Assembly (NCBI GenBank): GCA_964595305.1
Contig: CAZQPW010000002.1
Span: forward strand, 1 to 56,413
Length of the DNA: 56,413 bases
DNA from: an uncultured Candidatus Saccharibacteria bacterium
Lineage (GTDB): Bacteria; Patescibacteriota; Minisyncoccia; Phycocordibacterales; Phycocordibacteraceae
Direction of reading: 5' to 3'
The translations under genes were made by a program, and so were the position numbers. This document shows positions 1-56,413 of this stretch, one piece after another. The number at the start of each line of letters is the position of its first letter. Within the stretch, counting starts at the first letter, position 1. Below the pieces are notes generated by a model. The model was not told where the DNA came from and searched no databases. It saw nothing but the letters and a program-made list of their open reading frames with translations.

Positions 1-1
1 G

Positions 2-1759
2 CATGAGATGCTCGAACGTGTCGAAAAAACAGTTTCTGAAGACCGATCGCTCTCTCCGTATGACACTCCGAGCACGAGGCCATTTGTTGGCACATTTCAT
101 GCGCTCTCACTTCACATAATAAAAACTTTTCATGCCGAACTAGAGCTACCCAAACGGTTTACCATCTACGACCGTGCGGACTCATTGCGCGCCGCACGCG
201 AAGCGGTAAAAGAGTGTGGGTTTGACCCAAAAGAGCTCGAGCCGAGACGTGTTTTATCTGTAATGAGTCGCAACAAGGGCGCCGATATTGATGTCGAGCG
301 TTTCCGGAACGAGATAGCAGAGAGCTACATCGACACTTCAATTGCTGAAGTGTGGGAAAAATACAATGCGATATTAAAAAAAGAGCACGCGCTCGACTTC
401 GACGACATTCTTGTGCGGGCACTCGAGCTTATCCGCAACTCAAAGACAGCCCGTGAACACTTCCAAAACGCATGGGAGTATATCCATGTCGACGAATACC
501 AAGACACAAACCACATTCAGTACGAATTAATTAAGCTGCTTGCGGACACGCACCGCAACATCGCGGTGATCGGAGACGCAGACCAAAACGTATATAGCTG
601 GCGAGGGTCCTCTATCAAATACATTCTCAACTTCGAGCATGACTACCCAGACGCAACACTCATAACCCTCACACAAAACTACCGCTCGACCAAGACGATC
701 ATCGCTGCCGCAAACGAAGCAATTAAGAAAAACATCAACCGCAAAGAAAAAACGCTCGTTGCAAATGCCGAAGACGGCGAAAAGATAAAGGTGGGCGGAT
801 TCGCAGACGAGGTTGAAGAAGCGGAGTACGTAGCCAAGGAGGCGCGTCGCATTGTCAAAGCAGGCACGCCAGCGAATGATATTGCGGTGCTCTATCGCGC
901 CAACTTTCAGTCTCGAACACTTGAAGAGGCATTCCTCCATGCGGACATTCCATACCAAGTGCTTGGCACGCGCTTTTTTGAACGCGCAGAGGTAAAGGAT
1001 GCTCTTTCATACCTGCGTGCAGCATTTAACCCACGCTCAGTTGCAGACGTCACACGCACCATCAACATGCCTACACGAGGCATCGGTAAGGTAACACTAC
1101 AAAAAGTAATCGATGGGAAAATAGACGACCTGCCCGACGCGCAACGAGGGAAAGTACATGCATACTTTACGCTACTTAACGCGATCCGCACTATGGTGGA
1201 CACCGAACTCCCATCAGATGCGGTTAAAAAAATGCTCTCGATGACCGGCCTCATGCACCTGTACGAGTCGGGTGACTCGGAAATGCAGGAGCGGTTTGAA
1301 AACCTAAAGGAACTCGTATCGGTTGCAAGTAAATATAACCACATGAGCGGCGGGGAAGGTATTGAGAAGCTAATCGAGGAAGCCGCACTACAGTCCGACC
1401 AAGACGAACTCTCGGTCCGCGAAAAGGCAAAACAAAATGGAGTGAAACTAATGACGGTGCACGCAGCTAAAGGGCTTGAGTTTAACACCGTATTCATTGT
1501 CGGTCTCGAAGACGGACTTTTCCCGCACACACGCGACGATGATGACGGCGTTGACTCCGAAGAAGAACGAAGGCTCTTCTATGTCGCTATCACGCGTGCG
1601 GAAAAGAAAGCGTACATGACCTACGCACTAACGCGTAGGATCTTTGGTACCCGAGCTATGAATGCGCCAAGCGAGTTCATCACCGAACTCGACGCGGATA
1701 TTTCAGAAATTATTTCTGCGCCAGCATACTTTGAACCACCAACGCGCTACATATTGTAA
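2..1759 (+). CDS. uvrD: UvrD/PcrA-family superfamily-1 DNA helicase, 5' end outside the window
   Basis: The ORF is open to the window edge. It carries the SF1 motif series FVGTFHALSLHII, HVDEYQDTN, VIGDADQNVYSWRG, TQNYRST, MTVHAAKGLEF and RRLFYVAITRA. The Walker A segment is absent, so the N-terminus lies upstream. Confidence 0.9.
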   Translation, partial: HEMLERVEKTVSEDRSLSPYDTPSTRPFVGTFHALSLHIIKTFHAELELPKRFTIYDRADSLRAAREAVKECGFDPKELEPRRVLSVMSRNKGADIDVERFRNEIAESYIDTSIAEVWEKYNAILKKEHALDFDDILVRALELIRNSKTAREHFQNAWEYIHVDEYQDTNHIQYELIKLLADTHRNIAVIGDADQNVYSWRGSSIKYILNFEHDYPDATLITLTQNYRSTKTIIAAANEAIKKNINRKEKTLVANAEDGEKIKVGGFADEVEEAEYVAKEARRIVKAGTPANDIAVLYRANFQSRTLEEAFLHADIPYQVLGTRFFERAEVKDALSYLRAAFNPRSVADVTRTINMPTRGIGKVTLQKVIDGKIDDLPDAQRGKVHAYFTLLNAIRTMVDTELPSDAVKKMLSMTGLMHLYESGDSEMQERFENLKELVSVASKYNHMSGGEGIEKLIEEAALQSDQDELSVREKAKQNGVKLMTVHAAKGLEFNTVFIVGLEDGLFPHTRDDDDGVDSEEERRLFYVAITRAEKKAYMTYALTRRIFGTRAMNAPSEFITELDADISEIISAPAYFEPPTRYIL

Positions 1760-1768
1760 ACTCTGACT

Positions 1769-2638
1769 ATGGACGACTACGAAAACCCGCGCGACAGAAG
1801 ACGCATCAAACGAACTGCGGCACCGCTCGGTCAACATCTGCTCACTAACCCAAAGTACGCAGCGATGCTCGCTGAAGCAGCGGGGATAAAACGCGGAACA
1901 AATGTGTTTGAAATTGGCCCCGGGAAGGGCATGCTCACGAGCGAGCTGTTGAAGCGCGGGGCAACTGTACTTGCGGTTGAGAAAGACCCCGCAATGATTG
2001 AAGCGCTCGAGGAAACACACCTCTCATATATACGGCGTGGACAGCTCGTTATACGATACGGAGACGCGCGCGAACTCACACCAGACCTCATGTTCCCACG
2101 TGGTGCATATACAATCGCGGCAAACATTCCTTACTACATAACTGGCGAGCTCCTTCGCACCGCACTCACCTCACGCAACCAGCCGCGCGCCCTCGCCTTT
2201 TTAATACAAAAAGAAGTTGCTGAGCGCATTGCGAGAAGTAAAAAAGAGTCGCTCCTCTCACTCTCAGTAAAAGCGTACGGGGAAGCCACGTACGTTACGA
2301 CGGTAAAGCGTGGCAACTTTGCCCCTCCGCCAAAAGTAGACTCTGCGATCTTATCGGTCACCAACATTTCGCGCAAAAACTTCGCACACGTTGATGAAAA
2401 CGAATTCTTTTTCTTGATCAAAACTGCGTTCGGCCAAAAACGTAAAGCATTCCTCGGAACACTTACTCGTGCAAGTAAGAAAGGCGACCTCACTTCACGC
2501 GAATTTTTTGTTGAAGTGCTCCCACGTGCCCACGCTGTACTAGAAAAACATTTCGGAACTGCCCGTGCAAAGAAAATGCGCGCGGAAGACGTTTCGCTCG
2601 AACAGTGGCTAGAAATGCTTGATTTCCGTAAGCGTTAG
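1769..2638 (+). CDS. rsmA: 16S rRNA (adenine1518/1519-N6)-dimethyltransferase RsmA/KsgA
   Basis: Motifs LGQHLLTNP (GQHFL-type), FEIGPGKGMLT (SAM-binding glycine loop) and ANIPYYITG (NIPY). Length of 289 aa is typical. Confidence 0.9.
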   Translation: MDDYENPRDRRRIKRTAAPLGQHLLTNPKYAAMLAEAAGIKRGTNVFEIGPGKGMLTSELLKRGATVLAVEKDPAMIEALEETHLSYIRRGQLVIRYGDARELTPDLMFPRGAYTIAANIPYYITGELLRTALTSRNQPRALAFLIQKEVAERIARSKKESLLSLSVKAYGEATYVTTVKRGNFAPPPKVDSAILSVTNISRKNFAHVDENEFFFLIKTAFGQKRKAFLGTLTRASKKGDLTSREFFVEVLPRAHAVLEKHFGTARAKKMRAEDVSLEQWLEMLDFRKR

Positions 2639-3786
2639 CAGCCGTGACCAGGTACGCATATATGGAAGTGCGGCCCCGTGTTGAAAGTTGAACTACACGA
2701 ACCTTCGTCGTAAAACGTAGTGCCTGTAACAGTATCTATATACCTGCACCCACTATTACCGTATGGAGTAAAATTTTTCTTGATGCAATCATCTATACCG
2801 ACCACATCTAAGGCGCCGCCACCGCCGTGCGTTGCATGCCCGGACTCACTCCCGCCAGAAATAGTAAAGTTTCCACAAATGTTCTTAAGCCGGTCTAGGT
2901 AATCAACTGTCGAACAGCTGAGCCCGCTCACGTCAGTGCAGCCACATGTTTTTGTGGTTGGACAATGAGCAGCAATATACTGTTGGAACGTTTGATTAAG
3001 TCCGCAACCGCTTGCACGGTTTACGGAAATTCCCTTTGCTGAAAGTGTGTCGCGGAGCGTCTGCTCTGCGGCACGCTTATCTACTGCGGAGCTAAAGCCG
3101 GACTCATTGGTCCCACACTGTGACGGAGGCGAACTCTTTTTTAACTTGGGTGGAGGAGTGGGTGGAATTGGACCAGAAGAGCCGTGCCCAGGAGTAGCGC
3201 CGATCATCATACAGGGAAGCTCTACGGTCCCGACCATGCACGCGCCGGGGCCGATATTGGTTCCAAGTAACCACTGCGATGGGTAGGAAGGAGGGCCGTA
3301 TAGGTAACTCCTGCAGATTTCTGGAGTTTGACAGCACAACATCATCGGGGTTGGTGGCCCAATAGTGACATGTATCATCCCGGGAGGAGCAGTGCAAAGA
3401 ACAATCTCGGTTATTGCACCGCCAAAAGGGATGCCCCCCGGAACTGCCGAGACACCAACACCACCAGTGCCCGAACCAGATCCTCCCGCCGAAGGTGACC
3501 CACCGGCTTGGGCAGGAGGTTGAGTGTTAGGAAATACCTGATCTATCTTTTTTTGCAAAAATCGCTCTAGTGCATTGGTAACGGTACTTTGGAAACGCCG
3601 AAAGAAGGAGCTGTCGAAAAGGGAAGCCTTCTTTTTTGACGCAGGGGCTGGTGTGCTGGTTGTAGTAGTGGTGGCTGCTGAAGTGGTCGTCGCGGTCGTC
3701 GTAGCAACAGCACCAACATACGCAGTTGGAACTACTAGAATTGCAGTTAGTGCAGCAGCAAATACGAATCGCGCAAACATACTCAC
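2635..3786 (-). CDS. Secreted Cys-rich protein with a C-terminal LAS/M15-like zinc-peptidase signature (candidate cell-wall hydrolase)
   Basis: Signal peptide MSMFARFVFAAALTAILVVPTAYVGA, then poly-Thr and Gly/Ser linkers. I count 18 Cys in the mature part. The C-terminus reads SGHATHGGGGALDV ... GPHFHICVPGHGC, resembling the SxHxxGxAxD ... xxH zinc ligands of VanY/M15-type peptidases. Confidence 0.45.
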   Translation of the reverse strand: MSMFARFVFAAALTAILVVPTAYVGAVATTTATTTSAATTTTTSTPAPASKKKASLFDSSFFRRFQSTVTNALERFLQKKIDQVFPNTQPPAQAGGSPSAGGSGSGTGGVGVSAVPGGIPFGGAITEIVLCTAPPGMIHVTIGPPTPMMLCCQTPEICRSYLYGPPSYPSQWLLGTNIGPGACMVGTVELPCMMIGATPGHGSSGPIPPTPPPKLKKSSPPSQCGTNESGFSSAVDKRAAEQTLRDTLSAKGISVNRASGCGLNQTFQQYIAAHCPTTKTCGCTDVSGLSCSTVDYLDRLKNICGNFTISGGSESGHATHGGGGALDVVGIDDCIKKNFTPYGNSGCRYIDTVTGTTFYDEGSCSSTFNTGPHFHICVPGHGC

Positions 3787-3839
3787 ACCTTAACTGTACT
3801 ATACATAATCATGCCTTGAATCAAAGCTATACTAAACTC

Positions 3840-4640
3840 ATGCAAGCCCGCAACAACTGGGTGCTCGTTTCGTTGGTCACTGCTTTGATGTCGGGAGTTG
3901 TCGGATATACCGCATATCAAACGTATGCCCCAGCAAAAAATACGCCTGGTGTTACCGTTGTTGCCAGACCGGAAATCGAAAGCAGTGAGTGGCAGAGCGC
4001 TGTGCGGTCGTTCACAAACGTAGGAACCAGCACCGATGCGCCCCGTGGGCCATATCGAGCCCCAAGCGGCATCAGCTCAGTCGATAAAATTTCACGCGAG
4101 CTCGTTGCAGGCTATTTTGAGCAGGCTCGAGATGGCTCATTTACACTCAAAGATCGTAACTCACTACTAAAAGACACTGTCGCTCGCAACGCGCCGCGCG
4201 TAGAGAAGCATCGTGTGTTTACGAATGCCGACTTTATAATTGATGACAAGGTTCCGCTAGACACGTACGCTGCGAATGTAGTCGCCGTGTTAAAAAAAGC
4301 CGAAAGTGTAAAATCGTTTGAGCTTGAGCTTTTTACACAAACCATCAATGCCAACAACGCGTTGGGAACTCCAAAACTTACTGAAGCTTCAAACGTATAC
4401 GCGAGCATAGTCTCGGACCTAACCACCATGCGTGTACCCTCAACTTTTGCCGCGGACCACGTCGCGCTACTTAATTCTGTTGAATCACTTTCAGAAACAA
4501 CAAAACTAATGGGTAACTGGGGAGGCGACCCGATCCTAGCGGTTGCATATATCGATGCGTTTGTAAAAGCGGACAGGGACACGAGCGTTGCTGTTGGTCG
4601 ATTTTTCTACACAGTCAAAAAAACTCTAGCTAAACTATGA
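3840..4640 (+). CDS. Membrane-anchored hypothetical protein, first gene of the T4SS-like operon (bitopic, VirB8-like topology only)
   Basis: I chose the in-frame ATG at 3840 (MQARNNWVLVSLVTALMSGVVGYTAY...) because the track start at 3726 overlaps the divergent gene. There is a single N-terminal TM helix followed by a soluble domain of about 230 aa. Its stop overlaps the next start (ATGA at 4637-4640). Confidence 0.55.
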   Translation: MQARNNWVLVSLVTALMSGVVGYTAYQTYAPAKNTPGVTVVARPEIESSEWQSAVRSFTNVGTSTDAPRGPYRAPSGISSVDKISRELVAGYFEQARDGSFTLKDRNSLLKDTVARNAPRVEKHRVFTNADFIIDDKVPLDTYAANVVAVLKKAESVKSFELELFTQTINANNALGTPKLTEASNVYASIVSDLTTMRVPSTFAADHVALLNSVESLSETTKLMGNWGGDPILAVAYIDAFVKADRDTSVAVGRFFYTVKKTLAKL

Positions 4641-6571
4641 AAAAGAATTTATTTATTGCACTCTTCATGTTGGCCGTGCTCCCATTTGGAGCACACGCCC
4701 TTACTCCCATACAGCAACTTCCGGGGAGTGGCACACCATTTCTCCCAGTTGAAAACACGGAGGGCGGGGCCGCACCAATTCAACAGTACTCGAGCTCCGT
4801 TTCGCAGCTCACCGCACAAGGCGACATGTATGGATGCGAGGGCCAAGGAGGGCAAGGCGGCTCACTTTCAAACGCACTCAACAGTGGGATCGATGACCTG
4901 ATTGGGCAAGGGAAGAACATCATTCGCAGCAAAGCGGGCGAAATATTAGGCAAGCTCGGTCCAGCAAGCGGCATCGCGCAGAAACTCTTGGACAAGGGGC
5001 TGAACATAGTTTCTGGAGAGCTTTCAAATGGCGCAAAGTCACTGCTAAGCTCGATCGGAATTGATGGCGCCCTCTCGGATGCGGCTTCTGCGCTCGGCTT
5101 AGGAAGTGGGGCGTTGGGCGAGGCGCTCGGGGCTGCAGGACTTGGTGGAGGACTAACTGCAGTTCCCACCGCGATCGTCTCAGACCTTAACACTCAAACC
5201 TTTAAAAACACGGAGCAGACAAACGCAGCTATTGACGCACAAACCCGCGCGCTCTATATAAAGGAGTGCTTCTCTGACAAGGCGATCAAGAAAGCAGCCG
5301 CCGCCGTGATCGCACAAGGAACACGCGCATCAATAGACTATCTTAACGGCACTTCAGACGGATACACTAAATACTTCCAGGGTTGGGAGCCTGGCGCCGT
5401 ACGCGATGCACAGTTTGAACAAATTGTAGATGAACAACTCTCAGGACTCTGCTCTCCAACACGCGCAGAAACACAGCAGACTATTCTCACAAGCTACCAA
5501 CGCAGCACCGACCTCGGCTCGCAAGTACAGTGCAACGTTGATGAAGGTGCGCTCGGCTCATTCATACAGGGCGAGCCGTCACAAAATGCGCTCGACAATC
5601 TTTTTTACATGGCGTTTAACACAGAGGGACTCGCGCAGCCGCTCGTAGCGCAACAAATCACAGACAAACAGATAGCCGCAAAGCAATATGAAATAGAGCG
5701 CACAAGATTCCTATCTGGAGATTTCAAAAACGAAGTTGACTGTCCTGTTGAAAAAGTTGGAGGTCTTTGCCCTACGCTTAACCCACATGTTACTGTTCCT
5801 GCGATTTTAAACTCCGAACTAGCAAAAAACAAAATTATTGTTGAACCAAGCCAACAGCAGCTAGCTGCAGACGAAATTGGCGAGATGATCAATGACCTTA
5901 TGGCAACACTTACCCAGCAAGCGTTCCAAGGCCTCGGCGGCCTACTCGGGCTCAGCAAAAAGAGCAAAACCCAGGGCGGGTCTGGTTCGAGTTTTCTTGA
6001 CCAGGTCGCAGGTGACGGTGGAAGCTTTACAGACCAGATTGGTGACACATCGAGCTCAGACGCACTTGCAACAGGGAAAGATGCGATGCTAAACGACATG
6101 GAAGGTACGCTCGGTATTGCAGACGACTACCTCGATATCCTGTATGCGATTACAGACAACCTTGAAAACACAAAAGCAGCATACCGCGATGTGAGTGCAT
6201 GTTACGTCACCCTCACCACGAGCATTTCCAATAAAATTTCTACTGACACCGCACAAAAGCGCGCGGAAGAGGCCTCTACGACAATCAAAAACCTCCTCGA
6301 CCCAGAAATTAAACGCATTGGTAACGTCATTATCGATACCAAAGATGCGATAGCCCAACTTGAAACTATAATGGCAGAGGTGCGTTCAGCCCAGACAACC
6401 GAAGACCTCGCGGCTGCAAGCGCGCAATACCAGAGCATGAAGCAAGAAGGGTTGGTTTACACGACAACCGACATCACGGCACTCACCAATGAACTCACCG
6501 CCGGAGCGCTTGCACTTAAAGTCCTGAACGTCGACGCCACCGATAAACTAAAAGAATGCCGCTCACTCTAA
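4637..6571 (+). CDS. Large secreted hypothetical protein (T4SS-like operon)
   Basis: Signal peptide MKKNLFIALFMLAVLPFGAHA, a Gly/Ala/Ser-rich N-terminal third, and a helical/coiled C-terminal region (LENTKAAYRDVSACY...AQLETIMAEVRSAQ). No family recognised. Translationally coupled on both sides. Confidence 0.6.
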   Translation: MKKNLFIALFMLAVLPFGAHALTPIQQLPGSGTPFLPVENTEGGAAPIQQYSSSVSQLTAQGDMYGCEGQGGQGGSLSNALNSGIDDLIGQGKNIIRSKAGEILGKLGPASGIAQKLLDKGLNIVSGELSNGAKSLLSSIGIDGALSDAASALGLGSGALGEALGAAGLGGGLTAVPTAIVSDLNTQTFKNTEQTNAAIDAQTRALYIKECFSDKAIKKAAAAVIAQGTRASIDYLNGTSDGYTKYFQGWEPGAVRDAQFEQIVDEQLSGLCSPTRAETQQTILTSYQRSTDLGSQVQCNVDEGALGSFIQGEPSQNALDNLFYMAFNTEGLAQPLVAQQITDKQIAAKQYEIERTRFLSGDFKNEVDCPVEKVGGLCPTLNPHVTVPAILNSELAKNKIIVEPSQQQLAADEIGEMINDLMATLTQQAFQGLGGLLGLSKKSKTQGGSGSSFLDQVAGDGGSFTDQIGDTSSSDALATGKDAMLNDMEGTLGIADDYLDILYAITDNLENTKAAYRDVSACYVTLTTSISNKISTDTAQKRAEEASTTIKNLLDPEIKRIGNVIIDTKDAIAQLETIMAEVRSAQTTEDLAAASAQYQSMKQEGLVYTTTDITALTNELTAGALALKVLNVDATDKLKECRSL

Positions 6572-6572
6572 A

Positions 6573-9083
6573 ATGAAAAAAGTATTATTCACACTTTTAC
6601 TTGCAGCGACACTACTAGCAACGGCTCATACTGCAGCGGCCGCACCAAACTGTCCGACATTTGATGTACCCGGGGCAACGGGAGGAAAAGTTAAAATCGA
6701 AACCCAGTCCTTTGATGGAGTAACCTGCGTAGTAAGCACGTCTGACTACGGCAAAATCACCCCTTCAGTTCGAGCACAAATCGGAACGTGCCTTGCGACA
6801 GGATCAACAGCAGGCAAGTGTACCTTAACCGGCACTTTCCTTACTGCTAACCCATCAAAAGATCTTGTTGCTGGCGAAACGGGAGCTCCGGCAGACGGAA
6901 GCACCCCGAGCCCGCTCAACGGGGCGAGTAGAGATATGGCGGCACTTGGCAACCAAGCAAGCTCTGCATTAAACCTCGAGTGTCGTGGGAGCCTCTGCTT
7001 GCCAAAAGTAGTGGGTGACGCGATAGACAGTGTCGGCGACAGCACCACCAGCTGGTTCGGCCAAATCGGCATGGACTTTATTGTGTGGATTCTCGCAAAC
7101 ATTTTCGTAATTATCTTCAAAATTTCGCAATACGCACTGTGGTTCTCGGCAACAGTATTTGACTACGTGCTGTACTACACGGTGCTGCAGTTCGGTAACT
7201 TTGCTAATACCGACGCAACCGAGGTGCTGCGCACTACCTGGGCGCTCGTGCGCGACCTAGTGAACCTCATTATCTTGGGCGGCTTTGTATATATAGCTTT
7301 CGTGATGGCACTCAACATTGATGAAGTTTCAAAAAATACTGGGGCATCAAGCCAGGGTCTCATCAACCTCATCATCGCAGCGGTCCTCGTTAACTTCAGC
7401 TTCTTTTTTGCGGGCGCGATGATCGACGCATCAAACTTCGTTACATCCACCATTTTCCACAGCAATATATTCGCAAAGATCTGCGATCTTTCAAAAAATG
7501 GCAACACATTGAGCCTCGCTCCTCAAACTATTACAACACCAAGCATCATCCCCGGCCAAACTGGATCAATAAATACCCCAGGCATCAACCAGGCACTACG
7601 AGGCTGCTCAATAGGAAATGCATTTGTAAATGTAACCAAACTCCCAACTATCGACGGCAAGGGGCTCGCGAATCCTAGCCAGGCACCAAAGCAGGGTGCA
7701 ACGTATATGTCGCTCCTCGTGCTTTCTCTCCTCGGTTTTATCATGTACTTTACAGCGGCAGGCGTGTTCCTTGGCGCGTCGTTCCTCTTCGTGGGCAGGT
7801 TTGTGGGGCTACTCATCCTCCTCGTGATGTCTCCTATCGGCATAGTGGGAAGCTGGGTACCAATCCCACAGGTGAAGGACCTAGCGAAGAATTGGTGGAA
7901 GGCAATGCGAGAGTACCTTACGTTCCCGCCGCTCTTCATGATCTACATCATGGTCGGCTTTATGCTGCTTGAGCAGGTTGCTCGCCAGCTCTCCGCACTC
8001 GACAACGGCCAGTCGATAGCAACGATCATAAATGCCGAAGCTCTCGCGAGTGGCAAAATCGTTTCGCAAAGCATTTCACTCATTCTCGTATACTTCATTG
8101 GCATCACGGTGCTCACACTTGCGCTCAGCCAGGCTCGCGACTCTGCAAAGGAGGCCGCTTCTGTAAAGTCGCTCGGGATGGACAAGGTGTGGGGCTTCAC
8201 TAACCGCCTTGCAGACTACGGAAACGCGGCAATGACTATTCCATCCAGGGTTTACGACAATACTCTTGGTCAAATACTTGCCCGTATTCCTGGAGTCGCA
8301 ATGATAGAACGCAACACCATCAACCCAATTTTGCGCCAACCCCGTGACAAAGGCTTCTTTAAAACTGACGTCCCTGATGACAAGCAAAAGACCGGCGACC
8401 AGGCTGCAAAAGACATGCGCAAGTCTGTTGAGAAGTTCCTTGATCCTACCGAAGCGCGCGCAAAGCGCGAAGAGCAGCTCAAGATCGGTACAGCAGGCAG
8501 AGTTGCAGCCGAGGAAGAGCGCCGCCGAGATAAGGCAGCTGAGGATAGTAGGATCGGAATGTACCAAGCTCAAACAGTTATTGCTGAGCTGCCACCAGAA
8601 CTTCAGAAACAACACCGCGCAGAGCTTGATGAACTGCAGCGTATCGTTGAGTTTGAGCGCAAGCGCGAGCTAACAGAAGCAGAAAAGGCTCGTAAACAAC
8701 AACTCCTAAAGAACCTTGAAGACCGTGAGGCACAAGTTCTTGGTAAGATTGATGAAAGAATTAAAGGCCTTGGAGCAAACCTGAAGAGGTTGCGAGATGA
8801 CCGTCAAAAACTTATTGAACGATACAACGACCCATCAATTGCAAACAACGAGACCGAAAGGGAGCGGCTCCGAATCGAGATCGGTAAAAAGAATAATGAA
8901 ATAGAGGCCGAAGAAAAGAGAAATAAAAACGAGGAAGATAAAATACTGAAGAAAGATGCTAAGGGCCGCACGATAGTAGAAAGGGTAGGTGACGCACAGA
9001 AGAAACGCAAAGAAGGTGCAGAGAAAGCAGCGGCAGCCCGCCCACCTAAAAAAGATGAAGCAAAGCCTGAAGTGAAGAAGTAA
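6573..9083 (+). CDS. Polytopic membrane protein, VirB6/TrbL-like, with a long charged C-terminal tail
   Basis: Signal peptide, then at least 6 hydrophobic helices (for example IVWILANIFVIIFKISQYALWF, LINLIIAAVLVNFSFFFAGAMI, LLVLSLLGFIMYFTAAGVFLGASFLFVGRFVGLLILLVM). The final 250 aa or so are K/E/R-rich. Size, topology and its position next to PrgI/VirB4 fit VirB6/TrbL. Confidence 0.55.
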   Translation: MKKVLFTLLLAATLLATAHTAAAAPNCPTFDVPGATGGKVKIETQSFDGVTCVVSTSDYGKITPSVRAQIGTCLATGSTAGKCTLTGTFLTANPSKDLVAGETGAPADGSTPSPLNGASRDMAALGNQASSALNLECRGSLCLPKVVGDAIDSVGDSTTSWFGQIGMDFIVWILANIFVIIFKISQYALWFSATVFDYVLYYTVLQFGNFANTDATEVLRTTWALVRDLVNLIILGGFVYIAFVMALNIDEVSKNTGASSQGLINLIIAAVLVNFSFFFAGAMIDASNFVTSTIFHSNIFAKICDLSKNGNTLSLAPQTITTPSIIPGQTGSINTPGINQALRGCSIGNAFVNVTKLPTIDGKGLANPSQAPKQGATYMSLLVLSLLGFIMYFTAAGVFLGASFLFVGRFVGLLILLVMSPIGIVGSWVPIPQVKDLAKNWWKAMREYLTFPPLFMIYIMVGFMLLEQVARQLSALDNGQSIATIINAEALASGKIVSQSISLILVYFIGITVLTLALSQARDSAKEAASVKSLGMDKVWGFTNRLADYGNAAMTIPSRVYDNTLGQILARIPGVAMIERNTINPILRQPRDKGFFKTDVPDDKQKTGDQAAKDMRKSVEKFLDPTEARAKREEQLKIGTAGRVAAEEERRRDKAAEDSRIGMYQAQTVIAELPPELQKQHRAELDELQRIVEFERKRELTEAEKARKQQLLKNLEDREAQVLGKIDERIKGLGANLKRLRDDRQKLIERYNDPSIANNETERERLRIEIGKKNNEIEAEEKRNKNEEDKILKKDAKGRTIVERVGDAQKKRKEGAEKAAAARPPKKDEAKPEVKK

Positions 9084-9084
9084 T

Positions 9085-9963
9085 ATGGACGCAACCGCAA
9101 AGCAACCCATCCCATTCGATGAGCTACCGAAGGTGGTGCAAGACTATTTGTACTCACCTGAACTTTCTGCGTCTGTAGAGTCATTGGGCAAAAAATACAA
9201 GCTGCACCTCGACATCGTCGGAATGATAGAACGCGACATTAACCTAGTGCTCGCAGGCTCTATCACGCTATCAGAATTTGCAGACGATATAGCTCGTGAC
9301 GTAGGCGGAAAGGATAAGGCCGTGCCAATAATTACGGACATACAATCAACTATCTTCAACGTCATCCGTGAAAGGGAGCGCGCTGAAATAGAGAAAAAGA
9401 AAACCGAGCAAGAAGTGAGCACGGTACACGTCGAAGCTACTACACCCCCACCGTTTGTATCAACACCAAACCCGATTAAAAAACCCGAACATCCTGCGGC
9501 GCCGGTTAGTGTCCGAGTGGCAGTACAAAAGGTGCCCACACTTCAAGAAAAAATGGATTCTATCACGACGAGCCGTGCGAGTGTAGTTAAAGTAGACGAG
9601 GTGGTGTCTACTCCGACCATAAGCGAAGAAAAAGCGGCAGCACCAAAGCAGGCCCTTGATACCGTTATTAAGCTCCCGCCGCACAGCGAGGATCACCCGG
9701 ACTTCGTCTCCTCATCGTTAAAAGAGACCCCATTCCCAGCCTCTTCATCTAAAAACGACAAACTCAACGTATCTTTTGAAGCCGCTCCGCCGCCTCCACC
9801 TCCGCCACCTCCAAAACCCGTCGAAACGCCAGTACCCGAGGTTCCCACCGCACCAACTATCCCGACCATCCCTATCATCCCTTCAATCCGCACCATGCCA
9901 AAAAACGCCGCCGAAGCAGCTAAGGCTATCGACCCGTACCGAGAGCTCCTCAATCAAAAATAG
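9085..9963 (+). CDS. Hypothetical protein with a proline-rich C-terminal half (T4SS-like operon)
   Basis: ORF of 292 aa starting 2 nt after the previous stop. The N-terminal region appears globular. The C-terminal region contains the PPPPPPPPPKPVETPVPEVPTAPTIPTIPIIP tract. Confidence 0.55.
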   Translation: MDATAKQPIPFDELPKVVQDYLYSPELSASVESLGKKYKLHLDIVGMIERDINLVLAGSITLSEFADDIARDVGGKDKAVPIITDIQSTIFNVIRERERAEIEKKKTEQEVSTVHVEATTPPPFVSTPNPIKKPEHPAAPVSVRVAVQKVPTLQEKMDSITTSRASVVKVDEVVSTPTISEEKAAAPKQALDTVIKLPPHSEDHPDFVSSSLKETPFPASSSKNDKLNVSFEAAPPPPPPPPPKPVETPVPEVPTAPTIPTIPIIPSIRTMPKNAAEAAKAIDPYRELLNQK

Positions 9964-9978
9964 TGGCATACTAAAGGG

Positions 9979-10410
9979 GTGAGGTACCAAGTCCCGCAAT
10001 TTATTGAAGTAGAGGACAAAATTATAGGTCCGCTTACCTTCGTGCAGTTTATTTACCTGGTGGGAGGACTCGGGTTTATGCTTGGGTGCTACTTGCTTAC
10101 CAACTCTTACATCGTAGCCATAATACTTGGTGGTCCGTTTGCGGTCCTTGGACTAGGGCTTGCGTTTTACAGAGTCAACGATCGACCTCTCATAGACGTT
10201 CTTGAGCACGCGATTACGTTTTACCTGAACTCCCGCGACTATCGCTGGAACAAGGTGGAGCAAAACCCCTCAGATATAGCAAAACAAAAAGCGCTCCAAC
10301 AAATTGACCACAACCAGTTTATACCGGCAGCAACGTCGAATAAAATTAAAGACCTTGCGTGGTCGCTCGACATCAAAGAGTCTATGTATTCTACCAGAGA
10401 CCAAAAATAG
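9979..10410 (+). CDS. PrgI-family / VirB3-like small membrane protein
   Basis: The N-terminus RYQVPQFIEVEDKIIGPLTFVQFIYLVGG is followed by two TM helices, the pattern I recall for PrgI/VirB3-like proteins of Gram-positive T4SS. GTG start. It lies upstream of the VirB4 ATPase. Confidence 0.6.
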   Translation: MRYQVPQFIEVEDKIIGPLTFVQFIYLVGGLGFMLGCYLLTNSYIVAIILGGPFAVLGLGLAFYRVNDRPLIDVLEHAITFYLNSRDYRWNKVEQNPSDIAKQKALQQIDHNQFIPAATSNKIKDLAWSLDIKESMYSTRDQK

Positions 10411-10446
10411 AACAGACAGCGCAAATACTAACGGTATACTGTAGTA

Positions 10447-11112
10447 ATGGCGGCACCATCACCTGCTAAACCTTCGCGCGCGGCCCAAGACTTCGTACCC
10501 GTTAAAGAGGTGCGCGGCGGGGTCATGGTGCTCAAAGACGGCACATTAGTGGGAGTACTTCTTGCCTCTTCACTCAATTTTGCACTTAAAAGTGGCGACG
10601 AGCAGTCTGCTATCCTCGCCCAATTCCAAGCATTTTTAAACTCGCTAGATTTTTCAGTCCAATTTTTCGTCCGTTCGAGAAAACTCGACATACGTCCGTA
10701 CGTTGCCTTGCTTGAAGAGCGTGGCGCTGCCCAAACAGAAGATCTGCTCCAAATCCAAATTCGTGAGTATATTGACTTCGTCAAGACGTTCACACATCGC
10801 GCCAATATTATGTCTAAAACATTTTTTATTGTCGTTCCCTATACACCGGCATACATAAACATCAACAAAACACTTAACATTAACCTGTTCCCAAAGAAAG
10901 CGGGGGACAAGCGAACGGAATCTGAGATAGGTTTTGACGAAAACAGAACGCAACTTGAACAGCGAATGGCAGTTGTCGAGCAGGGGCTTATCCGTTGCGG
11001 GATCCGAACAGCTCCACTTGGCACCGAGGAAGTGATAGAGCTTTTATATAAAGAGTTTAATCCGGGTGACTTAGAGAAACCAATTAGTGTGGGCACCCAA
11101 TCTAATACGTAA
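10447..11112 (+). CDS. Hypothetical protein, possibly a stand-alone VirB4 N-terminal-domain-like protein
   Basis: DFVPVKEVRGGVMVLKDGTLVGVLLASSLNFALKS...LNSLDFSVQFFVRSRKLD resembles the entry segment of VirB4/TrbE N-domains. There is no P-loop. The stop lies 1 nt before the VirB4 start. Confidence 0.4.
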   Translation: MAAPSPAKPSRAAQDFVPVKEVRGGVMVLKDGTLVGVLLASSLNFALKSGDEQSAILAQFQAFLNSLDFSVQFFVRSRKLDIRPYVALLEERGAAQTEDLLQIQIREYIDFVKTFTHRANIMSKTFFIVVPYTPAYININKTLNINLFPKKAGDKRTESEIGFDENRTQLEQRMAVVEQGLIRCGIRTAPLGTEEVIELLYKEFNPGDLEKPISVGTQSNT

Positions 11113-11113
11113 C

Positions 11114-12928
11114 ATGGCACTGTTTGACTTCATCACAGGAAAAAGTTCTGAGAAAAAGGCGGAGCTCACTCCGTTTCTTCCGAAAGATATCTACGAAGCA
11201 GCAAAGCTCGACTTTGCAGACATCATTGCTCCTACCGCACTTTCTGTAAGCTCAAAAGAGCTCGACTTTGGTGTTAAGCTCGTGCGCACGTTCTACGTGA
11301 TATCGTATCCAAGATACCTGAACGACTCGTGGTTTTCGCCGATCATCAACCTCGACAGAATGTTTGACGTTTCAATCTTTGTGCACCCAATTGACACGGC
11401 GTCCGTGCTCAGAAAATTTCAGAAAAAAGTTGCAGAAATCCAGTCGCAGATCATGGTGCGAGAGGAAAAGGGAATGGTCCGCGACCCTATACTCGACACC
11501 GCATACCGCGACATAGAGGAGCTCCGCGACAAACTCCAGCAGGCACAAGAGCGTGTGTTTGAGGTTGGACTCTATATCTCGCTCTATGGCTCAGACGAAG
11601 AAGAGCTCGACAAGGCGGAGGCGGAGGTGCGCTCAATACTGGACGCAAAGCTCGTATATATAAAGCCCGCGCTTTTCCAACAAGAGCAAGGGTTTAAAAG
11701 TGTGATCCCAACAGGATCAGATTTGCTTTCAGTAAGCTCCAAACTAAACTCCTCGCCACTCTCCTCGCTCTTCCCATTCCTCTCATTCGACCTTACCTCT
11801 GATCGCGGGATTCTGTACGGAATTAACCGCCACAACTCTTCACTCGTCCTCTTTGATCGTTTTAGTCTCGAGAACTATAACTCAGTTACATTTGCAAAAT
11901 CTGGTTCTGGTAAGTCTTACGCGACTAAGCTCGAGATTTTGCGTTCACTGATGTTTGACTCAGAGGTGTTGGTGATCGACCCAGAAAACGAATACGAGTA
12001 TCTTGCCAATGCAGTAGGTGGGCGCTTTTTCCAAATATCGCTTTCTTCAGACCACCACATCAACCCCTTTGACTTACCTAAGATTCGTGAAGACGAGTCT
12101 CCGGCAGACGTACTACGCTCAAACATCATTAACTTGGTAGGCCTCTTCCGCATCATGCTCGGCGGCCTTACTCCAGAAGAAGATGCGATTATCGACCGTG
12201 CGATCACCGAAACTTACGCGCTCAAAGACATCACCCCATCTACCGACTTTAGCGAGATGGAACCACCACTACTGTCTGACTTTGAACTTGTGCTCGCAGG
12301 AATGGAGGGCTCTGAATCGCTAGTACAACGCATCACCAAGTACACAAAAGGAACGTGGGCGGGCTTTATCAATCGCCCAACAAACGTAGACATCAACAAA
12401 AAGCTCGTGGTCTTTTCTGTGCGCGACATGGAGGACGAGCTGAAACCGGTGGCAATGTACATCGTTACGCATTACATTTGGAACGCAGTCAGAAGGGAGC
12501 TGAAGAAGCGCCTTTTGGTGGTAGACGAGGCGTGGTGGATGATGAAGTACGAGGACACCGCATCGTTCCTCTTCTCAATGGCAAAACGAGGAAGAAAGTA
12601 TTTCCTCGGTCTTGCAACGATCACGCAAGACGTAGAAGACTTCCTAAAGAGCCCGTATGGTCTGCCGATGCTCACCAACTCTTCAATCCAGCTACTGCTG
12701 AAACAGTCTCCAACAGCAATCGATGCGGTACAGAAGACATTTAACCTTACTGAGGAGGAAAAATATTTACTGTTGGAAAGTGATGTGGGGGAGGGAATAT
12801 TCTTTGCTGGCCTTAAACATGTCGCGATAAAGATTATTGCCTCATACACCGAGGACCAGATCATTACCTCGGACCCATCCCAGCTTCTTGCGATAGCCCG
12901 TGCAAAGAAAGATGGCGAAGGCAAATAA
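11114..12928 (+). CDS. virB4: VirB4/TraC/PrgJ-type type IV secretion ATPase
   Basis: Walker A FAKSGSGKSY and Walker B LLVVDEAWWMM, followed by TQDVEDF. About 600 aa with an N-terminal domain (RTFYVISYPRYL). I chose the ATG at 11114 right after the upstream stop; the track start is 11087. Confidence 0.85.
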   Translation: MALFDFITGKSSEKKAELTPFLPKDIYEAAKLDFADIIAPTALSVSSKELDFGVKLVRTFYVISYPRYLNDSWFSPIINLDRMFDVSIFVHPIDTASVLRKFQKKVAEIQSQIMVREEKGMVRDPILDTAYRDIEELRDKLQQAQERVFEVGLYISLYGSDEEELDKAEAEVRSILDAKLVYIKPALFQQEQGFKSVIPTGSDLLSVSSKLNSSPLSSLFPFLSFDLTSDRGILYGINRHNSSLVLFDRFSLENYNSVTFAKSGSGKSYATKLEILRSLMFDSEVLVIDPENEYEYLANAVGGRFFQISLSSDHHINPFDLPKIREDESPADVLRSNIINLVGLFRIMLGGLTPEEDAIIDRAITETYALKDITPSTDFSEMEPPLLSDFELVLAGMEGSESLVQRITKYTKGTWAGFINRPTNVDINKKLVVFSVRDMEDELKPVAMYIVTHYIWNAVRRELKKRLLVVDEAWWMMKYEDTASFLFSMAKRGRKYFLGLATITQDVEDFLKSPYGLPMLTNSSIQLLLKQSPTAIDAVQKTFNLTEEEKYLLLESDVGEGIFFAGLKHVAIKIIASYTEDQIITSDPSQLLAIARAKKDGEGK

Positions 12929-13358
12929 CAAAGTCACGTTCAGCACATACGTCATTATGCTCTCGGTGGTTGGAGCCATCGACTTGGCGCGCACCATTAC
13001 CTGGGTTGGGTTAACAGCCGCGGGCCTTGTAATAACCGCAACAGCACTCACCGCCACCCAGCTACTAAACTTTATTCCGTTTATGGGTGTTGCTGTGGGT
13101 CTTGCTCAGCAGTCAGTTGGAATTGCCTTGTGGGTTACCGGGATGGTTATCGCAATTATGTTTTCCGTAATCCAGTTTATATTTACTACCCTGTATTACC
13201 AACACCTTGGAGCTTCGTTTCTTGACCGCGGAATGCTTACTCGCCTTGGCAAGGCTCTTGGTCTCGGCTTTTTACCTTTCTCAGGAATAGTCACCACATA
13301 CTTCACACTCAAGCACATAGAGAAGCACGGAAGGGAGTACAATGAGGAGAGCGTATGA
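12912..13358 (+). CDS. Small polytopic membrane protein (T4SS-like operon)
   Basis: The ATG at 12912 (MAKANNK...) overlaps the end of virB4. There are three to four hydrophobic helices. No family recognised. Confidence 0.5.
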   Translation: MAKANNKVTFSTYVIMLSVVGAIDLARTITWVGLTAAGLVITATALTATQLLNFIPFMGVAVGLAQQSVGIALWVTGMVIAIMFSVIQFIFTTLYYQHLGASFLDRGMLTRLGKALGLGFLPFSGIVTTYFTLKHIEKHGREYNEESV

Positions 13359-14305
13359 AACGCCTCGTCATATTCTGTACCTGCCTACTTTTGATACCCG
13401 CGTTTTCACATGCGGCGGCGCGCTCTATTGAGCTTGTAACCGAGCCGGAATACCCAAAACCAAACCAGGCGCTCGTTGTTCGTGCGCACCTCAAGCAAGG
13501 AACACCTTCTGCAACACTTTTTACCTGGAGCGTTGACGGAAAACAGGTGAGCGCGGGAACAGGGATAGACAGTGTTATCACAACAGCCCCAGCAGCAGGC
13601 AAAACGCAGACAGTGAGCGTTACTACCGAAAACGGATCATACTCGGAAACTGTACACACGATCATCCGACCCGGATCAGTAATTCTTTCTTGGAACGCTC
13701 TTACCCTAACACCACCGCTCTACCGTGGCCGAGCGTTGCCGACACCCAAAAGCAGCGTCATACTCTCGGCTACCCCTCGTATCGTTGATAACGAAGGCGG
13801 ACTAGTGCCTTCCCGGTCAGTAAACTACACCTGGTATGTCAACAATGTCCCTGACATAGCTGCAAGCGGCAAAGGAAAACAGAGCTACGTATACACGTTT
13901 GGTCTTCTTGCTCGACCAGTCACTATAAGTGTCATCGCGGGGTCGCCAGACGGCACCGTTACCGCGAGCGATAGTACACCAATTACAACTACGAAACCTA
14001 GGTTAGTTTTGTACGAAAAGCGACCGCTTGAGGGGCTCCTCCTCAACAAGGCGGTAGCAGGAACATACGCATTTACAGAAAACGAGCTAGATTTACGTGC
14101 ATATCCAGTCTTTGCGTCAGACGTAAGTCGCATTAAACCAAAATGGACTATCGATGGCGCTCCGTTTGAGATCACAGGGGAGCCGTGGTTAGCAGTGTTT
14201 AAAAAGACCGGCTCAGGTGCTGGATCAAAAAACGTTTCCGTAACCACCTCTCACCCTACAGACTTTCTCTCGACAATGAGCACTAATTTGCTGCTACAAT
14301 TTTAG
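13355..14305 (+). CDS. Secreted protein with three repeated beta-rich modules (T4SS-like operon)
   Basis: Signal peptide MKRLVIFCTCLLLIPAFSHA. There are three similar modules, each built around a W-x-[VI]-[DN] core: LFTWSVDGKQV, VNYTWYVNNVP and IKPKWTIDGAP. A 4-nt overlap links it to the previous gene. Confidence 0.55.
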   Translation: MKRLVIFCTCLLLIPAFSHAAARSIELVTEPEYPKPNQALVVRAHLKQGTPSATLFTWSVDGKQVSAGTGIDSVITTAPAAGKTQTVSVTTENGSYSETVHTIIRPGSVILSWNALTLTPPLYRGRALPTPKSSVILSATPRIVDNEGGLVPSRSVNYTWYVNNVPDIAASGKGKQSYVYTFGLLARPVTISVIAGSPDGTVTASDSTPITTTKPRLVLYEKRPLEGLLLNKAVAGTYAFTENELDLRAYPVFASDVSRIKPKWTIDGAPFEITGEPWLAVFKKTGSGAGSKNVSVTTSHPTDFLSTMSTNLLLQF

Positions 14306-14306
14306 T

Positions 14307-14684
14307 ATGACAGCACTTCGTGTTCTACTAGTTTTTGTACTTTCGATACCATACGTTGCGAGTGCGGCAAGCGAATTCGTTCCGATAGCGCCTATACCTG
14401 TGGCTGGTGGAGAGCTGAACAGCAATACGACTCTCGGCGAATATGTAAACGCCCTTTTCCAGATCGGCATTGGCATTGCAGCTGTCTCTGCAGTGATTCA
14501 AATCGCATATGGTGGGTATGAATATCTCCTTAAGGATTCGGGCTTTACAAAGAAAGACGGCCGGGAAAGAATTTTAAAGGCGTTCCAAAGTCTCCTCATT
14601 CTCCTTTTGGTATACATCATCTTGTATGTAATCAACCCCGACCTGGTGAAGCTAAATGTTTTAAACCCGAGCTCTTTTAGGTAA
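14307..14684 (+). CDS. VirB2/TrbC-like T4SS pilin
   Basis: Signal peptide ending ASA/AS, then two hydrophobic helices (ALFQIGIGIAAVSAVIQIAYGGYEYLL and SLLILLLVYIILYVINPDLV) separated by a basic loop. The INP-x-L ending matches my recollection of the CPR 'T4SS pilin' family. Confidence 0.65.
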   Translation: MTALRVLLVFVLSIPYVASAASEFVPIAPIPVAGGELNSNTTLGEYVNALFQIGIGIAAVSAVIQIAYGGYEYLLKDSGFTKKDGRERILKAFQSLLILLLVYIILYVINPDLVKLNVLNPSSFR

Positions 14685-14685
14685 C

Positions 14686-15885
14686 ATGTTGCCACGCCAA
14701 TACATCATCCCAGCAATTTTTGTCGGAGCAATCGTGGTTCTCTTGTTAGGCTTAGCGCTGTTCCGCAGCGCATCATCGACCACCAACACCACCGCTACAA
14801 AAACTAGCTATTTTTCTTCTTTATTTCCTTTTGGAAGTGGTGACGTCACACCAAACGAGCCGGGTAACACTGGGGCAGGGAACAACATACCAGACGGTGG
14901 AGTTTTGCCCGCGCTGCGGAAGGTCACTGACAGCAAGGTGCTTGCTGCCGAATTTGGTTACAACAAAAACGGCTTGGTGGTGCGCTACGTAGAACGTGGA
15001 GCTGGCCACATCTACGAGGCGCGTGTCGACGTCCCAGGATCAGAACGGCTCACCAACACAACGATTCCTGGGGCAGAAGAGGTTTTGTTTGTTGGGGCAT
15101 CTTCAACTTTGTATAGATTTTCTACAGATAACGAATCGGTAGAAAACTACTTGGGGTACCTGCCTCTTGGGACCTCAACCCAGCTTTTAACAGGAGACAC
15201 ACTCCCTCCATACTCTCGAGTATCAGTTTCGCCGTCAGGGAAAACAGCTGTTGGGCTACTCTTCGCTGGTACAAACGCCGTGCTTGATACAATAAACCCA
15301 AAAAAAATATCTGAAAGAAAGTCGCTGCTTTCTCTCCCCACAAACGCTTGGTTGCCTTATGCCACAGACAACGGAGTATTCCTTGCTGACCTACCTAGCT
15401 CTGCTGCCGCTGGCTCATTGCAGAAGGTGGTCAACGGATCGCTCGTACCCGTCATAACTAACATACCGGGCCTCCAAGCATCACTGAACCCAACTGGCCA
15501 GTACGCGATTATCTCTTCAGCAGAGGGGGCAAGCGTTTCTACGTTTATATTTGGTGTTGACGACCGCTCGGTTCACTCTCTTCCGTTTTCAACCATTGCA
15601 GATAAGTGTGCGTGGTCAATGTACGAACCAACTAGTTTTATATGTGCTGTACCCACCTCGCTCCCACGCGCAACGTACCCAGACGACTGGCTGCTAGGAA
15701 GCGTCTCTTTTGCAGATACCTTGTGGTTCGGTGACGCGGTTACACAAAAAGTTGAGGAGCGCAGCCACATTAGCGACGACCAGGCGATCGACGCGGTCAA
15801 CATTTCTATCGATCAAACAAAAAACTATTTGATATTTAAAAACAAGTCGGACGAATCACTCTGGATCCTAGACCTTTTCCGCTAG
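14686..15885 (+). CDS. Membrane-anchored extracytoplasmic hypothetical protein, last gene of the T4SS-like operon
   Basis: N-terminal TM helix IIPAIFVGAIVVLLLGLALF, a Thr-rich linker, and a beta-rich domain of about 340 aa. It starts 2 nt after the pilin stop. Confidence 0.55.
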   Translation: MLPRQYIIPAIFVGAIVVLLLGLALFRSASSTTNTTATKTSYFSSLFPFGSGDVTPNEPGNTGAGNNIPDGGVLPALRKVTDSKVLAAEFGYNKNGLVVRYVERGAGHIYEARVDVPGSERLTNTTIPGAEEVLFVGASSTLYRFSTDNESVENYLGYLPLGTSTQLLTGDTLPPYSRVSVSPSGKTAVGLLFAGTNAVLDTINPKKISERKSLLSLPTNAWLPYATDNGVFLADLPSSAAAGSLQKVVNGSLVPVITNIPGLQASLNPTGQYAIISSAEGASVSTFIFGVDDRSVHSLPFSTIADKCAWSMYEPTSFICAVPTSLPRATYPDDWLLGSVSFADTLWFGDAVTQKVEERSHISDDQAIDAVNISIDQTKNYLIFKNKSDESLWILDLFR

Positions 15886-16349
15886 GCTGACTCTTTATAC
15901 GAAACAACAATGTGTCTAAGGGGACCTTCGCCTTCAGAGCGTGTAGTAATGCCTGGTATTTCTTTGAGCGCAGAGTGCACAATCATGCGTTCGTATGCAC
16001 TCATTGCGGGCATATCAATGTCATATTTAAATGTCTTTGCCCGCTCAGCAACAACGCGAGCCTGGTCTTCCAACGAACGAACCTTTTGAGAGTTGTATCC
16101 ATTTACATCTATCATTATCCGGACATCTTGTGGAACCTTGCGCTCTAGAAGCCGCTTAATGAGCGTATTAAACGCATGTAGGGACTCACCATTCGATCCT
16201 ATGAGTTTAGCTGAATCTTTCGTTTGAATGGCAAACACACGCGTCCCATGAAGGTCTGCTGCCTTGATTTCCGTGTACTCAAGACCCATCAGGGAAAGAA
16301 CCTGACCTACAAGCTCAATCACCTGGGGGTCATATGTTGATTCGTTCAT
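15882..16349 (-). CDS. jag: Jag/SpoIIIJ-associated KH-R3H RNA-binding protein
   Basis: KH-like segment followed by an R3H-type segment (MSAYERMIVHSALKEIPGITTRSEGEGPLRHIVV). It sits in the conserved position downstream of yidC. Confidence 0.8.
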   Translation of the reverse strand: MNESTYDPQVIELVGQVLSLMGLEYTEIKAADLHGTRVFAIQTKDSAKLIGSNGESLHAFNTLIKRLLERKVPQDVRIMIDVNGYNSQKVRSLEDQARVVAERAKTFKYDIDMPAMSAYERMIVHSALKEIPGITTRSEGEGPLRHIVVSYKESA

Positions 16350-17062
16350 ACCGGATAATATTTTTTAGATACGTACTCTTGCATAATGCCAAAAATATTC
16401 GATGTTAGGAAGTAGAGGGCAGTGAACGATCCAAGAGCATAAGAAATGCCGCCTATCATTACGGGGAGCACGTAGCGAACCTGGATATGCATACTGGCAG
16501 CCAAATCATCCTGAAAGCCCGACCCTGTCTGTTGCGGGGCGACGGGCATCATCGCCTTAGCGAGAACAAATTGAGTTACCGCAACCAAAACCGAAAGGAC
16601 TATCGACGACTCATGTAAAGGCAATAAACCGAGGAATATGTAATTAACGGTTTCAGGGTGCGGAGTTATCGAGTAGAGGTAAGACGGGTTAAAGGCGCCC
16701 ATTTTTTCAGCGGAAACCGCAAAATAAAGCCCTAAAATGACCGGTATTTGAATAAGTACGAGCAATATTGAAGAGAATGGGTTTACTCCGTTCTTTTTAT
16801 AAACCTCTAGTGTCTTTTTGGCGAGCTCTTCAGTTTTGTCCTTTAGTTTTTCTCTGATTTCCTTCAACTGTGGCTCGAGCGTCTTCATTTTCCGCTGAGT
16901 GTAAGAGGCTTTTAGGGCGATTGGCAACAAAACGAGCTTAACGAGGATAGTGATTATTACCACAGCAATGCCAACGTCAGCAGTAGGAATGAGGGCTGTG
17001 AGCGCGGCTAGGGCGTTATATATTGGGTAGAATATGACGTCACGAAATGCTTCTAGGAACAC
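16346..17062 (-). CDS. yidC: Membrane protein insertase YidC (short form)
   Basis: Multi-TM ORF of 238 aa with the amphipathic segment KASYTQRKMKTLEPQLKEIREKLKDK typical of YidC/Oxa1. Synteny is rpmH-rnpA-yidC-jag. Confidence 0.85.
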   Translation of the reverse strand: MFLEAFRDVIFYPIYNALAALTALIPTADVGIAVVIITILVKLVLLPIALKASYTQRKMKTLEPQLKEIREKLKDKTEELAKKTLEVYKKNGVNPFSSILLVLIQIPVILGLYFAVSAEKMGAFNPSYLYSITPHPETVNYIFLGLLPLHESSIVLSVLVAVTQFVLAKAMMPVAPQQTGSGFQDDLAASMHIQVRYVLPVMIGGISYALGSFTALYFLTSNIFGIMQEYVSKKYYPV

Positions 17063-17371
17063 CTACTTAGTGTACCTCGAGTTCAATAATTCCGCGAGAG
17101 CAGCGACAATTTGTGGGAACGTGGCTTCTCGTATACCTTTTGTCGGGTAAACAACAACCGACTCACTCCAATTTTGTCCCTTAAGGGCATGACGGACACG
17201 TCGGCGAATTTTATTTCTGTCCGTTGCCCTTATTGCAACTTTTTTTGAAACTACAACAGCTGCTCCTCTCTCTCCACCAAAAAAGGCGATTTGAAGCAGG
17301 GGGCTTGCTCTCCGCGCTACGGGTTTTTGTGAAAAAACGCTTCTTTTGAGCCGTATTTTACGGCTTAACAT
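17063..17371 (-). CDS. rnpA: Ribonuclease P protein component
   Basis: Basic 102-aa ORF (RLKRSVFSQ..., KIRRRVRHALK) located between rpmH and yidC. Confidence 0.8.
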   Translation of the reverse strand: MLSRKIRLKRSVFSQKPVARRASPLLQIAFFGGERGAAVVVSKKVAIRATDRNKIRRRVRHALKGQNWSESVVVYPTKGIREATFPQIVAALAELLNSRYTK

Positions 17372-17376
17372 AACAA

Positions 17377-17520
17377 TTAGCGAGAAGAAACTGTAAGAGC
17401 TTTTCTTCCTTTTTGGCGACGTCGCTTCAGCACTCGTTTGCCAGTTTTTGTTTTGCTTCTAGATCGGAAGCCGTGTGTTTTTGCGCGCTTTCGTTTTTTT
17501 GGCTGATATGTTCTTTTCAT
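17377..17520 (-). CDS. rpmH: 50S ribosomal protein L34
   Basis: This ORF is not in the track because it is under 60 aa. My translation of the minus strand is [47 protein letters not shown], with a stop at 17377-17379. Confidence 0.9.
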
Positions 17521-17527
17521 ATATTAA

Positions 17528-17548
17528 TTATACACATGGTTATACACA
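17528..17548 (+). promoter_or_regulatory. Two tandem DnaA-box-like 9-mers upstream of dnaA
   Basis: TTATACACA occurs at 17528-17536 and again at 17540-17548. Each matches TTATNCACA and is 8/9 to TTATCCACA. Both lie in the rpmH-dnaA divergent spacer. Confidence 0.6.
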
Positions 17549-17610
17549 ATTAGTACCATATTCACACCCTAAACGCAATCTTGCCGAATTATCAACATGC
17601 GCGATAATAG

Positions 17611-18963
17611 ATGAGACACATGGAGCTTGATACAAAACAACTTTGGGAAAACGTACTTACTAATATTGAACTTTCGATATCTCCTGCTAGCTTTAAAATG
17701 TGGTTCTCAGAAACACATATCTTGAGGATAGAGGATGGCGCACTTGTGGTTGGGGTTCCAAACCAACTTACAAAAGACTGGTTGAATGAAAAGTTTGGAA
17801 AAATGATACTAAAGACAGTGCGTGGATTTGTAGACACTATTCGTGCAGTTGAATTTATTGTTTCGCGCGATGCTTCACGTCGGGCGCCAGAAAAGATAGT
17901 ATTAGAGCCACAAAATAGTGAATTACCTATCAACGACTACTTGGTGAACCGCTCAGACAACCTAAATCCTCGTTATACCTTTGACTCATTTGTGGTTGGT
18001 CCGTTCAACGAACTTGCCTACACTGCGGGACTTGCAGTGGCCCAAAATCCAGGAATTGCATATAATCCGCTCTTTATTTATGGAGAAACCGGACGAGGCA
18101 AAACTCACCTCATTCAATCAATCGGTACACATATAAAACGAAATGGGCCAGGGAAAAAGGTTTTTTATCTTACCGCTGAGCGGTTCGGTTTTGAGTTTAT
18201 GACTGCCATGAACACCAGATCGATACCGCAATTTAAAGAAAAGTATCGGTCATATGATGTCCTTATTGTTGATGACATGCAGTTCTTTTCTAAAAAAGGA
18301 ACATTGCAAGAAGAGTTTTTTCATCTTTTCAACACACTACACGACTCAAACAAGCAGATTATATGTTCGTCAGACAGACACCCTAACCTAATTCAAGATA
18401 TTACCGACCGTCTTAAGAGTCGATTTATTGCCGGGATGACCGTTGCTATACAGGAACCAGACCACGAGTCTAGAATGGCTATAATCAAGGCTAAAGCTGA
18501 GTCAATGAAGCTTATTTTAAGCCACGAAATCATTGAGGCCTTGTCACTCGCTGTGCCTGGAAACATTAGAGAAATTGAGGGTATGTTGAACTCAATTCTA
18601 TGCCAAGCACAACTACGAGGAGCCCTCACCGACGACCAAATTAAAGATTTAATTAAAAATACTGCGCGACCGAAGAGAATAATTTCTGTAAAACATGTAA
18701 TTCAACGCATTTCTGAGTTCTACTCCATTGACGAGTCAAATATGTATGCAAAAACAAGAAGGCGTGAGGTGGTGAAGCCGCGTCAAATTGTAATGTATAT
18801 ACTTCGTGAAGACTTTCATATGTCCTATCCGGCCATAGGTGCTGTCTTTGGTGGCCGAGACCATACAACAGTCATACACGCGTATGAAAAGATAAAACAA
18901 GATATCAGCGACAGCTCGGAATTAAAAACTCAACTAGATGAGATACGTGGCATGTTGAAATAA
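17611..18963 (+). CDS. dnaA: Chromosomal replication initiator DnaA
   Basis: AAA+ Walker A GETGRGKTHL and Walker B LIVDDMQF. The C-terminal DNA-binding domain shows RQIVMYILRE...YPAIGAVFGGRDHTTVIHAYEKI. An alternative start exists at 17620. Confidence 0.95.
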   Translation: MRHMELDTKQLWENVLTNIELSISPASFKMWFSETHILRIEDGALVVGVPNQLTKDWLNEKFGKMILKTVRGFVDTIRAVEFIVSRDASRRAPEKIVLEPQNSELPINDYLVNRSDNLNPRYTFDSFVVGPFNELAYTAGLAVAQNPGIAYNPLFIYGETGRGKTHLIQSIGTHIKRNGPGKKVFYLTAERFGFEFMTAMNTRSIPQFKEKYRSYDVLIVDDMQFFSKKGTLQEEFFHLFNTLHDSNKQIICSSDRHPNLIQDITDRLKSRFIAGMTVAIQEPDHESRMAIIKAKAESMKLILSHEIIEALSLAVPGNIREIEGMLNSILCQAQLRGALTDDQIKDLIKNTARPKRIISVKHVIQRISEFYSIDESNMYAKTRRREVVKPRQIVMYILREDFHMSYPAIGAVFGGRDHTTVIHAYEKIKQDISDSSELKTQLDEIRGMLK

Positions 18964-19204
18964 TGTGGACTACTATGTACAAAAAATCTACCAATCGCAT
19001 GAATAAGTTTTGTACAAAAATCAGCCCGTACCAAAACCAAACATCAATAAACACTTACCCTCATAAACCTTCAACAAAATCCACACTTAAAATTATCTCT
19101 GCTTCTAAAAAAACCTTTAAATTAGGCACAAAAAAGTTTTCCCCCTATTCCACATACAATAAATATAATAACTTTCTTAAAATTTAAAAAATATTTAATT
19201 CTTT
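18964..19204. other. dnaA-dnaN spacer with DnaA-box-like sites and an AT-rich tract (candidate oriC/DUE)
   Basis: TGTGGACTA at 18964-18972 (7/9 to TGTGGATAA), AAATCCACA at 19077-19085 and TATTCCACA at 19146-19154 (both 7/9). TGTACAAAAA appears twice, near 18976 and 19011. The last 50 nt or so (19155-19204) are almost pure A/T. Confidence 0.55.
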
Positions 19205-20305
19205 ATGAAAATAGAAATCCTTAAAGATCAGTTAGAGAAAGTTTCTGGAACGGTTTCGAGGGTAACGAACAAAAACCTCTCCCTTCCTGTCCTGGGTTGT
19301 GCTGTTTTTGTAGTTGCGAGTGACAGGGCGGTACTACGCTCCACAAATCTTGATGTAAGTGTTGAGCTTGTCTTAAAGGCGAAAATTTTCGAGGAAGGTG
19401 TTGTTGCGGTACCGGCACACATTCTCTATCAGACAGTCAGTGCTTTCTCAGACACAAAACTTACGCTGGAATTAAAAGACAACACTCTTCATATAAAAGG
19501 TGAAAGGGGTGTGAGTACGATAGCGGTGGTTGATGCTTCTGACTTTCCAACTCTACCTTATGTTAAACAGGGCGAAGGTGTGACGGTGATGATAGATACC
19601 CAAACCTTAATATCTTCAATCAAAACAGTATCATTTGCTGCAGCTTCGAGTGGAATGAAGCCAGAGTTGAACAGTATCTCGTTGTCATTGGAGGAGGGGA
19701 TACTTATTGGAGCAGCAACAGACTCATTTCGTTTGGCAGAAATGAAGAATGTGTCAAAGAATAAAGGTTCCTTTGGACCGACGCTTCTTCCAGCAAGAAA
19801 TGTTTCAGATATTATTCGCATGTTAGATGGATCCTCGACCGTAGAGGTCCGTGTATCAGAGAATCAATGTACATTCATTAATGATGGTGGATACATTACT
19901 TCACGAATTATAGATGGTGCATTTCCTGTGTATAGTGCAATTATCCCTAAGGAGTACGCGACACAGGTTACGGTGCTTCGTGAGGATGTTGTGAGGGCGT
20001 TTAAAAAAGTATCAATTTTTTCAGACTCATTTCATCAAGTTAAATTAATTATTCACCCATCTAAAAAGGTTTTTTCAATTCAATCTTCAAATACTGGTGT
20101 TGGTAGTACTGATGAATCCATTCCTGCAGCCATAGAGGGTGACCCGCTTGAGATTAATTTCAATGCAAAATATATTACCGACGCACTCGGCGCATTAACT
20201 GCAGACTCTATAACATTTTCAATTGCAGGTCCTGGAAAGCCGATGGTAATAGAAGATTCTCCAAGGAGAGGATTCTTGTACCTCGTGATGCCTATGAATA
20301 GGTAG
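19205..20305 (+). CDS. dnaN: DNA polymerase III beta sliding clamp
   Basis: 366 aa with a three-domain clamp-like layout. The C-terminal LVMPM(N)R motif is present. It lies immediately downstream of dnaA. Confidence 0.9.
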   Translation: MKIEILKDQLEKVSGTVSRVTNKNLSLPVLGCAVFVVASDRAVLRSTNLDVSVELVLKAKIFEEGVVAVPAHILYQTVSAFSDTKLTLELKDNTLHIKGERGVSTIAVVDASDFPTLPYVKQGEGVTVMIDTQTLISSIKTVSFAAASSGMKPELNSISLSLEEGILIGAATDSFRLAEMKNVSKNKGSFGPTLLPARNVSDIIRMLDGSSTVEVRVSENQCTFINDGGYITSRIIDGAFPVYSAIIPKEYATQVTVLREDVVRAFKKVSIFSDSFHQVKLIIHPSKKVFSIQSSNTGVGSTDESIPAAIEGDPLEINFNAKYITDALGALTADSITFSIAGPGKPMVIEDSPRRGFLYLVMPMNR

Positions 20306-20306
20306 T

Positions 20307-20570
20307 ATGCAAAAGGCAGGATCGTTTTTGCAAAAATTTAAATCACTCACACCTCCAGACGATGCGGTTAGAGCGTCTTTGTCTAAAATAATCAGTCGCG
20401 TCCTTGATGCTCCGGTTTCAAAGGCCCAAATAAAAATATCAAACAACACCGCGTTTGTTTCTGGTTCGTCTGTGTTAAAAAATAGAATCCGTATGTCACG
20501 TAGGGAAATTCTCGAAACCTTGTTTGAGGAGCACCCAAAACTTAAAGAGCAGGTGCGAGACGTGCGTTAG
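20307..20570 (+). CDS. Small DUF721/DciA-like protein (tentative)
   Basis: 87 aa, coupled to dnaN by a 1-nt gap. The pattern IKISNNTAFVSGSSVLKNRIRMSRREILETL resembles DUF721-type proteins often found near dnaN. Confidence 0.4.
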   Translation: MQKAGSFLQKFKSLTPPDDAVRASLSKIISRVLDAPVSKAQIKISNNTAFVSGSSVLKNRIRMSRREILETLFEEHPKLKEQVRDVR

Positions 20571-22786
20571 TTGTTGATATATAACACTGTTCCGTCGATG
20601 TACCCATTAGCTTGTGCCCATCTTCGTACGCCATACTCCCAACGCTCAAACTGTGGGTCGTTTGCTGGGTTTGTTGGTGGTGGCCCTAATGGGTCAGATT
20701 TGTTTACCGAATAGAGGATGCTGTGGACGTTTGAAGTTATTTTTGTTCTAGTTTGACCAGTATAGTCTTGACTAACAGGGTTTCCGTTGATGTCAGTGAT
20801 AATTGGGTCAAACCCCTGCCAAATACCCGAAAGAACGGGTTTTGTGGTTGCGGGCTTTGTGTAGTCTGGGAAAGGTTGTTCGGGGTATTTTGTAAGTGCG
20901 TACTGCATAAACTCGTTCCAAAGTGGTGCTACCACAAAACCGGCGATTTTTTTGTCGATTGGAGTGTTGTCATTGTTGCCGGCCCACGCGCCAGCAGCGA
21001 GCGAGGTTGAGTATCCTAGTATCCAAGTGTCTTTAAAATCGTTTGTAGTGCCTGTTTTTGACGCTACGTGGTGTCCAGACACATTTAACGCAGAGTTCAC
21101 ACCAAACTCAGGTATACGCGCCGCATCGTCGGAAAGTATGTCAGAAATCATTAACGCGGCGTTTTGGTCTATCGCTTGAGTAGGGGTTGTGTCAAAGGTG
21201 TGGATTGTCTGACCATTCTTATCTTGGATTTGAAGTATTGCTCTATAGGGGTTACGTACACCCTCATCTGCTAAAACGCTATATGCCGAAACCATTTCGA
21301 GGAGAGAAACCTCACCGCCACCAAGAACAAGAGTTAGTCCGTACTGTTCTGGACCAAGAAGGGTGGTGATACCAAGCGAGCGTGCAACCCTAAGTGCATC
21401 TGTGAGGCCGACCAAATAAAGGGCCTTAATGGCAGGAATGTTGATGGACTGGGCAAGGGCCTCACGTATAGTCATTGGGCCGCGATACTTCCCGTCATAG
21501 TTTTCAGGGTAGTAACATGGAGACTCGTCTTTGGTAGACTCAACAGGACATACGGTTGAAAACTGTGTTGGTGAGTCAAATAAAACAGTGTCAGGTGTGT
21601 AACCTTTGAGGAACGCTGCGGCATATACGAACGGCTTAAACGACGAACCTGGTTGGCGGTGTGCGAGTGCGATATTAAAATTACCGTCAATGTTTGTGTC
21701 AAAGTAGTCGCGGCTTCCCACCATGGTTAACACGTCACCAGTTTTTGGGTCAATTGCTACAAGGGCAGCATTTTTAGCGTTAAACCGCTTTTCATTTTCA
21801 AGTGCGTGGCTTTTTACTATCTCTTCAGCCTTACCTTGAAGATCTGCGTCTAGAGTGGTTATTACTCGCCACCCGTTTTCCTCAAGTGCCGCTGGTCCAT
21901 ACTGGCGCTCTAGTTCGTCACGCACAAAAAACACAAAATGCGGCGCACGGATGCCACCCTTTTTTGTAAGAACAAAAACAACTTTTTCAGACTTTGCGCT
22001 TTCAAATTCATTGTCTGTAATCATTCCAAGCGTGTGCATCCTGGTGAGCACTAGATTTTTGCGCTCATCGAGCTTGTCTTTGTGGTTTCCGTATGGTGAA
22101 TAGTAGGTGGGGGCTTGAGGAATTGCAGCAAGGTAAGCAGCTTCGGCGAGTGTTACGTCTTTTGCCGGCTTACCAAAAAAGGTTTCAGAAGCCTCCTCGA
22201 TTCCATACAAAGAGCCACCGTAAGGGTTTTCATTTAGATATATTTCGAGTATTTTGTCCTTCGGTAGCGACGCATCGAGCTTCACTGCAAGTACCCACTC
22301 CTTTAATTTCCTAGCGATGGTCTTATCTTGAGTGAGGATCGAGTTTTTTACCACTTGTTGTGTGATGGTTGATCCGCCCTGCGTGTAGCCAACATAGAGC
22401 GCGTTATACACAAGCGAGCGTATGATCGACATCACGCGTATACCACGGTGTGTATAAAACTGATCATCTTCAATCGCTATCGTAGCGTTTTTTATATTCT
22501 GAGAAATGTCTTCGAACGGAACTAGAGTACGAGTAACATCGTCGCCCAAATCATCGAGCAGTATTTTGCCGGTGCGGTCATAAATCTTCGCTGACTGCAC
22601 TATTTTTCTGTCGTGGAGCGTTTCGATGTCTGGAATGGTTAGTGATGCAGCCCACACAAGGAGAAATCCGCCCAAAAGGGCACACAAGGAAAGAACAAGA
22701 AGTGCGCGCTCGTACCATGAGGACGGCACTCGAGCTGCTCGGCTAAGGTGCCGCATATGGCGTTTCATATAAATGTATCGTATCAT
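20567..22786 (-). CDS. Bifunctional class A penicillin-binding protein (GT51 transglycosylase + transpeptidase)
   Basis: N-terminal TM helix. GT51 motifs IEDDQFYTHRGI and GGSTITQQ. Transpeptidase motifs SSFKP (SxxK) and KTGTT. The start may be a downstream Met at 22768 or 22756. Confidence 0.9.
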   Translation of the reverse strand: MIRYIYMKRHMRHLSRAARVPSSWYERALLVLSLCALLGGFLLVWAASLTIPDIETLHDRKIVQSAKIYDRTGKILLDDLGDDVTRTLVPFEDISQNIKNATIAIEDDQFYTHRGIRVMSIIRSLVYNALYVGYTQGGSTITQQVVKNSILTQDKTIARKLKEWVLAVKLDASLPKDKILEIYLNENPYGGSLYGIEEASETFFGKPAKDVTLAEAAYLAAIPQAPTYYSPYGNHKDKLDERKNLVLTRMHTLGMITDNEFESAKSEKVVFVLTKKGGIRAPHFVFFVRDELERQYGPAALEENGWRVITTLDADLQGKAEEIVKSHALENEKRFNAKNAALVAIDPKTGDVLTMVGSRDYFDTNIDGNFNIALAHRQPGSSFKPFVYAAAFLKGYTPDTVLFDSPTQFSTVCPVESTKDESPCYYPENYDGKYRGPMTIREALAQSINIPAIKALYLVGLTDALRVARSLGITTLLGPEQYGLTLVLGGGEVSLLEMVSAYSVLADEGVRNPYRAILQIQDKNGQTIHTFDTTPTQAIDQNAALMISDILSDDAARIPEFGVNSALNVSGHHVASKTGTTNDFKDTWILGYSTSLAAGAWAGNNDNTPIDKKIAGFVVAPLWNEFMQYALTKYPEQPFPDYTKPATTKPVLSGIWQGFDPIITDINGNPVSQDYTGQTRTKITSNVHSILYSVNKSDPLGPPPTNPANDPQFERWEYGVRRWAQANGYIDGTVLYINN

Positions 22787-22792
22787 GATGGG

Positions 22793-23962
22793 GTGATTGA
22801 TACTGACGAGACAAAGATTAATGAGCTTTTAACTCGAGGGGTAGAGAACGTGATCCCACGAGAGCTCGCGATAAAAAAACTACAATCAGGCGAACGGTTG
22901 CGCATTTATCACGGCATTGATCCAACTGGGTCCAAGTTACATATTGGACACACGGTGACCTTACGAAAGCTCCGCCAATTTTCCGACCTTGGCCACGAAA
23001 TTATACTAGTCGTAGGCAGCTTTACTGCGATGATAGGTGATCCAACCGGGCGAGATGCCGCGCGCAGTGTGCTTACCAAAGAGCAGATTGAAGAAAACTT
23101 TAAGGATTACGTGGCTCAGGTTTCAAAAGTAATTGACCTCACAAAATTTGAAGTCAGGTATAACCACGAGTGGCTAGATAAGATAAATTTTGAAAAAATA
23201 GTTGACCTCGCGAGCAGGTTTACCGTCCAGCAGATGCTGCAGCGAGACATGTTCGAAAAAAGAATATCCGAAGGTAAGCCGATCTCAGTTCACGAGTTTA
23301 TGTACCCACTAATGGTCGGCTATGACTCAGTTGTATTGGATGTGGACTGCGAACTTGGCGGTTCTGACCAAGAGTTCAATATGCTCGCAGGCAGGCACCT
23401 ACAGTCGGTATATGGTAAGCGAGAAAAATTTGTTTTGACCACAAAGCTGATTGAGGGGACCGATGGAAGGAAGATGAGCAAGTCTTTCAACAACTGTATC
23501 TATATCACCGACGAACCTAACGACATGTTTGGAAAAACAATGTCAACTAAGGACGAGCTGGTGGCACTGTATTTTGACGTGTGTACAGACGTACCAAAAG
23601 AAGAGCAGGCGCAAATACTTGCTGGCCACCCAAAGGACGCAAAGATGGCGCTTGCACACGAGCTCGTGCGCATGTATCACGGTACTGAGGCAGCAGACGC
23701 AGCGCAGGAAAATTTCGAAAAGACCTTCAGTAAGGGCGAAGTCCCAGAAGATGTAACAGAAATCAAATACACAGGACTACTAAAACACACGCTTGTAAGG
23801 AGCGGCATAGTTTCTTCGAATTCCGAGTTTGTGCGCCTGGTGATGCAGGAGGCAATAGTTGACATGACGACCGGAAACAAAATCAGATCAGGAGATGCCC
23901 CTGCGGCCATTGATCACGTGTTTCGCATCGGTAAACACCGGTTTGTGAAGATAGTTCGGTAG
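22793..23962 (+). CDS. tyrS: Tyrosine--tRNA ligase
   Basis: HIGH motif (LHIGHTV), KMSKS motif and a C-terminal S4-like region. I chose the GTG at 22793 to avoid a head-to-head overlap with the PBP gene. The track start at 22748 is the alternative. Confidence 0.85.
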   Translation: MIDTDETKINELLTRGVENVIPRELAIKKLQSGERLRIYHGIDPTGSKLHIGHTVTLRKLRQFSDLGHEIILVVGSFTAMIGDPTGRDAARSVLTKEQIEENFKDYVAQVSKVIDLTKFEVRYNHEWLDKINFEKIVDLASRFTVQQMLQRDMFEKRISEGKPISVHEFMYPLMVGYDSVVLDVDCELGGSDQEFNMLAGRHLQSVYGKREKFVLTTKLIEGTDGRKMSKSFNNCIYITDEPNDMFGKTMSTKDELVALYFDVCTDVPKEEQAQILAGHPKDAKMALAHELVRMYHGTEAADAAQENFEKTFSKGEVPEDVTEIKYTGLLKHTLVRSGIVSSNSEFVRLVMQEAIVDMTTGNKIRSGDAPAAIDHVFRIGKHRFVKIVR

Positions 23963-23963
23963 A

Positions 23964-24125
23964 TTACTCTTCTTCGTCGAAACCTTTCCAAGAGCCGCCA
24001 ACATCTTCTCCCATGAAGTCTTCCTCGTCTGTTTCGTCGCCCTCGTCCACGTCCATTTCAAGCAAGTCGGGGTTAATCTCCTCCTCAGATTCTTCGGTTT
24101 TTGATCTTTGTTTGTTATTTGACAT
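23964..24125 (-). CDS. 53-aa hyper-acidic small protein
   Basis: The internal ATG at 24125 gives MSNNKQRSKTEESEEEINPDLLEMDVDEGDETDEEDFMGEDVGGSWKGFDEEE, with 22 of 53 residues D/E by my count. The longer track ORF (to 24281) would overlap ruvC. Confidence 0.4.
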   Translation of the reverse strand: MSNNKQRSKTEESEEEINPDLLEMDVDEGDETDEEDFMGEDVGGSWKGFDEEE

Positions 24126-24183
24126 ACGTATCGGCTGGGCCGACGTTACATTTGTATCAAATTGTAGAAAGAGTGCAAGTCGT

Positions 24184-24660
24184 TTAATGCTCCTTGTGTG
24201 TGGATATCGTGTTGGTGTGTGCAATTCCGAGGGCAATAGCATCGTATTCGTCGTCAAGCCGCTTGCCGGGTTGGAGCGCAACTAGTTTTTGAACCATCCT
24301 AATTACAGCTTCTTTTGGGGCGCTACCCGAACCCGTCACAGCTATCTTGACTGCCTGCGGAGAATACTCAACAACTGGTATATCTGCCGCGCCAGCTGCG
24401 AGCTGCACAATTCCTCGTGCCTCCGCTACCTTAATAGCCGTCTTTACGTTTGTAGAAAAGAATAGTGTTTCGAGTGCGAGCGACTTTGGTTTGTGTTCGG
24501 CCAGTAGTTTTTCAATACGTTTGTGCACAGCAGCGAGTCGCTCCGGGAATGCAAGCTTTTTATCAGTTTCAAAGCACTCAGAATAAACGAGGTTTTTATT
24601 TTCAAACACTGCAATACCCACACGATCATAGCCAGGGTCTACTGCTATTGAGGTGCTCAT
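24184..24660 (-). CDS. ruvC: Crossover junction endodeoxyribonuclease RuvC
   Basis: The N-terminal [16 protein letters not shown] catalytic Asp motif, a length of 158 aa, and a 4-nt overlap with ruvB. Confidence 0.85.
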
Positions 24661-25664
24661 ACTAATGAGCTTTGTTTTGGTTCGAGTTTTAAATGTGTAC
24701 GCGCCCTGTCTGTGGCTACTCGCCCTCTTGGCGTGCGCTCAATGAATCCTTCCTGCAGAAGATACGGCTCATAAACCGCCTCTATGGTGTCCTCCTCTTC
24801 TGCTGCAGCTGCAGCAAGTGTGCCGAGACCAACCGGCCCGCCGCCAAACTTAATGAGGATCGCCTCGAGTATGCGCCTGTCGCTCGGCGTTAGTCCAGCC
24901 GCATCAATACCGATCATGGCAAGCGTTTTTTCGGCCACCTCAGTGGTGATCTCTGAGCGCGCGAGCTGTGCGACGTCGCGCGCACGCTTGAGTAGGAAGT
25001 TTGCGGTGCGCGGCGTCCTCCTTGAGCGCTTAGCGATGTCTGCCGTTGCGTCTGGAGCGATTTCTACACCAAGAATTTTAGCCGAGCGCTCAATAATTTT
25101 TTGAATTTCCTTGTCAGAATAAAAATCCAACTGGAATACACCTCCAGAAAAGCGCGAGCGAAGCGGGGAAGATATCAGGCCGATACGCGTGGTTGCGCCG
25201 ATCAATGTAAATGGCGGGAGCGCAAGTTCGATCGTACGTGCTGAGGGGCCTTTGCCAATTATGATGTCGAGTTTGCCAGCTTCCATTGCAGGGTAGAGCA
25301 CCTCCTCGACTGTTTTGTTGAGGCGGTGGATTTCGTCAATGAATAAAACAGAGTTTGGTTCCAAGTTTGTGAGTACTGCCGCTAGGTCGCCCACACGCTC
25401 AATAACGGGGCCCGCGGTAACCTTGAGCGGGCTACCAAGCTCCTCGGCAACAAGGTGAGCTAGTGTTGTTTTGCCTAAGCCTGGTGGACCATAAAGTAGT
25501 GTGTGCTCTGGTGCATGCTCGCGCTCTTTGGCAGCGGTAAGTAGGACACGCAGGTTTTCTTTTATCTGCTCTTGGCCAACGTACTCGTCCCAACGATGTG
25601 GTCGCAGTGTTTGGTCGAGGGAGGTGTCCGGTTTTTGGTTTTGAGTTTGAGGTTGGGTAGCCAT
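24657..25664 (-). CDS. ruvB: Holliday junction branch migration ATPase RuvB
   Basis: [13 protein letters not shown], Walker [10 protein letters not shown], Walker [10 protein letters not shown] and a C-terminal winged helix. Confidence 0.95.
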
Positions 25665-25684
25665 ACCCTATAATCTTATCAGGT

Positions 25685-26092
25685 ATGGTACGTCGTGCAC
25701 CACGAGGAAAACAGTTCGATCCGCGCTTCAAGCCACAGCTGACACCAAAACAAATGTTAAAGCTGGGGGTCTTTGGTGGCAGCTATTTTAGTAATGCGCC
25801 GTATGACAAGAGTAAAAACTTTTTTAAAGTGAAGGCCTCTCAACCGCTTAGTGTGTGGCAAAAGAAAGGTTGGATACACCCCAAGGACCCAAAAGGTTGG
25901 TTTGAGTGGTACTGTCGATACTATGATGGCAGGAGGCTCGGGAAGGAAGACGAGAGGCAGATCAAGCGCTGGCTAATGATCCGTAGACATATCATTCAGC
26001 TTCAGCGTCACTGCTCAAAGGGCGACATAAACTGCAGGCCAGTACAACGCCAAGCCCTTCTCCACTGGGCATACGACAGCCGGAAGCTATAA
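25685..26092 (+). CDS. Conserved-looking hypothetical protein (W/Y/R-rich core GWFEWYCRYYDGRR)
   Basis: 135-aa ORF with good coding appearance. I cannot name the family. Confidence 0.5.
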   Translation: MVRRAPRGKQFDPRFKPQLTPKQMLKLGVFGGSYFSNAPYDKSKNFFKVKASQPLSVWQKKGWIHPKDPKGWFEWYCRYYDGRRLGKEDERQIKRWLMIRRHIIQLQRHCSKGDINCRPVQRQALLHWAYDSRKL

Positions 26093-26094
26093 AC

Positions 26095-26123
26095 TTGACC
26101 ACCCGCCCCGGCGGGTGTAGGCT
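26095..26123 (+). promoter_or_regulatory. Candidate sigma70-like promoter whose spacer is a GC hairpin
   Basis: TTGACC (26095-26100), a 17-nt spacer, then TAGGCT (26118-26123). The spacer contains the inverted repeat CACCCGCC-cc-GGCGGGTG (26100-26117). It sits 7 nt upstream of the LuxR-type gene start. Confidence 0.3.
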
Positions 26124-26129
26124 CAGGCG

Positions 26130-26591
26130 ATGGAGTCAGTCGAGAAGAAACAAAGGCAACACCCCATCCTAAGTAATCGTGAGTTAGACGTCATACGTCT
26201 CGTTGCCCTTGGTAAAAGTGATATCGAGGCAGGTATAATTTTGGGCATATCACCGCGCACTGTCCGCTACCACTACGACAACTTAAAAAGGAAGGCGAAC
26301 TTTGGTCTTCAATCGCGCGCGGCCGTCATTGCACACTTTGCGTCTGAAAAAGTTGACGAGCCGATAGTTATTCCAGAAGAGCCGGCAAGTCCAATCCTAA
26401 AACTGCGTCCAAGAGAAATTGAGATACTCGAACTACTGCGTGGCGGGAAGCTAGACGGACAGATCGCAAACTTACTCGGCATTGGCACCAGAACCGTCCG
26501 CTTCCACGTTGATAATGCAAAATTTCGAAATAAAATTTCAACACGAAACCTACTTCTACTCCGATTTATTAAACAGCAGACAAAAAAGTAA
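26130..26591 (+). CDS. Transcriptional regulator with two tandem LuxR/GerE-type HTH domains and no sensor domain
   Basis: Two copies of the GerE pattern: LSNRELDVIRLVALGKSDIEAGIILGISPRTVRYHYDNLKRK and LRPREIEILELLRGGKLDGQIANLLGIGTRTVRFHVDNAKFR. Confidence 0.75.
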   Translation: MESVEKKQRQHPILSNRELDVIRLVALGKSDIEAGIILGISPRTVRYHYDNLKRKANFGLQSRAAVIAHFASEKVDEPIVIPEEPASPILKLRPREIEILELLRGGKLDGQIANLLGIGTRTVRFHVDNAKFRNKISTRNLLLLRFIKQQTKK

Positions 26592-26605
26592 GGAAGGAGA
26601 AGAGC

Positions 26606-26634
26606 TTGACTTTTGTGGTGTAGTATGATACGAT
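26606..26634 (+). promoter_or_regulatory. Candidate promoter of the sRNA candidate
   Basis: TTGACT (26606-26611), a 17-nt spacer, then TACGAT (26629-26634) preceded by a TGa extended -10 element. No protein-coding ORF follows on this strand. Confidence 0.45.
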
Positions 26635-26640
26635 ACTTTC

Positions 26641-26794
26641 AGTGAGAAGGGACCACTCCCATCTCAGCGACGCCGTGGCTTTGCGGTAAGGACGGGCCGG
26701 TTCCATCTTAAGTGGTGGTCGACTCGCCCTATCCTCAACTACTTTTCCACCATTCTTGCAAAGCGTCGTTGAGAGGGGAGCGGTCCTTTTCACT
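26641..26794 (+). ncRNA. Candidate structured sRNA of about 155 nt with a rod-like 6S-style closing helix; family unassigned
   Basis: By hand pairing, 26641-26673 pairs with 26763-26794, giving about 29 bp with one bulge and two mismatches. It has its own promoter upstream and a 16-bp hairpin downstream. The only ORFs here are short overlapping shadow ORFs. Confidence 0.45.
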
Positions 26795-26795
26795 A

Positions 26796-26831
26796 CCTTC
26801 CTGTCAGATAAGTCCTTATCTGACAGGAAGG
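26796..26831. terminator. Perfect 16-bp inverted repeat between the sRNA candidate and the 3' end of pilB
   Basis: CCTTCCTGTCAGATAA-gtcc-TTATCTGACAGGAAGG. The T-run on the plus strand is displaced by 7 nt, and no clean U-tract follows on the minus strand, so it is an atypical terminator or a protein-binding palindrome. Confidence 0.45.
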
Positions 26832-26840
26832 GGGGCGATT

Positions 26841-28502
26841 TTAGTTCCCATCAAGGAGCACAACACGCTCAAGTTCTTCAAGAGACGTGATACCACTTAG
26901 CGCTTTCACGATTCCGTCCTCATGCATAAGCATGAGGTCGTACGTTTTTTGTACAGCGCGAATTTCTCGCTCAGAGGGGAGTGTGCGCAGGAGTTCATCG
27001 ATCTTTTTATCGAGTACAAGCGCTTCAAAAATACCTATTCTCCCTTTGTAGCCGGTGTTGTGGCACTCTGCGCAGCCGGGTGCTTCATAAACGTGGCTCA
27101 CGTCGGGAGGAATCATACTCTTGTCGCGTAGGCCTGCGAGCGCAGAGTCGATAAGTGCCTTTTTCCCTTCTGGGATGGCGACCTGTTTTTTACATTTTTC
27201 ACAAAGGACACGAACAAGGCGCTGAGCCATCGCGATGTTAATCGCAGAGCTGAATACTTTGGCGTCAATGCCCAAATCGATGAGTCGCGGGAACGTGCCC
27301 GCAGCATTGTTGGTGTGAAGCGTCGAGAACACAAAGTGCCCAGTCAGAGCCGCGTCGATGGCGGTTTGTGCAACTTCAGCGTCACGGATCTCGCCCACCA
27401 TAATTACGTCTGGGTCCTGGCGCAGGGCAGAGCGGAGGCCTTGGAGGAATGAGTAGTTTTTTTCAACTTGTGTTTGGACTAGTCCGGCAACGTGATATTC
27501 AATAGGGTCTTCAATGGTGATTGATTTAACTTCGGGGGTCGAGATTCTTTTCAAACATGCATACAGTGTTGTTGATTTCCCACTTCCGGTCGGGCCAGTG
27601 TTAAGGAGCATACCGTTGGGGCGCGAGATTTCTTTTTCAATGAGAGCTTTCATTTTCGGTTCCATGCCAAGCTTTTCAAACGGAACTGAAATTGTTTTCG
27701 GGTCTAGAAGACGCATCACAATAGACTCGCCATATGCGCCCGGGATAATACTGGTTCGCACCTCGATCTCCGAGCTTTGTAATTTAATACTAAAGCGGCC
27801 GTCTTGCGCGTGGTCGTGAATATTAAGCTTAAGGCCAGACAGAAGTTTGACGCGCGAAAGCAGTAGCTGGTGTGTGTCTGACGGAAAGCGAGCAACTTCA
27901 TGCAGTACGCCGTCGAGGCGGTACCGCAGGCGCACGCTTGTCTCTTCAGGTTCAATGTGTACGTCAGATGCGCCGGTTCCAAATGCGCCCGCCATCACCA
28001 CTTCCACGATGCGACTGATGCGGTACGCGCGCTTTAGCGACTCTACTTCAGCTATTTGTTTTTGGATGTCCTCAATGCCTTTGATAGCGGCAATAGTTTT
28101 GGTGAGATCTTCGCTCGAGACATCGATCACGCCCTCTTTAGTGTTAGTTGCAAAAGAAAGGTCGCTGTATCTGCTCCAAGCGACCTCAAGGCTGGCTTTG
28201 GAGACCATGAAGAGGATTATTTCGTACCCGCGCTCAGTAAGTGCGTTTCGAATTGCCTCTGCAGCGCGCGCGTTAGGCGCGCGCGCTGCAAAAGAAACTC
28301 TTTTCCCCACGAGGTCAAAAGCACAAACTTCCGCGTCTCGTGCGTCTTTCTCAGGAATGAGGCGGATAGCATCAGAGTTAATTGTTACGCGAGAAAGGTC
28401 AATATATTTTGCGCTGTATTTTTGACTCAAAATCATTGCGAGCTCCTCTTCTTCGCGCCGCCTGAGCTCATTCAGCTTATCATCCGCAACTAGGTCCTTC
28501 AT
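26841..28502 (-). CDS. pilB: Type II/IV secretion ATPase, PilB/GspE family (type IV pilus assembly ATPase)
   Basis: N-terminal GSPII_E_N-like region, Walker A GPTGSGKST, Asp/His boxes, and the tetracysteine motif CEKCKK...CAECHNTGYKGRIG. Confidence 0.9.
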   Translation of the reverse strand: MKDLVADDKLNELRRREEEELAMILSQKYSAKYIDLSRVTINSDAIRLIPEKDARDAEVCAFDLVGKRVSFAARAPNARAAEAIRNALTERGYEIILFMVSKASLEVAWSRYSDLSFATNTKEGVIDVSSEDLTKTIAAIKGIEDIQKQIAEVESLKRAYRISRIVEVVMAGAFGTGASDVHIEPEETSVRLRYRLDGVLHEVARFPSDTHQLLLSRVKLLSGLKLNIHDHAQDGRFSIKLQSSEIEVRTSIIPGAYGESIVMRLLDPKTISVPFEKLGMEPKMKALIEKEISRPNGMLLNTGPTGSGKSTTLYACLKRISTPEVKSITIEDPIEYHVAGLVQTQVEKNYSFLQGLRSALRQDPDVIMVGEIRDAEVAQTAIDAALTGHFVFSTLHTNNAAGTFPRLIDLGIDAKVFSSAINIAMAQRLVRVLCEKCKKQVAIPEGKKALIDSALAGLRDKSMIPPDVSHVYEAPGCAECHNTGYKGRIGIFEALVLDKKIDELLRTLPSEREIRAVQKTYDLMLMHEDGIVKALSGITSLEELERVVLLDGN

Positions 28503-28525
28503 AGTGAAAATGGTACCATGCGGGT

Positions 28526-28954
28526 ATGCGGTTCACGCTTAAGGATTTGCCACAAGTCGTTCGCGATTTTCTAGCGACACTACCTAAAGACGCCGCTCAG
28601 CATGCATATGTTGTCGGAATTTCAGGCGAACTTGGTAGTGGGAAAACGGCGTTTGTACAAGAACTTGCACGCCAACTTGGAGTGGTTGAAGTGGTGACCA
28701 GCCCAACGTACGTCATACAATCGTCATACGTGCTTGAAGATAGTCCATTTCTAAAACTTGTCCATGTCGACGCATATAGAATAACAAAAGAGGAGAGTGG
28801 TACGATCGACTGGGAAAAAACTCTTGGCGAGCCGCGATCGTTGGTGGTCGTTGAGTGGCCGGAAATGTTGGGCACCGCGTTTCCACAAGGCGCACACAAA
28901 ATTAAGCTCACAGTGATTAATGACACTGAAAGAGAAATCACTTATGAAGCGTAA
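28526..28954 (+). CDS. tsaE: tRNA t6A37 biosynthesis ATPase TsaE
   Basis: P-loop GELGSGKTAFV, followed by SPTY and HVDAYR motifs. Length 142 aa. Confidence 0.8.
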   Translation: MRFTLKDLPQVVRDFLATLPKDAAQHAYVVGISGELGSGKTAFVQELARQLGVVEVVTSPTYVIQSSYVLEDSPFLKLVHVDAYRITKEESGTIDWEKTLGEPRSLVVVEWPEMLGTAFPQGAHKIKLTVINDTEREITYEA

Positions 28955-31343
28955 ACCCCTCCTCGTTGTCCTCGACTCACACGCAATCATCCACCGCGCG
29001 TACCATGCGCTCCCGCCGCTTACCTCGCCGTCAGGAAAGCCAGTTCAGGCGGTGTACGGCCTGCTAACAATGCTGCTCCGTATTATTAACGAACTCAAAC
29101 CGGACGTAGTTGCGGCGGCGTACGACTTGCCCGGTGGCACACACAGGCACCAAGTATACAAAGAGTATAAAGGGAAGCGCGCCGAGATAGATGAGTCACT
29201 CGTAGAACAGCTCTCGCTTTCACGCGACGCGCTCACTGCACTCGGCATCCCCATTTACGACGCGCCCGGCTTTGAGGCAGATGATGTGATCGGAACAATA
29301 GTAGAAAAAAAGAAAAAGAAATACGACATCATCATTGCGTCGGGCGACATGGACACACTCCAACTTGTTGAAGGAAAAAGCGTGCGCGTGTTTACTTTGA
29401 GGAAGGGGCTAACCGATACTGTTCTCTATGACGAGGCAGCGGTAGAGTCGCGCTTCGGTTTTTCACCAGAGCAAGTGCGCGACTATAAAGGACTTGCGGG
29501 TGACACCTCGGATAATATTGTTGGTATTCCAGGTATAGGCGAGAAGTCGGCAACAGAGTTGATTAAAAAGTTTGGCACGGTAGAAAAAATGTACTCCGCG
29601 TTAAAGAAGAATAAGAATGCGCTTGTCATAGCTGGGTTTAGAGAACGGATCCAAAATTTGGTCACCGAACATGAGGATGAGGCACTTTTCTCTAAAATGC
29701 TTGCCACAATTAGAAAAGATGCGCCGGTGACATTTGACGATAGTGCGGGGGTGATCGAAACCTTTTCCGTTGAGCGGGCGGTTGCATATGCAAACGAGAT
29801 GGGATTCCGTTCGCTCGTGCCGCGATTCAAAAAACTTGGTGGCGTCGATGAGCAACCAAAGACTGAATTTAACTATACGCAAAAAGAGGAGGGTAGGGCG
29901 AAGGCGGCAAACCCCTCTGCACAGCTGTTTGATACCGGAGCAAAAGACCCTCTCTTTCCAGAGTGTGCCGTTCTTACGTGGCTACTAAACCCGGAAACAA
30001 CCGATCCAACTCCTGACGATGTGTATGCTGCGGCAGGTACTGGCGATATGACCGAGGCGCACAGAATTTTGTTAGAGAAAGTAAAAAAAGAAAATCTCGA
30101 CAAAGTGTTCTTTGATATTGAAAAACCCCTCATCCCCGTAGTAGCCGAAATGTCGAAGACGGGCGTACTTATAGATCGGTCGCGCCTCGACGTGCTCTCG
30201 AAGGAGTTCAATGCCGAGCTGAAAGAGCTTGAGCGGATGATCCACAAAGACGCTGGAGTGGAGTTTAATGTTGCCTCACCAAAACAACTTGGAGATGTTC
30301 TTTTTAACAAAATGAAACTCGGGGGAACGAAACAAAAGAAGACTGCCGGCGGACAACTTTCGACTAAAGAATCTGAGCTTCAAAAAATTGTAGATCAGCA
30401 CCCAATCATCAACAAGGTACTTCGTTACCGAGAGCTCGCAAAACTTTTGGGTACATACGTTGACGCGATCCCGCCGTACCTCGATGCCGAGTCCAGACTC
30501 CACTCAACGTTTATTCAAACCGGGGCAGCAACGGGACGCATGGCGAGTAAAGATCCCGGTGTTCAAAATATTCCTGTCAAAACAGAGGATGGGCGAAAAA
30601 TAAGAAGCGCATTCGTTGCGGGGAAAGGCAAGGTGCTGCTTGCGCTCGACTACTCACAAATCGAATTGCGACTCGCGGCAATACTTTCGGGTGATGAAAA
30701 GCTTTGTGAGGTGTTTCGGAGGGGAGGAGACGTGCATGCAGCCGTTGCTGCAAGTGTTTTTGGTGTTGAAGAAAGCGAGGTGAACAAGGAAATGCGTAGA
30801 CGAGCGAAAGTGATTAATTTCGGGATCCTCTATGGAATGGGGGTGAACGCGCTTAGGGAGCAGCTCGGTGGCGATCGTAAAGAAGCACAGGAGTTCATGA
30901 ATACCTATTTTGCGACCTTCACTACACTCTCAGCATATTTAGATAAGAGTATAGAGACTGCAAAGAAGCTCGGGTATACAACAACGCTCTATGGACGCAA
31001 GCGTTACTTCCCAGGCTTTAAGTCGCCACTACCATTTATCCGCGCATCTGCAGAGCGCATGGCGATCAATGCGCCAATCCAGGGCTCCCAGTCGGACATC
31101 ATGAAGCTAGCGATGGTGAAAGTTTCTGAGTTAATAAAAGATAAATTCCCCGGCGCATGCGCGCTCATTTTGCAAATCCACGACGAACTTATATTTGAGT
31201 GTGACAAGAAGCAGGCGGAAGCGGTTGTGGCGGAAATCCGCGCGCTCATGGAGCACGTCCTCGACGAAAAGGTGGCGCGCGGGGTCCCAACTACGGTAGT
31301 TGCATCTACGGGCACGTCGTGGGACGATATGCGAGAGCTATGA
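28944..31343 (+). CDS. polA: DNA polymerase I (5' nuclease + family A polymerase)
   Basis: The 5'-3' exonuclease N-terminus shows LLVVLDSHAIIHRAYHA and GDTSDNIVGIPGIGEKSA. Polymerase motif A is LLALDYSQIELRLAA, motif B is RRRAKVINFGILYGM, and motif C is QIHDELIFE. I chose the ATG at 28944; the track start is 28920. Confidence 0.95.
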   Translation: MKRKPLLVVLDSHAIIHRAYHALPPLTSPSGKPVQAVYGLLTMLLRIINELKPDVVAAAYDLPGGTHRHQVYKEYKGKRAEIDESLVEQLSLSRDALTALGIPIYDAPGFEADDVIGTIVEKKKKKYDIIIASGDMDTLQLVEGKSVRVFTLRKGLTDTVLYDEAAVESRFGFSPEQVRDYKGLAGDTSDNIVGIPGIGEKSATELIKKFGTVEKMYSALKKNKNALVIAGFRERIQNLVTEHEDEALFSKMLATIRKDAPVTFDDSAGVIETFSVERAVAYANEMGFRSLVPRFKKLGGVDEQPKTEFNYTQKEEGRAKAANPSAQLFDTGAKDPLFPECAVLTWLLNPETTDPTPDDVYAAAGTGDMTEAHRILLEKVKKENLDKVFFDIEKPLIPVVAEMSKTGVLIDRSRLDVLSKEFNAELKELERMIHKDAGVEFNVASPKQLGDVLFNKMKLGGTKQKKTAGGQLSTKESELQKIVDQHPIINKVLRYRELAKLLGTYVDAIPPYLDAESRLHSTFIQTGAATGRMASKDPGVQNIPVKTEDGRKIRSAFVAGKGKVLLALDYSQIELRLAAILSGDEKLCEVFRRGGDVHAAVAASVFGVEESEVNKEMRRRAKVINFGILYGMGVNALREQLGGDRKEAQEFMNTYFATFTTLSAYLDKSIETAKKLGYTTTLYGRKRYFPGFKSPLPFIRASAERMAINAPIQGSQSDIMKLAMVKVSELIKDKFPGACALILQIHDELIFECDKKQAEAVVAEIRALMEHVLDEKVARGVPTTVVASTGTSWDDMREL

Positions 31344-31810
31344 GGATATTAGAAGGGCAGGAAAAAATCGAGGCGCATACGTATTTGAGTCGCGCCGCTG
31401 AGGTTGCAAAGAGCGCGCTTTGCAAGCGAGGGAAGCGGGGTGCGATCATTACAAATAAAATCGGTGTCATCGGCTACGGCTATAACGCACCACCGCTCAA
31501 CAATGTAAAAAAGTTGCGTTGCCCAGAGAGTGACCCGTGCTGTGTCCACGCGGAGCAGCGCGCTATCATGTCGGCACTTTCTACTTACAAAAGGTTTGTG
31601 CCCGGCTCCACGATGTACTACGCAAAAATTGATGACGTTAACGAGCATGTGTGTTCCGGTGAGCCGAGCTGTACTGTCTGTAGTCGCCTTGTCCTTGATG
31701 TTGGTATCAAAGATTTCGTGATGAAGAAAAAGGAGGGAATAGTGGCGTACGACGCAGAAGAGTTTAACGACCTTTCGATGCTACACTCAAAGAATGCTCG
31801 TCGTATTTGA
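31340..31810 (+). CDS. CMP/dCMP-type zinc deaminase (dCMP deaminase/ComEB-like)
   Basis: Zinc ligands CVHAEQRAI (HAE) and PSCTVCSRL (CxxC). The start ATG overlaps the polA stop (ATGA at 31340-31343). Confidence 0.7.
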   Translation: MRILEGQEKIEAHTYLSRAAEVAKSALCKRGKRGAIITNKIGVIGYGYNAPPLNNVKKLRCPESDPCCVHAEQRAIMSALSTYKRFVPGSTMYYAKIDDVNEHVCSGEPSCTVCSRLVLDVGIKDFVMKKKEGIVAYDAEEFNDLSMLHSKNARRI

Positions 31811-32489
31811 AGGCGGTGATGTGGTGCGCGCAAAGGCTGAGGCAGCTAGGCGTGCAAAAGGAGCGGAGATTGTTCGCGTGGGTGAAGGAGGGGTCGCTTT
31901 TGGCGAGGCGTTGGGGTACATGGGACAGGCAGGAATGTTCGCTTCCGTAGTCACGATTATACTAGAGCGCCCACTTGAGAGTGCGGAAGGGAAAGAGTTT
32001 CTTTTCTCAAATATGGATGCACTCATTTCAGCGAGCGAATTGGTAATTGCTATACAACCAGAAGTTGGCGCGCTAGATAGAAAAAAGTTTCCCAAGAAAG
32101 TAGTGTTCGAGTCATTTGATCTTAAAAATATGCAAGCGACTGAGTCTCGAGCAACGGCGTTCGGTTTGCTCGACGCCTATCAGGCGGGAGACAGGAAGAG
32201 TTTGTGGGTTGAGTATCGTTCCCTGATTGCAGGAGGGCTCGAGGCAGAGGAGATACACGGCACTCTCGCCTGGGGCCTAAGGGGAATGGTGCTTGCTGGT
32301 AAGGTTGGGAGCGCAGCAGAAGCTGGCATGAAGGACTACCCATTTAGAAAAGCCAAGGCAGCCGTCGCAAAGCGTGGTTTGGCGGCAACAGAAACAGCGC
32401 TTGGAGAACTAACCGAGTTGTACCATAGAGCGCGGTTGGGGTACGGGTCGCTCGAACTGTTGCTCGAATCTTTTTTGTTAAAAAAATAA
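31794..32489 (+). CDS. holA: Short DNA polymerase III delta (HolA)-like protein (tentative)
   Basis: The C-terminal pattern AFGLLDAYQAGDRKSLWVEYRSLIAGGLEAEEIHGTLAWGLRGMV resembles the HolA domain III helices. At 231 aa it is shorter than typical HolA. Confidence 0.4.
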   Translation: MLVVFEGGDVVRAKAEAARRAKGAEIVRVGEGGVAFGEALGYMGQAGMFASVVTIILERPLESAEGKEFLFSNMDALISASELVIAIQPEVGALDRKKFPKKVVFESFDLKNMQATESRATAFGLLDAYQAGDRKSLWVEYRSLIAGGLEAEEIHGTLAWGLRGMVLAGKVGSAAEAGMKDYPFRKAKAAVAKRGLAATETALGELTELYHRARLGYGSLELLLESFLLKK

Positions 32490-33257
32490 TTACTTAAAAT
32501 ACAAGGCAAAAAAGTCTTCGATCGGAGCCGAGGTTTTAAACATTTTTACTGGGAAGACGAGCGAAGGGTTTGAAAGGTCTAGTTTTTTAAGATTTTTTAT
32601 AAACTGCTTTGCAAGTTCAGAGTTTACAGAACCATCGCTTGTGACGAACTGGCCCCAGTATCCTTGGCCGGTAAAATACGATGATTTTTTAATAGGCATG
32701 ATGTTTCTTTGGTATGAAAGAGGGAAGAGTGTTCGATACTCTTCTCGGCTGTACAGCCACGAACGTCCATTCACCGTGGTTATTTTTGGGTGATTAGTTT
32801 GGATCTCTTCAAACATTTCTCTAAGTTCTTGCAAACGGGCTGCCCGGCGTTTTTTACTCAGGGGGCCTTTGCGTGATGCATCGGTATTGCGGAAATGAAT
32901 TTGAACCGAGCGGTCGCTTGTTAGTTCATAACCAAAACAACCGTGCCAGTAAACTCCTGGGACGTGTCGCTCAGGTGCCTGAGCTATGCGCTCCGTGATA
33001 TATTCAAGGCGGATAGCGTTGTTGGGCAGAGCAGTTACGTTTGCTACAAATGCTGCCCAGTGTGCGTCGTGTGCCGGGGTTGGGTCGTATGGCAAGCCTA
33101 TGTCTGCATAGAGTGTCGTGCATTCAGCGAGTGCCTCGGCAAGCGGTTTGTTGCGCAGCTCGGATATCTTTTGTGCGAAGAGAAGCTGCAGCTCGTAAAA
33201 CGGCCTTAACCTCTCCAACTTTTCTTGGCGGCTTTGCATTCTTTTCTCGCCCTCCAT
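32490..33257 (-). CDS. Hypothetical protein
   Basis: 255-aa ORF with no recognised motif. It converges on the holA-like gene with no spacer. Confidence 0.5.
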   Translation of the reverse strand: MEGEKRMQSRQEKLERLRPFYELQLLFAQKISELRNKPLAEALAECTTLYADIGLPYDPTPAHDAHWAAFVANVTALPNNAIRLEYITERIAQAPERHVPGVYWHGCFGYELTSDRSVQIHFRNTDASRKGPLSKKRRAARLQELREMFEEIQTNHPKITTVNGRSWLYSREEYRTLFPLSYQRNIMPIKKSSYFTGQGYWGQFVTSDGSVNSELAKQFIKNLKKLDLSNPSLVFPVKMFKTSAPIEDFFALYFK

Positions 33258-33340
33258 ATGAATATATTATACTGTATAATTCGAATCGAGTCAAATTTGT
33301 TGTGATTGACACCCGTCACCCAAGGAGGGATACTTTAATT

Positions 33341-33964
33341 ATGAGAAGTGAGCTACCCAAGCCGTTGCCATACAAACTTGAGCGAGATTCAAAAACAAAT
33401 CTTTACACGCTGGCCCGAAGACATTTTGAGAGTGAGAAGGACGTAAGAGCAAGTCGCGCACATTTTGAGCAGATTGCAGAGGGTGCTGACTTGTACCCTG
33501 AGCTGAAGAACCCTCATCGCAGATATATTGCATTAACTGAAGATGGGATGGCAGACGGAAGAGTGTCGCTCTACCCAACGCTTACTTGGCAGCGTTATTC
33601 AAACAGGTTTAGTATAGGGAGCATCGCTTCGCACGCAATACTTAAACCAAACGAATTTATTTTTGTTCCATTAGAAGGAGATGGGGTTGTTAATAAAACA
33701 AGTGAGTTCCGAAATATACAACTCCCCGTTAGTGCAACCCGAGTAAGCGCGCGAGTCGAGTCAGAGATTAGTTCTGACGAGCTAGTTGTTTGCTATTATC
33801 TCCCCAAGGACCCGAAGTTTTCTGAGGTGACTGTGCTTAGGGAAGAGCGTTTGAAAATTCCGAAAGGTCTGAAATCAAAAGCGGTCCGCGCTGTAGGTCT
33901 TGATCCCAAAAACCCTCACAGAAGAATGTATGAGATATTGCTCTCGAGTCGTGGGAGAAACTAA
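33341..33964 (+). CDS. Hypothetical protein with a repeated KNPHRR motif
   Basis: The ATG at 33341 is preceded by AAGGAGG at 33322-33328. The track's longer N-terminal extension overlaps the divergent gene. LKNPHRRY and PKNPHRRM occur near the two ends of the protein. Confidence 0.5.
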   Translation: MRSELPKPLPYKLERDSKTNLYTLARRHFESEKDVRASRAHFEQIAEGADLYPELKNPHRRYIALTEDGMADGRVSLYPTLTWQRYSNRFSIGSIASHAILKPNEFIFVPLEGDGVVNKTSEFRNIQLPVSATRVSARVESEISSDELVVCYYLPKDPKFSEVTVLREERLKIPKGLKSKAVRAVGLDPKNPHRRMYEILLSSRGRN

Positions 33965-34092
33965 ATACAGACACTAGAATAAATTTTAAAAATCTGTATA
34001 ATAGATCGGAAGAGTCAGCGCCCGTAAGCAAAGCTTTCGGACGCTCTCTCGAACATCATGTGAGCCAAAGGCTCCCACGATCGTTCTCGTTC

Positions 34093-34165
34093 GCGCCCGT
34101 AGCTCAGTCGGTAGAGCAGCTCCCTTTTAAGGAGACGGTCCTTGGTTCGATTCCAAGCGGGCGCA
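34093..34165 (+). tRNA. tRNA-Lys (anticodon UUU)
   Basis: Hand-folded cloverleaf. Acceptor GCGCCCG/CGGGCGC, D arm GCUC/GAGC, anticodon loop CUUUUAA, T arm CUUGG-UUCGAUU-CCAAG. There is a G27-A43 mismatch. CCA is not encoded. Confidence 0.85.
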
Positions 34166-34168
34166 CAA

Positions 34169-34630
34169 ATGCATTTAGTTCTCGACAATATACGCAGCGC
34201 GGAAAACGTAGGAAACATTTTACGGAGCGCAGATGCGTTTGGTGTAGAGAAGGTCTACTTGTGCGGTATTACCCCTGCGCCGATCGATAGGTTTGGTCGC
34301 GAGTTTGCAAAAGTAACTAAAGCTGCTCTTGGTGCGGAAAAGACTGTTGCCTGGGAGCAGGCGAAAGATGTATCAGCAGTGACGCAGTTGCTAAAGGGGG
34401 AAGGTTTTGTCATAGCGGCACTTGAGCAACACGCAAACTCGGTTCCACTCAACAGGCTAAATAATATTAAAAAACTTGCCCTCGTGGTTGGCAACGAAGT
34501 TGGGGGAGTTGATGGGAACGTTCTCGCTAAAGCAGATATGATTTTTGAAATACCAATGGGCGGAAAAAAAGAGTCGCTCAACGTTGCAGTCGCAACGGGT
34601 ATTGCGCTTTTCGTACTTAGTACGCGATAA
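34169..34630 (+). CDS. SpoU/TrmH-family RNA 2'-O-methyltransferase
   Basis: Motifs NVGNILRSADAFG, LVVGNEVGGV and IPMGGKKESLNVAVATGIALF. I chose the ATG at 34169 just after the tRNA; the track start overlaps the tRNA. Confidence 0.85.
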   Translation: MHLVLDNIRSAENVGNILRSADAFGVEKVYLCGITPAPIDRFGREFAKVTKAALGAEKTVAWEQAKDVSAVTQLLKGEGFVIAALEQHANSVPLNRLNNIKKLALVVGNEVGGVDGNVLAKADMIFEIPMGGKKESLNVAVATGIALFVLSTR

Positions 34631-35543
34631 CGTCGACGGTTAAATTATTTTCATCAAGAAGACGGATCCGTTCTCCGCGTGCACGAAAGAGCGGTGAAGT
34701 GCGACCCAAGTAGAGATACCACTCATTGTTTTTAAATCCAGGCTCTGCTTTATGAGCAGTGACACAGCCCGAGTAGGTGAGTCGCTCGGTGATGAGGGCG
34801 TTGCACGCATTTGAGATCCCCCCAGGTAACCCTTTAAGGTTTACCGTGCATGTGTGTGTGTCGCGAAGCGCAATGTCGCACGACTCATTTTCGTCAGAAG
34901 GGGAAAGCACGGCGCGCGCCTCCTCTCTTGGCGACGGGCAGCTACGAGAAATGCCTGGCGCAAAATCATAATACTGAGTAAAGTAGCCTGTGCACAGATT
35001 AGCGCGGAACGAAGAACCTGTTGGTGCGCGCTTCGAGATTACATGCACGGTACTTTGCGCGGGTGCGATTACAGGGGTTACAGAATTTACGCCGCCAAGG
35101 AACGGAATATCAGCCGCTTCCCCAAGCTGCACACGCGCTCCGGTTACCGTTGACTCGAGTTTCCAACCAGTAATGGTTACCGGCTTCGGTGCGCTGCCTG
35201 ATATTGAGATCGTCACATACTCGTCTTCAATAGATTTGCCTGCATTTTGCTTGCGCAACGATACATACTCACTATAAGGAGATGTTTTGTCGACAAAGGT
35301 GCCGAAGCTGTTGGTGAAAGAGCCGAAGGTAGACTCGTCAGTGCTCGACGCATCAAAGCTCCCAGGAGTTCCAATCACACTTGGTATCGGTAGAGGAATT
35401 CGGTTAACCCTGCCAGGGTTTTGAAAAAGTATTCCCTCGTGCGAAAGGGTGCGATTTGGTCCGCCAGAGAAATACCACAGGAGTCCAAATAGTAAGAAAA
35501 TCCCCAAAATAAGCAACAGTCCTTGCAAGAGTCCCTTTACCAT
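34617..35543 (-). CDS. Membrane-anchored lamin-tail-domain (LTD)-like protein
   Basis: N-terminal TM helix. The segment EYVTISISGSAPKPVTITGWKLESTVTGARVQLGEA matches the LTD pattern (EYVEL...L.GW.L) as I recall it. Confidence 0.5.
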   Translation of the reverse strand: MVKGLLQGLLLILGIFLLFGLLWYFSGGPNRTLSHEGILFQNPGRVNRIPLPIPSVIGTPGSFDASSTDESTFGSFTNSFGTFVDKTSPYSEYVSLRKQNAGKSIEDEYVTISISGSAPKPVTITGWKLESTVTGARVQLGEAADIPFLGGVNSVTPVIAPAQSTVHVISKRAPTGSSFRANLCTGYFTQYYDFAPGISRSCPSPREEARAVLSPSDENESCDIALRDTHTCTVNLKGLPGGISNACNALITERLTYSGCVTAHKAEPGFKNNEWYLYLGRTSPLFRARGERIRLLDENNLTVDVIAY

Positions 35544-36826
35544 GCGCGCATTGTATCACGTGCGCGAGGTAAAACTTTTGCTAACTCTTCGCGCACTACC
35601 GTTGCGTCGTCCCATGGAATTTTTGATCCTCCGGGACCCATGATCCAAGGGTCTGTGCCTTTGCCGCTGATTAAAACCGCATCGCCGTCTTTCGCGTGGG
35701 AAAGTGCCACATGGATAGCATCGCGACGATTTAAAATAACGAGCGGTGGGCGCTTCATGCCGCGAACCATCTCCTCGATTATTTTTTCAGGGTCTTCATC
35801 GTACGGATCCTCGTTTGTCAAGATTACTTCCGAGCAGTATGTTTCAGCGATGGCAGCCATCTCGCCGCGCTTCCAAGTGTCGCGTCCACCGCCTGTGTTG
35901 CCGAGCACACAGATGAGTTTCCTGCTCGAGTTCGGTTTCGTATATGAAGTGTAGAGCGCTTTTAATGAGTCGGGAGTGTGTGCGTAATCTACTACTGCGA
36001 GGAAATCCTGGCCAGCATCAACATGTTCTGATCGGCCGCGAACGGGCGGCATACTTGCGAGAGCACGAGCTACCTCCTTAAGAGAGATACCAATGTGCTC
36101 GCACACTTTAATGCACGCAAGAGCATTTGATGCGTTGTGTATGCCAGGCAGTGGGAGGGTAAACGTTACGTTTTTGTATTCGAACGACGTCGCGTTATCT
36201 TCAGATTTTATATTTGAAAGCTCTGCGATGCTGTACGGAGTTTGCGTCGGTACTTTCGCGTTCACGAACTTTGCGTTCCATTCGTCGTCTGTGCATGCGA
36301 TGATCGTGCGGTCGCCTTTCGAACTCTGCTCAAGCTTATGCACAATGTCCCATTTGCGCTCAACATACTTTTCAAATGAACCGTGGCTCTCGATGTGCTC
36401 CTTCTGCACATTTGTCATAACTAAAATGTTTGGGTAAAGATAGTTTGTGCGAGCTTGACGTTCTCCTTCCGTAGTAACTTCAATAACGGCGTGCGTCGCT
36501 CCTGCCGTAATGGCGCGCCTCAGAAAAAATTGAATAAAACCTCTTCCAGGCATAGTCATCTTTTTTAAATTCTTCTCGCTCTTTTCGCCGATTGCGAACC
36601 TGATGGTCCCAACGAGTGCAGTTTTTTTGCCAGCATGAGCTAGGCATGCGAATACCATTTCTGATGTTGTTGACTTTCCTTTGGTCCCGCCTATTTCTAT
36701 CACATACAATTTTTTTGCGGGGAAGCGCGTGTATACCGCAGCGCCAAAAGAAAGGGCTTGGTGGTACAGCGGAAGTAGTGAACTGATAAGGCTCGCGGGG
36801 AGTATGCGTTTTATTAAGTCTTTCAT
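35537..36826 (-). CDS. murE: Mur ligase family protein, MurE-like
   Basis: P-loop IGGTKGKSTTSEM, DYAHTPDSL (characteristic of MurE/MurF), and a C-terminal GNTGGGRD. At 429 aa it is shorter than typical MurE. Confidence 0.65.
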   Translation of the reverse strand: MKDLIKRILPASLISSLLPLYHQALSFGAAVYTRFPAKKLYVIEIGGTKGKSTTSEMVFACLAHAGKKTALVGTIRFAIGEKSEKNLKKMTMPGRGFIQFFLRRAITAGATHAVIEVTTEGERQARTNYLYPNILVMTNVQKEHIESHGSFEKYVERKWDIVHKLEQSSKGDRTIIACTDDEWNAKFVNAKVPTQTPYSIAELSNIKSEDNATSFEYKNVTFTLPLPGIHNASNALACIKVCEHIGISLKEVARALASMPPVRGRSEHVDAGQDFLAVVDYAHTPDSLKALYTSYTKPNSSRKLICVLGNTGGGRDTWKRGEMAAIAETYCSEVILTNEDPYDEDPEKIIEEMVRGMKRPPLVILNRRDAIHVALSHAKDGDAVLISGKGTDPWIMGPGGSKIPWDDATVVREELAKVLPRARDTMRAW

Positions 36827-36827
36827 T

Positions 36828-37394
36828 TTAGGAACGGGACGAAATTTTAATTGCTTCGCGGATGCGGCCTTCCGTGTCAGTAATAGAGCGGGGGATCAGT
36901 TTGAGCGTAGCTTGCGCTTCCTTGAGCGTGTAGCCCAGGTGCTGGAGTGCGTCGACAACATCAGCGTCAGGAGAGTCGTCGCTGTCCGTACCAAGCTCTG
37001 CCACTTTGTCGCGCAACTCCAGAACTAATTTCTCGGCAGTTTTTTTACTGAGACCAAATGCTGCAACCAGGCGGCCGGCGTCGCCTGAGGCGACGCCGGC
37101 CTTGAGTGAACCCACATCCGCACTATTCATTATCTGCATCGCAGATTTTGGACCAATGCCCGAAACAGTAAGCAGGAGCTGAAACCACATCAGTTCGTCG
37201 CGCGTTGCAAAGCCAAAAAGGTCGCTCGCGGTTTCTCGCACCGCATGGTGAGTAAACAGGGTAACCGGAGTGCCCTCTGGACACTTACTCAGCATTTCGC
37301 CGGTCACTACCACTTCGTATCCAACGCCTCCAACCGCCACTATGAGACTCGTGCGTATACTGCCTACCACCGTCCCGTCGAGCCAGCTAATCAT
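36828..37394 (-). CDS. ruvA: Holliday junction DNA helicase subunit RuvA
   Basis: The internal ATG at 37394 gives MISWLDGTVVG..., the canonical RuvA start. HhH motifs are present (LLTVSGIGPKSAMQI and GLSKKTAEKLVLEL). The track's N-terminal extension overlaps the rpsT promoter. Confidence 0.85.
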   Translation of the reverse strand: MISWLDGTVVGSIRTSLIVAVGGVGYEVVVTGEMLSKCPEGTPVTLFTHHAVRETASDLFGFATRDELMWFQLLLTVSGIGPKSAMQIMNSADVGSLKAGVASGDAGRLVAAFGLSKKTAEKLVLELRDKVAELGTDSDDSPDADVVDALQHLGYTLKEAQATLKLIPRSITDTEGRIREAIKISSRS

Positions 37395-37431
37395 GTTTGC
37401 ATTGTAGCAGAGCGTGCGGTATAATGCAGCT

Positions 37432-37695
37432 ATGGCACTCATTAAATCAGCGAAGAAGGCAATCCGTTCGAGCGAGCGCAAGTACGTCTTAAACGTACGC
37501 CGCAAGCGTGCTCTCCATGCAACAATGAAGGATGCGCGAGCAACTGCTGGTAAGTCGATGAAGGATCAAAAGGTAGAACTCGCAGCAGCGTACCAAGCAA
37601 TCGACAAAGCACTCAAGCGCGGCATTATTAAGAAGAACACTGCAGCAAGAAAGAAGTCTCGGCTTGCAAAATTCCTCAAACGCTCGGCAAAATAA
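37432..37695 (+). CDS. rpsT: 30S ribosomal protein S20
   Basis: MALIKSAKKAIRSSERKYVLNVRRKRA is the typical S20 N-terminus. ATG at 37432. Confidence 0.9.
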   Translation: MALIKSAKKAIRSSERKYVLNVRRKRALHATMKDARATAGKSMKDQKVELAAAYQAIDKALKRGIIKKNTAARKKSRLAKFLKRSAK

Positions 37696-37703
37696 GCGAG
37701 CTT

Positions 37704-37729
37704 AAAAGGCCCTCAGTTGAGGGCCTTTT
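37704..37729. terminator. Bidirectional intrinsic terminator shared by rpsT and dedA
   Basis: AAAAGGCCCTC-agtt-GAGGGCCTTTT, flanked by an A-run and a T-run. The dedA stop codon lies inside the stem. Confidence 0.75.
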
Positions 37730-38351
37730 TCTTTTTTCTTCTGAGCCAAAAAATCGCACCAACACCTACAGCCAAAGTGAGAATAAAAACGATGGATTCG
37801 ATCGACTCCAGTATTTTGTGCAAATATTTTCCTACGTACCACCCAACGATCCCCAAAATAAATGCTCGCAAAAAACCGCCGATTAAAGTAGTAATCAAGA
37901 ATTGTCTGATTGGGTAGCGGACTACACCGCAGGCAAGGTTGATCAGTATTGACGGGACAAAAGGGGTTGCTCGTAGGCCAATCAGTACATACTCATCAGT
38001 ATGCGATTGGGAAAGAAGCTTGGTGTACGACTCTACGTCGCTCCAGCTCACGCCGATCCAAGGGCCGAACCGTACTATCACCGGCTTACCGAAATAGTAG
38101 ATGATCCCGTACATCACCGCTGAGCCTAGTGCAAAGCCGAACGCGGCTGGCAGTGCAACCAAAAAAAGAATTGTAGCTATGAGCGGAACGCCGAACTGTA
38201 TGCCTTGTGTTAGTATGCTGCTCGCGCCGATCACTATTGCCGCTGAGGGGAGAGGGGCGAAAACTTCTTCGGCAAACGTTGCAATGAATACGCCGAGCGC
38301 ACCCATACTGTGCACGAGCGCAATCAGCTCCATTCCATACTGCTCAAACAT
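37713..38351 (-). CDS. dedA: DedA/VTT-domain membrane protein
   Basis: 212-aa multi-TM ORF. The pattern FAEEVFAPLPSAAIVIGASS...GRFLR-type is typical of DedA. Confidence 0.7.
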   Translation of the reverse strand: MFEQYGMELIALVHSMGALGVFIATFAEEVFAPLPSAAIVIGASSILTQGIQFGVPLIATILFLVALPAAFGFALGSAVMYGIIYYFGKPVIVRFGPWIGVSWSDVESYTKLLSQSHTDEYVLIGLRATPFVPSILINLACGVVRYPIRQFLITTLIGGFLRAFILGIVGWYVGKYLHKILESIESIVFILTLAVGVGAIFWLRRKKKKALN

Positions 38352-38430
38352 TGTTTAAGTATAGCAGGGCATGCAGAAACGATTGCTAATGTCTACAATG
38401 AACAGTATCAGTGAAGCAACTTACTCTCGT

Positions 38431-38781
38431 CTACGCTTGCCCCATGGTTTTCTTGTAAAGAGCTTTAGTCTGAGCTGCAACCTGCTCGTCTTTAACGAGG
38501 GCATCAATAAATTCTGGCAAACGCATGTACATAAGTTTTGTCATTACGGGCGGCATCCCTTCGGTATAGTCATGGATCGCAAGTGAAAGCATCAATATAA
38601 TACCCTCTGGCACACGCTCCTCACCTGCACTTTTTAGTAACAGCGGGAAAAATCTTTCGCGTAAGTGAGGCTCATCGATAACTCCGATAAGACGACGCAG
38701 CATCTCTTCTCGGCTGGGGAGCGTAATTAAGTTTTTATCTTTCGGGCCCCCCTCTCTTTCCGCACCAACCTTTTCGGACAT
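38431..38781 (-). CDS. Hypothetical protein
   Basis: 116-aa ORF with no recognised motif. Confidence 0.45.
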   Translation of the reverse strand: MSEKVGAEREGGPKDKNLITLPSREEMLRRLIGVIDEPHLRERFFPLLLKSAGEERVPEGIILMLSLAIHDYTEGMPPVMTKLMYMRLPEFIDALVKDEQVAAQTKALYKKTMGQA

Positions 38782-38874
38782 AAAATTATTTTTTCAGGTA
38801 GAATAATAGTTCTAATTGTATCACGCTTTTAAATTTTTACAAACGAGATTGACTTCACTTGCTATGCGAGGTAT

Positions 38875-39258
38875 ATGTTCTTTATGTCCAACAAGGAAGG
38901 CAAAAAAGAGGTGTTTGACTTAACGCCAGTTTCGGTTGAACGGATGACTGTTAAATTGGCGCTCGCTAAAGCAGCACAAAAAGCAGGAAGGGCATCTCTC
39001 GAAGTTGTTGACGACCGAGTCTCGGAGCACATTATTCTCAACCCAGAGCTATATAAAAAAATCCTATCGCTTGAGAAAATTAACATTTTGCCGGGGCGTA
39101 TTTCAGAGTCAACCGTAGAGGGTGTACGTTTTAGTCTTAGGGATGACAAATTTATTCCTTGTAGTGTAAAACTTAATGCTGTCTGGAATCCAGACGAATA
39201 CCAAATCGTCCGAATCGGAGGAAGAAAGGTTCTTCAAATACGAAGAGAAACAAAATAA
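38875..39258 (+). CDS. Hypothetical protein
   Basis: 127-aa ORF preceded by a TTGACT ... TATATG promoter-like pair. No recognised motif. Confidence 0.45.
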   Translation: MFFMSNKEGKKEVFDLTPVSVERMTVKLALAKAAQKAGRASLEVVDDRVSEHIILNPELYKKILSLEKINILPGRISESTVEGVRFSLRDDKFIPCSVKLNAVWNPDEYQIVRIGGRKVLQIRRETK

Positions 39259-39304
39259 GGAAGCGTTTTAATTATTACGCTGTTGTGATATAATTTGTTT
39301 TACT

Positions 39305-39379
39305 GCTCCCGTCGTTCAATGGATAGGACGCCTCCTTGCGGAGGAGGCAATGTGGGTTCGATTCCTGCCGGGAGCACCA
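39305..39379 (+). tRNA. tRNA-Arg (anticodon GCG), CCA encoded
   Basis: Acceptor GCUCCCG/CGGGAGC, D arm GUUC/GGAC, anticodon stem CCUCC/GGAGG with loop UUGCGGA, T arm GUGGG-UUCGAUU-CCUGC. Discriminator A is followed by CCA (39377-39379). Confidence 0.8.
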
Positions 39380-39383
39380 GTAT

Positions 39384-39851
39384 TTACGCCAAGCCGACCC
39401 AGTCGGCAACACGCAAAGAAAGCGAGTCGAGTGTATCGGCGCGCTCGATTTTTTTTGACTTTAATATTGCCTCCACTCGTTCGCCGGGTGTGTGCTCGAG
39501 AGGGATCATGTGTACCGGTACGAGCCCCACGTTTACACGGAAGAGAAAATACTCACGGTCGTTTCTTTTGCTAAGCGCAAACGACAAAATGTTTTGGTAT
39601 GGGTGGAATATTCCGCCGACTACGATGCCCTCTTCTCGCAACTCTACTTTATGGCGGACTGACTTTCGGCCTGCGACTAGTGCAATGCATATACCCGCAC
39701 ATAAAAGAATGAGTGCAAATAGTATGTTGCCCGCGATGAGCGAGGAGAGCGCAGAGCCTACCGTGATTATAGTGAGCGCTATATACCAGCTCGCGGGCTT
39801 CGGCGTGTACTCGGCTTCGTATGTTTCCCAGGAAAGTAGGGGAGCTGTCAT
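39384..39851 (-). CDS. Two-TM membrane protein with a small cytoplasmic domain
   Basis: 155 aa. A hydrophobic hairpin (WYIALTIITVGSALSSLIAGNILFALILLCAGICIALVAG) is followed by a soluble domain of about 90 aa. Confidence 0.5.
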   Translation of the reverse strand: MTAPLLSWETYEAEYTPKPASWYIALTIITVGSALSSLIAGNILFALILLCAGICIALVAGRKSVRHKVELREEGIVVGGIFHPYQNILSFALSKRNDREYFLFRVNVGLVPVHMIPLEHTPGERVEAILKSKKIERADTLDSLSLRVADWVGLA

Positions 39852-39868
39852 GCCCCTTTAGTATATCG

Positions 39869-40687
39869 CTACTTTTTTGCTTGGAAGACGGCTGCTATTT
39901 CTGGAGAGGTAAAAATGGTCTGTGCGATCTCTCCGTACGTGTAGGATGTCCCGCCAACCTCAATTACTGCGCCGCCAACTTCCGGGGTTGCGTTTGGTTT
40001 CGAACGGGCGAGGCCGATGTTGTAGAGCGTTGCTACGACGCCAGGGTTATTTTGGATCGGGAAGCCGGCCGCATTCCACTCGTCTTCAACGATACGTATG
40101 TAGAGTGCAGTGTAGAGCCATTGATAATAGTGGTCGTGCGCGTCTGTGAGTCTTAGATAGCGAGCGTCGTTTGGCTTTTCGTCTGGCTTATATGCAAGTA
40201 ATGGCTTGAGCGAGTTCGGTGCGCGGCGCTCAATATCTATTGCAGCGTCTGGCTTGATCCCTGAGATGCCGAGCGAGAACTGTGACATCGCGCCAAGGAT
40301 TTTAAGTGGTTCAAACACGCGCTTAAACACCTCGCGCTCACTGGTAAAGAATCTAAGCTGTTCGGGGAGTGCTACCGCCGCAATCATTTCAGGAGGTACG
40401 CCTGTTTCAGTGCTGACTCGTTTGACCACTGCTGCGTCTTTACTAAGCCCTGCAAGAACCGTTGCCCACTCGCTTGTTGATTCGATCGGGCAAGGTATCG
40501 TGCACTTCATTGCGTCACTTTGTATTGCTGAGGCAAAAAACGCATTACGCTCCGCAATGGAACCGCGGACCGTAAACCACTCGAACTCCATTCCCACAAA
40601 CACGAGCACGAATGCTACCCCAACGAGGGCAAGTGCGTGCACCACTGCATGGTAAAAAAGTCTGAGGTAGTCTTGAGGCATGGGCAT
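39869..40687 (-). CDS. Membrane-anchored hypothetical protein
   Basis: 272 aa with an N-terminal TM helix (VVHALALVGVAFVLVFVGM). No recognised motif. Confidence 0.5.
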   Translation of the reverse strand: MPMPQDYLRLFYHAVVHALALVGVAFVLVFVGMEFEWFTVRGSIAERNAFFASAIQSDAMKCTIPCPIESTSEWATVLAGLSKDAAVVKRVSTETGVPPEMIAAVALPEQLRFFTSEREVFKRVFEPLKILGAMSQFSLGISGIKPDAAIDIERRAPNSLKPLLAYKPDEKPNDARYLRLTDAHDHYYQWLYTALYIRIVEDEWNAAGFPIQNNPGVVATLYNIGLARSKPNATPEVGGAVIEVGGTSYTYGEIAQTIFTSPEIAAVFQAKK

Positions 40688-40732
40688 ACTATAGCAGTTG
40701 TGTAAAAAAAATGCATTCGATATGCTTACTAT

Positions 40733-41293
40733 GTGTCACACATTTTCCCTCCGGAGTCCTTGGTCTATCGCGCACTCGAACTCACTCCCATTGAGCGTGT
40801 GCGCGTAGTTATTCTTGGCCAAGATCCGTACCACGGCCCAGGGCAGGCAAACGGTCTTGCCTTTTCTGTTAACAAGGGTGTCCGGCTTCCTCCGTCGCTT
40901 CAAAATATTTACAAAGAAATTGAACGCGACCTCAACACTAAAAAAGATTTTACAAATGGTGACCTGGAGTTGTGGGCAACGCAAGGGGTCCTGCTACTTA
41001 ACTCCGCGCTCACTGTTGAGGAAGGGAAGCCCGGGAGCCACAAAGCAAAGTGGGAGCGTGCGACTGATCATATAATCAAAAAGGTTTCAGACCAAGCGTC
41101 GCATGTGGTGTTCATGCTCTGGGGCGCGTTTGCGCAAAGTAAGAAACCGCTCATCGATGCGTCAAAACATTTGATACTAGAAGCACCGCACCCATCGCCG
41201 CTTTCTGCACACCGCGGCTTCCTTGGTTGCGCGCACTTTTCAAAATGTAATGCGTATCTTGAGACGCACAACTTAAAACCGATCGAGTGGTGA
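40733..41293 (+). CDS. ung: Uracil-DNA glycosylase, family 1, N-terminally short
   Basis: [22 protein letters not shown] (water-activating loop), LLLNSALTV and HPSPLSA (Leu-intercalation loop). GTG start. 186 aa. Confidence 0.85.
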
Positions 41294-42133
41294 TTACTCG
41301 TGGTCGATAATTATTGGAGTTTTTTGTTTTTTCTCGATCTGCTTCTTTTTTTCAGGAAGAATTATTTCACCCTCAAGTGGCTTTGGCGGTGGGAGTTCCT
41401 TTACCGCAGGCTTTTTTGCCTCTTTTTTTGAGGGAGCCTTTTCAGTCGGTTTTTCACGCTCGGTTGGTTCATCGTGATCCCTCCAAATTATCGGGTCAGC
41501 AGGGCGTGGCATGTTGGAGGGCATCCCGCGCCTCCGGTAGTCGAGTACGGCGTCTACGAGGTGCTCCTGTCTCGGTGAATGTTCCATGAGGTAGCCGACC
41601 ACGCGCGGCGCTGCTTCGCGCATGCTGATGTCCCGTTCATAAACGTCAGTGAGGTGTGCCTCAACTACTATCGCGTCTCTAAGCATGTTGTGGTCGTATC
41701 GCCACGCATTTGACGCGTATGCGAAAGCAAGTTTTTGATCGACGCCCATGCGCATTGCGTTGTCCATAAGCTCAACATATTTTTGTGCGTATTTTTCTGA
41801 CAAAAGTTCCGCAGGCATGGAACCGAACATCTTTCGAGTGTGGTGGATGTTATTAATGATGTGTAGCTGGAGGCCATGCATAAAGCTGTTCTGGAGTAGC
41901 TCGGCATCATCCCCAATATATTTATTGAGGTAGCTCATCTGCTTTGCGATCGTTCCTAATGTTCCGTGGAACCCAGTTGCCATGAATTTTTCAGTCGCAG
42001 CTGTTGCAAAACGTAGGTCCTCCTCTTCGTGTGCAACTTGGCGCTTCTCTTTGCTTCGGAAGAGGAAGAGTACGGGGAAGAGAGGCAAAACATGCGGCAG
42101 ATGTGAAAAGATGTCCATAGAAGTATTATACAA
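41294..42133 (-). CDS. Hypothetical protein with a K/E/P-rich C-terminal tail
   Basis: 279-aa ORF whose C-terminus reads EREKPTEKAPSKKEAKKPAVKELPPPKPLEGEIILPEKKKQIEKKQK. Confidence 0.45.
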   Translation of the reverse strand: MYNTSMDIFSHLPHVLPLFPVLFLFRSKEKRQVAHEEEDLRFATAATEKFMATGFHGTLGTIAKQMSYLNKYIGDDAELLQNSFMHGLQLHIINNIHHTRKMFGSMPAELLSEKYAQKYVELMDNAMRMGVDQKLAFAYASNAWRYDHNMLRDAIVVEAHLTDVYERDISMREAAPRVVGYLMEHSPRQEHLVDAVLDYRRRGMPSNMPRPADPIIWRDHDEPTEREKPTEKAPSKKEAKKPAVKELPPPKPLEGEIILPEKKKQIEKKQKTPIIIDHE

Positions 42134-42181
42134 CTACAAAAGACATTATGCAAGTTTCCGAACATACGATATAAAGAGGGA

Positions 42182-42691
42182 GTGAGGGTGGAGCAGTTAA
42201 AATTTGTACCAAGAAAGAGCTTTTATGGGGATACCCCGCGAGGGGTTTCGAACGTAGATTGGTTTCGGGCAGGAACGAACTATGCGCTCTCGAAAATTGA
42301 CGGAACTCCGAAGGCGTCACATGGATACTATCAGTGTATGGGCGTCGCAGTGGTTGGAGAGAGCGAAGACCAAAAACCGGTTTCCTTCTTGTCGCACCAG
42401 TCTCCTGGTGTTACTCGAGATGAAAATCGAGAACATTTCGAACCCAATATGCGTGCGCATCTCAGGCATATTAAAAAGATTTCAAGACCGGGGAGCATAA
42501 GAGCAGTCATTTTTGGTGGTGTGGCCAACGACAAACACAATCTGCGCGGCCTACTGCAACGTATCGTTCGCACATCGCTTGGGGTTGAGCCAGCGATAAT
42601 TAAAGCTTCCAAAGAAGATCTCGATCCGCCCATTCACGCAGCGCTAAACACGAGGAAACAAAAGCTCACACTACTACAGGAGGTGTGGTAA
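42182..42691 (+). CDS. Hypothetical protein
   Basis: 169-aa ORF with a non-ATG start in the track. No recognised motif. Confidence 0.4.
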   Translation: MRVEQLKFVPRKSFYGDTPRGVSNVDWFRAGTNYALSKIDGTPKASHGYYQCMGVAVVGESEDQKPVSFLSHQSPGVTRDENREHFEPNMRAHLRHIKKISRPGSIRAVIFGGVANDKHNLRGLLQRIVRTSLGVEPAIIKASKEDLDPPIHAALNTRKQKLTLLQEVW

Positions 42692-42694
42692 GAA

Positions 42695-43000
42695 TTAAAT
42701 TTTTACACCTTCTTTTTTAAGCAGCTTGATCTTAGTTTTAACTCCGCCTTTGCCAGAGTACCCGCCGAGCGTGCCGTCAGCACGCACGACTCTGTGGCAG
42801 GGCACAGCGGGAGCAAATGGGTTTGCGCCGACAGCATTAGCAACTGCGCGCACAGCGCGCGGCGCTCCAGCCATTTTTGCAAGCTCGGTGTACGTTACCG
42901 TTTTGCCTCGCGGAATTTTAACAAGCGCGTGCCAAACATCTTTCTGAAATTTTGTTCCTCGTGATGCGGCGATCTTTTTTTGCAGACGCAGGGTATTCAT
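42695..43000 (-). CDS. ogt: Methylated-DNA--protein-cysteine methyltransferase (Ogt/MGMT, C-terminal domain only)
   Basis: Active-site motif PCHRVV and helix-turn-helix TYTELAKMAGAPRAVRAVANAVGANP. I chose the ATG at 43000. Confidence 0.85.
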   Translation of the reverse strand: MNTLRLQKKIAASRGTKFQKDVWHALVKIPRGKTVTYTELAKMAGAPRAVRAVANAVGANPFAPAVPCHRVVRADGTLGGYSGKGGVKTKIKLLKKEGVKI

Positions 43001-43001
43001 A

Positions 43002-43313
43002 TTACACACTGAGAGCAACTAAAAGGTTGAGTGCAATGAATACCAAAATACAGCCGACAAACGCACCCAAGGATTTAAAAATGAACGGCAACACCTCATC
43101 CTTCTGGCCATCAAAGTATAGTCGGGCAGGTTGGTAGAAAAAGAGTACTCCCATAAGTGCGACCGAAAGCACGAGGAGGGAAAGCATAGTGAGTGGAAGG
43201 AGAAGCGTTTCGGGGAAGTCTTGCCCGTATTTAATAATGTTTTGCAGGCCAAATATTAGCAGCGTGATGTATCCGGCCGCATAAACGGCGTTCATGTATG
43301 GGTTTTTAAGCAT
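43002..43313 (-). CDS. Small three-TM membrane protein
   Basis: 103-aa hydrophobic ORF directly upstream of ogt. Confidence 0.5.
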   Translation of the reverse strand: MLKNPYMNAVYAAGYITLLIFGLQNIIKYGQDFPETLLLPLTMLSLLVLSVALMGVLFFYQPARLYFDGQKDEVLPFIFKSLGAFVGCILVFIALNLLVALSV

Positions 43314-43407
43314 AGCAATAGTACCACTCTACTACATTCTTTGGTTGCTGGCTTGCACGCCCAGCGTGTACGCGCTATTGTGACCGCATACACTTAAAAT
43401 CTATCCT

Positions 43408-43686
43408 ATGGCAAACAATGAGAGCTGTTTTATGAAAAAAACCTGTGGCATAAAAGAAGGGTGCGGCCACGGGTCAAAAGTTAAAAATGGAAAAGTCGTC
43501 AGTGGGCCGTGCAAAAACTTTGGGGGTTGCCTTGAAGCAGAAAGAGAACAGCAGCATTATCGTAGAAAAGAGGGGATGGAGAAGCCCGACGGCAGCGTAC
43601 GGAAAGGTTATAAGCCGTTTGTCCCCATCAACCATAGTGTAATCATGGTACTTAGTAACGGAGCCGTAATAGATATCGGGAGTTAG
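43408..43686 (+). CDS. Small Cys-rich hypothetical protein
   Basis: 92 aa. The N-terminal CFMKKTCGIKEGCGHG...GPCKNFGGC cluster suggests metal binding. Confidence 0.35.
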   Translation: MANNESCFMKKTCGIKEGCGHGSKVKNGKVVSGPCKNFGGCLEAEREQQHYRRKEGMEKPDGSVRKGYKPFVPINHSVIMVLSNGAVIDIGS

Positions 43687-43695
43687 TTAAAAAAT

Positions 43696-44067
43696 TTATT
43701 TCTTAACTACGTGAGTTGCGTAGTGTTCGCGGAGCTCTTTTATTAATCCGTCTTCAAACTCAAGCGCCATCATTCCGCGCATCTGCTTTTGTTCTCCATT
43801 TGGTTTTCCGTAATCACACTGCCACTCTACGAGGGCGCTCTCGTCGTCAACGAGCATCTTAATAACGCTTGGCCTTGGGCGCACTTGTTTTGCAATAGTA
43901 TTGTCTTTCCAATATTGAACGATCGCATCGATACCTCGGTACTCTTCGATACTAAACGGTTTGACAGCGTACAGTGCTCCAGCCGCAAAGATTTTATCTA
44001 AATTGCTCGCGTCTTGTCTCTCCCATGCGGAGAAGTATCTTGCTATCGTTTCTTTATTTCTTTCCAT
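43696..44067 (-). CDS. SnoaL/NTF2-like fold protein
   Basis: I chose the internal ATG at 44067 (MERNKETIARYFSAWERQDASNLDKIFA...) because the track extension runs through the tRNA-Ser gene. Confidence 0.6.
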   Translation of the reverse strand: MERNKETIARYFSAWERQDASNLDKIFAAGALYAVKPFSIEEYRGIDAIVQYWKDNTIAKQVRPRPSVIKMLVDDESALVEWQCDYGKPNGEQKQMRGMMALEFEDGLIKELREHYATHVVKK

Positions 44068-44154
44068 GGCGGAGGCGGAGCGATTCGAACGCTCGGTGGG
44101 TTGCCCCACGCCTGTTTTCAAGACAGGTGCACTAGACCACTATGCGACGCCTCC
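44067..44154 (-). tRNA. tRNA-Ser (anticodon UGA), class II, CCA encoded
   Basis: The minus strand reads GGAGGCGUCGCAUAGUGGUCUAGUGCACCUGUCUUGAAAACAGGCGUGGGGCAACCCACCGAGCGUUCGAAUCGCUCCGCCUCCGCCA. It has a long variable arm GUGGG-GCAA-CCCAC and anticodon loop CUUGAAA. Confidence 0.9.
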
Positions 44155-44403
44155 ATTTGAAGTATGCTCTAAAATGGCCTTTTTTTCAAGGAAGCCTGCG
44201 GGATGTTTAAGGTGCCACTCTCTTTTTGTCGCCGCTCCTTTCTCATCAAACGATTCTTTATATATCAATTTCCACGGTGTATACGGACGAGTTGATCTTG
44301 TTCCTCCAGAATTATGTTGGTGCAGCCTCTTTTCAATATTTGTAGTGCAACCAATGTAGTGCCTGTTAAAGCGAACACTCTTTATTATGTATACAAAATG
44401 CAT
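44140..44403 (-). CDS. Stand-alone GIY-YIG nuclease-domain protein (UPF0213-like)
   Basis: MHFVYIIKSVRFNRHYIGCTTNIEKRLHQHNSG... carries the GIY-YIG signature (VYII...YIG...R...H). The last 5 codons (GGVA-stop) are encoded by tRNA-Ser positions 1-15. Confidence 0.75.
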   Translation of the reverse strand: MHFVYIIKSVRFNRHYIGCTTNIEKRLHQHNSGGTRSTRPYTPWKLIYKESFDEKGAATKREWHLKHPAGFLEKKAILEHTSNGGVA

Positions 44404-44451
44404 GTGCCAGACCACTACCCCAACGGGGACCCTTCGGGTTGCGACGCCTCC
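44404..44451 (-). pseudogene. Duplicated 5' fragment of tRNA-Ser (acceptor + D arm) interrupted by a 22-nt double hairpin
   Basis: The minus strand reads GGAGGCGUCGCA[ACCCGAAGGGUCCCCGUUGGGG]UAGUGGUCUGGCAC. This matches positions 1 to about 26 of the intact tRNA 300 nt downstream. It abuts the GIY-YIG start codon. Confidence 0.7.
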
Positions 44452-44524
44452 GCTATAGAGTATGCGCTATTTTTGGTGTTTTTTCAAGATTTTATCTTTT
44501 CCGGCTGAGCGGTATACTGGTGCT

Positions 44525-44929
44525 ATGGCCAAGTACCTTGGGCTCGACTACGGCACTAAACGGGTGGGGGTTGCACTAACAGACGAAAGCGCGAGCGTCG
44601 GCTTCCCACGCGAAGCGCTCGACAACAACAGCAAGCTTATGCCTACGTTGATCAAGCTTATTCGAGCTGAACACGTTGACGAGGTGGTGATCGGCAAGTC
44701 AACCGACAAAGACGGCAAAGAAAATTCGCTGATGAAGGCCGTCCGAGACTTTGCGAACGAACTAGAGGCGAAGGCTAATCTCACTGTTCATTTTGAGCCA
44801 GAGTTTTATTCGAGTCAGGAGGTCCGCGCACACACCAAAAAGAAAATGCACGTCGACTCTCAAGCCGCTGCTATTATTCTGAATAGCTTCCTTACTAAAA
44901 TGAAAAGCTCAAAACACCCACATGATTAA
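44525..44929 (+). CDS. ruvX: YqgF/RuvX putative pre-16S rRNA nuclease
   Basis: MAKYLGLDYGTKRVGVALTDE is the canonical YqgF N-terminus. ATG at 44525. Confidence 0.85.
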   Translation: MAKYLGLDYGTKRVGVALTDESASVGFPREALDNNSKLMPTLIKLIRAEHVDEVVIGKSTDKDGKENSLMKAVRDFANELEAKANLTVHFEPEFYSSQEVRAHTKKKMHVDSQAAAIILNSFLTKMKSSKHPHD

Positions 44930-45245
44930 CATCGACCAGTTTAAGGAAGTGGAAATCCGCGTAGGTACGATACTTACCGCAGAGCCGGTAGAGGGAGCAG
45001 ACAAGCTTTTGAAGTTGAGCGTGGACTTTGGAGAAGCAGAGCCAAGGCAAATCCTTTCAGGAATCCGAGAGTTTGTATCTCCCGAAAGTATGATTGGCAA
45101 GCAGTTTCCGTTCGTCACTAATCTTGAGCCACGCACCATCAGGGGGCACGTTTCAAACGGAATGATCTTGGCGGTAGGAGAGGGGGAAAGCTTTTCGCTC
45201 CTTTCGCCCACCAACTCTGTTCCTCCAGGTAGTCGCGCGAGGTAA
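44922..45245 (+). CDS. tRNA-binding domain protein (CsaA/Trbp111/EMAP-II-like OB fold)
   Basis: FKEVEIRVGTILTAEPVEGADKLLKLSVDFGE...RQILSGI is the typical tRNA_bind domain pattern. 107 aa. Confidence 0.8.
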   Translation: MINIDQFKEVEIRVGTILTAEPVEGADKLLKLSVDFGEAEPRQILSGIREFVSPESMIGKQFPFVTNLEPRTIRGHVSNGMILAVGEGESFSLLSPTNSVPPGSRAR

Positions 45246-45284
45246 CCCTCGATAAGCAAAAAAACAATTTATAATAAGTGCAGT

Positions 45285-46355
45285 ATGTCTGCACATGTCC
45301 TTTCGCGTTGGGGCTGGGCTCCGCCGCAGTATCTGCTCATGCCGGCTTTTGGCGTCGACATTTCTCGTGGCTCAATAAAGTTTGTGAGTGTTGGTGCGTA
45401 CCGTACTGAACTTCGACCAAAAAAGTTTGGTGAAGTGGCACTCGAGCCGGGGGTTTTTGCAGAAGGGGAGATCGAAAAGCCCGACGTAATACGGGGACAT
45501 TTAAAAAGCCTTCGCACGCACCATGGCCTGAAGTTTGCTCACGCCTCGCTTTCAGAGAAGAAGGCGTTTATATACCAAACCGCAATTCCAAACAGTACTA
45601 AGGATATTAAGAGTGCTGTTGAGTACGAACTTGAGGCGCACGTGCCGTTGCCGCCGCAGGAGACTGTCTTTGACTATGAGTTGGTACGTAGAGGTGGAGC
45701 GACGAGTGTGTATGCGGTCACTGCATATGCAAAGCGTGTGGTTGAAATGTACGAAACTGTTTTCCGCGAAGCAGGGGTCACACTCTCATCTCTTGAAGTC
45801 GAGGCACATGCTGTGGCGCGAGCGGTATTACCTAAAAATAAAAGGGATGCGGTTACGCTCGTAGTCGACATGGGGTCGCACACCACAAGGATCACTGTTG
45901 TAGATGGTAGTGCGGTTTCGTACACAGCAACAATGGATTTTGGAACTGAAGTTTTGCTTGACTCGATTATGCGGCACCTCGGTATTACTCGAGAGGAGGC
46001 GCTGGTTGTAAAAGATACTCGCGGCTTCCTTCTTGGCGAGCACAATAGGAATGTGATTGAGGCGGTGATCAACCCCATCTCAGTTTTTAGAGACGAACTT
46101 AAGCGGCACATCGAGTACTGGAACCATGCGCCGGCAGACGACATTCCGCGACCGCCGATTACCTCAGTAGTTCTTTCTGGTGGTAACGCTAACATGCGCG
46201 GGCTCGTAGAATATATTTCAGACAATACGGGGCTGATAGTAGAGCCTGCAAACGTGTGGCGCAACCTCTTTTCGCTCGATACGTATGTGCCCCCAATGTT
46301 GAAAGCAGAGTCGCTCGAGTTTTCAACCGCAGTCGGACTCGCAATAAAAAAGTAA
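45285..46355 (+). CDS. pilM: Type IV pilus assembly protein PilM (actin-like ATPase fold)
   Basis: FGVDISRGSIKFV, the later VVDMGSHTTRITVV, and VVLSGGNANMRGL match the PilM/FtsA-like phosphate motifs. An alternative start exists at 45339. Confidence 0.8.
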   Translation: MSAHVLSRWGWAPPQYLLMPAFGVDISRGSIKFVSVGAYRTELRPKKFGEVALEPGVFAEGEIEKPDVIRGHLKSLRTHHGLKFAHASLSEKKAFIYQTAIPNSTKDIKSAVEYELEAHVPLPPQETVFDYELVRRGGATSVYAVTAYAKRVVEMYETVFREAGVTLSSLEVEAHAVARAVLPKNKRDAVTLVVDMGSHTTRITVVDGSAVSYTATMDFGTEVLLDSIMRHLGITREEALVVKDTRGFLLGEHNRNVIEAVINPISVFRDELKRHIEYWNHAPADDIPRPPITSVVLSGGNANMRGLVEYISDNTGLIVEPANVWRNLFSLDTYVPPMLKAESLEFSTAVGLAIKK

Positions 46356-46356
46356 C

Positions 46357-46905
46357 ATGGTGAACTTAATAGATGAAAAGTCGCAGAAGGAACAGCGTGC
46401 ACGCTACTATCGCGCACTTGCCAACTCACTACTGTCTTTGCTTTCGTTTGCACTTGCTGTTGCGCTTGCGCTCCATGTACCGCTGTACCTTAGTGCGATA
46501 GGGGAAGAGACAGACGTGCTTCAAAATCTCGGCATCGTGCGCGAGCGCGCAGACACCTTAACAAAACAGACCTCTGCAACGTCGAGCGCAGCGGCCAAGG
46601 AAGAGGTGCGCTTCGGAATTCAGCTGCAGCGTGAGCCGGTGGTAGAGCGCGCGGTCGGCGCACTCGTCGTTTCCTTGCCGAAGGGTGTAAGTATTTCAAA
46701 AATAGACGTGAAGCTGCTTTCGCTCGGCGGGGTCGAGGTTTCTGCGCGAGGTAGGGCACCGTCACGCGACTCGCTCACCAAACTCGAAACAGACATACGC
46801 GCAGTTGCTGGTGTAAAAGACGAGCGAATTCCTGTTGCAGCGTTCGTTGAGGAGCGGGACAGAGACTTTACGATTACCTATTCGTACCTCCCGCCAAAAA
46901 AGTAA
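46357..46905 (+). CDS. pilN: PilN-like bitopic pilus assembly protein
   Basis: The N-terminal VNLIDEKSQKEQR (INLLP-type) is followed by one TM helix and a periplasmic domain. It starts 2 nt after pilM. Confidence 0.6.
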   Translation: MVNLIDEKSQKEQRARYYRALANSLLSLLSFALAVALALHVPLYLSAIGEETDVLQNLGIVRERADTLTKQTSATSSAAAKEEVRFGIQLQREPVVERAVGALVVSLPKGVSISKIDVKLLSLGGVEVSARGRAPSRDSLTKLETDIRAVAGVKDERIPVAAFVEERDRDFTITYSYLPPKK

Positions 46906-46906
46906 C

Positions 46907-47419
46907 ATGAGCAACACATCTCTCATCATCCGCGCGCTTATCTTCCTCGGGCTCTTGGGCGGTTTTTGTTTTGTTGTGTACGACATTTCTCGCGCGCGCG
47001 AGTCTGCGGACTCAGCGCGCGCGAGCATCGTTTCCGAGGAGTCTCGTGGCGCGAACGCGCAGGTTACCAAGCAGTTCCTTGAAAGCACTGAGCAGCAGCG
47101 AGCCCAGGCGCACTCGTTTTACGTTCCTGCAAACGGAACTGCAGATGCACTTTCTTTGGTAGAGCAGCTCGCTCGTGCCGCAAAGGTTGAGGCCCGAGTA
47201 ACGGGTGCTGACCTCACGAAAATACAGGCTCAATACCTGGAAGAACTTTCAGTTACGCTTAATGTCCGCGGGCCGTTTACCAACGTACTCTCGTTGGTCA
47301 CCATGCTTGAGTCGTTGCCGCGAGTCTCGAACGTGCGCAGCGTATCAATAGAGGTAACAGAGGGCGGTGTGTGGAGCGGATCCATCGTAGCGGTGTTCAC
47401 TAAATCAAAACTCCAATGA
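46907..47419 (+). CDS. pilO: PilO-like bitopic pilus assembly protein
   Basis: ATG at 46907 (MSNTSLIIRALIFLGLLGGFCFVVY), a coiled segment, then an alpha/beta domain. Position after pilN. Confidence 0.5.
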   Translation: MSNTSLIIRALIFLGLLGGFCFVVYDISRARESADSARASIVSEESRGANAQVTKQFLESTEQQRAQAHSFYVPANGTADALSLVEQLARAAKVEARVTGADLTKIQAQYLEELSVTLNVRGPFTNVLSLVTMLESLPRVSNVRSVSIEVTEGGVWSGSIVAVFTKSKLQ

Positions 47420-47724
47420 TCAGCTCACTACTTAAAAGAATCACTACACTCTTTTCTTCGCGCGATGCAGAGCGCGACTACGGAGTGGTAACTGCAATCG
47501 CTGGCGTCTTTTTTGTAGCGCTTGTATTGATCACTATCGGCAACTATTTGCCGCAGGCAGCGCCTGAGGCGGTCGTGGTCCCGCCGCCGCCAGTACCCGT
47601 TACGGACGCAGATTTTCAAAAAATGATCAATATTTATAGTGCGAGAGTGGAAGCTTTCCAGGCAGGCTCGTTTCCTTTCCTTAAACTACCAGACCCTTCG
47701 CGCGCGACAGCACCTAAAAAATAG
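47416..47724 (+). CDS. Small bitopic membrane protein (pilMNO operon tail)
   Basis: 102 aa with one TM helix (VVTAIAGVFFVALVLITIG) and a Pro-rich segment. A 4-nt overlap links it to the previous gene. Confidence 0.45.
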   Translation: MISSLLKRITTLFSSRDAERDYGVVTAIAGVFFVALVLITIGNYLPQAAPEAVVVPPPPVPVTDADFQKMINIYSARVEAFQAGSFPFLKLPDPSRATAPKK

Positions 47725-47752
47725 TGGCGTTTTGTGGTAAAGTTCCTGTGTC

Positions 47753-47824
47753 GGCCCTGTAGTTAAATGGATATAACTGCGGACTTCTAAGCCGCTATTC
47801 GTGGTTCGATTCCACGCGGGGCCA
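47753..47824 (+). tRNA. tRNA-Arg (anticodon UCU)
   Basis: Acceptor GGCCCUG/CGGGGCC (one G-U pair), D arm GUUA/UAAC, anticodon loop CUUCUAA, T arm CGUGG-UUCGAUU-CCACG. There is an A31-G39 mismatch. CCA is not encoded. Confidence 0.8.
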
Positions 47825-47831
47825 CTCGATA

Positions 47832-47857
47832 GAAAAAGCAACGGGGTTTGCTTTTTC
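47832..47857 (+). terminator. Hairpin after tRNA-Arg(UCU)
   Basis: GAAAAAGCAA-cggggt-TTGCTTTTTC. No separate U-tract follows the stem. Confidence 0.4.
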
Positions 47858-47942
47858 GATACGAGGGGCGGCCGGAGCGAGCGTAGGCGAGTGAGGCGGG
47901 GCAGCGGCATTGGCCAGCAGGGCAATAGCTGTGGCCACTAAA

Positions 47943-48182
47943 CTAGAAACGCCAAACGTTTTTTACCCAGCCGTGGTACGCGTTTAAAATCTCCTCCCGC
48001 CCACACTCAGCACAAGTGCGGTGGTTGCTGTCAATATTATTCCAAACATGGCCAGCCATAAAGCAGGCAAAGATCTCCCTGAGGCCAACGAGCCTAAGCT
48101 CGCTAGTGTGTGGCTTTGCCGCTTGTGTACTCGGAGCTTCTTTCATGCAACTGATAGTACAGTATGTGCCAACCCTATGCAA
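47943..48182 (-). CDS. Possible small zinc-ribbon protein (weak call)
   Basis: The C-terminal 38 aa read MAGHVWNNIDSNHRTCAECGREEILNAYHGWVKNVWRF. It competes with the overlapping plus-strand ORF 48021-48383, and I cannot decide between them from sequence alone. Confidence 0.25.
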   Translation of the reverse strand: MHRVGTYCTISCMKEAPSTQAAKPHTSELRLVGLREIFACFMAGHVWNNIDSNHRTCAECGREEILNAYHGWVKNVWRF

Positions 48183-48379
48183 CCGTTACTATACATGCAC
48201 CCTGTAGGGTATACTACATGTATGAAAAAATTTGATGCACTTAAAACACGAACGAGGAGAGCAAAAGCTCTACTCGAGTCACGGATAGTTCGAAAGGTGG
48301 CTACAGGGAAGGGAGAGAAGGACCGCTGCCCAGTTTCTGGCGCGTATACCTACAGGGAGGTTGAAGAAAATCCAGAGAC

Positions 48380-48769
48380 CTAAATACCCCTTCGAGCTAG
48401 ATCTTCGGCGGACTCGAACTCAAGATAGTTTTGAGTAAGTTCCTCACCTTTCTGTATATCTCGTGTAGCTATGAGATAAGCATCTTTTTGCTCGGCGTCC
48501 TGTGTGACGGTTGGCTCATATGAATGATTGATAAACTTCGAGACGTCGAAGTCTACATGCCAAACTCCCTCACTTTCAATCTTAAATCCCCACCAGCGTA
48601 TCTCATCCTTTTCTTTATCATTCAAAGAGTCGAATTGTGCTTGGGTGATATTTACATCCAGAAGTGGACTAGCAGTATATATCAGCTGTCCTTGTTTTAA
48701 ATCCTCATCAGCAAACAAGCCAATCCCATGATTCGGTGATTTATCGAGTTTATATTTGATATGAATCAT
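48380..48769 (-). CDS. SET-domain protein (putative protein lysine methyltransferase)
   Basis: FINHSYEPT (NHS/CxPN-type) and GEELTQNY (ELxxxY) motifs in a 129-aa minimal SET-sized protein. Confidence 0.7.
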   Translation of the reverse strand: MIHIKYKLDKSPNHGIGLFADEDLKQGQLIYTASPLLDVNITQAQFDSLNDKEKDEIRWWGFKIESEGVWHVDFDVSKFINHSYEPTVTQDAEQKDAYLIATRDIQKGEELTQNYLEFESAEDLARRGI

Positions 48770-49031
48770 AGCTTTATTATACTCCTCGGAGTCCGAACTT
48801 ATCTCAAACTGGTACCCGCCGCCTGCTGGCGCAGGGCACTGCGTTCGCCTGCGCTCACTTGCTGGCCTCCTCGGATTCGGACCGGTGACACCATTTTAGT
48901 TCAAATGTTGCAGTAAGTACAACCCTGCTTGGTTAGTGCTCGCTTGCTGACTAGGTGGAGGCCTAAGTGTCCCGAGGTTGACTTTTGTTCTCGAACGAGT
49001 AGTATGGTCTCTATATAAAATAATACAGTGT

Positions 49032-49406
49032 ATGAAGGAGGGTGCACCAAAAGTAGAGGGGAGTGAAGCAATGGCAACGGAGTTTGTCGGAAGGCCTATA
49101 GGCATTTACGATTCAAGAAACGGGAAAAGTCTTCACACAATGAAGGCTGTCGACATCACTAAGAAATGCTCAAAGTTTGCTATCCGAGCTTTGCTACAGT
49201 ACACCGTTTCGTCAGAAGGTACGATCGTTGCGATGACTGACTGTATTGAGTTTGAAAATCCGACACTAGGAAAGAGGGTTCATTACTTTGTTGGCAAAAT
49301 CCCAACCTCACGTGAGAGTGTGTTTGCGCAGTTTGCAGAAAACTGGGGCATCCCAGTCGCTGAGCTCAAGGAGATTGTTGAGCGAAATGCGGCAGGTTTA
49401 AAGTAG
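49032..49406 (+). CDS. Hypothetical protein
   Basis: The ATG at 49032 lies downstream of a TTGACT-16nt-TAGTAT promoter-like pair (48978-49005), which the track had translated as protein. An alternative start exists at 49071. Confidence 0.45.
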   Translation: MKEGAPKVEGSEAMATEFVGRPIGIYDSRNGKSLHTMKAVDITKKCSKFAIRALLQYTVSSEGTIVAMTDCIEFENPTLGKRVHYFVGKIPTSRESVFAQFAENWGIPVAELKEIVERNAAGLK

Positions 49407-49445
49407 TTGAGGTTGCACTTGAAGTGCGGTATACTCACGAAGAGC

Positions 49446-49518
49446 GGGCGATTAGCTCAGTTGGTAGAGCAGCGCTTTTACACAGCGAAGGTCACAGGTT
49501 CGAGTCCTGTATCGCCCA
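49446..49518 (+). tRNA. tRNA-Val (anticodon UAC)
   Basis: Acceptor GGGCGAU/AUCGCCC, D arm GCUC/GAGC, anticodon loop UUUACAC, T arm ACAGG-UUCGAGU-CCUGU. CCA is not encoded. Confidence 0.9.
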
Positions 49519-50307
49519 CCTCTTTATAATTTCCAAAAACTCTTTCGGCGCGTCAGTTGCGTGCGCTAGGATTTCCTTCGCATGCGGCTTTAGGTCGACT
49601 TGTGAGCGCGCTTTCGGAACCATGAGCCCGCGCCTAATGAGGTATTCGTCCGAGTATCCTGGGAGGTGCCAGGAAATATCCCATGGCGCTGAACCGGGCC
49701 GAACCTTGTTGAGGATAGGGCAGAGCACGGTCGTGCAGTTTGCAAACACGGTGTTGTAAAATTGCGGCCGCTGATAGAGCGCGTGCGTACCCTCGACGAG
49801 TGCAATGAAAAGTTTTTGCGACTCTTCGGGCGTGAGCGTCAGCTCGAATAAGTAAAGCGCTACGCACCCGACCGAAAGCGGCATCGAGAGGCAGTCGTTA
49901 ACGCTCATCCATACGTACCCGAGCTCGTATGCATTCAGCATTCCTTTTATGCCCGAGTACGGCTCGTTGTGTAAACGCTTGCCTTCAATAGAAAAGGCGA
50001 TTGGCTCAGAGTTTTTTGTTTCAAAAATAATGTACGGGTGTGCAATGCCAGCAAAGTTGGTGAACGGTTCAAGTACGTACCACACGCGCACTATGTCGCC
50101 GACCACTACACGCTGTGGCCGCCATTCATTGGTGCGCTGGCCGGTTCCGTCGTACACAAAGTTGCGCGCAGCGTCGATGTGCGCAATACCATTTACGATC
50201 CGCGCGTCGCTTTGCATGCCGTGCTTTTTCATCCACGGCCTGTCGTGTTGTGGCACGCTACGTATCCAACTCATATAAAGTTTAGTATAGTACGATGACG
50301 TACGCAT
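49492..50307 (-). CDS. Hypothetical protein (271 aa)
   Basis: Long ORF with coding appearance. The last 9 codons are antisense to the 3' end of tRNA-Val. The family is not confidently recognised, though a DUF4105-like assignment is possible. Confidence 0.5.
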   Translation of the reverse strand: MRTSSYYTKLYMSWIRSVPQHDRPWMKKHGMQSDARIVNGIAHIDAARNFVYDGTGQRTNEWRPQRVVVGDIVRVWYVLEPFTNFAGIAHPYIIFETKNSEPIAFSIEGKRLHNEPYSGIKGMLNAYELGYVWMSVNDCLSMPLSVGCVALYLFELTLTPEESQKLFIALVEGTHALYQRPQFYNTVFANCTTVLCPILNKVRPGSAPWDISWHLPGYSDEYLIRRGLMVPKARSQVDLKPHAKEILAHATDAPKEFLEIIKRWAIQDSNL

Positions 50308-50970
50308 ATGAGTGGCCTCAGTGTCGGAATCATAATGGATGGCAACAGGCGCTGGGCAAAGGCGCAGGGGCTAAACCCGTGGGACGGTCATCGCGAGGGA
50401 GGAAAAAAGTTGCAGGAGGTCGTTGAGTGGTCTCGAGACCACGGCGCCATCAAGCACGTCGCGGTGTACACATTCTCGACGGAAAATTGGAAGCGCGACC
50501 CAGGCGAGGTCGCACACCTCATGTCACTCATAGAAGAGTTTTTTACAAACTACGCACCAGAGGCAAAAAAGACTGGCGTCCGCATTCGCATTATTGGCGA
50601 GCGAGAAAAGTTTGATGCAAAAACCCAAACTATTTTTAACGAGATCGAGCAGCTTACTGAGGAGTGTTGCGATTTAACACTCTGGTTCGCACTCTCGTAT
50701 GGTGGCAGGGCAGAGCTCTTGCACGCAGCGCGTTCGTGCTCGCCCGAGAGTGAAGGAGATTTTCAAAAGCATTTGTGGGCGGCAGAGCTGCCAGACTTAG
50801 ACATCGTGCTTCGGACCGGCGGTGAAAAAAGGCTTTCCAACTTTTTCCCGTGGCACTCAACGTACAGCGAGCTCTTTTTCGTTGACACCTTTTGGCCTGC
50901 GTTTAGCAAGGAGGAATATGTGGCAGTGCTCGACGAGTTTGCCCAGAGGCAGCGTAGAATGGGAGCATGA
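50308..50970 (+). CDS. uppS: Undecaprenyl diphosphate synthase (cis-prenyltransferase)
   Basis: Motifs GIIMDGNRRWAK, AVYTFSTENWKR and RTGGEKRLSNFFPW. Confidence 0.9.
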   Translation: MSGLSVGIIMDGNRRWAKAQGLNPWDGHREGGKKLQEVVEWSRDHGAIKHVAVYTFSTENWKRDPGEVAHLMSLIEEFFTNYAPEAKKTGVRIRIIGEREKFDAKTQTIFNEIEQLTEECCDLTLWFALSYGGRAELLHAARSCSPESEGDFQKHLWAAELPDLDIVLRTGGEKRLSNFFPWHSTYSELFFVDTFWPAFSKEEYVAVLDEFAQRQRRMGA

Positions 50971-51692
50971 GTGAGTCGCCCACAGTACTATACGAAGACG
51001 AAGATGTGCTGGTGATCAATAAGCCGGCGGGGCTGATAGTACACTCAGACGGCAGGACGGTTGAGCCGAGTGTGTGCGACTGGTTAGTTGAAAAGTTTCC
51101 GAGCATCAAGGATGTCGGTGAGCCGTGGCTCTCGCCGCAAGGCGAAGTGGTACCACGGCCGGGCATCGTGCACCGGCTCGACCGCACAACGAGCGGCGTG
51201 ATGATAATTGCGAAAACAAATGAGGCACACTCACTTTTAAAGTCTCAATTTCAAGCACGCTCAGTGAGCAAAGAGTACTTGGCGCTCGTCTACGGGCACA
51301 TTAAAAATGATTCGGGAGTAATCGAGCGCGAGATCGTGCGCGTTAAGAGCACGCCGCCAAGGTGGGGCGTGAGTCATGGGAAGGAAAATAAAAGGCGAGC
51401 AGCAATTACCGAGTGGAAGGTGGAGAAGCGCTTGGAGATCGACGGTGCGCCATACACGTTGGTGCGCGCGATGCCGAAGACTGGGCGTACGCACCAAATA
51501 CGCGTACATCTTAAGGAGCTCGGTAACCCTATAGCGTGTGACCATTTGTACGCAGCAGGGAAAGTGTGTCCAGCTGGGCTCACTCGCCCTGCGCTCCACG
51601 CCGCAAAACTTTCACTCACGCTTCCCTCGGGCGAGGCAAAAACGTTCGAGGCTGCCTTGCCAAGTGACTTCTCTCGTGCTATTTTAGAATAA
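50967..51692 (+). CDS. RluA/RluD-family pseudouridine synthase (no S4 domain)
   Basis: Catalytic motif [15 protein letters not shown], followed by KEYLALV and RTHQIRVHL. Confidence 0.85.
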
Positions 51693-51694
51693 CT

Positions 51695-52123
51695 ATGCGA
51701 GTAAAGGCAGACACTAAAAAATTGACCACCGTTAAGGTAGACGAACGAAAGGCGCTTGGCCTTAGGGCTGGTGACACTGTGCGCGTGCACCAGAAGATTG
51801 TTGAAAAAGGGAAGACCCGTATCCAGGTCTTTGAGGGTCTCGTTATTGCTACCAAGCACGGGTCAGAAATCGGCGCTACGTTTACCGTCCGCGCGGTGAT
51901 GTCTAGTGTTGGTGTTGAAAAGACCTTCCCACTTTACACTCCAATGATCGACAAGATAGAGATCATCCGCCGCGCTACCATGCGCCGTGCGAAGCTCTAC
52001 TTCATCCGCGACAAGGCGAGCCGCGAGATCCGCCGCCAGCTCCGCAACATGGTCAACGTTAATATCTCAACGGGTAACGCAAAAGACGAGGCACCTATTG
52101 AGGTCGCTGCTGCAGCTGAGTAA
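51695..52123 (+). CDS. rplS: 50S ribosomal protein L19
   Basis: [31 protein letters not shown]...FTVR and [10 protein letters not shown] are the L19 signature. Confidence 0.9.
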
Positions 52124-52161
52124 TTGAGTTTTGAAGGGAAATAATGTAAGATAAATACGTT

Positions 52162-52188
52162 GCGGCTGTGAGCCTAGCTCCCAGCCGC
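52162..52188 (+). repeat. Minihelix made of both halves of the tRNA-Asp acceptor stem
   Basis: GCGGCTG-tgagcctagctcc-CAGCCGC. The 7-nt arms are identical to the acceptor-stem strands of the tRNA-Asp gene 48 nt downstream. The loop contains CTAGCTC, compared with GTAGCTC in the tRNA. Confidence 0.5.
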
Positions 52189-52196
52189 TGCACTCA

Positions 52197-52228
52197 GCGA
52201 TGATGAAAGCTGCGCTTTCGTCATCCGC
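52197..52228 (+). other. Strong 14-bp hairpin between rplS and tRNA-Asp
   Basis: GCGATGATGAAAGC-tgc-GCTTTCGTCATCCGC, with one G-U pair and one bulge. There is no U-tract, so it may be a processing site or a weak terminator. Confidence 0.4.
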
Positions 52229-52235
52229 TTCGCTT

Positions 52236-52307
52236 GCGGCTGTAGCTCAACGGTAGAGCACCCGCCTGTCACGTGGGAGGTCGTGGGGTCAGCACCCATC
52301 AGCCGCG
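52236..52307 (+). tRNA. tRNA-Asp (anticodon GUC) with a non-canonical T-loop
   Basis: Acceptor GCGGCUG/CAGCCGC, discriminator G, D arm GCUC/GAGC, anticodon stem CCCGC/GUGGG with loop CUGUCAC. The T arm is GUGGG-GUCAGCA-CCCAU, where the loop lacks the usual UUCRAnn (G54 and G58 instead of U54 and A58). Confidence 0.65.
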
Positions 52308-52322
52308 CAAAATCAGAAAATC
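52291..52322 (+). repeat. 32-nt direct repeat, copy 1 (T-loop to 3' end of tRNA-Asp plus 15 nt of trailer)
   Basis: AGCACCCATCAGCCGCGCAAAATCAGAAAATC, identical to 52413-52444. Confidence 0.9.
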
Positions 52323-52346
52323 CCGAAAGGGATTTTTTGTTTTTGC
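52317..52346 (+). terminator. Intrinsic terminator after tRNA-Asp
   Basis: AAAATCCC-gaaa-GGGATTTT followed by TTGTTTTT. Confidence 0.7.
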
Positions 52347-52412
52347 CGGACTGAAGAAATGTCTGGGAGACATTTTGTTGGGTGTTGACGGGCGAAGCCC
52401 TGGCCCGAAGGG

Positions 52413-52444
52413 AGCACCCATCAGCCGCGCAAAATCAGAAAATC
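52413..52444 (+). repeat. 32-nt direct repeat, copy 2
   Basis: Perfect copy of 52291-52322. It is immediately preceded by two small GC hairpins: GGGCGAAGCCC (52390-52400) and CCCGAAGGG (52404-52412). Confidence 0.9.
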
Positions 52445-52485
52445 TAGAAAGCAGTTTTTACTTATTTACGTTGTATACTGGAGGT

Positions 52486-53436
52486 GTGCACTATAAAGCG
52501 TACTTAGTATTGGCCGTAGCACTGGTTGTCATTGGGGGAGCGTATTTTTACGACGATTTAAAGAAAACTAATGTATCAGATGGCGGGGTTAACGAAATAA
52601 GGCTTGGCGAACAGCCGGTGGGTGCGGTCAACACAGCAGTAAAATATGTACACCTTCTACAGCCTGGGTTTGTGGTGCTCACAACTCCGGATACATACGA
52701 GACCAATTACAGCTTGGGGGTCAGCAACTTGTTAAGCGCCGGAGCGCACAGTAATGTGATCATTGTTCACCGTGATCCAAGTGTAGACGCCTTCCGAGTG
52801 GGCCAACAGGTTACGGCATCTTTATATTTTGATGACGGAGGCGTTGAGGGGGAGTTAGACATGAATGATAGTAGGGTCGTTGGTCCAGACGGTAAGCCAC
52901 TCGCGGACACAATAACAATTCAAAAGGTAGTACCCAAACAAGAAGTGGCCTCTGTCGGCACCTCGACCGCATACAAAATTGCAGGGAGGACAGTTACTGT
53001 GTTGCAAAACGGTTTATCTTTTAACCTTCCAGAAGGATGGTCAGCGACAATTGAGGGGAGCCAAGCTCTGCACCTACTGCTCCCGCAGGGGCAGAAAGTG
53101 GCAACTATTATTTGCCCTGCTATGGGAGAAGGTCCTTACGAGTCTGCAACCACAACCCCAACTATTTCGCGAACGTTTAGTCACAGTAATTTTACCTACG
53201 AGGTTAACTTTGAAGAGTGGGGAGAGAATCGGGTCGAGTTTGTTAAGACCGAGACTGGTCTTCAGGGTCGTTACGTTGGTCCGCCTACAAAAACTGACGT
53301 AGTTAAATCTGTTGTGCATCCAGTTGGTACGCCAGCGTATGAACGAGGGTGCATACTTAGTACGCAAGGGGCTACCGTTCCACTTGATCGCGAAATTATT
53401 GGCGAGCTCAAAAATATTTATCTATCTTGGCACTAA
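52486..53436 (+). CDS. Membrane-anchored extracytoplasmic hypothetical protein
   Basis: The track ORF (from 52273) runs through the tRNA-Asp gene and its repeats. A plausible real start is the GTG at 52486 or the TTG at 52471, just before the TM helix YKAYLVLAVALVVIGGAYFY. The start is uncertain. Confidence 0.5.
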   Translation: MHYKAYLVLAVALVVIGGAYFYDDLKKTNVSDGGVNEIRLGEQPVGAVNTAVKYVHLLQPGFVVLTTPDTYETNYSLGVSNLLSAGAHSNVIIVHRDPSVDAFRVGQQVTASLYFDDGGVEGELDMNDSRVVGPDGKPLADTITIQKVVPKQEVASVGTSTAYKIAGRTVTVLQNGLSFNLPEGWSATIEGSQALHLLLPQGQKVATIICPAMGEGPYESATTTPTISRTFSHSNFTYEVNFEEWGENRVEFVKTETGLQGRYVGPPTKTDVVKSVVHPVGTPAYERGCILSTQGATVPLDREIIGELKNIYLSWH

Positions 53437-53486
53437 TCACAGGCAACGTCTTGTGCGCAGCAACTTGACTGTGTTACAAAAAACGT

Positions 53487-53693
53487 ATGGCGTCTGCTAT
53501 TTTTAAATCGTTCCTGTTTGCACTTGAATGGCGCGCGTATGCGTTTCTGATCACGCTCGCATTTTTTTGGGTTACTACAGGCACGCTCGTTGTTGCGGCA
53601 CTCCAATCGCTTGGCCTCCAAATACTGCTGCTCATTGGCCACACAGCGTGGTACTACCTGCGCGCACATCGCCCCGCGCACAGTGTTGAATAG
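53487..53693 (+). CDS. Small two-TM protein, DUF2061-like
   Basis: ALEWRAYAFLITLAFFWVTTG...LLIGHTAWYYLRAH resembles the DUF2061 pattern. I preferred it over the antisense 145-aa ORF 53433-53870. Confidence 0.5.
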   Translation: MASAIFKSFLFALEWRAYAFLITLAFFWVTTGTLVVAALQSLGLQILLLIGHTAWYYLRAHRPAHSVE

Positions 53694-53719
53694 TTCCTGT
53701 AACCATATATAGTGAGTGC

Positions 53720-54301
53720 ATGGGCGCACAAAAGATGCTCGCATTAGGTCGCGTACTTGTGGGGATCGCCTCAATGCTATCTGTTCTTGCGTTTGGTATG
53801 GTGGTCGTCCCACAGAACGATCCGCTCCCTGACGGAATTGTGCCAATACACATCGAATATGGAACTCCAATTAAGGTGCGCGAAGTGGTTGATGGAGACA
53901 CTGTAGTGTTAGAGAACGGCGCGACCGTTCGTTACATCGGTATCGACACCCCAGAGACACACCACCCAACTAAACAGAGGCAGTGTTACGGGGAAGAGGC
54001 GGCAGCATTTAACAAAAAAATGGTTGAGGGCAAAATGGTAACGCTGCAAAGGGATGTGAGCGAGCGTGACAAGTACGGCAGGTTTCTTGCGTACGTGTAC
54101 CTCGAAGATGACACTTTTGTCGAAAAAGAACTCGTGCAAAACGGATACGCGTTTGCTTATAAATATTATCCAGACGTTGCGAAGTCTGCCGACCTTAAAG
54201 CCGCGCAAGTGAGCGCAAAATCGCTCGGCGTTGGACTTTGGAGCGCGTGCACTGTCTCGAAACTTTCGTCTGGTCGCTACCAAACCAACGCGGTACAATA
54301 G
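53720..54301 (+). CDS. Secreted or membrane-anchored thermonuclease (staphylococcal nuclease/SNase fold)
   Basis: An N-terminal hydrophobic anchor, then VVDGDTVVLENGATVRYIGIDTPET, DKYGRFLAYVY and LVQNGYAFAY. Confidence 0.85.
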   Translation: MGAQKMLALGRVLVGIASMLSVLAFGMVVVPQNDPLPDGIVPIHIEYGTPIKVREVVDGDTVVLENGATVRYIGIDTPETHHPTKQRQCYGEEAAAFNKKMVEGKMVTLQRDVSERDKYGRFLAYVYLEDDTFVEKELVQNGYAFAYKYYPDVAKSADLKAAQVSAKSLGVGLWSACTVSKLSSGRYQTNAVQ

Positions 54302-54305
54302 CCGT

Positions 54306-55346
54306 ATGCAGCTGGTGCGCTTTCTCGTGCGGCACTACCACACTATCTCGATAGCCTCGTTTGTCGTTGGTTTCACTGTCGACTCAATTTTCCTCAAACG
54401 AATTGACACGCTTACTTCGCTTGGCGTGCTTTCACTCTACTTAGCGCTTGCCGGTGTATCAATACTTGCAATGCAAAAAGTAATTCACCTAGAGTGGTAC
54501 CGCGTGTACGCGCTCCCGCTGTTGCCGTTCGTGGCCCAGTATGCCTTCGGAGGTCTCTTTTCGGGTTTCCTCATATTTTATACACAGGCGGGGTCGCTCT
54601 CGGGGAGCTGGCCGTATCTTGGCATTACTCTCACGCTCATTATCATCAACGAATTTTATTCCTCGTTTCATTCAAGACTTTCGTTTCAGCTTGGACTGTA
54701 TTATTTCTGTATTTTTTCAGTTTCTATATTCGCGGTGCCAATGGTCTTAGGTTCGATAGGTGAAAAGGAGTTTGTAATTTCCGGCCTCGTGTCGCTCGGC
54801 GTGTTTGGAGCATTTTTGTTACTCGTGTTTGCAACGAACCGCGCGAGATTCTTTGCGACACTTCGTGAGTCGCTCCTTAGCGTGCTCACTCTGTACGTCG
54901 GGCTTCATGCACTTTATTTTCTCAACTACCTCCCCCCAATCCCACTTGCACTCAAGGAGGGCGCGGTGGTCCACTCTGTTGAAAAGGTTGGCACGGAGTA
55001 TTTAGTTAGTGCATTTACGCCAAGCATTTACGAAAAGCTTTTCGGACTCACGTTGACAGGCGTGCGTAGCGAGGAGCTCTTTTATTACAGCGCAGCGTTT
55101 GCGCCGACGAACATCAAAACTCCTATCCAACATCTATGGGAGTGGTATGACGAAGGGTCGGGTGTGTGGGTGCAGAAAAGCACCATCAGTTTTCCCATTG
55201 TCGGAGGGCGAGATTCTGGGTATCGCGGGTACAGCTCCAGGCCGATCGACGAGTTCGGACTTTGGCGCGTGACTGTGCAAACAGCCGACGGGCGTATCCT
55301 TGGTCGTACGCGGTTTTGGTTTGAAGAGCAGCCTGTGATACGATAG
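54306..55346 (+). CDS. Polytopic membrane protein with a C-terminal soluble beta domain (DUF2914-like)
   Basis: ATG at 54306. About 7 TM helices are followed by a domain of about 110 aa ending GLWRVTVQTADGRILGRTRFWF. The family assignment is from memory. Confidence 0.5.
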   Translation: MQLVRFLVRHYHTISIASFVVGFTVDSIFLKRIDTLTSLGVLSLYLALAGVSILAMQKVIHLEWYRVYALPLLPFVAQYAFGGLFSGFLIFYTQAGSLSGSWPYLGITLTLIIINEFYSSFHSRLSFQLGLYYFCIFSVSIFAVPMVLGSIGEKEFVISGLVSLGVFGAFLLLVFATNRARFFATLRESLLSVLTLYVGLHALYFLNYLPPIPLALKEGAVVHSVEKVGTEYLVSAFTPSIYEKLFGLTLTGVRSEELFYYSAAFAPTNIKTPIQHLWEWYDEGSGVWVQKSTISFPIVGGRDSGYRGYSSRPIDEFGLWRVTVQTADGRILGRTRFWFEEQPVIR

Positions 55347-55353
55347 CTAAGAA

Positions 55354-56361
55354 ATGCAGCAGGTGCAGTATATTGTTAAACATTTCTGGCTCTCAATCAC
55401 AGCCTTTATCCTCGGCCTCTTTTTTGTTTTTTTCTATGGAGCGTGGGCTGCTGTCGGACTCACGTTACTACTCATAATGCTTGAGGTCACGCTCTCGTTT
55501 GATAACGCGGTTGTTAATGCGCGCGTGCTTACTCGCATGAACGACGTTTGGCAGCATCGGTTCCTTACCTGGGGGATACTTGTTGCAGTGTTTGGCACAC
55601 GTTTAGTGCTCCCCATTCTCATCGTGTCGGTGGTTGTGTGGATGAATCCATGGGCAGTTACCATGCTCGCGTTTTTTGATCCGGCACATTACGGCGAACT
55701 GCTGGAGAAGGCAAAATATGCAATCCATGCGTTTGGTGCCGCTTTCCTCATTATGGTATCGCTCAAATATTTTCTTGACGCGAAGAAAGAGCTGCATTGG
55801 ATAAAGAGCATTGAGGCCCGTATCAGCCGCTGGGGGAACGTTGAGTCGATTGAGATTGCTCTCGCACTCGCTGTCGTTGCGCTCGTTTCGTACTTCGTGC
55901 CTGCCGAGGCACAATTCACTGCTCTGCTTTCCGGAGTCATCGGCGTGGTGCTATATCTCTGTATGCAAGGAATAACTAATGCGTTCGAGGGCGGGGCAGA
56001 GGATCTTGCTAAAGGTAGCGCCGCTATGTTTGTGTATCTTGAAGTCCTTGATGCAGCATTTTCACTCGACGGAGTGATCGGTGCATTTGCGCTCACTAGC
56101 GAGATCCCGATCATTGCAGTTGGCCTCGGCGTCGGTGCTTTTTTTGTGCGTTCGCTCACGGTGTATATGGTGCACGAGCGCACGCTCGACACGCTCAAAT
56201 ACCTGGAGCACGGTGCGCACTGGGCGATCTTTGGCCTCGCTGTTTCAATGTTCGTTTCACTTTTAACTGAAGTGCCGGAAGCTGTTACCGGAACTATCGG
56301 CATTGTTTTTGTTGCCGCTGCGTATTGGTCGTCACTCAAGTCGCAGGGTAAAATGATGTAG
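55354..56361 (+). CDS. TerC-related integral membrane protein (DUF475-like)
   Basis: LEVTLSFDNAVVNARVL and the second-half repeat LEVLDAAFSLDGVIGAFAL are typical of the TerC/DUF475 internal duplication. Multi-TM. Confidence 0.6.
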   Translation: MQQVQYIVKHFWLSITAFILGLFFVFFYGAWAAVGLTLLLIMLEVTLSFDNAVVNARVLTRMNDVWQHRFLTWGILVAVFGTRLVLPILIVSVVVWMNPWAVTMLAFFDPAHYGELLEKAKYAIHAFGAAFLIMVSLKYFLDAKKELHWIKSIEARISRWGNVESIEIALALAVVALVSYFVPAEAQFTALLSGVIGVVLYLCMQGITNAFEGGAEDLAKGSAAMFVYLEVLDAAFSLDGVIGAFALTSEIPIIAVGLGVGAFFVRSLTVYMVHERTLDTLKYLEHGAHWAIFGLAVSMFVSLLTEVPEAVTGTIGIVFVAAAYWSSLKSQGKMM

Positions 56362-56413
56362 ATGGATCAGTTGCCCGCGTTTAATTTTTTTGAGTCGATA
56401 CCCATGCACTTGT

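Follow-up and report, generated by a model that had tools for sequence, protein, structure and literature searches.

The window (the whole 56,413-nt stretch of DNA analyzed here) carries, next to the chromosomal replication origin, a cluster of genes resembling a type IV secretion system (T4SS). This raises the question of whether the locus is a conjugative element or a resident machine of the chromosome, and what such a machine would do. We consider it very probable that the operon is a relaxase-less Patescibacterial T4SS, derived from monoderm (MPF-FATA class) conjugation machinery and domesticated as an origin-proximal core operon. A first-pass annotation had proposed a domesticated, non-conjugative chromosomal envelope machine of T4SS origin in a probable episymbiont; a genuine VirB4, a syntenic core, and the lack of conjugation and integration genes in the window bear this out.

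Operon layout and gene products

Eleven plus-strand open reading frames (ORFs; g1 to g11) form one tightly packed operon between positions 3840 and 15885, with a divergent gene upstream:

2635 to 3786, minus strand: Cys-rich secreted protein (383 aa, 18 Cys) with a signal peptide, divergent from the operon
g1, 3840 to 4640, plus strand: bitopic protein with an N-terminal transmembrane (TM) segment and a predicted all-alpha extracytoplasmic domain; opens the operon
g2, 4637 to 6571, plus strand: secreted 644-aa protein with a signal peptide
g3, 6573 to 9083, plus strand: extended VirB6/TrbL-like polytopic protein
g4, 9085 to 9963, plus strand: soluble 292-aa protein with no TM segment
g5, 9979 to 10410, plus strand: PrgI/VirB3-like small membrane protein with two TM segments
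g6, 10447 to 11112, plus strand: TrsD-like protein; homologue of the VirB4 N-terminal domain, encoded on its own
g7, 11114 to 12928, plus strand: VirB4 ATPase of the CD1110/MPF-FATA type (NCBIfam conju_CD1110, 2.9e-111)
g8, 12912 to 13358, plus strand: small polytopic membrane protein with three to four TM segments, at a conserved position
g9, 13355 to 14305, plus strand: exported 316-aa protein with a signal peptide
g10, 14307 to 14684, plus strand: VirB2-like T4SS pilin, 125 aa
g11, 14686 to 15885, plus strand: N-terminally anchored 399-aa extracytoplasmic protein with one TM segment; last gene of the operon

Successive gaps from g1 to g11 are -4, +1, +1, +15, +36, +1, -17, -4, +1, and +1 nt. 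The first-pass annotation had described twelve same-strand ORFs; the same-strand run and the operon are real, and every junction that it quoted (4-nt overlaps and 1- to 2-nt spacings) agrees with the ORF coordinates, but the count is eleven, and a twelfth ORF is ruled out because the operon's only gaps (15 and 36 nt) are too small for one. A TATACT box lies 11 to 16 nt 5' of the g1 ATG, and g1 has an alternative start at TTG 3726 (instead of 3840). Five of the products resemble T4SS components: an extended VirB6-like channel protein (g3), PrgI/VirB3 (g5), a TrsD-like VirB4 N-domain (g6), the CD1110-family VirB4 ATPase (g7), and a single VirB2-like pilin (g10). The other six are lineage-specific; four of them are exported or membrane-anchored, one is polytopic, and one is cytoplasmic.

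By sequence, g7 is a true VirB4 and belongs to the monoderm CD1110/MPF-FATA type. It scores 373 bits against conju_CD1110 (cutoff, 325) over residues 34 to 580, carries Walker A (AKSGSGKS) and Walker B (LLVVDE) motifs, and matches Pfam P-loop_TraG (7.6e-23); its PDB matches are VirB4 4ag5 (9.3e-40) and TrwK (2e-4), with no others. The closest plasmid homologues are CD1110-family VirB4s from Bacillota and Actinomycetota (identity, ≤35%). That the ATPase is instead a HerA/FtsK-type translocase, in a cluster not related to type IV secretion, has almost no probability. The protein does match Pfam DUF87, the HerA central domain (6.5e-6), but this match is confined to the P-loop region (residues 269 to 330), and the gene is flanked by PrgI, TrsD, VirB6-like, and pilin genes. 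The conju_CD1110 score together with the VirB4-only PDB matches refutes a HerA/FtsK identity.

VirB4 is split here into two genes, a TrsD-like N-domain (g6) and the motor (g7). The g6 product, previously placed among proteins of no nameable family, is TrsD/VirB4 N-domain-like by NCBIfam, with matches to VirB4_plasma (3.5e-7; profile positions 100 to 233 of 894), TrsD (3e-6), and conju_CD1110 (positions 2 to 109), each below its curated cutoff. The first-pass annotation had named four recognizable parts and suggested profile searches for PrgI, T4SS_pilin, and TrbL. PrgI and VirB4 are recovered by direct profile match, with g5 above the Pfam PrgI gathering score (2.6e-10; 41.1 bits versus 27); the pilin and VirB6 are recovered through orthologues. 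For g10, the T4SS_pilin match is sub-threshold (1.2e-3, below the gathering score), while 49 of 53 syntenic orthologues match this family and 14 of 53 match TrbC/VirB2. For g3, which comprises a signal peptide, an exported N-domain, ∼7 TM segments (residues 164 to 518), and a highly charged C-terminal tail of ∼300 aa, a direct Pfam scan gave no match, while 6 of 36 orthologues match TrbL/VirB6 (best, 1.9e-7) and the family profile weakly matches TrwI/VirB6 (7o3v_F; E = 0.084) across the TM region. The predicted VirB6 identity of g3 is thus only transitive, via orthologues and the family profile.

Eight products, including the divergent neighbor, had been taken as exported or membrane partners; a signal peptide or TM segment is present in six and absent from those starting at 9085 (g4) and 10447 (g6). 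The AF2 model of g1 is a helical bundle (pLDDT, 68.8) for which Foldseek against the PDB returned nothing below E = 0.18 and no VirB8 or VirB5 match; as modeled, g1 has an all-helical ectodomain and is not VirB8. Homology to g1 extends to 23 of 37 positional equivalents. Among the operon products we found nothing VirB8-like or VirB1-like. The g2 protein is Gly/Ser/Ala-rich with a helical C-terminal half, had no match in Pfam, NCBIfam, or PDB searches, and is conserved in position but hypervariable in sequence (4 of 40 positional equivalents detectable); it is a candidate surface or host-contact component. The g4 protein has a conserved N-domain and a Pro-rich linker, and its C-terminal motif DPYRE is nearly invariant; it has homologues at 25 of 44 equivalent positions and gave no match in Pfam and PDB searches. 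The two nearest relatives lack g8, which is very divergent; its 34 positional equivalents form one family whose HMM reaches the window copy at only E = 1.1. We placed g8 in the operon because of where it lies and because it overlaps both neighbors (by 17 and 4 nt). g9 probably consists of Ig-like beta-sandwich domains, as its profile has weak Ig-like fold matches in the PDB (NAR, 0.0038; Hoc, 0.0075). Using the neighbor's annotation, it is a positional and functional analogue of S. epibionticum SEML1_0005 (essential, exported, Ig/PEGA). The last product, g11, has a conserved Cys pair and is probably a membrane-anchored, TolB-like beta-propeller; its profile matches TolB beta-propellers (3.5e-4; 12 TolB chains), and weak matches to the PD40, DPPIV_N, and eIF2A propeller families occur among its orthologues.

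Setting at the origin and conservation among relatives

The neighbors jag, yidC, rnpA, rpmH (17377 to 17520), dnaA, and dnaN are all present, cumulative GC skew reaches its minimum at ∼16 to 20 kb, where there is also an AT-rich stretch, and three DnaA-box-like 9-mers lie at 17528 to 17597, in agreement with the earlier placement of the operon beside oriC. Among the other sizeable ORFs of the window, all scanned with Pfam, there is no relaxase, T4CP/FtsK/TcpA, VirB11, integrase, or transposase, and no repeats beyond chance flank the operon; both results agree with the first-pass annotation, which had seen no such genes or repeats in the 56 kb. The only T2SSE ATPase in the window (26841 to 28502; 553 aa) is of the PilB type and has an MshEN domain. 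Type IV pilus genes and a gene for a secreted SNase-type nuclease (53720 to 54301) also lie in the window.

A check of gene order, also suggested earlier, found uvrD-ksgA-operon-jag-yidC-rnpA-rpmH/dnaA-dnaN in 80 species-level Paceibacteria/Parcubacteria genomes (the best 80 of 574 relatives), and the conserved order extends past dnaN to pbp1. Among these best 80 of 574, g7 identity is 73 to 86%, g6 is present in 78 loci (median identity, 55%), g5 in 74 (41%), g9 in 72, and g11 in 63, and a homologue of the divergent Cys-rich protein is detectable in one (L002). Median identities are 75, 55, and 41% for the cytoplasmic parts versus 25 to 34% for the fast-evolving exposed parts. VirB4 has a higher median identity than DnaA (75% versus 52%; higher in 54 of 54 loci), a contrast that is inflated because the loci were picked by VirB4 similarity.

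These data bear on whether the operon is an ordinary integrative conjugative element (ICE), or its remnant, with a relaxase, coupling protein, and integrase just beyond the contig. Its VirB4 family is annotated as a conjugal transfer ATPase, the window covers one contig of 56 kb, apparently in full, and relaxases are carried by a minority of Patescibacteria. We nevertheless regard an ICE as very improbable, given that all 80 genomes have the operon at one site, with ksgA on one side and jag-yidC-rnpA-rpmH-dnaA on the other, and that VirB4 is more conserved than DnaA. Further, the GC content of the operon matches that of its flanks, with no compositional break, and its borders show no integrase, repeats, or tRNA (nearest tRNA, 34093). 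Housekeeping genes directly abut it: the 5' border lies ∼50 nt from the neighboring gene, and at the 3' border the g11 stop codon shares nucleotides with that of convergent jag (4-nt overlap). The locus is not an ICE but part of the vertically inherited core.

The pilin and the divergent Cys-rich protein

Behind its signal peptide, the g10 pilin is a helix-loop-helix hairpin whose loop is basic; it has no C-terminal extension, and its C-terminus is predicted to lie outside. The AF2 model (pLDDT, 78.8) places helices at residues 43 to 75 and 79 to 109, a hairpin that Foldseek does not separate from other helical hairpins. A pilin HMM search of the six-frame ORFs of the window found no further copy. 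In many relatives, pilin orthologues bear hypervariable Cys-rich C-terminal domains, cell-wall enzymes included. Fusions to SLT, M15/LAS (M15/VanY), YkuD, and NlpC/P60/CHAP domains occur among the 53 syntenic orthologues, and an unrelated global sample of 63 long pilins also has ∼10 with such fusions. Most family members, g10 included, are bare, with no enzyme domain.

A zinc motif of the LAS type (Hedgehog/DD-peptidase, M15-like), H-x6-D ... H-x-H, is present in the C-terminal domain of the divergent protein (2635 to 3786). In an alignment of the LAS-type domain (A12), E85, H88, H91, D98, H144, and H146 are invariant. The protein's own Pfam scan gave no match, and all 23 PDB matches of the domain profile are Hedgehog N-domains, weakly aligned on the zinc site (E, 0.07 to 0.45). 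Residues 273 to 328 align with the C-terminal extension of one pilin orthologue, L029 (phmmer, 5e-8; 68-sequence set). By sequence comparison, the protein shares a domain fused to the pilins of relatives; we regard it as a candidate peptidase of the cell wall that may be analogous to VirB1.

These fusions also suggest that g10 may never make a filament, its two-helix hairpin being a membrane anchor or VirB4-releasable carrier for exo-enzymes, much as PrgK/TraG, the VirB1-type hydrolases of Gram-positive T4SSs, are anchored by TM segments. On this view the operon would encode a pilus-free channel for secretion and wall remodelling. The enzyme classes on the orthologues (SLT, NlpC/P60/CHAP, M15, and YkuD) are those of Gram-positive VirB1 proteins, g10 occupies the position of prgK after virB4, monoderm MPF-FATA systems lack a pilus (PMC12102498), and the fold search did not confirm a pilin. 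We think this unlikely, however, given the orthologues that match the classical TrbC/VirB2 family, the bare majority to which the window copy belongs, and the essential arrays of six bare pilins that Saccharibacteria retain (PMC10633639).

Relation to known systems and proposed mechanism

The operon is homologous to the Saccharibacterial cluster SEML1_0005-0019, which is essential for epibiotic growth and whose pilins are essential (Wang et al. 2023, Cell; PMC10633639). Both lack a relaxase and T4CP at the locus (here, on the 56-kb contig); the window has one bare pilin, in contrast to the six-pilin arrays. Quinonero-Coronel et al. (2025; PMC12102498) described a Patescibacteria T4SS clade missing a relaxase and having VirB2-like pilins, with TrsD, PrgI, VirB6, and VirB2 near virB4 across the phylum, close to dnaA/dnaN/rnpA/ksgA/rpmH. 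In that survey relaxases occur in only 103 genomes, and T4CP homologues are common but away from virB4. The reading as a domesticated non-conjugative T4SS was therefore already published (2023 to 2025) and is not new. The role of the Saccharibacterial T4SS has been called "completely unknown" (PMC11665869), and host contact, DNA uptake, and effector delivery are the field's current speculations (PMC11665869; PMC12857230).

From the genes only, we propose a mechanism that, as a whole chain, we hold to be an even call. VirB6, VirB3, TrsD, and VirB4 would form a membrane platform, and a Sec/YidC-inserted pilin would be pulled from the membrane by VirB4, the role of VirB4 in Agrobacterium being proposed here for g7. 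The pilin would polymerize into a pilus or short conduit across the cell wall, and the exported g1, g2, Ig-like g9, and propeller g11 would supply wall-spanning and host-contact parts. Peptidoglycan (own or host's) would be opened by a cell-wall enzyme, which in many relatives would sit on the pilin's outward-facing C-terminus and here would be the separate LAS-type protein. In this chain the machine would therefore work without a coupling protein.

The direction of transport could also be inward, with the machine taking up host DNA, nucleotides, or other macromolecules for a cell unable to make them, as modeled on the T4CP-less ComB system of Helicobacter pylori. We rate import as a minority prospect. 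The locus has no T4CP or relaxase, import has been proposed for Saccharibacteria in which comEC is dispensable and the T4SS essential (PMC11665869; PMC12857230), and the nuclease and type IV pilus genes of the window would suit it; yet the operon has no DNA-binding or ComEC-like component, and enzyme-bearing pilins fit breaching or contact equally well. Import is a sub-hypothesis on transport direction and is compatible with the Patescibacterial T4SS identity.

As a Patescibacterial T4SS, the machine would be a symbiont-host contact device for protein export or host-material uptake, not conjugation. To the published picture our analysis adds a probably propeller-like g11, a probably Ig-like g9, and a g1 modeled as all-helical and not VirB8, together with the enzyme-bearing, hypervariable Cys-rich pilin C-termini of relatives and, here, a bare pilin with a separate putative LAS-type protein.

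Operon layout and chromosomal setting

We found eleven consecutive plus-strand ORFs between 3840 and 15885, numbered here g1 to g11 from 5' to 3'. The same-strand run described in the first-pass annotation stands, but its count of twelve genes does not.

Genes of the operon and its immediate flanks
8-1759: uvrD, upstream of the operon
1769-2638: ksgA, upstream of the operon
2635-3786 (-): divergent Cys-rich secreted ORF, upstream of the operon
3840-4640 (+): g1, bitopic protein
4637-6571 (+): g2, secreted protein
6573-9083 (+): g3, VirB6-like protein
9085-9963 (+): g4, protein with no transmembrane (TM) segment
9979-10410 (+): g5, PrgI/VirB3
10447-11112 (+): g6, TrsD-like protein
11114-12928 (+): g7, VirB4
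12912-13358 (+): g8, small polytopic protein
13355-14305 (+): g9, exported protein
14307-14684 (+): g10, pilin
14686-15885 (+): g11, protein with one N-terminal TM segment
17377-17520: rpmH, downstream of the operon
17611-18963: dnaA, downstream of the operon

The overlaps and 1-nt spacings first reported were all correct, and the successive junctions measure -4, +1, +1, +15, +36, +1, -17, -4, +1, and +1 nt. Intergenic space within the operon is confined to two junctions, before 9979 and before 10447. TATACT-like -10 boxes lie at 3824-3829, 9965-9970, and 10435-10440, 7 to 16 nt 5' of the g1, g5, and g6 start codons, the sole operon genes with free upstream space; this spacing points to transcripts with very short leaders or none, and to possible promoters inside the operon. 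Generic scans for promoters and terminators returned counts at chance (12 versus 14.2 expected and 17 versus 17.2 expected, respectively) and were therefore uninformative on operon structure. At the 3' end, the stop codons of g11 and the convergent jag overlap by 4 nt (15882-15885), leaving no space for a terminator between the two.

Downstream of the operon lie jag, yidC, rnpA, and rpmH, followed by dnaA, dnaN, and a gene for a class A PBP. At about 16 to 20 kb, cumulative GC skew reaches its minimum and GC content drops to about 0.40. Three DnaA-box-like 9-mers occur at 17528-17597 in the 90-bp rpmH-dnaA spacer (TTATACACA twice and TTATCAACA once), while the count of this motif across the whole window is not above chance (14 versus 9.9 +/- 3.0 expected). 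Flanking genes, GC skew, and the cluster of DnaA-box-like motifs together place the operon directly beside the replication origin, as proposed. Given the GC-skew minimum at ~17 kb, the 12-kb operon, uvrD, and ksgA are on the lagging strand. Transcription of the operon runs towards the origin, head-on to replication, and the orientation is the same in relatives.

We searched every other sizeable ORF in the 56-kb window against Pfam and recovered housekeeping and type IV pilus genes. The housekeeping products were RuvABC, PolA, a class I tRNA synthetase, a Mur ligase, UDG, Ogt, UppS, a pseudouridine synthase, L19, TsaE, and others.

Type IV pilus genes and further ORFs elsewhere in the window
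26841-28502 (-): PilB-type ATPase, 553 aa (T2SSE, 5.8e-111; MshEN domain)
45285-46355 (+): PilM
46357-47724 (+): three small ORFs after PilM with no Pfam match, which may be PilN/O-like
48380-48769 (-): SET-domain protein, 129 aa (Pfam SET, 2.2e-13), in a reduced bacterial genome
53720-54301 (+): staphylococcal-nuclease-like protein (SNase, 4e-28) with an N-terminal hydrophobic segment, predicted to be secreted

The nuclease-like protein bears on ideas of host nucleic acid scavenging.

A scan of one genome per species yielded 574 relatives of the window VirB4, and we compared the loci of the best 80 of these 574. All 80 came from Paceibacteria/Parcubacteria-type MAGs, with VirB4 identities of 73 to 86%. 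Among them the recurrent order on the 5' side is uvrD-ksgA-[bitopic protein of about 300 aa]-[secreted protein of about 500 aa]-VirB6-like-[soluble protein of 200 to 390 aa]-PrgI-TrsD-VirB4. On the 3' side, VirB4 is followed by [small polytopic protein]-g9-pilin-g11, then jag-yidC-rnpA, and then dnaA-dnaN-pbp1. The site of the operon is thus fixed in 80 species. Median identity to the window proteins was 75% for VirB4, 55% for TrsD, 41% for PrgI, 34% for the pilin, 27% for both g9 and g11, and 25% for the VirB6-like protein, compared with 52% for DnaA and 38% for DnaN. VirB4 was more similar than DnaA in all 54 loci holding both, a contrast that is partly one of ascertainment because VirB4 similarity was the basis on which loci were selected. 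Purifying selection is strong on VirB4, TrsD, and PrgI, a hint of importance, and the exposed components evolve fast (median identity, 25 to 34%).

The nearest plasmid-borne VirB4s, from Bacillota and Actinomycetota, are annotated as members of the CD1110 family. Their identity to the window protein is at most 35%, against 73 to 86% for the Patescibacteria relatives, and by this pairwise comparison the window VirB4 groups with Patescibacteria and far from the VirB4s of MPF-FATA. No relaxase, VirD4/TraG/TcpA/FtsK-type coupling protein, VirB11, integrase, or transposase was found in the 56-kb window, and the large P-loop proteins in it other than VirB4 are UvrD, PilB, RuvB, and DnaA. Searches for direct and inverted flanking repeats gave short imperfect chance matches alone. 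The nearest tRNA is 18 kb from the operon, with none adjacent. Synteny, conservation, the lack of mobility genes in the window, and repeats at chance level led us to reject a conjugative element, which we regard as highly improbable. From these comparisons, we read the operon as part of the vertically inherited core, derived from the conjugation machinery of monoderms. The first-pass reading of a domesticated, nonconjugative type IV secretion system (T4SS) is upheld by the identity of VirB4, the fixed synteny, and the absence of mobility genes from the window.

Components of the machine

VirB4 matched the NCBIfam model conju_CD1110 over residues 34 to 580 (2.9e-111; 373 bits against a cutoff of 325) and Pfam P-loop_TraG (7.6e-23), and both Walker A and Walker B motifs are present. 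Its sequence relatives in the PDB were solely 4ag5 (Thermoanaerobacter VirB4, 9.3e-40) and TrwK/VirB4 of R388 (2e-4). These matches identify it as a VirB4-family ATPase, the signature protein of T4SSs. A HerA/FtsK-type enzyme was rejected, as the conju_CD1110 score is above cutoff and neither HerA nor FtsK appeared among the PDB matches. With the same 373-bit match and VirB4 proteins alone as PDB relatives, the chance that this ATPase lies outside the T4SS family is close to negligible.

The remaining recognizable components lie beside virB4, with the VirB6-like protein and the pilin identified through orthologues. The TrsD-like protein gave matches below threshold to the TrsD family (3e-6) and to VirB4 models, the latter over their N-terminal part; this VirB4 match implies that VirB4 is split into an N-domain protein and a motor. 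PrgI/VirB3 scored above the Pfam gathering threshold. The VirB6-like protein (836 aa) is predicted to have the "extended VirB6" layout, with a signal peptide, some seven TM segments, and a highly charged 300-aa tail. This protein itself had no direct Pfam family match. The TrbL/VirB6 profile was matched by 6 of its 36 syntenic orthologues (best, 1.9e-7), and TrwI/VirB6 was the sole membrane protein matched in the PDB by the family profile, weakly (E = 0.084).

The other six genes are lineage-specific partners. A 40-sequence profile of g11 matched twelve TolB chains over the beta-propeller (about 3.5e-4 to 1e-2), and its orthologues gave weak matches to the PD40, DPPIV_N, and eIF2A propeller families; g11 is probably a membrane-anchored TolB-like propeller. 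The profile of g9 weakly matches Ig-like folds, and this protein parallels SEML1_0005, an essential exported Ig/PEGA protein. For g1, a single-sequence search found 2 homologous proteins and a profile search found 17; the AF2 model from the 17-sequence alignment is an all-alpha bundle (pLDDT, 68.8). Foldseek searches of the PDB with this model returned only generic bundles (such as talin and chemoreceptor domains; E of 0.18 or worse). We also considered g1 as the missing NTF2-fold VirB8, or VirB5, and the modeled helical bundle, with no VirB8 match, does not support this.

Neither g2, g4, nor g8 had a match in Pfam, NCBIfam, or the PDB. The position of g2 is conserved and its sequence is hypervariable. 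That of g8 is likewise conserved; g8 itself aligns very poorly with the proteins found at this position in other loci, and the two nearest relatives lack it. g4 has a conserved N-domain, and after a Pro-rich linker its C terminus carries a nearly invariant D-P-Y-R-E motif (alignment A5), which looks like a docking peptide.

The pilin and its enzyme-bearing orthologues

The pilin has 125 aa and by itself matches T4SS_pilin (PF18895) at 1.2e-3, below threshold. Among its orthologues, 49 of 53 matched T4SS_pilin and 14 of 53 matched TrbC/VirB2. In the AlphaFold model (98 sequences), a signal helix precedes a helix-loop-helix hairpin (helices 43 to 75 and 79 to 109; pLDDT, about 90), and the basic loop predicts that both termini are outside the cell. 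The sequence and topology features of a VirB2/TrbC-type pilin are present (small size, predicted Sec dependence, two hydrophobic helices joined by a short basic loop), the family match coming via orthologues. Foldseek with this model returned nonsignificant helical hairpins, an archaeal conjugative pilin ranking 45th (E = 5.5), and was uninformative because the fold is too small to discriminate. A search for further copies found no second pilin gene in the window, and g10 is bare, without extension.

Pilin orthologues at the syntenic loci are mostly 200 to 770 aa long and consist of the pilin hairpin plus a C-terminal extension. Extended orthologues occupied the pilin position at loci L009, L013, L019, L022, L029, L031, L042, L052, L063, L066, L069, and L078. 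The extensions are Cys-rich and extremely variable, with 47 of them falling into about 35 unrelated sequence clusters. Those that could be recognized are cell wall enzymes: YkuD (4), SLT (2), Peptidase_M15_4 (2), VanY (2), NlpC/P60 (2), Amidase_5 (2), and CHAP (1). In every fusion for which domain coordinates were checked, the enzyme domain was C-terminal to the pilin domain.

We surveyed such fusions more widely by exhaustive search of representative sequences; a profile search of a word-indexed database listed pilins of at most 219 aa alone. The exhaustive profile search placed 69,140 cluster representatives in the pilin family at E <= 1e-3. In an independent global sample of long pilins (n = 63), SLT occurred in 7, and M15_4, NlpC/P60, CHAP, or SLT_2 occurred in others. 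Some single polypeptides (P0138 to P0167, including P0144 of 1,775 aa and P0152 of 1,147 aa) contain 2 to 17 separate pilin-domain matches and could be fused pilin arrays or gene-calling artifacts. To our knowledge, large C-terminal domains are not known for classical VirB2/TraA pilins, and the searchable literature, incomplete in coverage, yielded no account of pilins fused to enzymes.

The Cys-rich protein encoded at 2635-3786 had no Pfam or PDB match alone. Four pilin orthologues (L019, L029, L031, and L069) carry its C-terminal domain in their extensions, and the alignment contains invariant E, H, H, D, H, and H residues in the pattern GGSE..GH...H..G.A.D ... H.H. All 23 PDB matches of the resulting 6-sequence profile were Hedgehog N-terminal domains, aligned on the zinc site (E, 0.07 to 0.45). 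The assignment of a putative LAS (Hedgehog/DD-peptidase, M15-like) domain is weak in score but coherent. The bare pilin and separate LAS-type gene of the window suggest a split form of a gene pair that is fused elsewhere. Pfam detected no SLT, CHAP, or NlpC/P60 domain in the operon, and the LAS-type protein is a candidate VirB1-like analogue. Under a different reading of these proteins, the "pilin" would be a mere TM anchor for VirB1-like enzymes and no filament would form; we consider this doubtful.

Relation to known systems and possible mechanism

Transposon sequencing has shown that an "apparent T4SS" (SEML1_0006 to SEML1_0019) beside dnaA/dnaN/recF is essential for epibiotic growth of the Saccharibacterium Southlakia epibionticum ML1; that system is most like Gram-positive conjugative systems, its pilins are essential, and coupling and relaxase proteins were not recognized (PMC10633639). 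SEML1_0005 to SEML1_0019 and the window operon have VirB6-like, PrgI, TrsD-like, and VirB4 genes in a common order (PMC10633639), followed by exported proteins (one Ig-like) and one or more VirB2-like pilins after VirB4. The window has one pilin gene where S. epibionticum has an array of six, one VirB6-like gene rather than two, and none of the lysozyme-like genes that follow virB4 in S. epibionticum. It adds the g11 propeller, the helical bitopic g1, the hypervariable secreted g2, and the divergent LAS-type protein. Unlike its S. epibionticum counterpart, the window operon has all genes on one strand with overlapping junctions, and it is known from sequence alone.

Quinonero-Coronel et al. 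2025 described a monophyletic, MPF-FATA-related clade of Patescibacteria VirB4s with TrsD, PrgI, VirB6, and VirB2-like genes near virB4, relaxases in 103 genomes only, and T4CP homologues rarely near virB4 (PMC12102498). That survey placed the systems of Paceibacteria and Microgenomatia close to dnaA, dnaN, rnpA, ksgA, and rpmH (PMC12102498). The window cluster shares these traits: it is chromosomal, without relaxase or T4CP, beside dnaA/dnaN, with rnpA, rpmH, and ksgA nearby. It is a Patescibacteria T4SS in the Paceibacteria arrangement. The first-pass reading was thus already published (Wang et al. 2023; Quinonero-Coronel et al. 2025) and would not surprise a specialist.

Our comparison with MPF-FATA (pCF10 PrgH-I-J-K-L/PcfC, the CTn2 CD1110 family, and pGO1 Trs) draws partly on established knowledge of pCF10. 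Both have homologues of CD1110-family VirB4, PrgI, and TrsD, in the collinear order VirB6-VirB3-VirB4-[wall hydrolase position]-[bitopic protein], and both are without the VirB7/9/10 outer-membrane core proteins. The window operon differs in having no relaxase, T4CP (PcfC/VirD4), adhesin (PrgB), or recognizable VirB8-like protein, in having a VirB2-like pilin, which MPF-FATA does not, and in not being on a mobile element. The pair that would mark MPF-FATA membership, a VirB8-like (PrgL/TraM) and a VirB1-like (PrgK/TrsG) protein near virB4, was not found: g1 is modeled as all-alpha with no VirB8 match, and Pfam searches of the operon gave no SLT, CHAP, or NlpC/P60 domain.

The Agrobacterium VirB and R388 Trw pilus module contains the same four component types as the window, VirB2, VirB3, VirB4 (split in the window), and VirB6 (a VirB6-like protein in the window), and in Agrobacterium and R388 the pilus platform is built from this set. 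VirB4 is known to dislocate membrane-inserted VirB2, and pilus biogenesis is not known to need VirD4; the window likewise has no coupling protein. The modeled pilin topology (signal peptide, helix, basic loop, helix) is common to the window and the MPF-T/F module. No VirB5 tip protein, VirB1, VirB8, or VirB11 was recognized in the window operon, and in contrast to that module the envelope of the window lineage is monoderm and pilin orthologues often carry large C-terminal domains.

On this component set, the VirB4 motor would extract pilin to form a filament or a short conduit across the wall, exported partners would supply wall-spanning and host-contact parts, and wall enzymes, fused to the outward-facing C terminus of the pilin or encoded alongside, would open peptidoglycan. 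We tentatively propose, as a possibility rather than a probability, that the Patescibacteria pilin serves as a modular carrier: VirB4 and VirB6 would handle a conserved hairpin bearing hypervariable, outward Cys-rich domains, many of them peptidoglycan enzymes, in fused or split form, making the T4SS a coupling-protein-independent "enzyme-armed pilus." The window would represent the split form, with the enzyme domain in the neighboring gene at 2635-3786. By analogy with polymorphic toxin systems, such a pilus might break through the wall of the host cell and set the range of hosts.

The Helicobacter pylori ComB system (DNA uptake), Bordetella Ptl (toxin export), and Brucella VirB are, like the window, without a VirD4-type coupling protein, and they show that machines built on VirB4 can, without a T4CP, take up DNA or secrete proteins delivered by Sec (PMC12102498, PMC12857230, PMC11665869). 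ComB-like import of host material would be compatible with the same T4SS identity, and a 2025 review, which counts the Patescibacteria systems as the newest T4SS superfamily members, speculated on a pilus conduit for uptake (PMC12857230). These three systems differ in being diderm MPF-T machines with VirB7-10 cores that are not growth-essential, and the homology shown with the window is limited to VirB2/3/4/6. Transport by the window machine may be protein export or uptake of host material, and we give ComB-like import a low probability; a 2024 perspective called the role of the T4SS "completely unknown" (PMC11665869).

Few machines are known on which epibiotic life in a huge, mostly uncultured bacterial branch depends, and the Patescibacteria T4SS is one of them. 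The window is a clean Paceibacteria example and holds nothing categorically new: few parts of the genome are as conserved as this operon, and its surface components change quickly. The polymorphic, enzyme-bearing pilin pattern might be the one new lead. If the pattern holds, it would offer a testable idea, that the T4SS displays, where the cells touch, modules that cut the wall or are specific to the host.

Follow-up and report, generated by a model that had tools for sequence, protein, structure and literature searches.

Bacteria of the CPR/Patescibacteria have tiny genomes in which tRNA genes are usually present as single copies. The locus described here raises the question how a gene for a small nuclease came to lie between an intact tRNA-Ser gene and a broken copy of the 5' part of that same tRNA. 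It was found in a stretch of 56,413 nucleotides from an uncultured Candidatus Saccharibacteria bacterium, of which the full length is referred to below as the window. A sequence-only reading had proposed a small GIY-YIG cassette that is mobile, has tRNA-Ser as its target, and restores it, and this proposal is supported by the empty sites and the many other copies reported below. The best explanation is a selfish, homing-type cassette that is specialised on tRNA genes and inserted recently into the tRNA-Ser(UGA) gene of this organism, for which the probability is estimated at roughly 0.6.

Read on the minus strand, the order of the locus is flank B, tRNA-Ser positions 1-12, a 22-nt double hairpin, tRNA positions 13-21, the GIY-YIG ORF, and the intact tRNA-Ser(UGA). 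The features concerned are as follows.

43696-44067, minus strand: SnoaL-like gene, directly downstream and outside the cassette (PF12680, E 3.4e-14); covered by the X2-X5 contigs, which carry the empty allele
44067-44154, minus strand: intact tRNA-Ser(UGA) with encoded CCA end (ARAGORN tRNA-Ser(TGA); Rfam RF00005, 56.3 bits)
44140-44403, minus strand: GIY-YIG nuclease ORF of 87 aa, MHFVYIIKS...NGGVA*, with its ATG at 44403 and its TAG stop at 44142-44140 (PF01541)
44143-44439, by sequence equally 44155-44451, minus strand: segment of 297 bp that is present or absent (contig joint 44142>44440 in X2-X5)
44161-44189, minus strand: promoter-like site A, TTGAAA-N17-CATACT, inside the C-terminal codons of the ORF (LEKKAILEHT), 6 nt 5' of tRNA position 1 (consensus scan)
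44404-44417, minus strand: rest of the crippled tRNA copy, consisting of TAGTGGTCT (tRNA positions 13-21) and GGCAC and abutting the ATG of the ORF (remnant boundary analysis)
44418-44439, minus strand: 22-nt double hairpin, exactly between tRNA positions 12 and 13 of the crippled copy (from the sequence)
44440-44451, minus strand: upstream copy of tRNA positions 1-12, GGAGGCGTCGCA, the left 12-bp direct repeat with its partner at 44143-44154 (exact repeat)
44459-44487, minus strand: promoter-like site B, TTGAAA-N17-CATACT, within flank B (consensus scan)
44522-44929, plus strand: RuvX gene, the divergent neighbour outside the cassette and the synteny anchor for the empty sites of relatives (PF03652, E 1e-25)

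The order and coordinates that had been proposed for 44067-44490 were confirmed for all features, including the ATG that abuts the tRNA fragment. The 12-mer TGCGACGCCTCC matches exactly at 44143-44154 and 44440-44451, and the recurring D-arm segment is a 9/9 match of 44409-44417 to 44134-44142 that is collinear with the 12-mer. Positions 1-15 of the tRNA-Ser indeed form the end of the nuclease ORF, namely its last five codons and the TAG stop, and the A of the SnoaL-like ATG (44067-44065) is shared with the encoded CCA end of the tRNA, as the proposed 1-nt overlap required. The insertion in the tRNA fragment is ACCCGAAGGGT followed by CCCCGTTGGGG, 22 nt that form two 4-bp GC hairpins as had been described (ACCCgaaGGGT at 44439-44429 and CCCCgttGGGG at 44428-44418); it is, however, more than the interruption for which it had been taken, since it is a conserved and covarying hallmark of a family. 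The 297-bp segment contains the double hairpin, the D-loop piece, the body of the ORF, flank A, and one copy of the 12-bp repeat. A group I self-splicing intron in the tRNA was rejected, as the downstream tRNA is uninterrupted and no Rfam intron family was found in 43500-45000 at E <= 10. The leader matched no known RNA family in Rfam at E <= 10, and it folds no more stably than shuffles do (z about -0.3). No further GIY-YIG copy was detected in the 56-kb window by tblastn. The GC content dips slightly at the cassette (0.41-0.43 vs 0.49), and as a mark of foreign origin this dip was considered not decisive.

From its position, site B could drive transcription of the leader, ORF, and tRNA, and in the empty allele it is the sole promoter-like site ahead of the tRNA. 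The same N17 arrangement was found in two other loci (L001 and L003), and the promoter-like TTGA(A/G)A-N17-CA(N)TA(T/C) ahead of the tRNA coincides with conserved C-terminal codons of the nuclease (LEKKxII..). The earlier idea that the nuclease gene captured a promoter and leader of the tRNA is better turned around: the promoter-like site is written in the C-terminal codons of the nuclease. The tRNA-upstream flank does recur with mismatches, as had been noted by eye, with 22 of 30 positions identical between 44161-44190 and 44459-44488 at a 1-nt offset; in local alignment against shuffles its significance is modest (p about 0.007). Similarity beyond the 12-mer, on which the sequence-only reading had made its case depend, takes in the collinear 9-mer and is otherwise modest within the window. 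Flank B resembles the ORF 3' ends of other loci (p about 0.003), whereas naive flanks in relatives do not, and from this resemblance it looks like a decayed copy of the 3' end of the nuclease ORF. Such a relic was rejected as a feature of every locus: L003, L004, and L015 show strong similarity and the window only modest similarity, and most loci lack it. The arrangement exceeds chance not by the statistics of the window but because the same architecture recurs at dozens of unrelated loci.

The ORF product matches PF01541 over residues 5-71 with an E-value of 2.5e-16 and a score of 60 bits (cut-off 22.6), which by sequence places it in the GIY-YIG nuclease superfamily. The catalytic motif set is intact, with Y5, Y16-I17-G18, R26, H30, and E62 invariant in the family alignment. 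The AF2 model (pLDDT 92.3) has strands at 2-9, 15-20, and 44-52 with helices, and a single C-terminal helix after the domain. Profile comparison with the PDB gave 1zg2 (7e-13), 1ywl (2e-11), and Slx1 (1e-7 to 5e-5), while Foldseek gave TM scores of 0.62-0.69 for Slx1, 0.45-0.50 for I-TevI, and 0.50 for UvrC. No invariant Asn follows E62 in the family alignment, and no C-terminal DNA-binding region of the I-TevI/Seg type was found in the 87 aa (TIGR01453, 19 bits vs a cut-off of 56). The protein is a minimal Slx1/UPF0213-type domain rather than a UvrC or I-TevI relative, its closest folds being those of UPF0213 and of the nuclease domain of Slx1 (TM 0.68). Members of its clade have the specific motif REW(H/Y)LKHPxG(Y/F), and the window ORF is no more than 65% identical to its nearest homologue, so that no donor is known.

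The site also exists without the cassette. In four public runs of one sludge study (X2-X5), representing a near-identical strain, position 44142 is joined to 44440 and the 297 bp are skipped; this joint was seen in assembled contigs rather than in reads, and such contigs would miss rare co-existing alleles. The joint falls inside the 12-bp repeat, such that the 12 letters fit both sides, and the read depth on the ORF is zero. The flanking few hundred bases show no differences from the window in X3-X5 and two in X2. The filled allele belongs to a second sludge study. Three more distant relatives, L091 (RuvX 71% identical) and L094 and L095 (56%), have the divergent RuvX/tRNA-Ser(TGA) pair with neither the ORF nor the hairpins, and the tRNA-Ser sequence is identical in the window, the empty allele and L091. 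Since these relatives keep RuvX beside tRNA-Ser(UGA) without the insert, the empty state is ancestral and the window carries a derived insertion. The gene is therefore present or absent at one and the same site among close relatives, as is typical of a free-standing homing endonuclease gene. The empty allele of X2-X5 may nevertheless reflect secondary loss rather than a site that was never invaded, because it already has the ORF-3'-like flank B.

The design is not confined to this site. About 77 distinct tRNA loci with the same design were found across the CPR, in gene neighbourhoods that differ among loci. A tRNA on the same strand stands at the ORF end in 58 of the 72 loci with enough downstream sequence, and 35 of these 58 tRNAs start exactly 15 nt before the ORF stop. 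Most are serine tRNAs (51/58, with GGA, TGA, CGA, or GCT), the others being Lys, Ala, His, and Phe. Five further loci have a tRNA (Ile, Pro, Val) directly upstream of the ORF and a 5'-truncated copy downstream. A narrow motif matched 25 times among 185,579 species genomes with a patchy distribution; three of these matches are MAG records labelled Gammaproteobacteria (L010) or Bdellovibrionales (L015, L022), and all others are CPR. Only one copy per genome was detected with this narrow search motif. Among 2.9 million viral contigs there were three weak matches, none beside a tRNA, and the DNA pattern of hairpin plus fragment was absent, on which basis carriage by phage was rejected. Both the empty tRNA-Ser sites (X2-X5, L091, L094, L095) and the further GIY-YIG ORFs beside tRNA genes or fragments that the sequence-only reading predicted have thus been found, and the alternative outcome that it had set against mobility, the same arrangement in all relatives and no other copies, has not.

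Some cassettes carry a complete tRNA of their own and split the resident tRNA gene. At L060 the ORF and a complete tRNA-Ser, whose acceptor stem is different (GGAGGGT/ACCCTCC), lie between a 5' remnant (GGAGGCG..) and a 3' remnant (..CGCCTCCGCCA) that match one another, and the resident tRNA is split similarly at L009, L068, and L026. This splitting is the sole, and indirect, hint that the enzyme may cleave a cassette-free allele close to the insertion site. Truncated or frameshifted ORFs occur at L073, L077, L078, L083, and L088, as expected for a homing cycle, and tandem re-invasions with remnant arrays were found at L024, L027, L029, and L012.

A model that accommodates these observations has a cassette of three parts. 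The left arm would comprise a promoter-bearing, decayed nuclease 3' end, tRNA 1-12, the double hairpin, and tRNA 13-21; the middle would be the gene of the 87-aa Slx1-like nuclease; and the right arm would comprise nuclease C-terminal codons that double as a sigma-70-like tRNA promoter, followed by the 5' part of the tRNA. The nuclease would break or nick a cassette-free tRNA gene in the D-arm region, and the break would be repaired by copying from a cassette-bearing allele, for which the two tRNA-derived arms would be the sole homology that can travel from one genome to another. As the cassette terminates in a copy of the 5' part of the tRNA, or in some relatives carries a whole tRNA, the host would keep a working tRNA-Ser, and the displaced tRNA piece would persist as a crippled remnant. 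Recombination between the 12-bp repeats could remove the cassette again. In the least certain step, the double hairpins, which are confined to dead tRNA copies, would act at the DNA level, either as a structure recognised by the Slx1-like enzyme or by breaking up homology or target sites in the remnants. In this model the activity of the nuclease, the site that it targets, the way in which the cassette is copied, and the function of the hairpins are inferred. Known GIY-YIG homing endonucleases have a DNA-binding domain, and a long specific site is difficult to explain with a bare domain of 87 aa. In addition, the filled allele has no visible immunity, because the regenerated tRNA is identical to the presumed target.

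The double hairpin provides the basis for the strongest competing explanation. A 22-nt double hairpin lies in a nearby crippled tRNA copy at 63 of 69 loci and never in a working tRNA. The 47 distinct variants show compensatory changes in both stems, with 62 double-sided changes in the two 4-bp stems vs 15.8 in shuffles (0/500 shuffles reach 62), and a single 22-nt palindrome or long hairpin was rejected for want of covariation at pairs 1-22, 5-18, and 11-12. The codons of the HPxG motif (ACCCnnnGGGT-like) were likewise rejected as an in-frame hairpin or a source of the unit, as they show no bias towards pairing (CAT over CAC 49 to 17; third base of the x codon mostly A; four pairs in 1/66). 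According to the competing explanation, the double hairpin itself is the mobile unit, cut and/or pasted by the Slx1-like nuclease into folded loops of tRNA genes near its own gene, and the ORF-plus-tRNA module is an autonomous partner that survives by supplying an uninterrupted tRNA; it overlaps with the homing-type cassette and gives the nuclease another job. Consistent with this, the inserts are precise 22-nt additions without target duplication, at positions that vary (tRNA 10, 12, 15, and 23; D-loops, anticodon loops, and T-loops) and that are in some cases nested in the 3-nt loop of another hairpin. Units in resident DNA on either side of the L060 cassette must have arrived at or after the invasion, and at L027 units also lie on both sides of the 16S gene in the same operon. 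The loops (NAA / TTN, with A6 and T17 invariant) have a dyad symmetry for which RNA offers no rationale, the mini-hairpins are both obtained with DNA and not with RNA folding parameters, and the closest fold is that of Slx1, a branched-DNA nuclease. However, the cassette has no strand-transfer or ligase function, and GIY-YIG enzymes are not known to paste DNA, which counts against this explanation. Units are nearly absent away from cassettes, unlike proliferating MITEs: of the 97 units in 328 kb, 93 lie within 400 bp of ORFs (86 kb) vs 4 in the other 242 kb, and the unit is single-copy in the 56-kb window, for which a general MITE was rejected. Part of the pattern could also arise through selection alone, if only the loops of dead copies tolerate inserts. 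Overall, a mobile hairpin is considered unlikely. Equally doubtful is its boldest form, in which the 22-nt double hairpin and the 87-aa nuclease constitute a new DNA-structure-directed mobile system that recognises the DNA of highly transcribed stable-RNA genes when it is folded into a cloverleaf or hairpin, cuts the loops, installs the hairpin, and disables resident tRNAs stepwise; the cassette would then supply the only intact tRNA, and the host would therefore depend on it.

The ORF could alternatively be a host gene, an Slx1-like nuclease that is co-transcribed with tRNA-Ser for DNA repair or tRNA/RNA metabolism, inherited vertically and sporadically lost, the tRNA fragments being by-products of local duplications. 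The Slx1-like proteins of prokaryotes are considered to be repair factors with vertical inheritance (PMC1564403), the ORF is evidently constrained, its phylogeny roughly follows tRNA identity (in a poorly resolved NJ tree of the 72-aa core), and L001 and L003 have upstream synteny in common. Yet a near-identical strain can do without the gene and relatives lack it at this site, and its patchy distribution, the splitting of resident tRNA genes by cassettes with a foreign tRNA allele, the tandem re-invasions with their remnant arrays, and the pseudogenised copies all argue against a host function, which is judged improbable.

Even less credence is given to an RNA-guided nuclease, in which a leader RNA (tRNA 1-12, hairpin scaffold, tRNA 13-24) would bind the nuclease, its arms would pair with the template strand of cassette-free tRNA-Ser genes, and cleavage would occur at the scaffold position. 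Such a guide would suit a protein without a DNA-binding domain, a leader located between a promoter-like site and the ATG, and arms that match tRNA-gene sequence on both sides of the hairpins, but these arms are plausibly just remnants of the resident gene, and at type-2 loci the hairpin-bearing copy lies 3' of the ORF. Moreover, the dyad-symmetric loops and stem changes without an excess of G-U pairs point to DNA rather than RNA, the predicted RNA fold lacks the covarying hairpins, and the tRNA in cis would be a perfect self-target. Finally, a chance or one-off scar, in which the tRNA 5' end was duplicated locally around an unrelated ORF without mobility, would fit the modest similarity beyond the 12-mer and 9-mer within the window alone, but is already refuted by the same architecture at dozens of loci with varied neighbourhoods and tRNAs, by the empty sites of relatives, and by the exact 297-bp presence/absence polymorphism.

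Full-text literature searches turned up neither these hairpins nor any Slx1-like GIY-YIG cassette linked to a tRNA, and the cassettes appear to be an undescribed family of tRNA-gene parasites. A parasite that resides inside tRNA genes and rebuilds or replaces them would illustrate how selfish DNA persists in genomes with almost no spare DNA. The coding is extremely economical, the stop codon being borrowed from the tRNA and the putative tRNA promoter lying within the nuclease C-terminal codons. The cassettes also account for recurrent annotation artefacts in CPR MAGs: fragments of pseudo-tRNAs, 'endonucleases' with an N-terminal extension, and assemblies that break at tRNA-Ser. If its specificity can be demonstrated, a nuclease of 87 aa with the ability to locate tRNA genes or small DNA hairpins would also be interesting in practical terms, and the double hairpins are a concrete and testable puzzle. 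Should the structure-directed system prove true, it would mark the first time that the Slx1 lineage is put to selfish use and would be an example of targeting via nucleic-acid shape instead of sequence. A mobile clade of Slx1-like GIY-YIG proteins would change the picture of this lineage as vertical repair factors (PMC1564403).

Among known systems, the closest relatives of the protein by sequence and fold are the UPF0213 proteins (YhbQ-type, COG2827; 1zg2, 1ywl), which are likewise stand-alone domains of ~90 aa without the C-terminal Asn; the REW(H/Y)LKHPxG(Y/F) motif, the tRNA overlap, and the behaviour of a mobile cassette set it apart from characterised UPF0213/Slx1-like members. Islands and prophages that integrate in tRNA genes use tyrosine or serine integrases, usually at the tRNA 3' end. 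As in these islands, the tRNA part that is carried keeps the gene intact and a direct repeat is left, whereas here the tRNA 5' end is duplicated, the whole insert measures 297 bp, and there is no integrase. An integrase-mediated island was rejected accordingly, as the 297-bp insert holds the GIY-YIG ORF only and the repeat is at the tRNA 5' end. Organelle endonuclease ORFs, such as the Allomyces atp6 element and the 'mobile ORFs' of Glomus, insert in a gene and carry a substitute for the displaced end; their targets are mitochondrial protein-coding genes, and their enzymes are usually LAGLIDADG or larger GIY-YIG proteins. The CPR cassettes resemble them in that the end of the resident gene is destroyed, a substitute is brought along, and the displaced end is kept as a remnant, and differ in the bacterial tRNA target and in an ORF that takes its stop codon from the tRNA.

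The Slx1 lineage of GIY-YIG proteins is described as vertically inherited and repair-related and has no conserved C-terminal Asn, selfish GIY-YIG enzymes deriving from the other (UvrC+) lineage; one prokaryotic Slx1-like protein is fused to a TrmH-like tRNA G18 methyltransferase (PMC1564403). The DHEs of fungal mitochondria are short, GC-rich, strongly conserved two-hairpin units that are thought to be mobile and occur in intergenic DNA and inside rRNA genes, according to the description in PMC10085805, which cites Paquin et al. 2000. As far as this description goes, two adjacent hairpins are common to both, the CPR units being inserted in tRNA remnants and rRNA flanks; the CPR unit differs in having 22 nt, 4-bp stems, and 3-nt loops and in being confined to crippled tRNAs (and one rRNA operon) beside a GIY-YIG gene, and homology to DHEs is unlikely. 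SegB, a free-standing GIY-YIG homing endonuclease of T4-like phages, recognises a site with the conserved T-psi-C motif of tRNAs and drives the inheritance of itself and of neighbouring tRNA genes (PMC2330249). The CPR locus shares with SegB a GIY-YIG gene among tRNA genes, presence or absence between relatives, and a setting without an intron or intein. SegB, however, is an I-TevI-type enzyme with a DNA-binding region that is carried by a phage and has no tRNA overlap, no duplicated tRNA fragments, and no double hairpins, whereas the CPR cassette encodes a bare 87-aa Slx1-like domain, is housed in a chromosome, and has all three.

Inspection of positions 43700-44800 on the minus strand recovered every feature of the sequence-only reading, which had proposed a small mobile cassette in which a GIY-YIG ORF lies between an intact tRNA-Ser and a duplicated, hairpin-interrupted 5' fragment of that tRNA (tRNA-Ser, ORF, repeats, hairpin insert, flanks and SnoaL-like overlap):

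44451-44440, minus, upstream of the ATG: GGAGGCGTCGCA, exact duplicate of tRNA positions 1-12 (repeat comparison)
44439-44418, minus, between the two tRNA-derived pieces: 22-nt double-hairpin unit ACCCGAAGGGT CCCCGTTGGGG
44417-44409, minus, upstream of the ATG: TAGTGGTCT, duplicate of tRNA positions 13-21
ATG at 44403 to TAG at 44142-44140, minus: GIY-YIG ORF (PF01541, E 2.5e-16)
44154-44067, minus: tRNA-Ser(TGA) (ARAGORN and Rfam)

The order before the ATG of the ORF is GGAGGCGTCGCA, the 22 nt and TAGTGGTCT, and tRNA positions 1-15 coincide with the ORF's last five codons (GGA GGC GTC GCA, after AAT) and its stop TAG. The flanks upstream of the crippled copy (flank B, 44459-44488) and of the intact tRNA (flank A, 44161-44190) are identical at 22/30 positions, and TTGAAA-N17-CATACT is present in both. 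The SnoaL-like gene (43696-44067, minus) has its ATG at 44065-44067, and its A is the last A of the encoded CCA of tRNA-Ser, so that its mRNA would begin, or be cut free, leaderless; the same junction is found in the empty allele of the locus.

Tracing homologues of the ORF (56-65% identical) back to their own contigs gave four loci, all of which displayed a tRNA-Ser 5' fragment, two GC hairpins, a D-loop piece, the ORF and an intact tRNA-Ser, with tRNA positions 13-15 as the ORF stop (4/4). Their neighbour genes are Cpn60/LemA/M48 or topA/PPDK, and those in the window RuvX/SnoaL. A further 86 loci came from scans of species genomes and metagenomes, and 77 distinct loci were left after removal of duplicates. 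A same-strand tRNA starts between -30 and +200 from the ORF end in 58 of the 72 loci with at least 100 nt downstream, in 35 of them exactly 15 nt before the stop; it is tRNA-Ser in 51/58 (GGA 42, TGA 5, CGA 3, GCT 1), the others being Lys, Ala, His and Phe. In five 'type 2' loci (Ile, Pro, Val) the intact tRNA lies directly upstream of the ORF, which runs into a 5'-truncated, hairpin-bearing copy of the same tRNA downstream. A double hairpin lies beside the ORF in 63/69 loci with enough sequence. The genome records are labelled CPR/Patescibacteria, except for one Gammaproteobacteria (L010) and two Bdellovibrionales (L015, L022). The GIY-YIG/tRNA arrangement is thus a family and no accident.

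For P0003, P0012 and many 50%-cluster representatives of the protein, gene callers choose a start further upstream, so that tRNA fragment and hairpins become part of the translation (..PKG.LRA..), which yields spurious N-terminal extensions of 20-40 aa; some 'two-domain' proteins are products of tandem copies. An EcoRI-like methylase and a GmrSD-like (DUF262/HNH) gene directly downstream of the cassette in L001 (4396-6754) and L002 (1224-3582) look like a small defence island; L003 has the same upstream synteny without these genes.

Contigs of public sequencing runs containing the stretch were aligned to the window. The best-matching run, X1, carries the filled form, and a contig in each of four runs from a single study (X2-X5) connects 44142 directly to 44440, skipping 297 bp, with 12 letters that fit either side and zero depth over the ORF. 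Next to the joint there were 0 differences over 258 nt (X3-X5) and 2 over 561 nt (X2); a near-identical strain therefore lacks both hairpins and nuclease and possesses SnoaL, tRNA-Ser, flank B and RuvX. A search of RuvX relatives for polarity revealed the divergent RuvX/tRNA-Ser(TGA) pair without insert in the closest relative L091 (RuvX 71% identical), of which the tRNA sequence equals that of the window, and in the next ones, L094/L095 (56%). The anticipated empty tRNA-Ser sites hence exist in both sets, and since the relatives have no insert, the empty state is ancestral and the insertion in the window derived. In L092, tRNA-Ser(TGA) (289-374) lies beside RuvX in an orientation opposite to that in the window, L091 and L094; the tRNA gene is locally inverted there. 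The order RuvX, tRNA-binding-domain (CsaA-like) protein and PilM (window 44922-45245, 45285-46355) is kept in L092 and L094, where a VTT-domain gene that the window does not have separates the tRNA-binding gene from pilM.

The cassettes invade resident tRNA genes. In family locus L060, a 5' remnant (GGAGGCGTCGCA, hairpins and TAGCGGCCTAGTG) and a 3' remnant (variable arm and T arm with a hairpin unit in the T-loop, ending in CTCCGCCTCCGCCA) fit together and bracket the ORF plus a complete tRNA-Ser of another acceptor stem (GGAGGGT/ACCCTCC); L009 and L068 are arranged similarly. The truncated and intact tRNA-Val of L026 differ by compensatory changes in three stems, indicating that the truncated one was formerly a working allele of other descent. 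Crippled copies lie on either side of the ORF in L012, L032, L058 and L061, L024 is repeated in tandem, remnant arrays occur in L027 and L029, and several family ORFs are decayed. A homing cycle is expected to run through invasion, fixation, decay and re-invasion.

In the L024 tandem (3271-3760) the repeated segment is a crippled tRNA-Pro, with hairpins in D-loop and T-loop, plus a GIY-YIG ORF, the second ORF following directly after the first remnant. In L029 (2560-3097) a second ORF ends (...ENGSVA*) within a tRNA-Ser called with anticodon ACT by ARAGORN, followed by two 5'-truncated, hairpin-bearing tRNA-Ser copies. The rRNA operon of L027 has double-hairpin units on either side of the 16S gene (458-479, 2620-2641) and, downstream of it (2757-3380), a crippled tRNA-Ile, an intact tRNA-Ile (2911-2986), a GIY-YIG ORF (3001-3309) and another crippled tRNA-Ile whose D-loop and anticodon loop contain units.

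Collection of the hairpin units yielded 77, of which 49 were distinct by sequence; the alignment comprised the 47 that have 3-nt loops. Every unit is inserted precisely, as 22 nt and with no duplication of the target. In tRNA-Ser remnants it comes after position 10 (13 loci), 12 (12 loci), 15 (6 loci) or, in 3 loci, another position, with the remnant ending 5-14 nt past the unit; in other tRNAs it occupies the D-loop, the anticodon loop (L027) or the site just 5' of TTCGA in the T-loop (L024, L028, L060, L068). Seven units are nested within another hairpin's 3-nt loop, and none of the collected units lies in a working tRNA. Within 400 bp of ORFs 93 units were found, versus 4 in the other 242 kb. 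The two 4-bp stems, closed by C-G, A-T, T-A or G-C, displayed 62 double-sided changes versus 15.8 in shuffles (0/500 reach this) in units chosen by a pairing criterion, yet all fragments found independently by tRNA prefix also had a unit; a single long hairpin is not supported by the covariation. With loops NAA and TTN, in which A6 and T17 never vary, the unit reads alike on either strand. Given this symmetry, the lack of enrichment of G-T pairs in the stems, and the folding of the window leader into two mini-hairpins with DNA but not with RNA parameters, we conclude that the constraint acts on DNA. DNA mini-hairpins of the C-GAA-G type are unusually stable. The codons for KHPxG(Y/F) in the window ORF (44140-44403) and its homologues resemble a half-unit (ACCCnnnGGGT); codon usage revealed no selection for pairing, so a functional hairpin was rejected and the likeness arises by chance from Pro and Gly codons.

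The conserved nuclease C-terminus LEKKxIIxQY is encoded by CTT GAR AAA AAR ... CAR TAT, which reads TTGA(A/G)A-N17-CA(N)TAT a few nucleotides ahead of tRNA position 1 (window, L001, L003); the last codons of the nuclease thus resemble a promoter for the tRNA. In local alignment, flank B is similar to the 3' ends of ORFs at other loci (best score, p about 0.003) and to the window's own flank A (p about 0.007), and the naive flanks of L091 and L094 showed no likeness to ORF 3' ends (p 0.12-0.99); across loci, flank B/flank A similarity is strong only in L003, L004 and L015. We read flank B as a probable decayed ORF 3' end, either carried in the left arm or a relic of a previous occupant. Since flank B is also present in the empty allele of X2-X5, that allele may represent secondary loss through the 12-bp repeat. 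Gain of the cassette relative to L091 and L094 is established, and loss is plausible.

In the nuclease, Y5, Y16-I17-G18, R26, H30 and E62 are kept in the alignment. Its confident AF2 model (pLDDT 92.3) has as closest matches UPF0213 BH0048 and the nuclease domain of Slx1 (TM 0.62-0.69, rmsd about 2 A), with I-TevI and UvrC farther away; the domain search detected no DNA-binding module and the family search no I-TevI-type match. The wider family comprises 22,455 representatives at E <= 1e-3. Prokaryotic Slx1-like proteins have been described as minimal, vertically inherited and repair-related, selfish GIY-YIG enzymes coming from the other lineage (Dunin-Horkawicz et al., PMC1564403). The tRNA-linked clade departs from this picture.

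The best-supported account of the observed polymorphism, polarity, recurrence, split resident genes, decay and hairpin covariation is a homing-like cassette: the nuclease would cut cassette-free tRNA genes, repair would copy the cassette into the cut gene, the two tRNA-derived arms would supply homology portable between genomes, the 3' arm would restore the tRNA, and the hairpins may have a role in this cycle. Difficulties for it are a rebuilt tRNA without visible immunity, a nuclease without DNA-binding domain, and hairpin units that had evidently been placed into resident DNA (L060). The main rival shares part of the homing-like account and takes the hairpin as the mobile unit and the Slx1-like enzyme as a structure-directed nuclease. 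A host function and an RNA-guided nuclease are less likely, and a chance scar is refuted.

The literature search found the cassette family nowhere described, and we rate it as belonging with free-standing homing-type nuclease cassettes, the double-hairpin system being possibly a new component. In logic it comes closest to endonuclease ORFs of organelles that replace the end of a gene, and the likeness to tRNA-targeting islands is limited to the regeneration principle. Mitochondrial double-hairpin elements come closest to the 22-nt unit (PMC10085805). The closest functional precedent is the GIY-YIG enzyme SegB of T4, encoded among tRNA genes and recognising a tRNA motif (PMC2330249).
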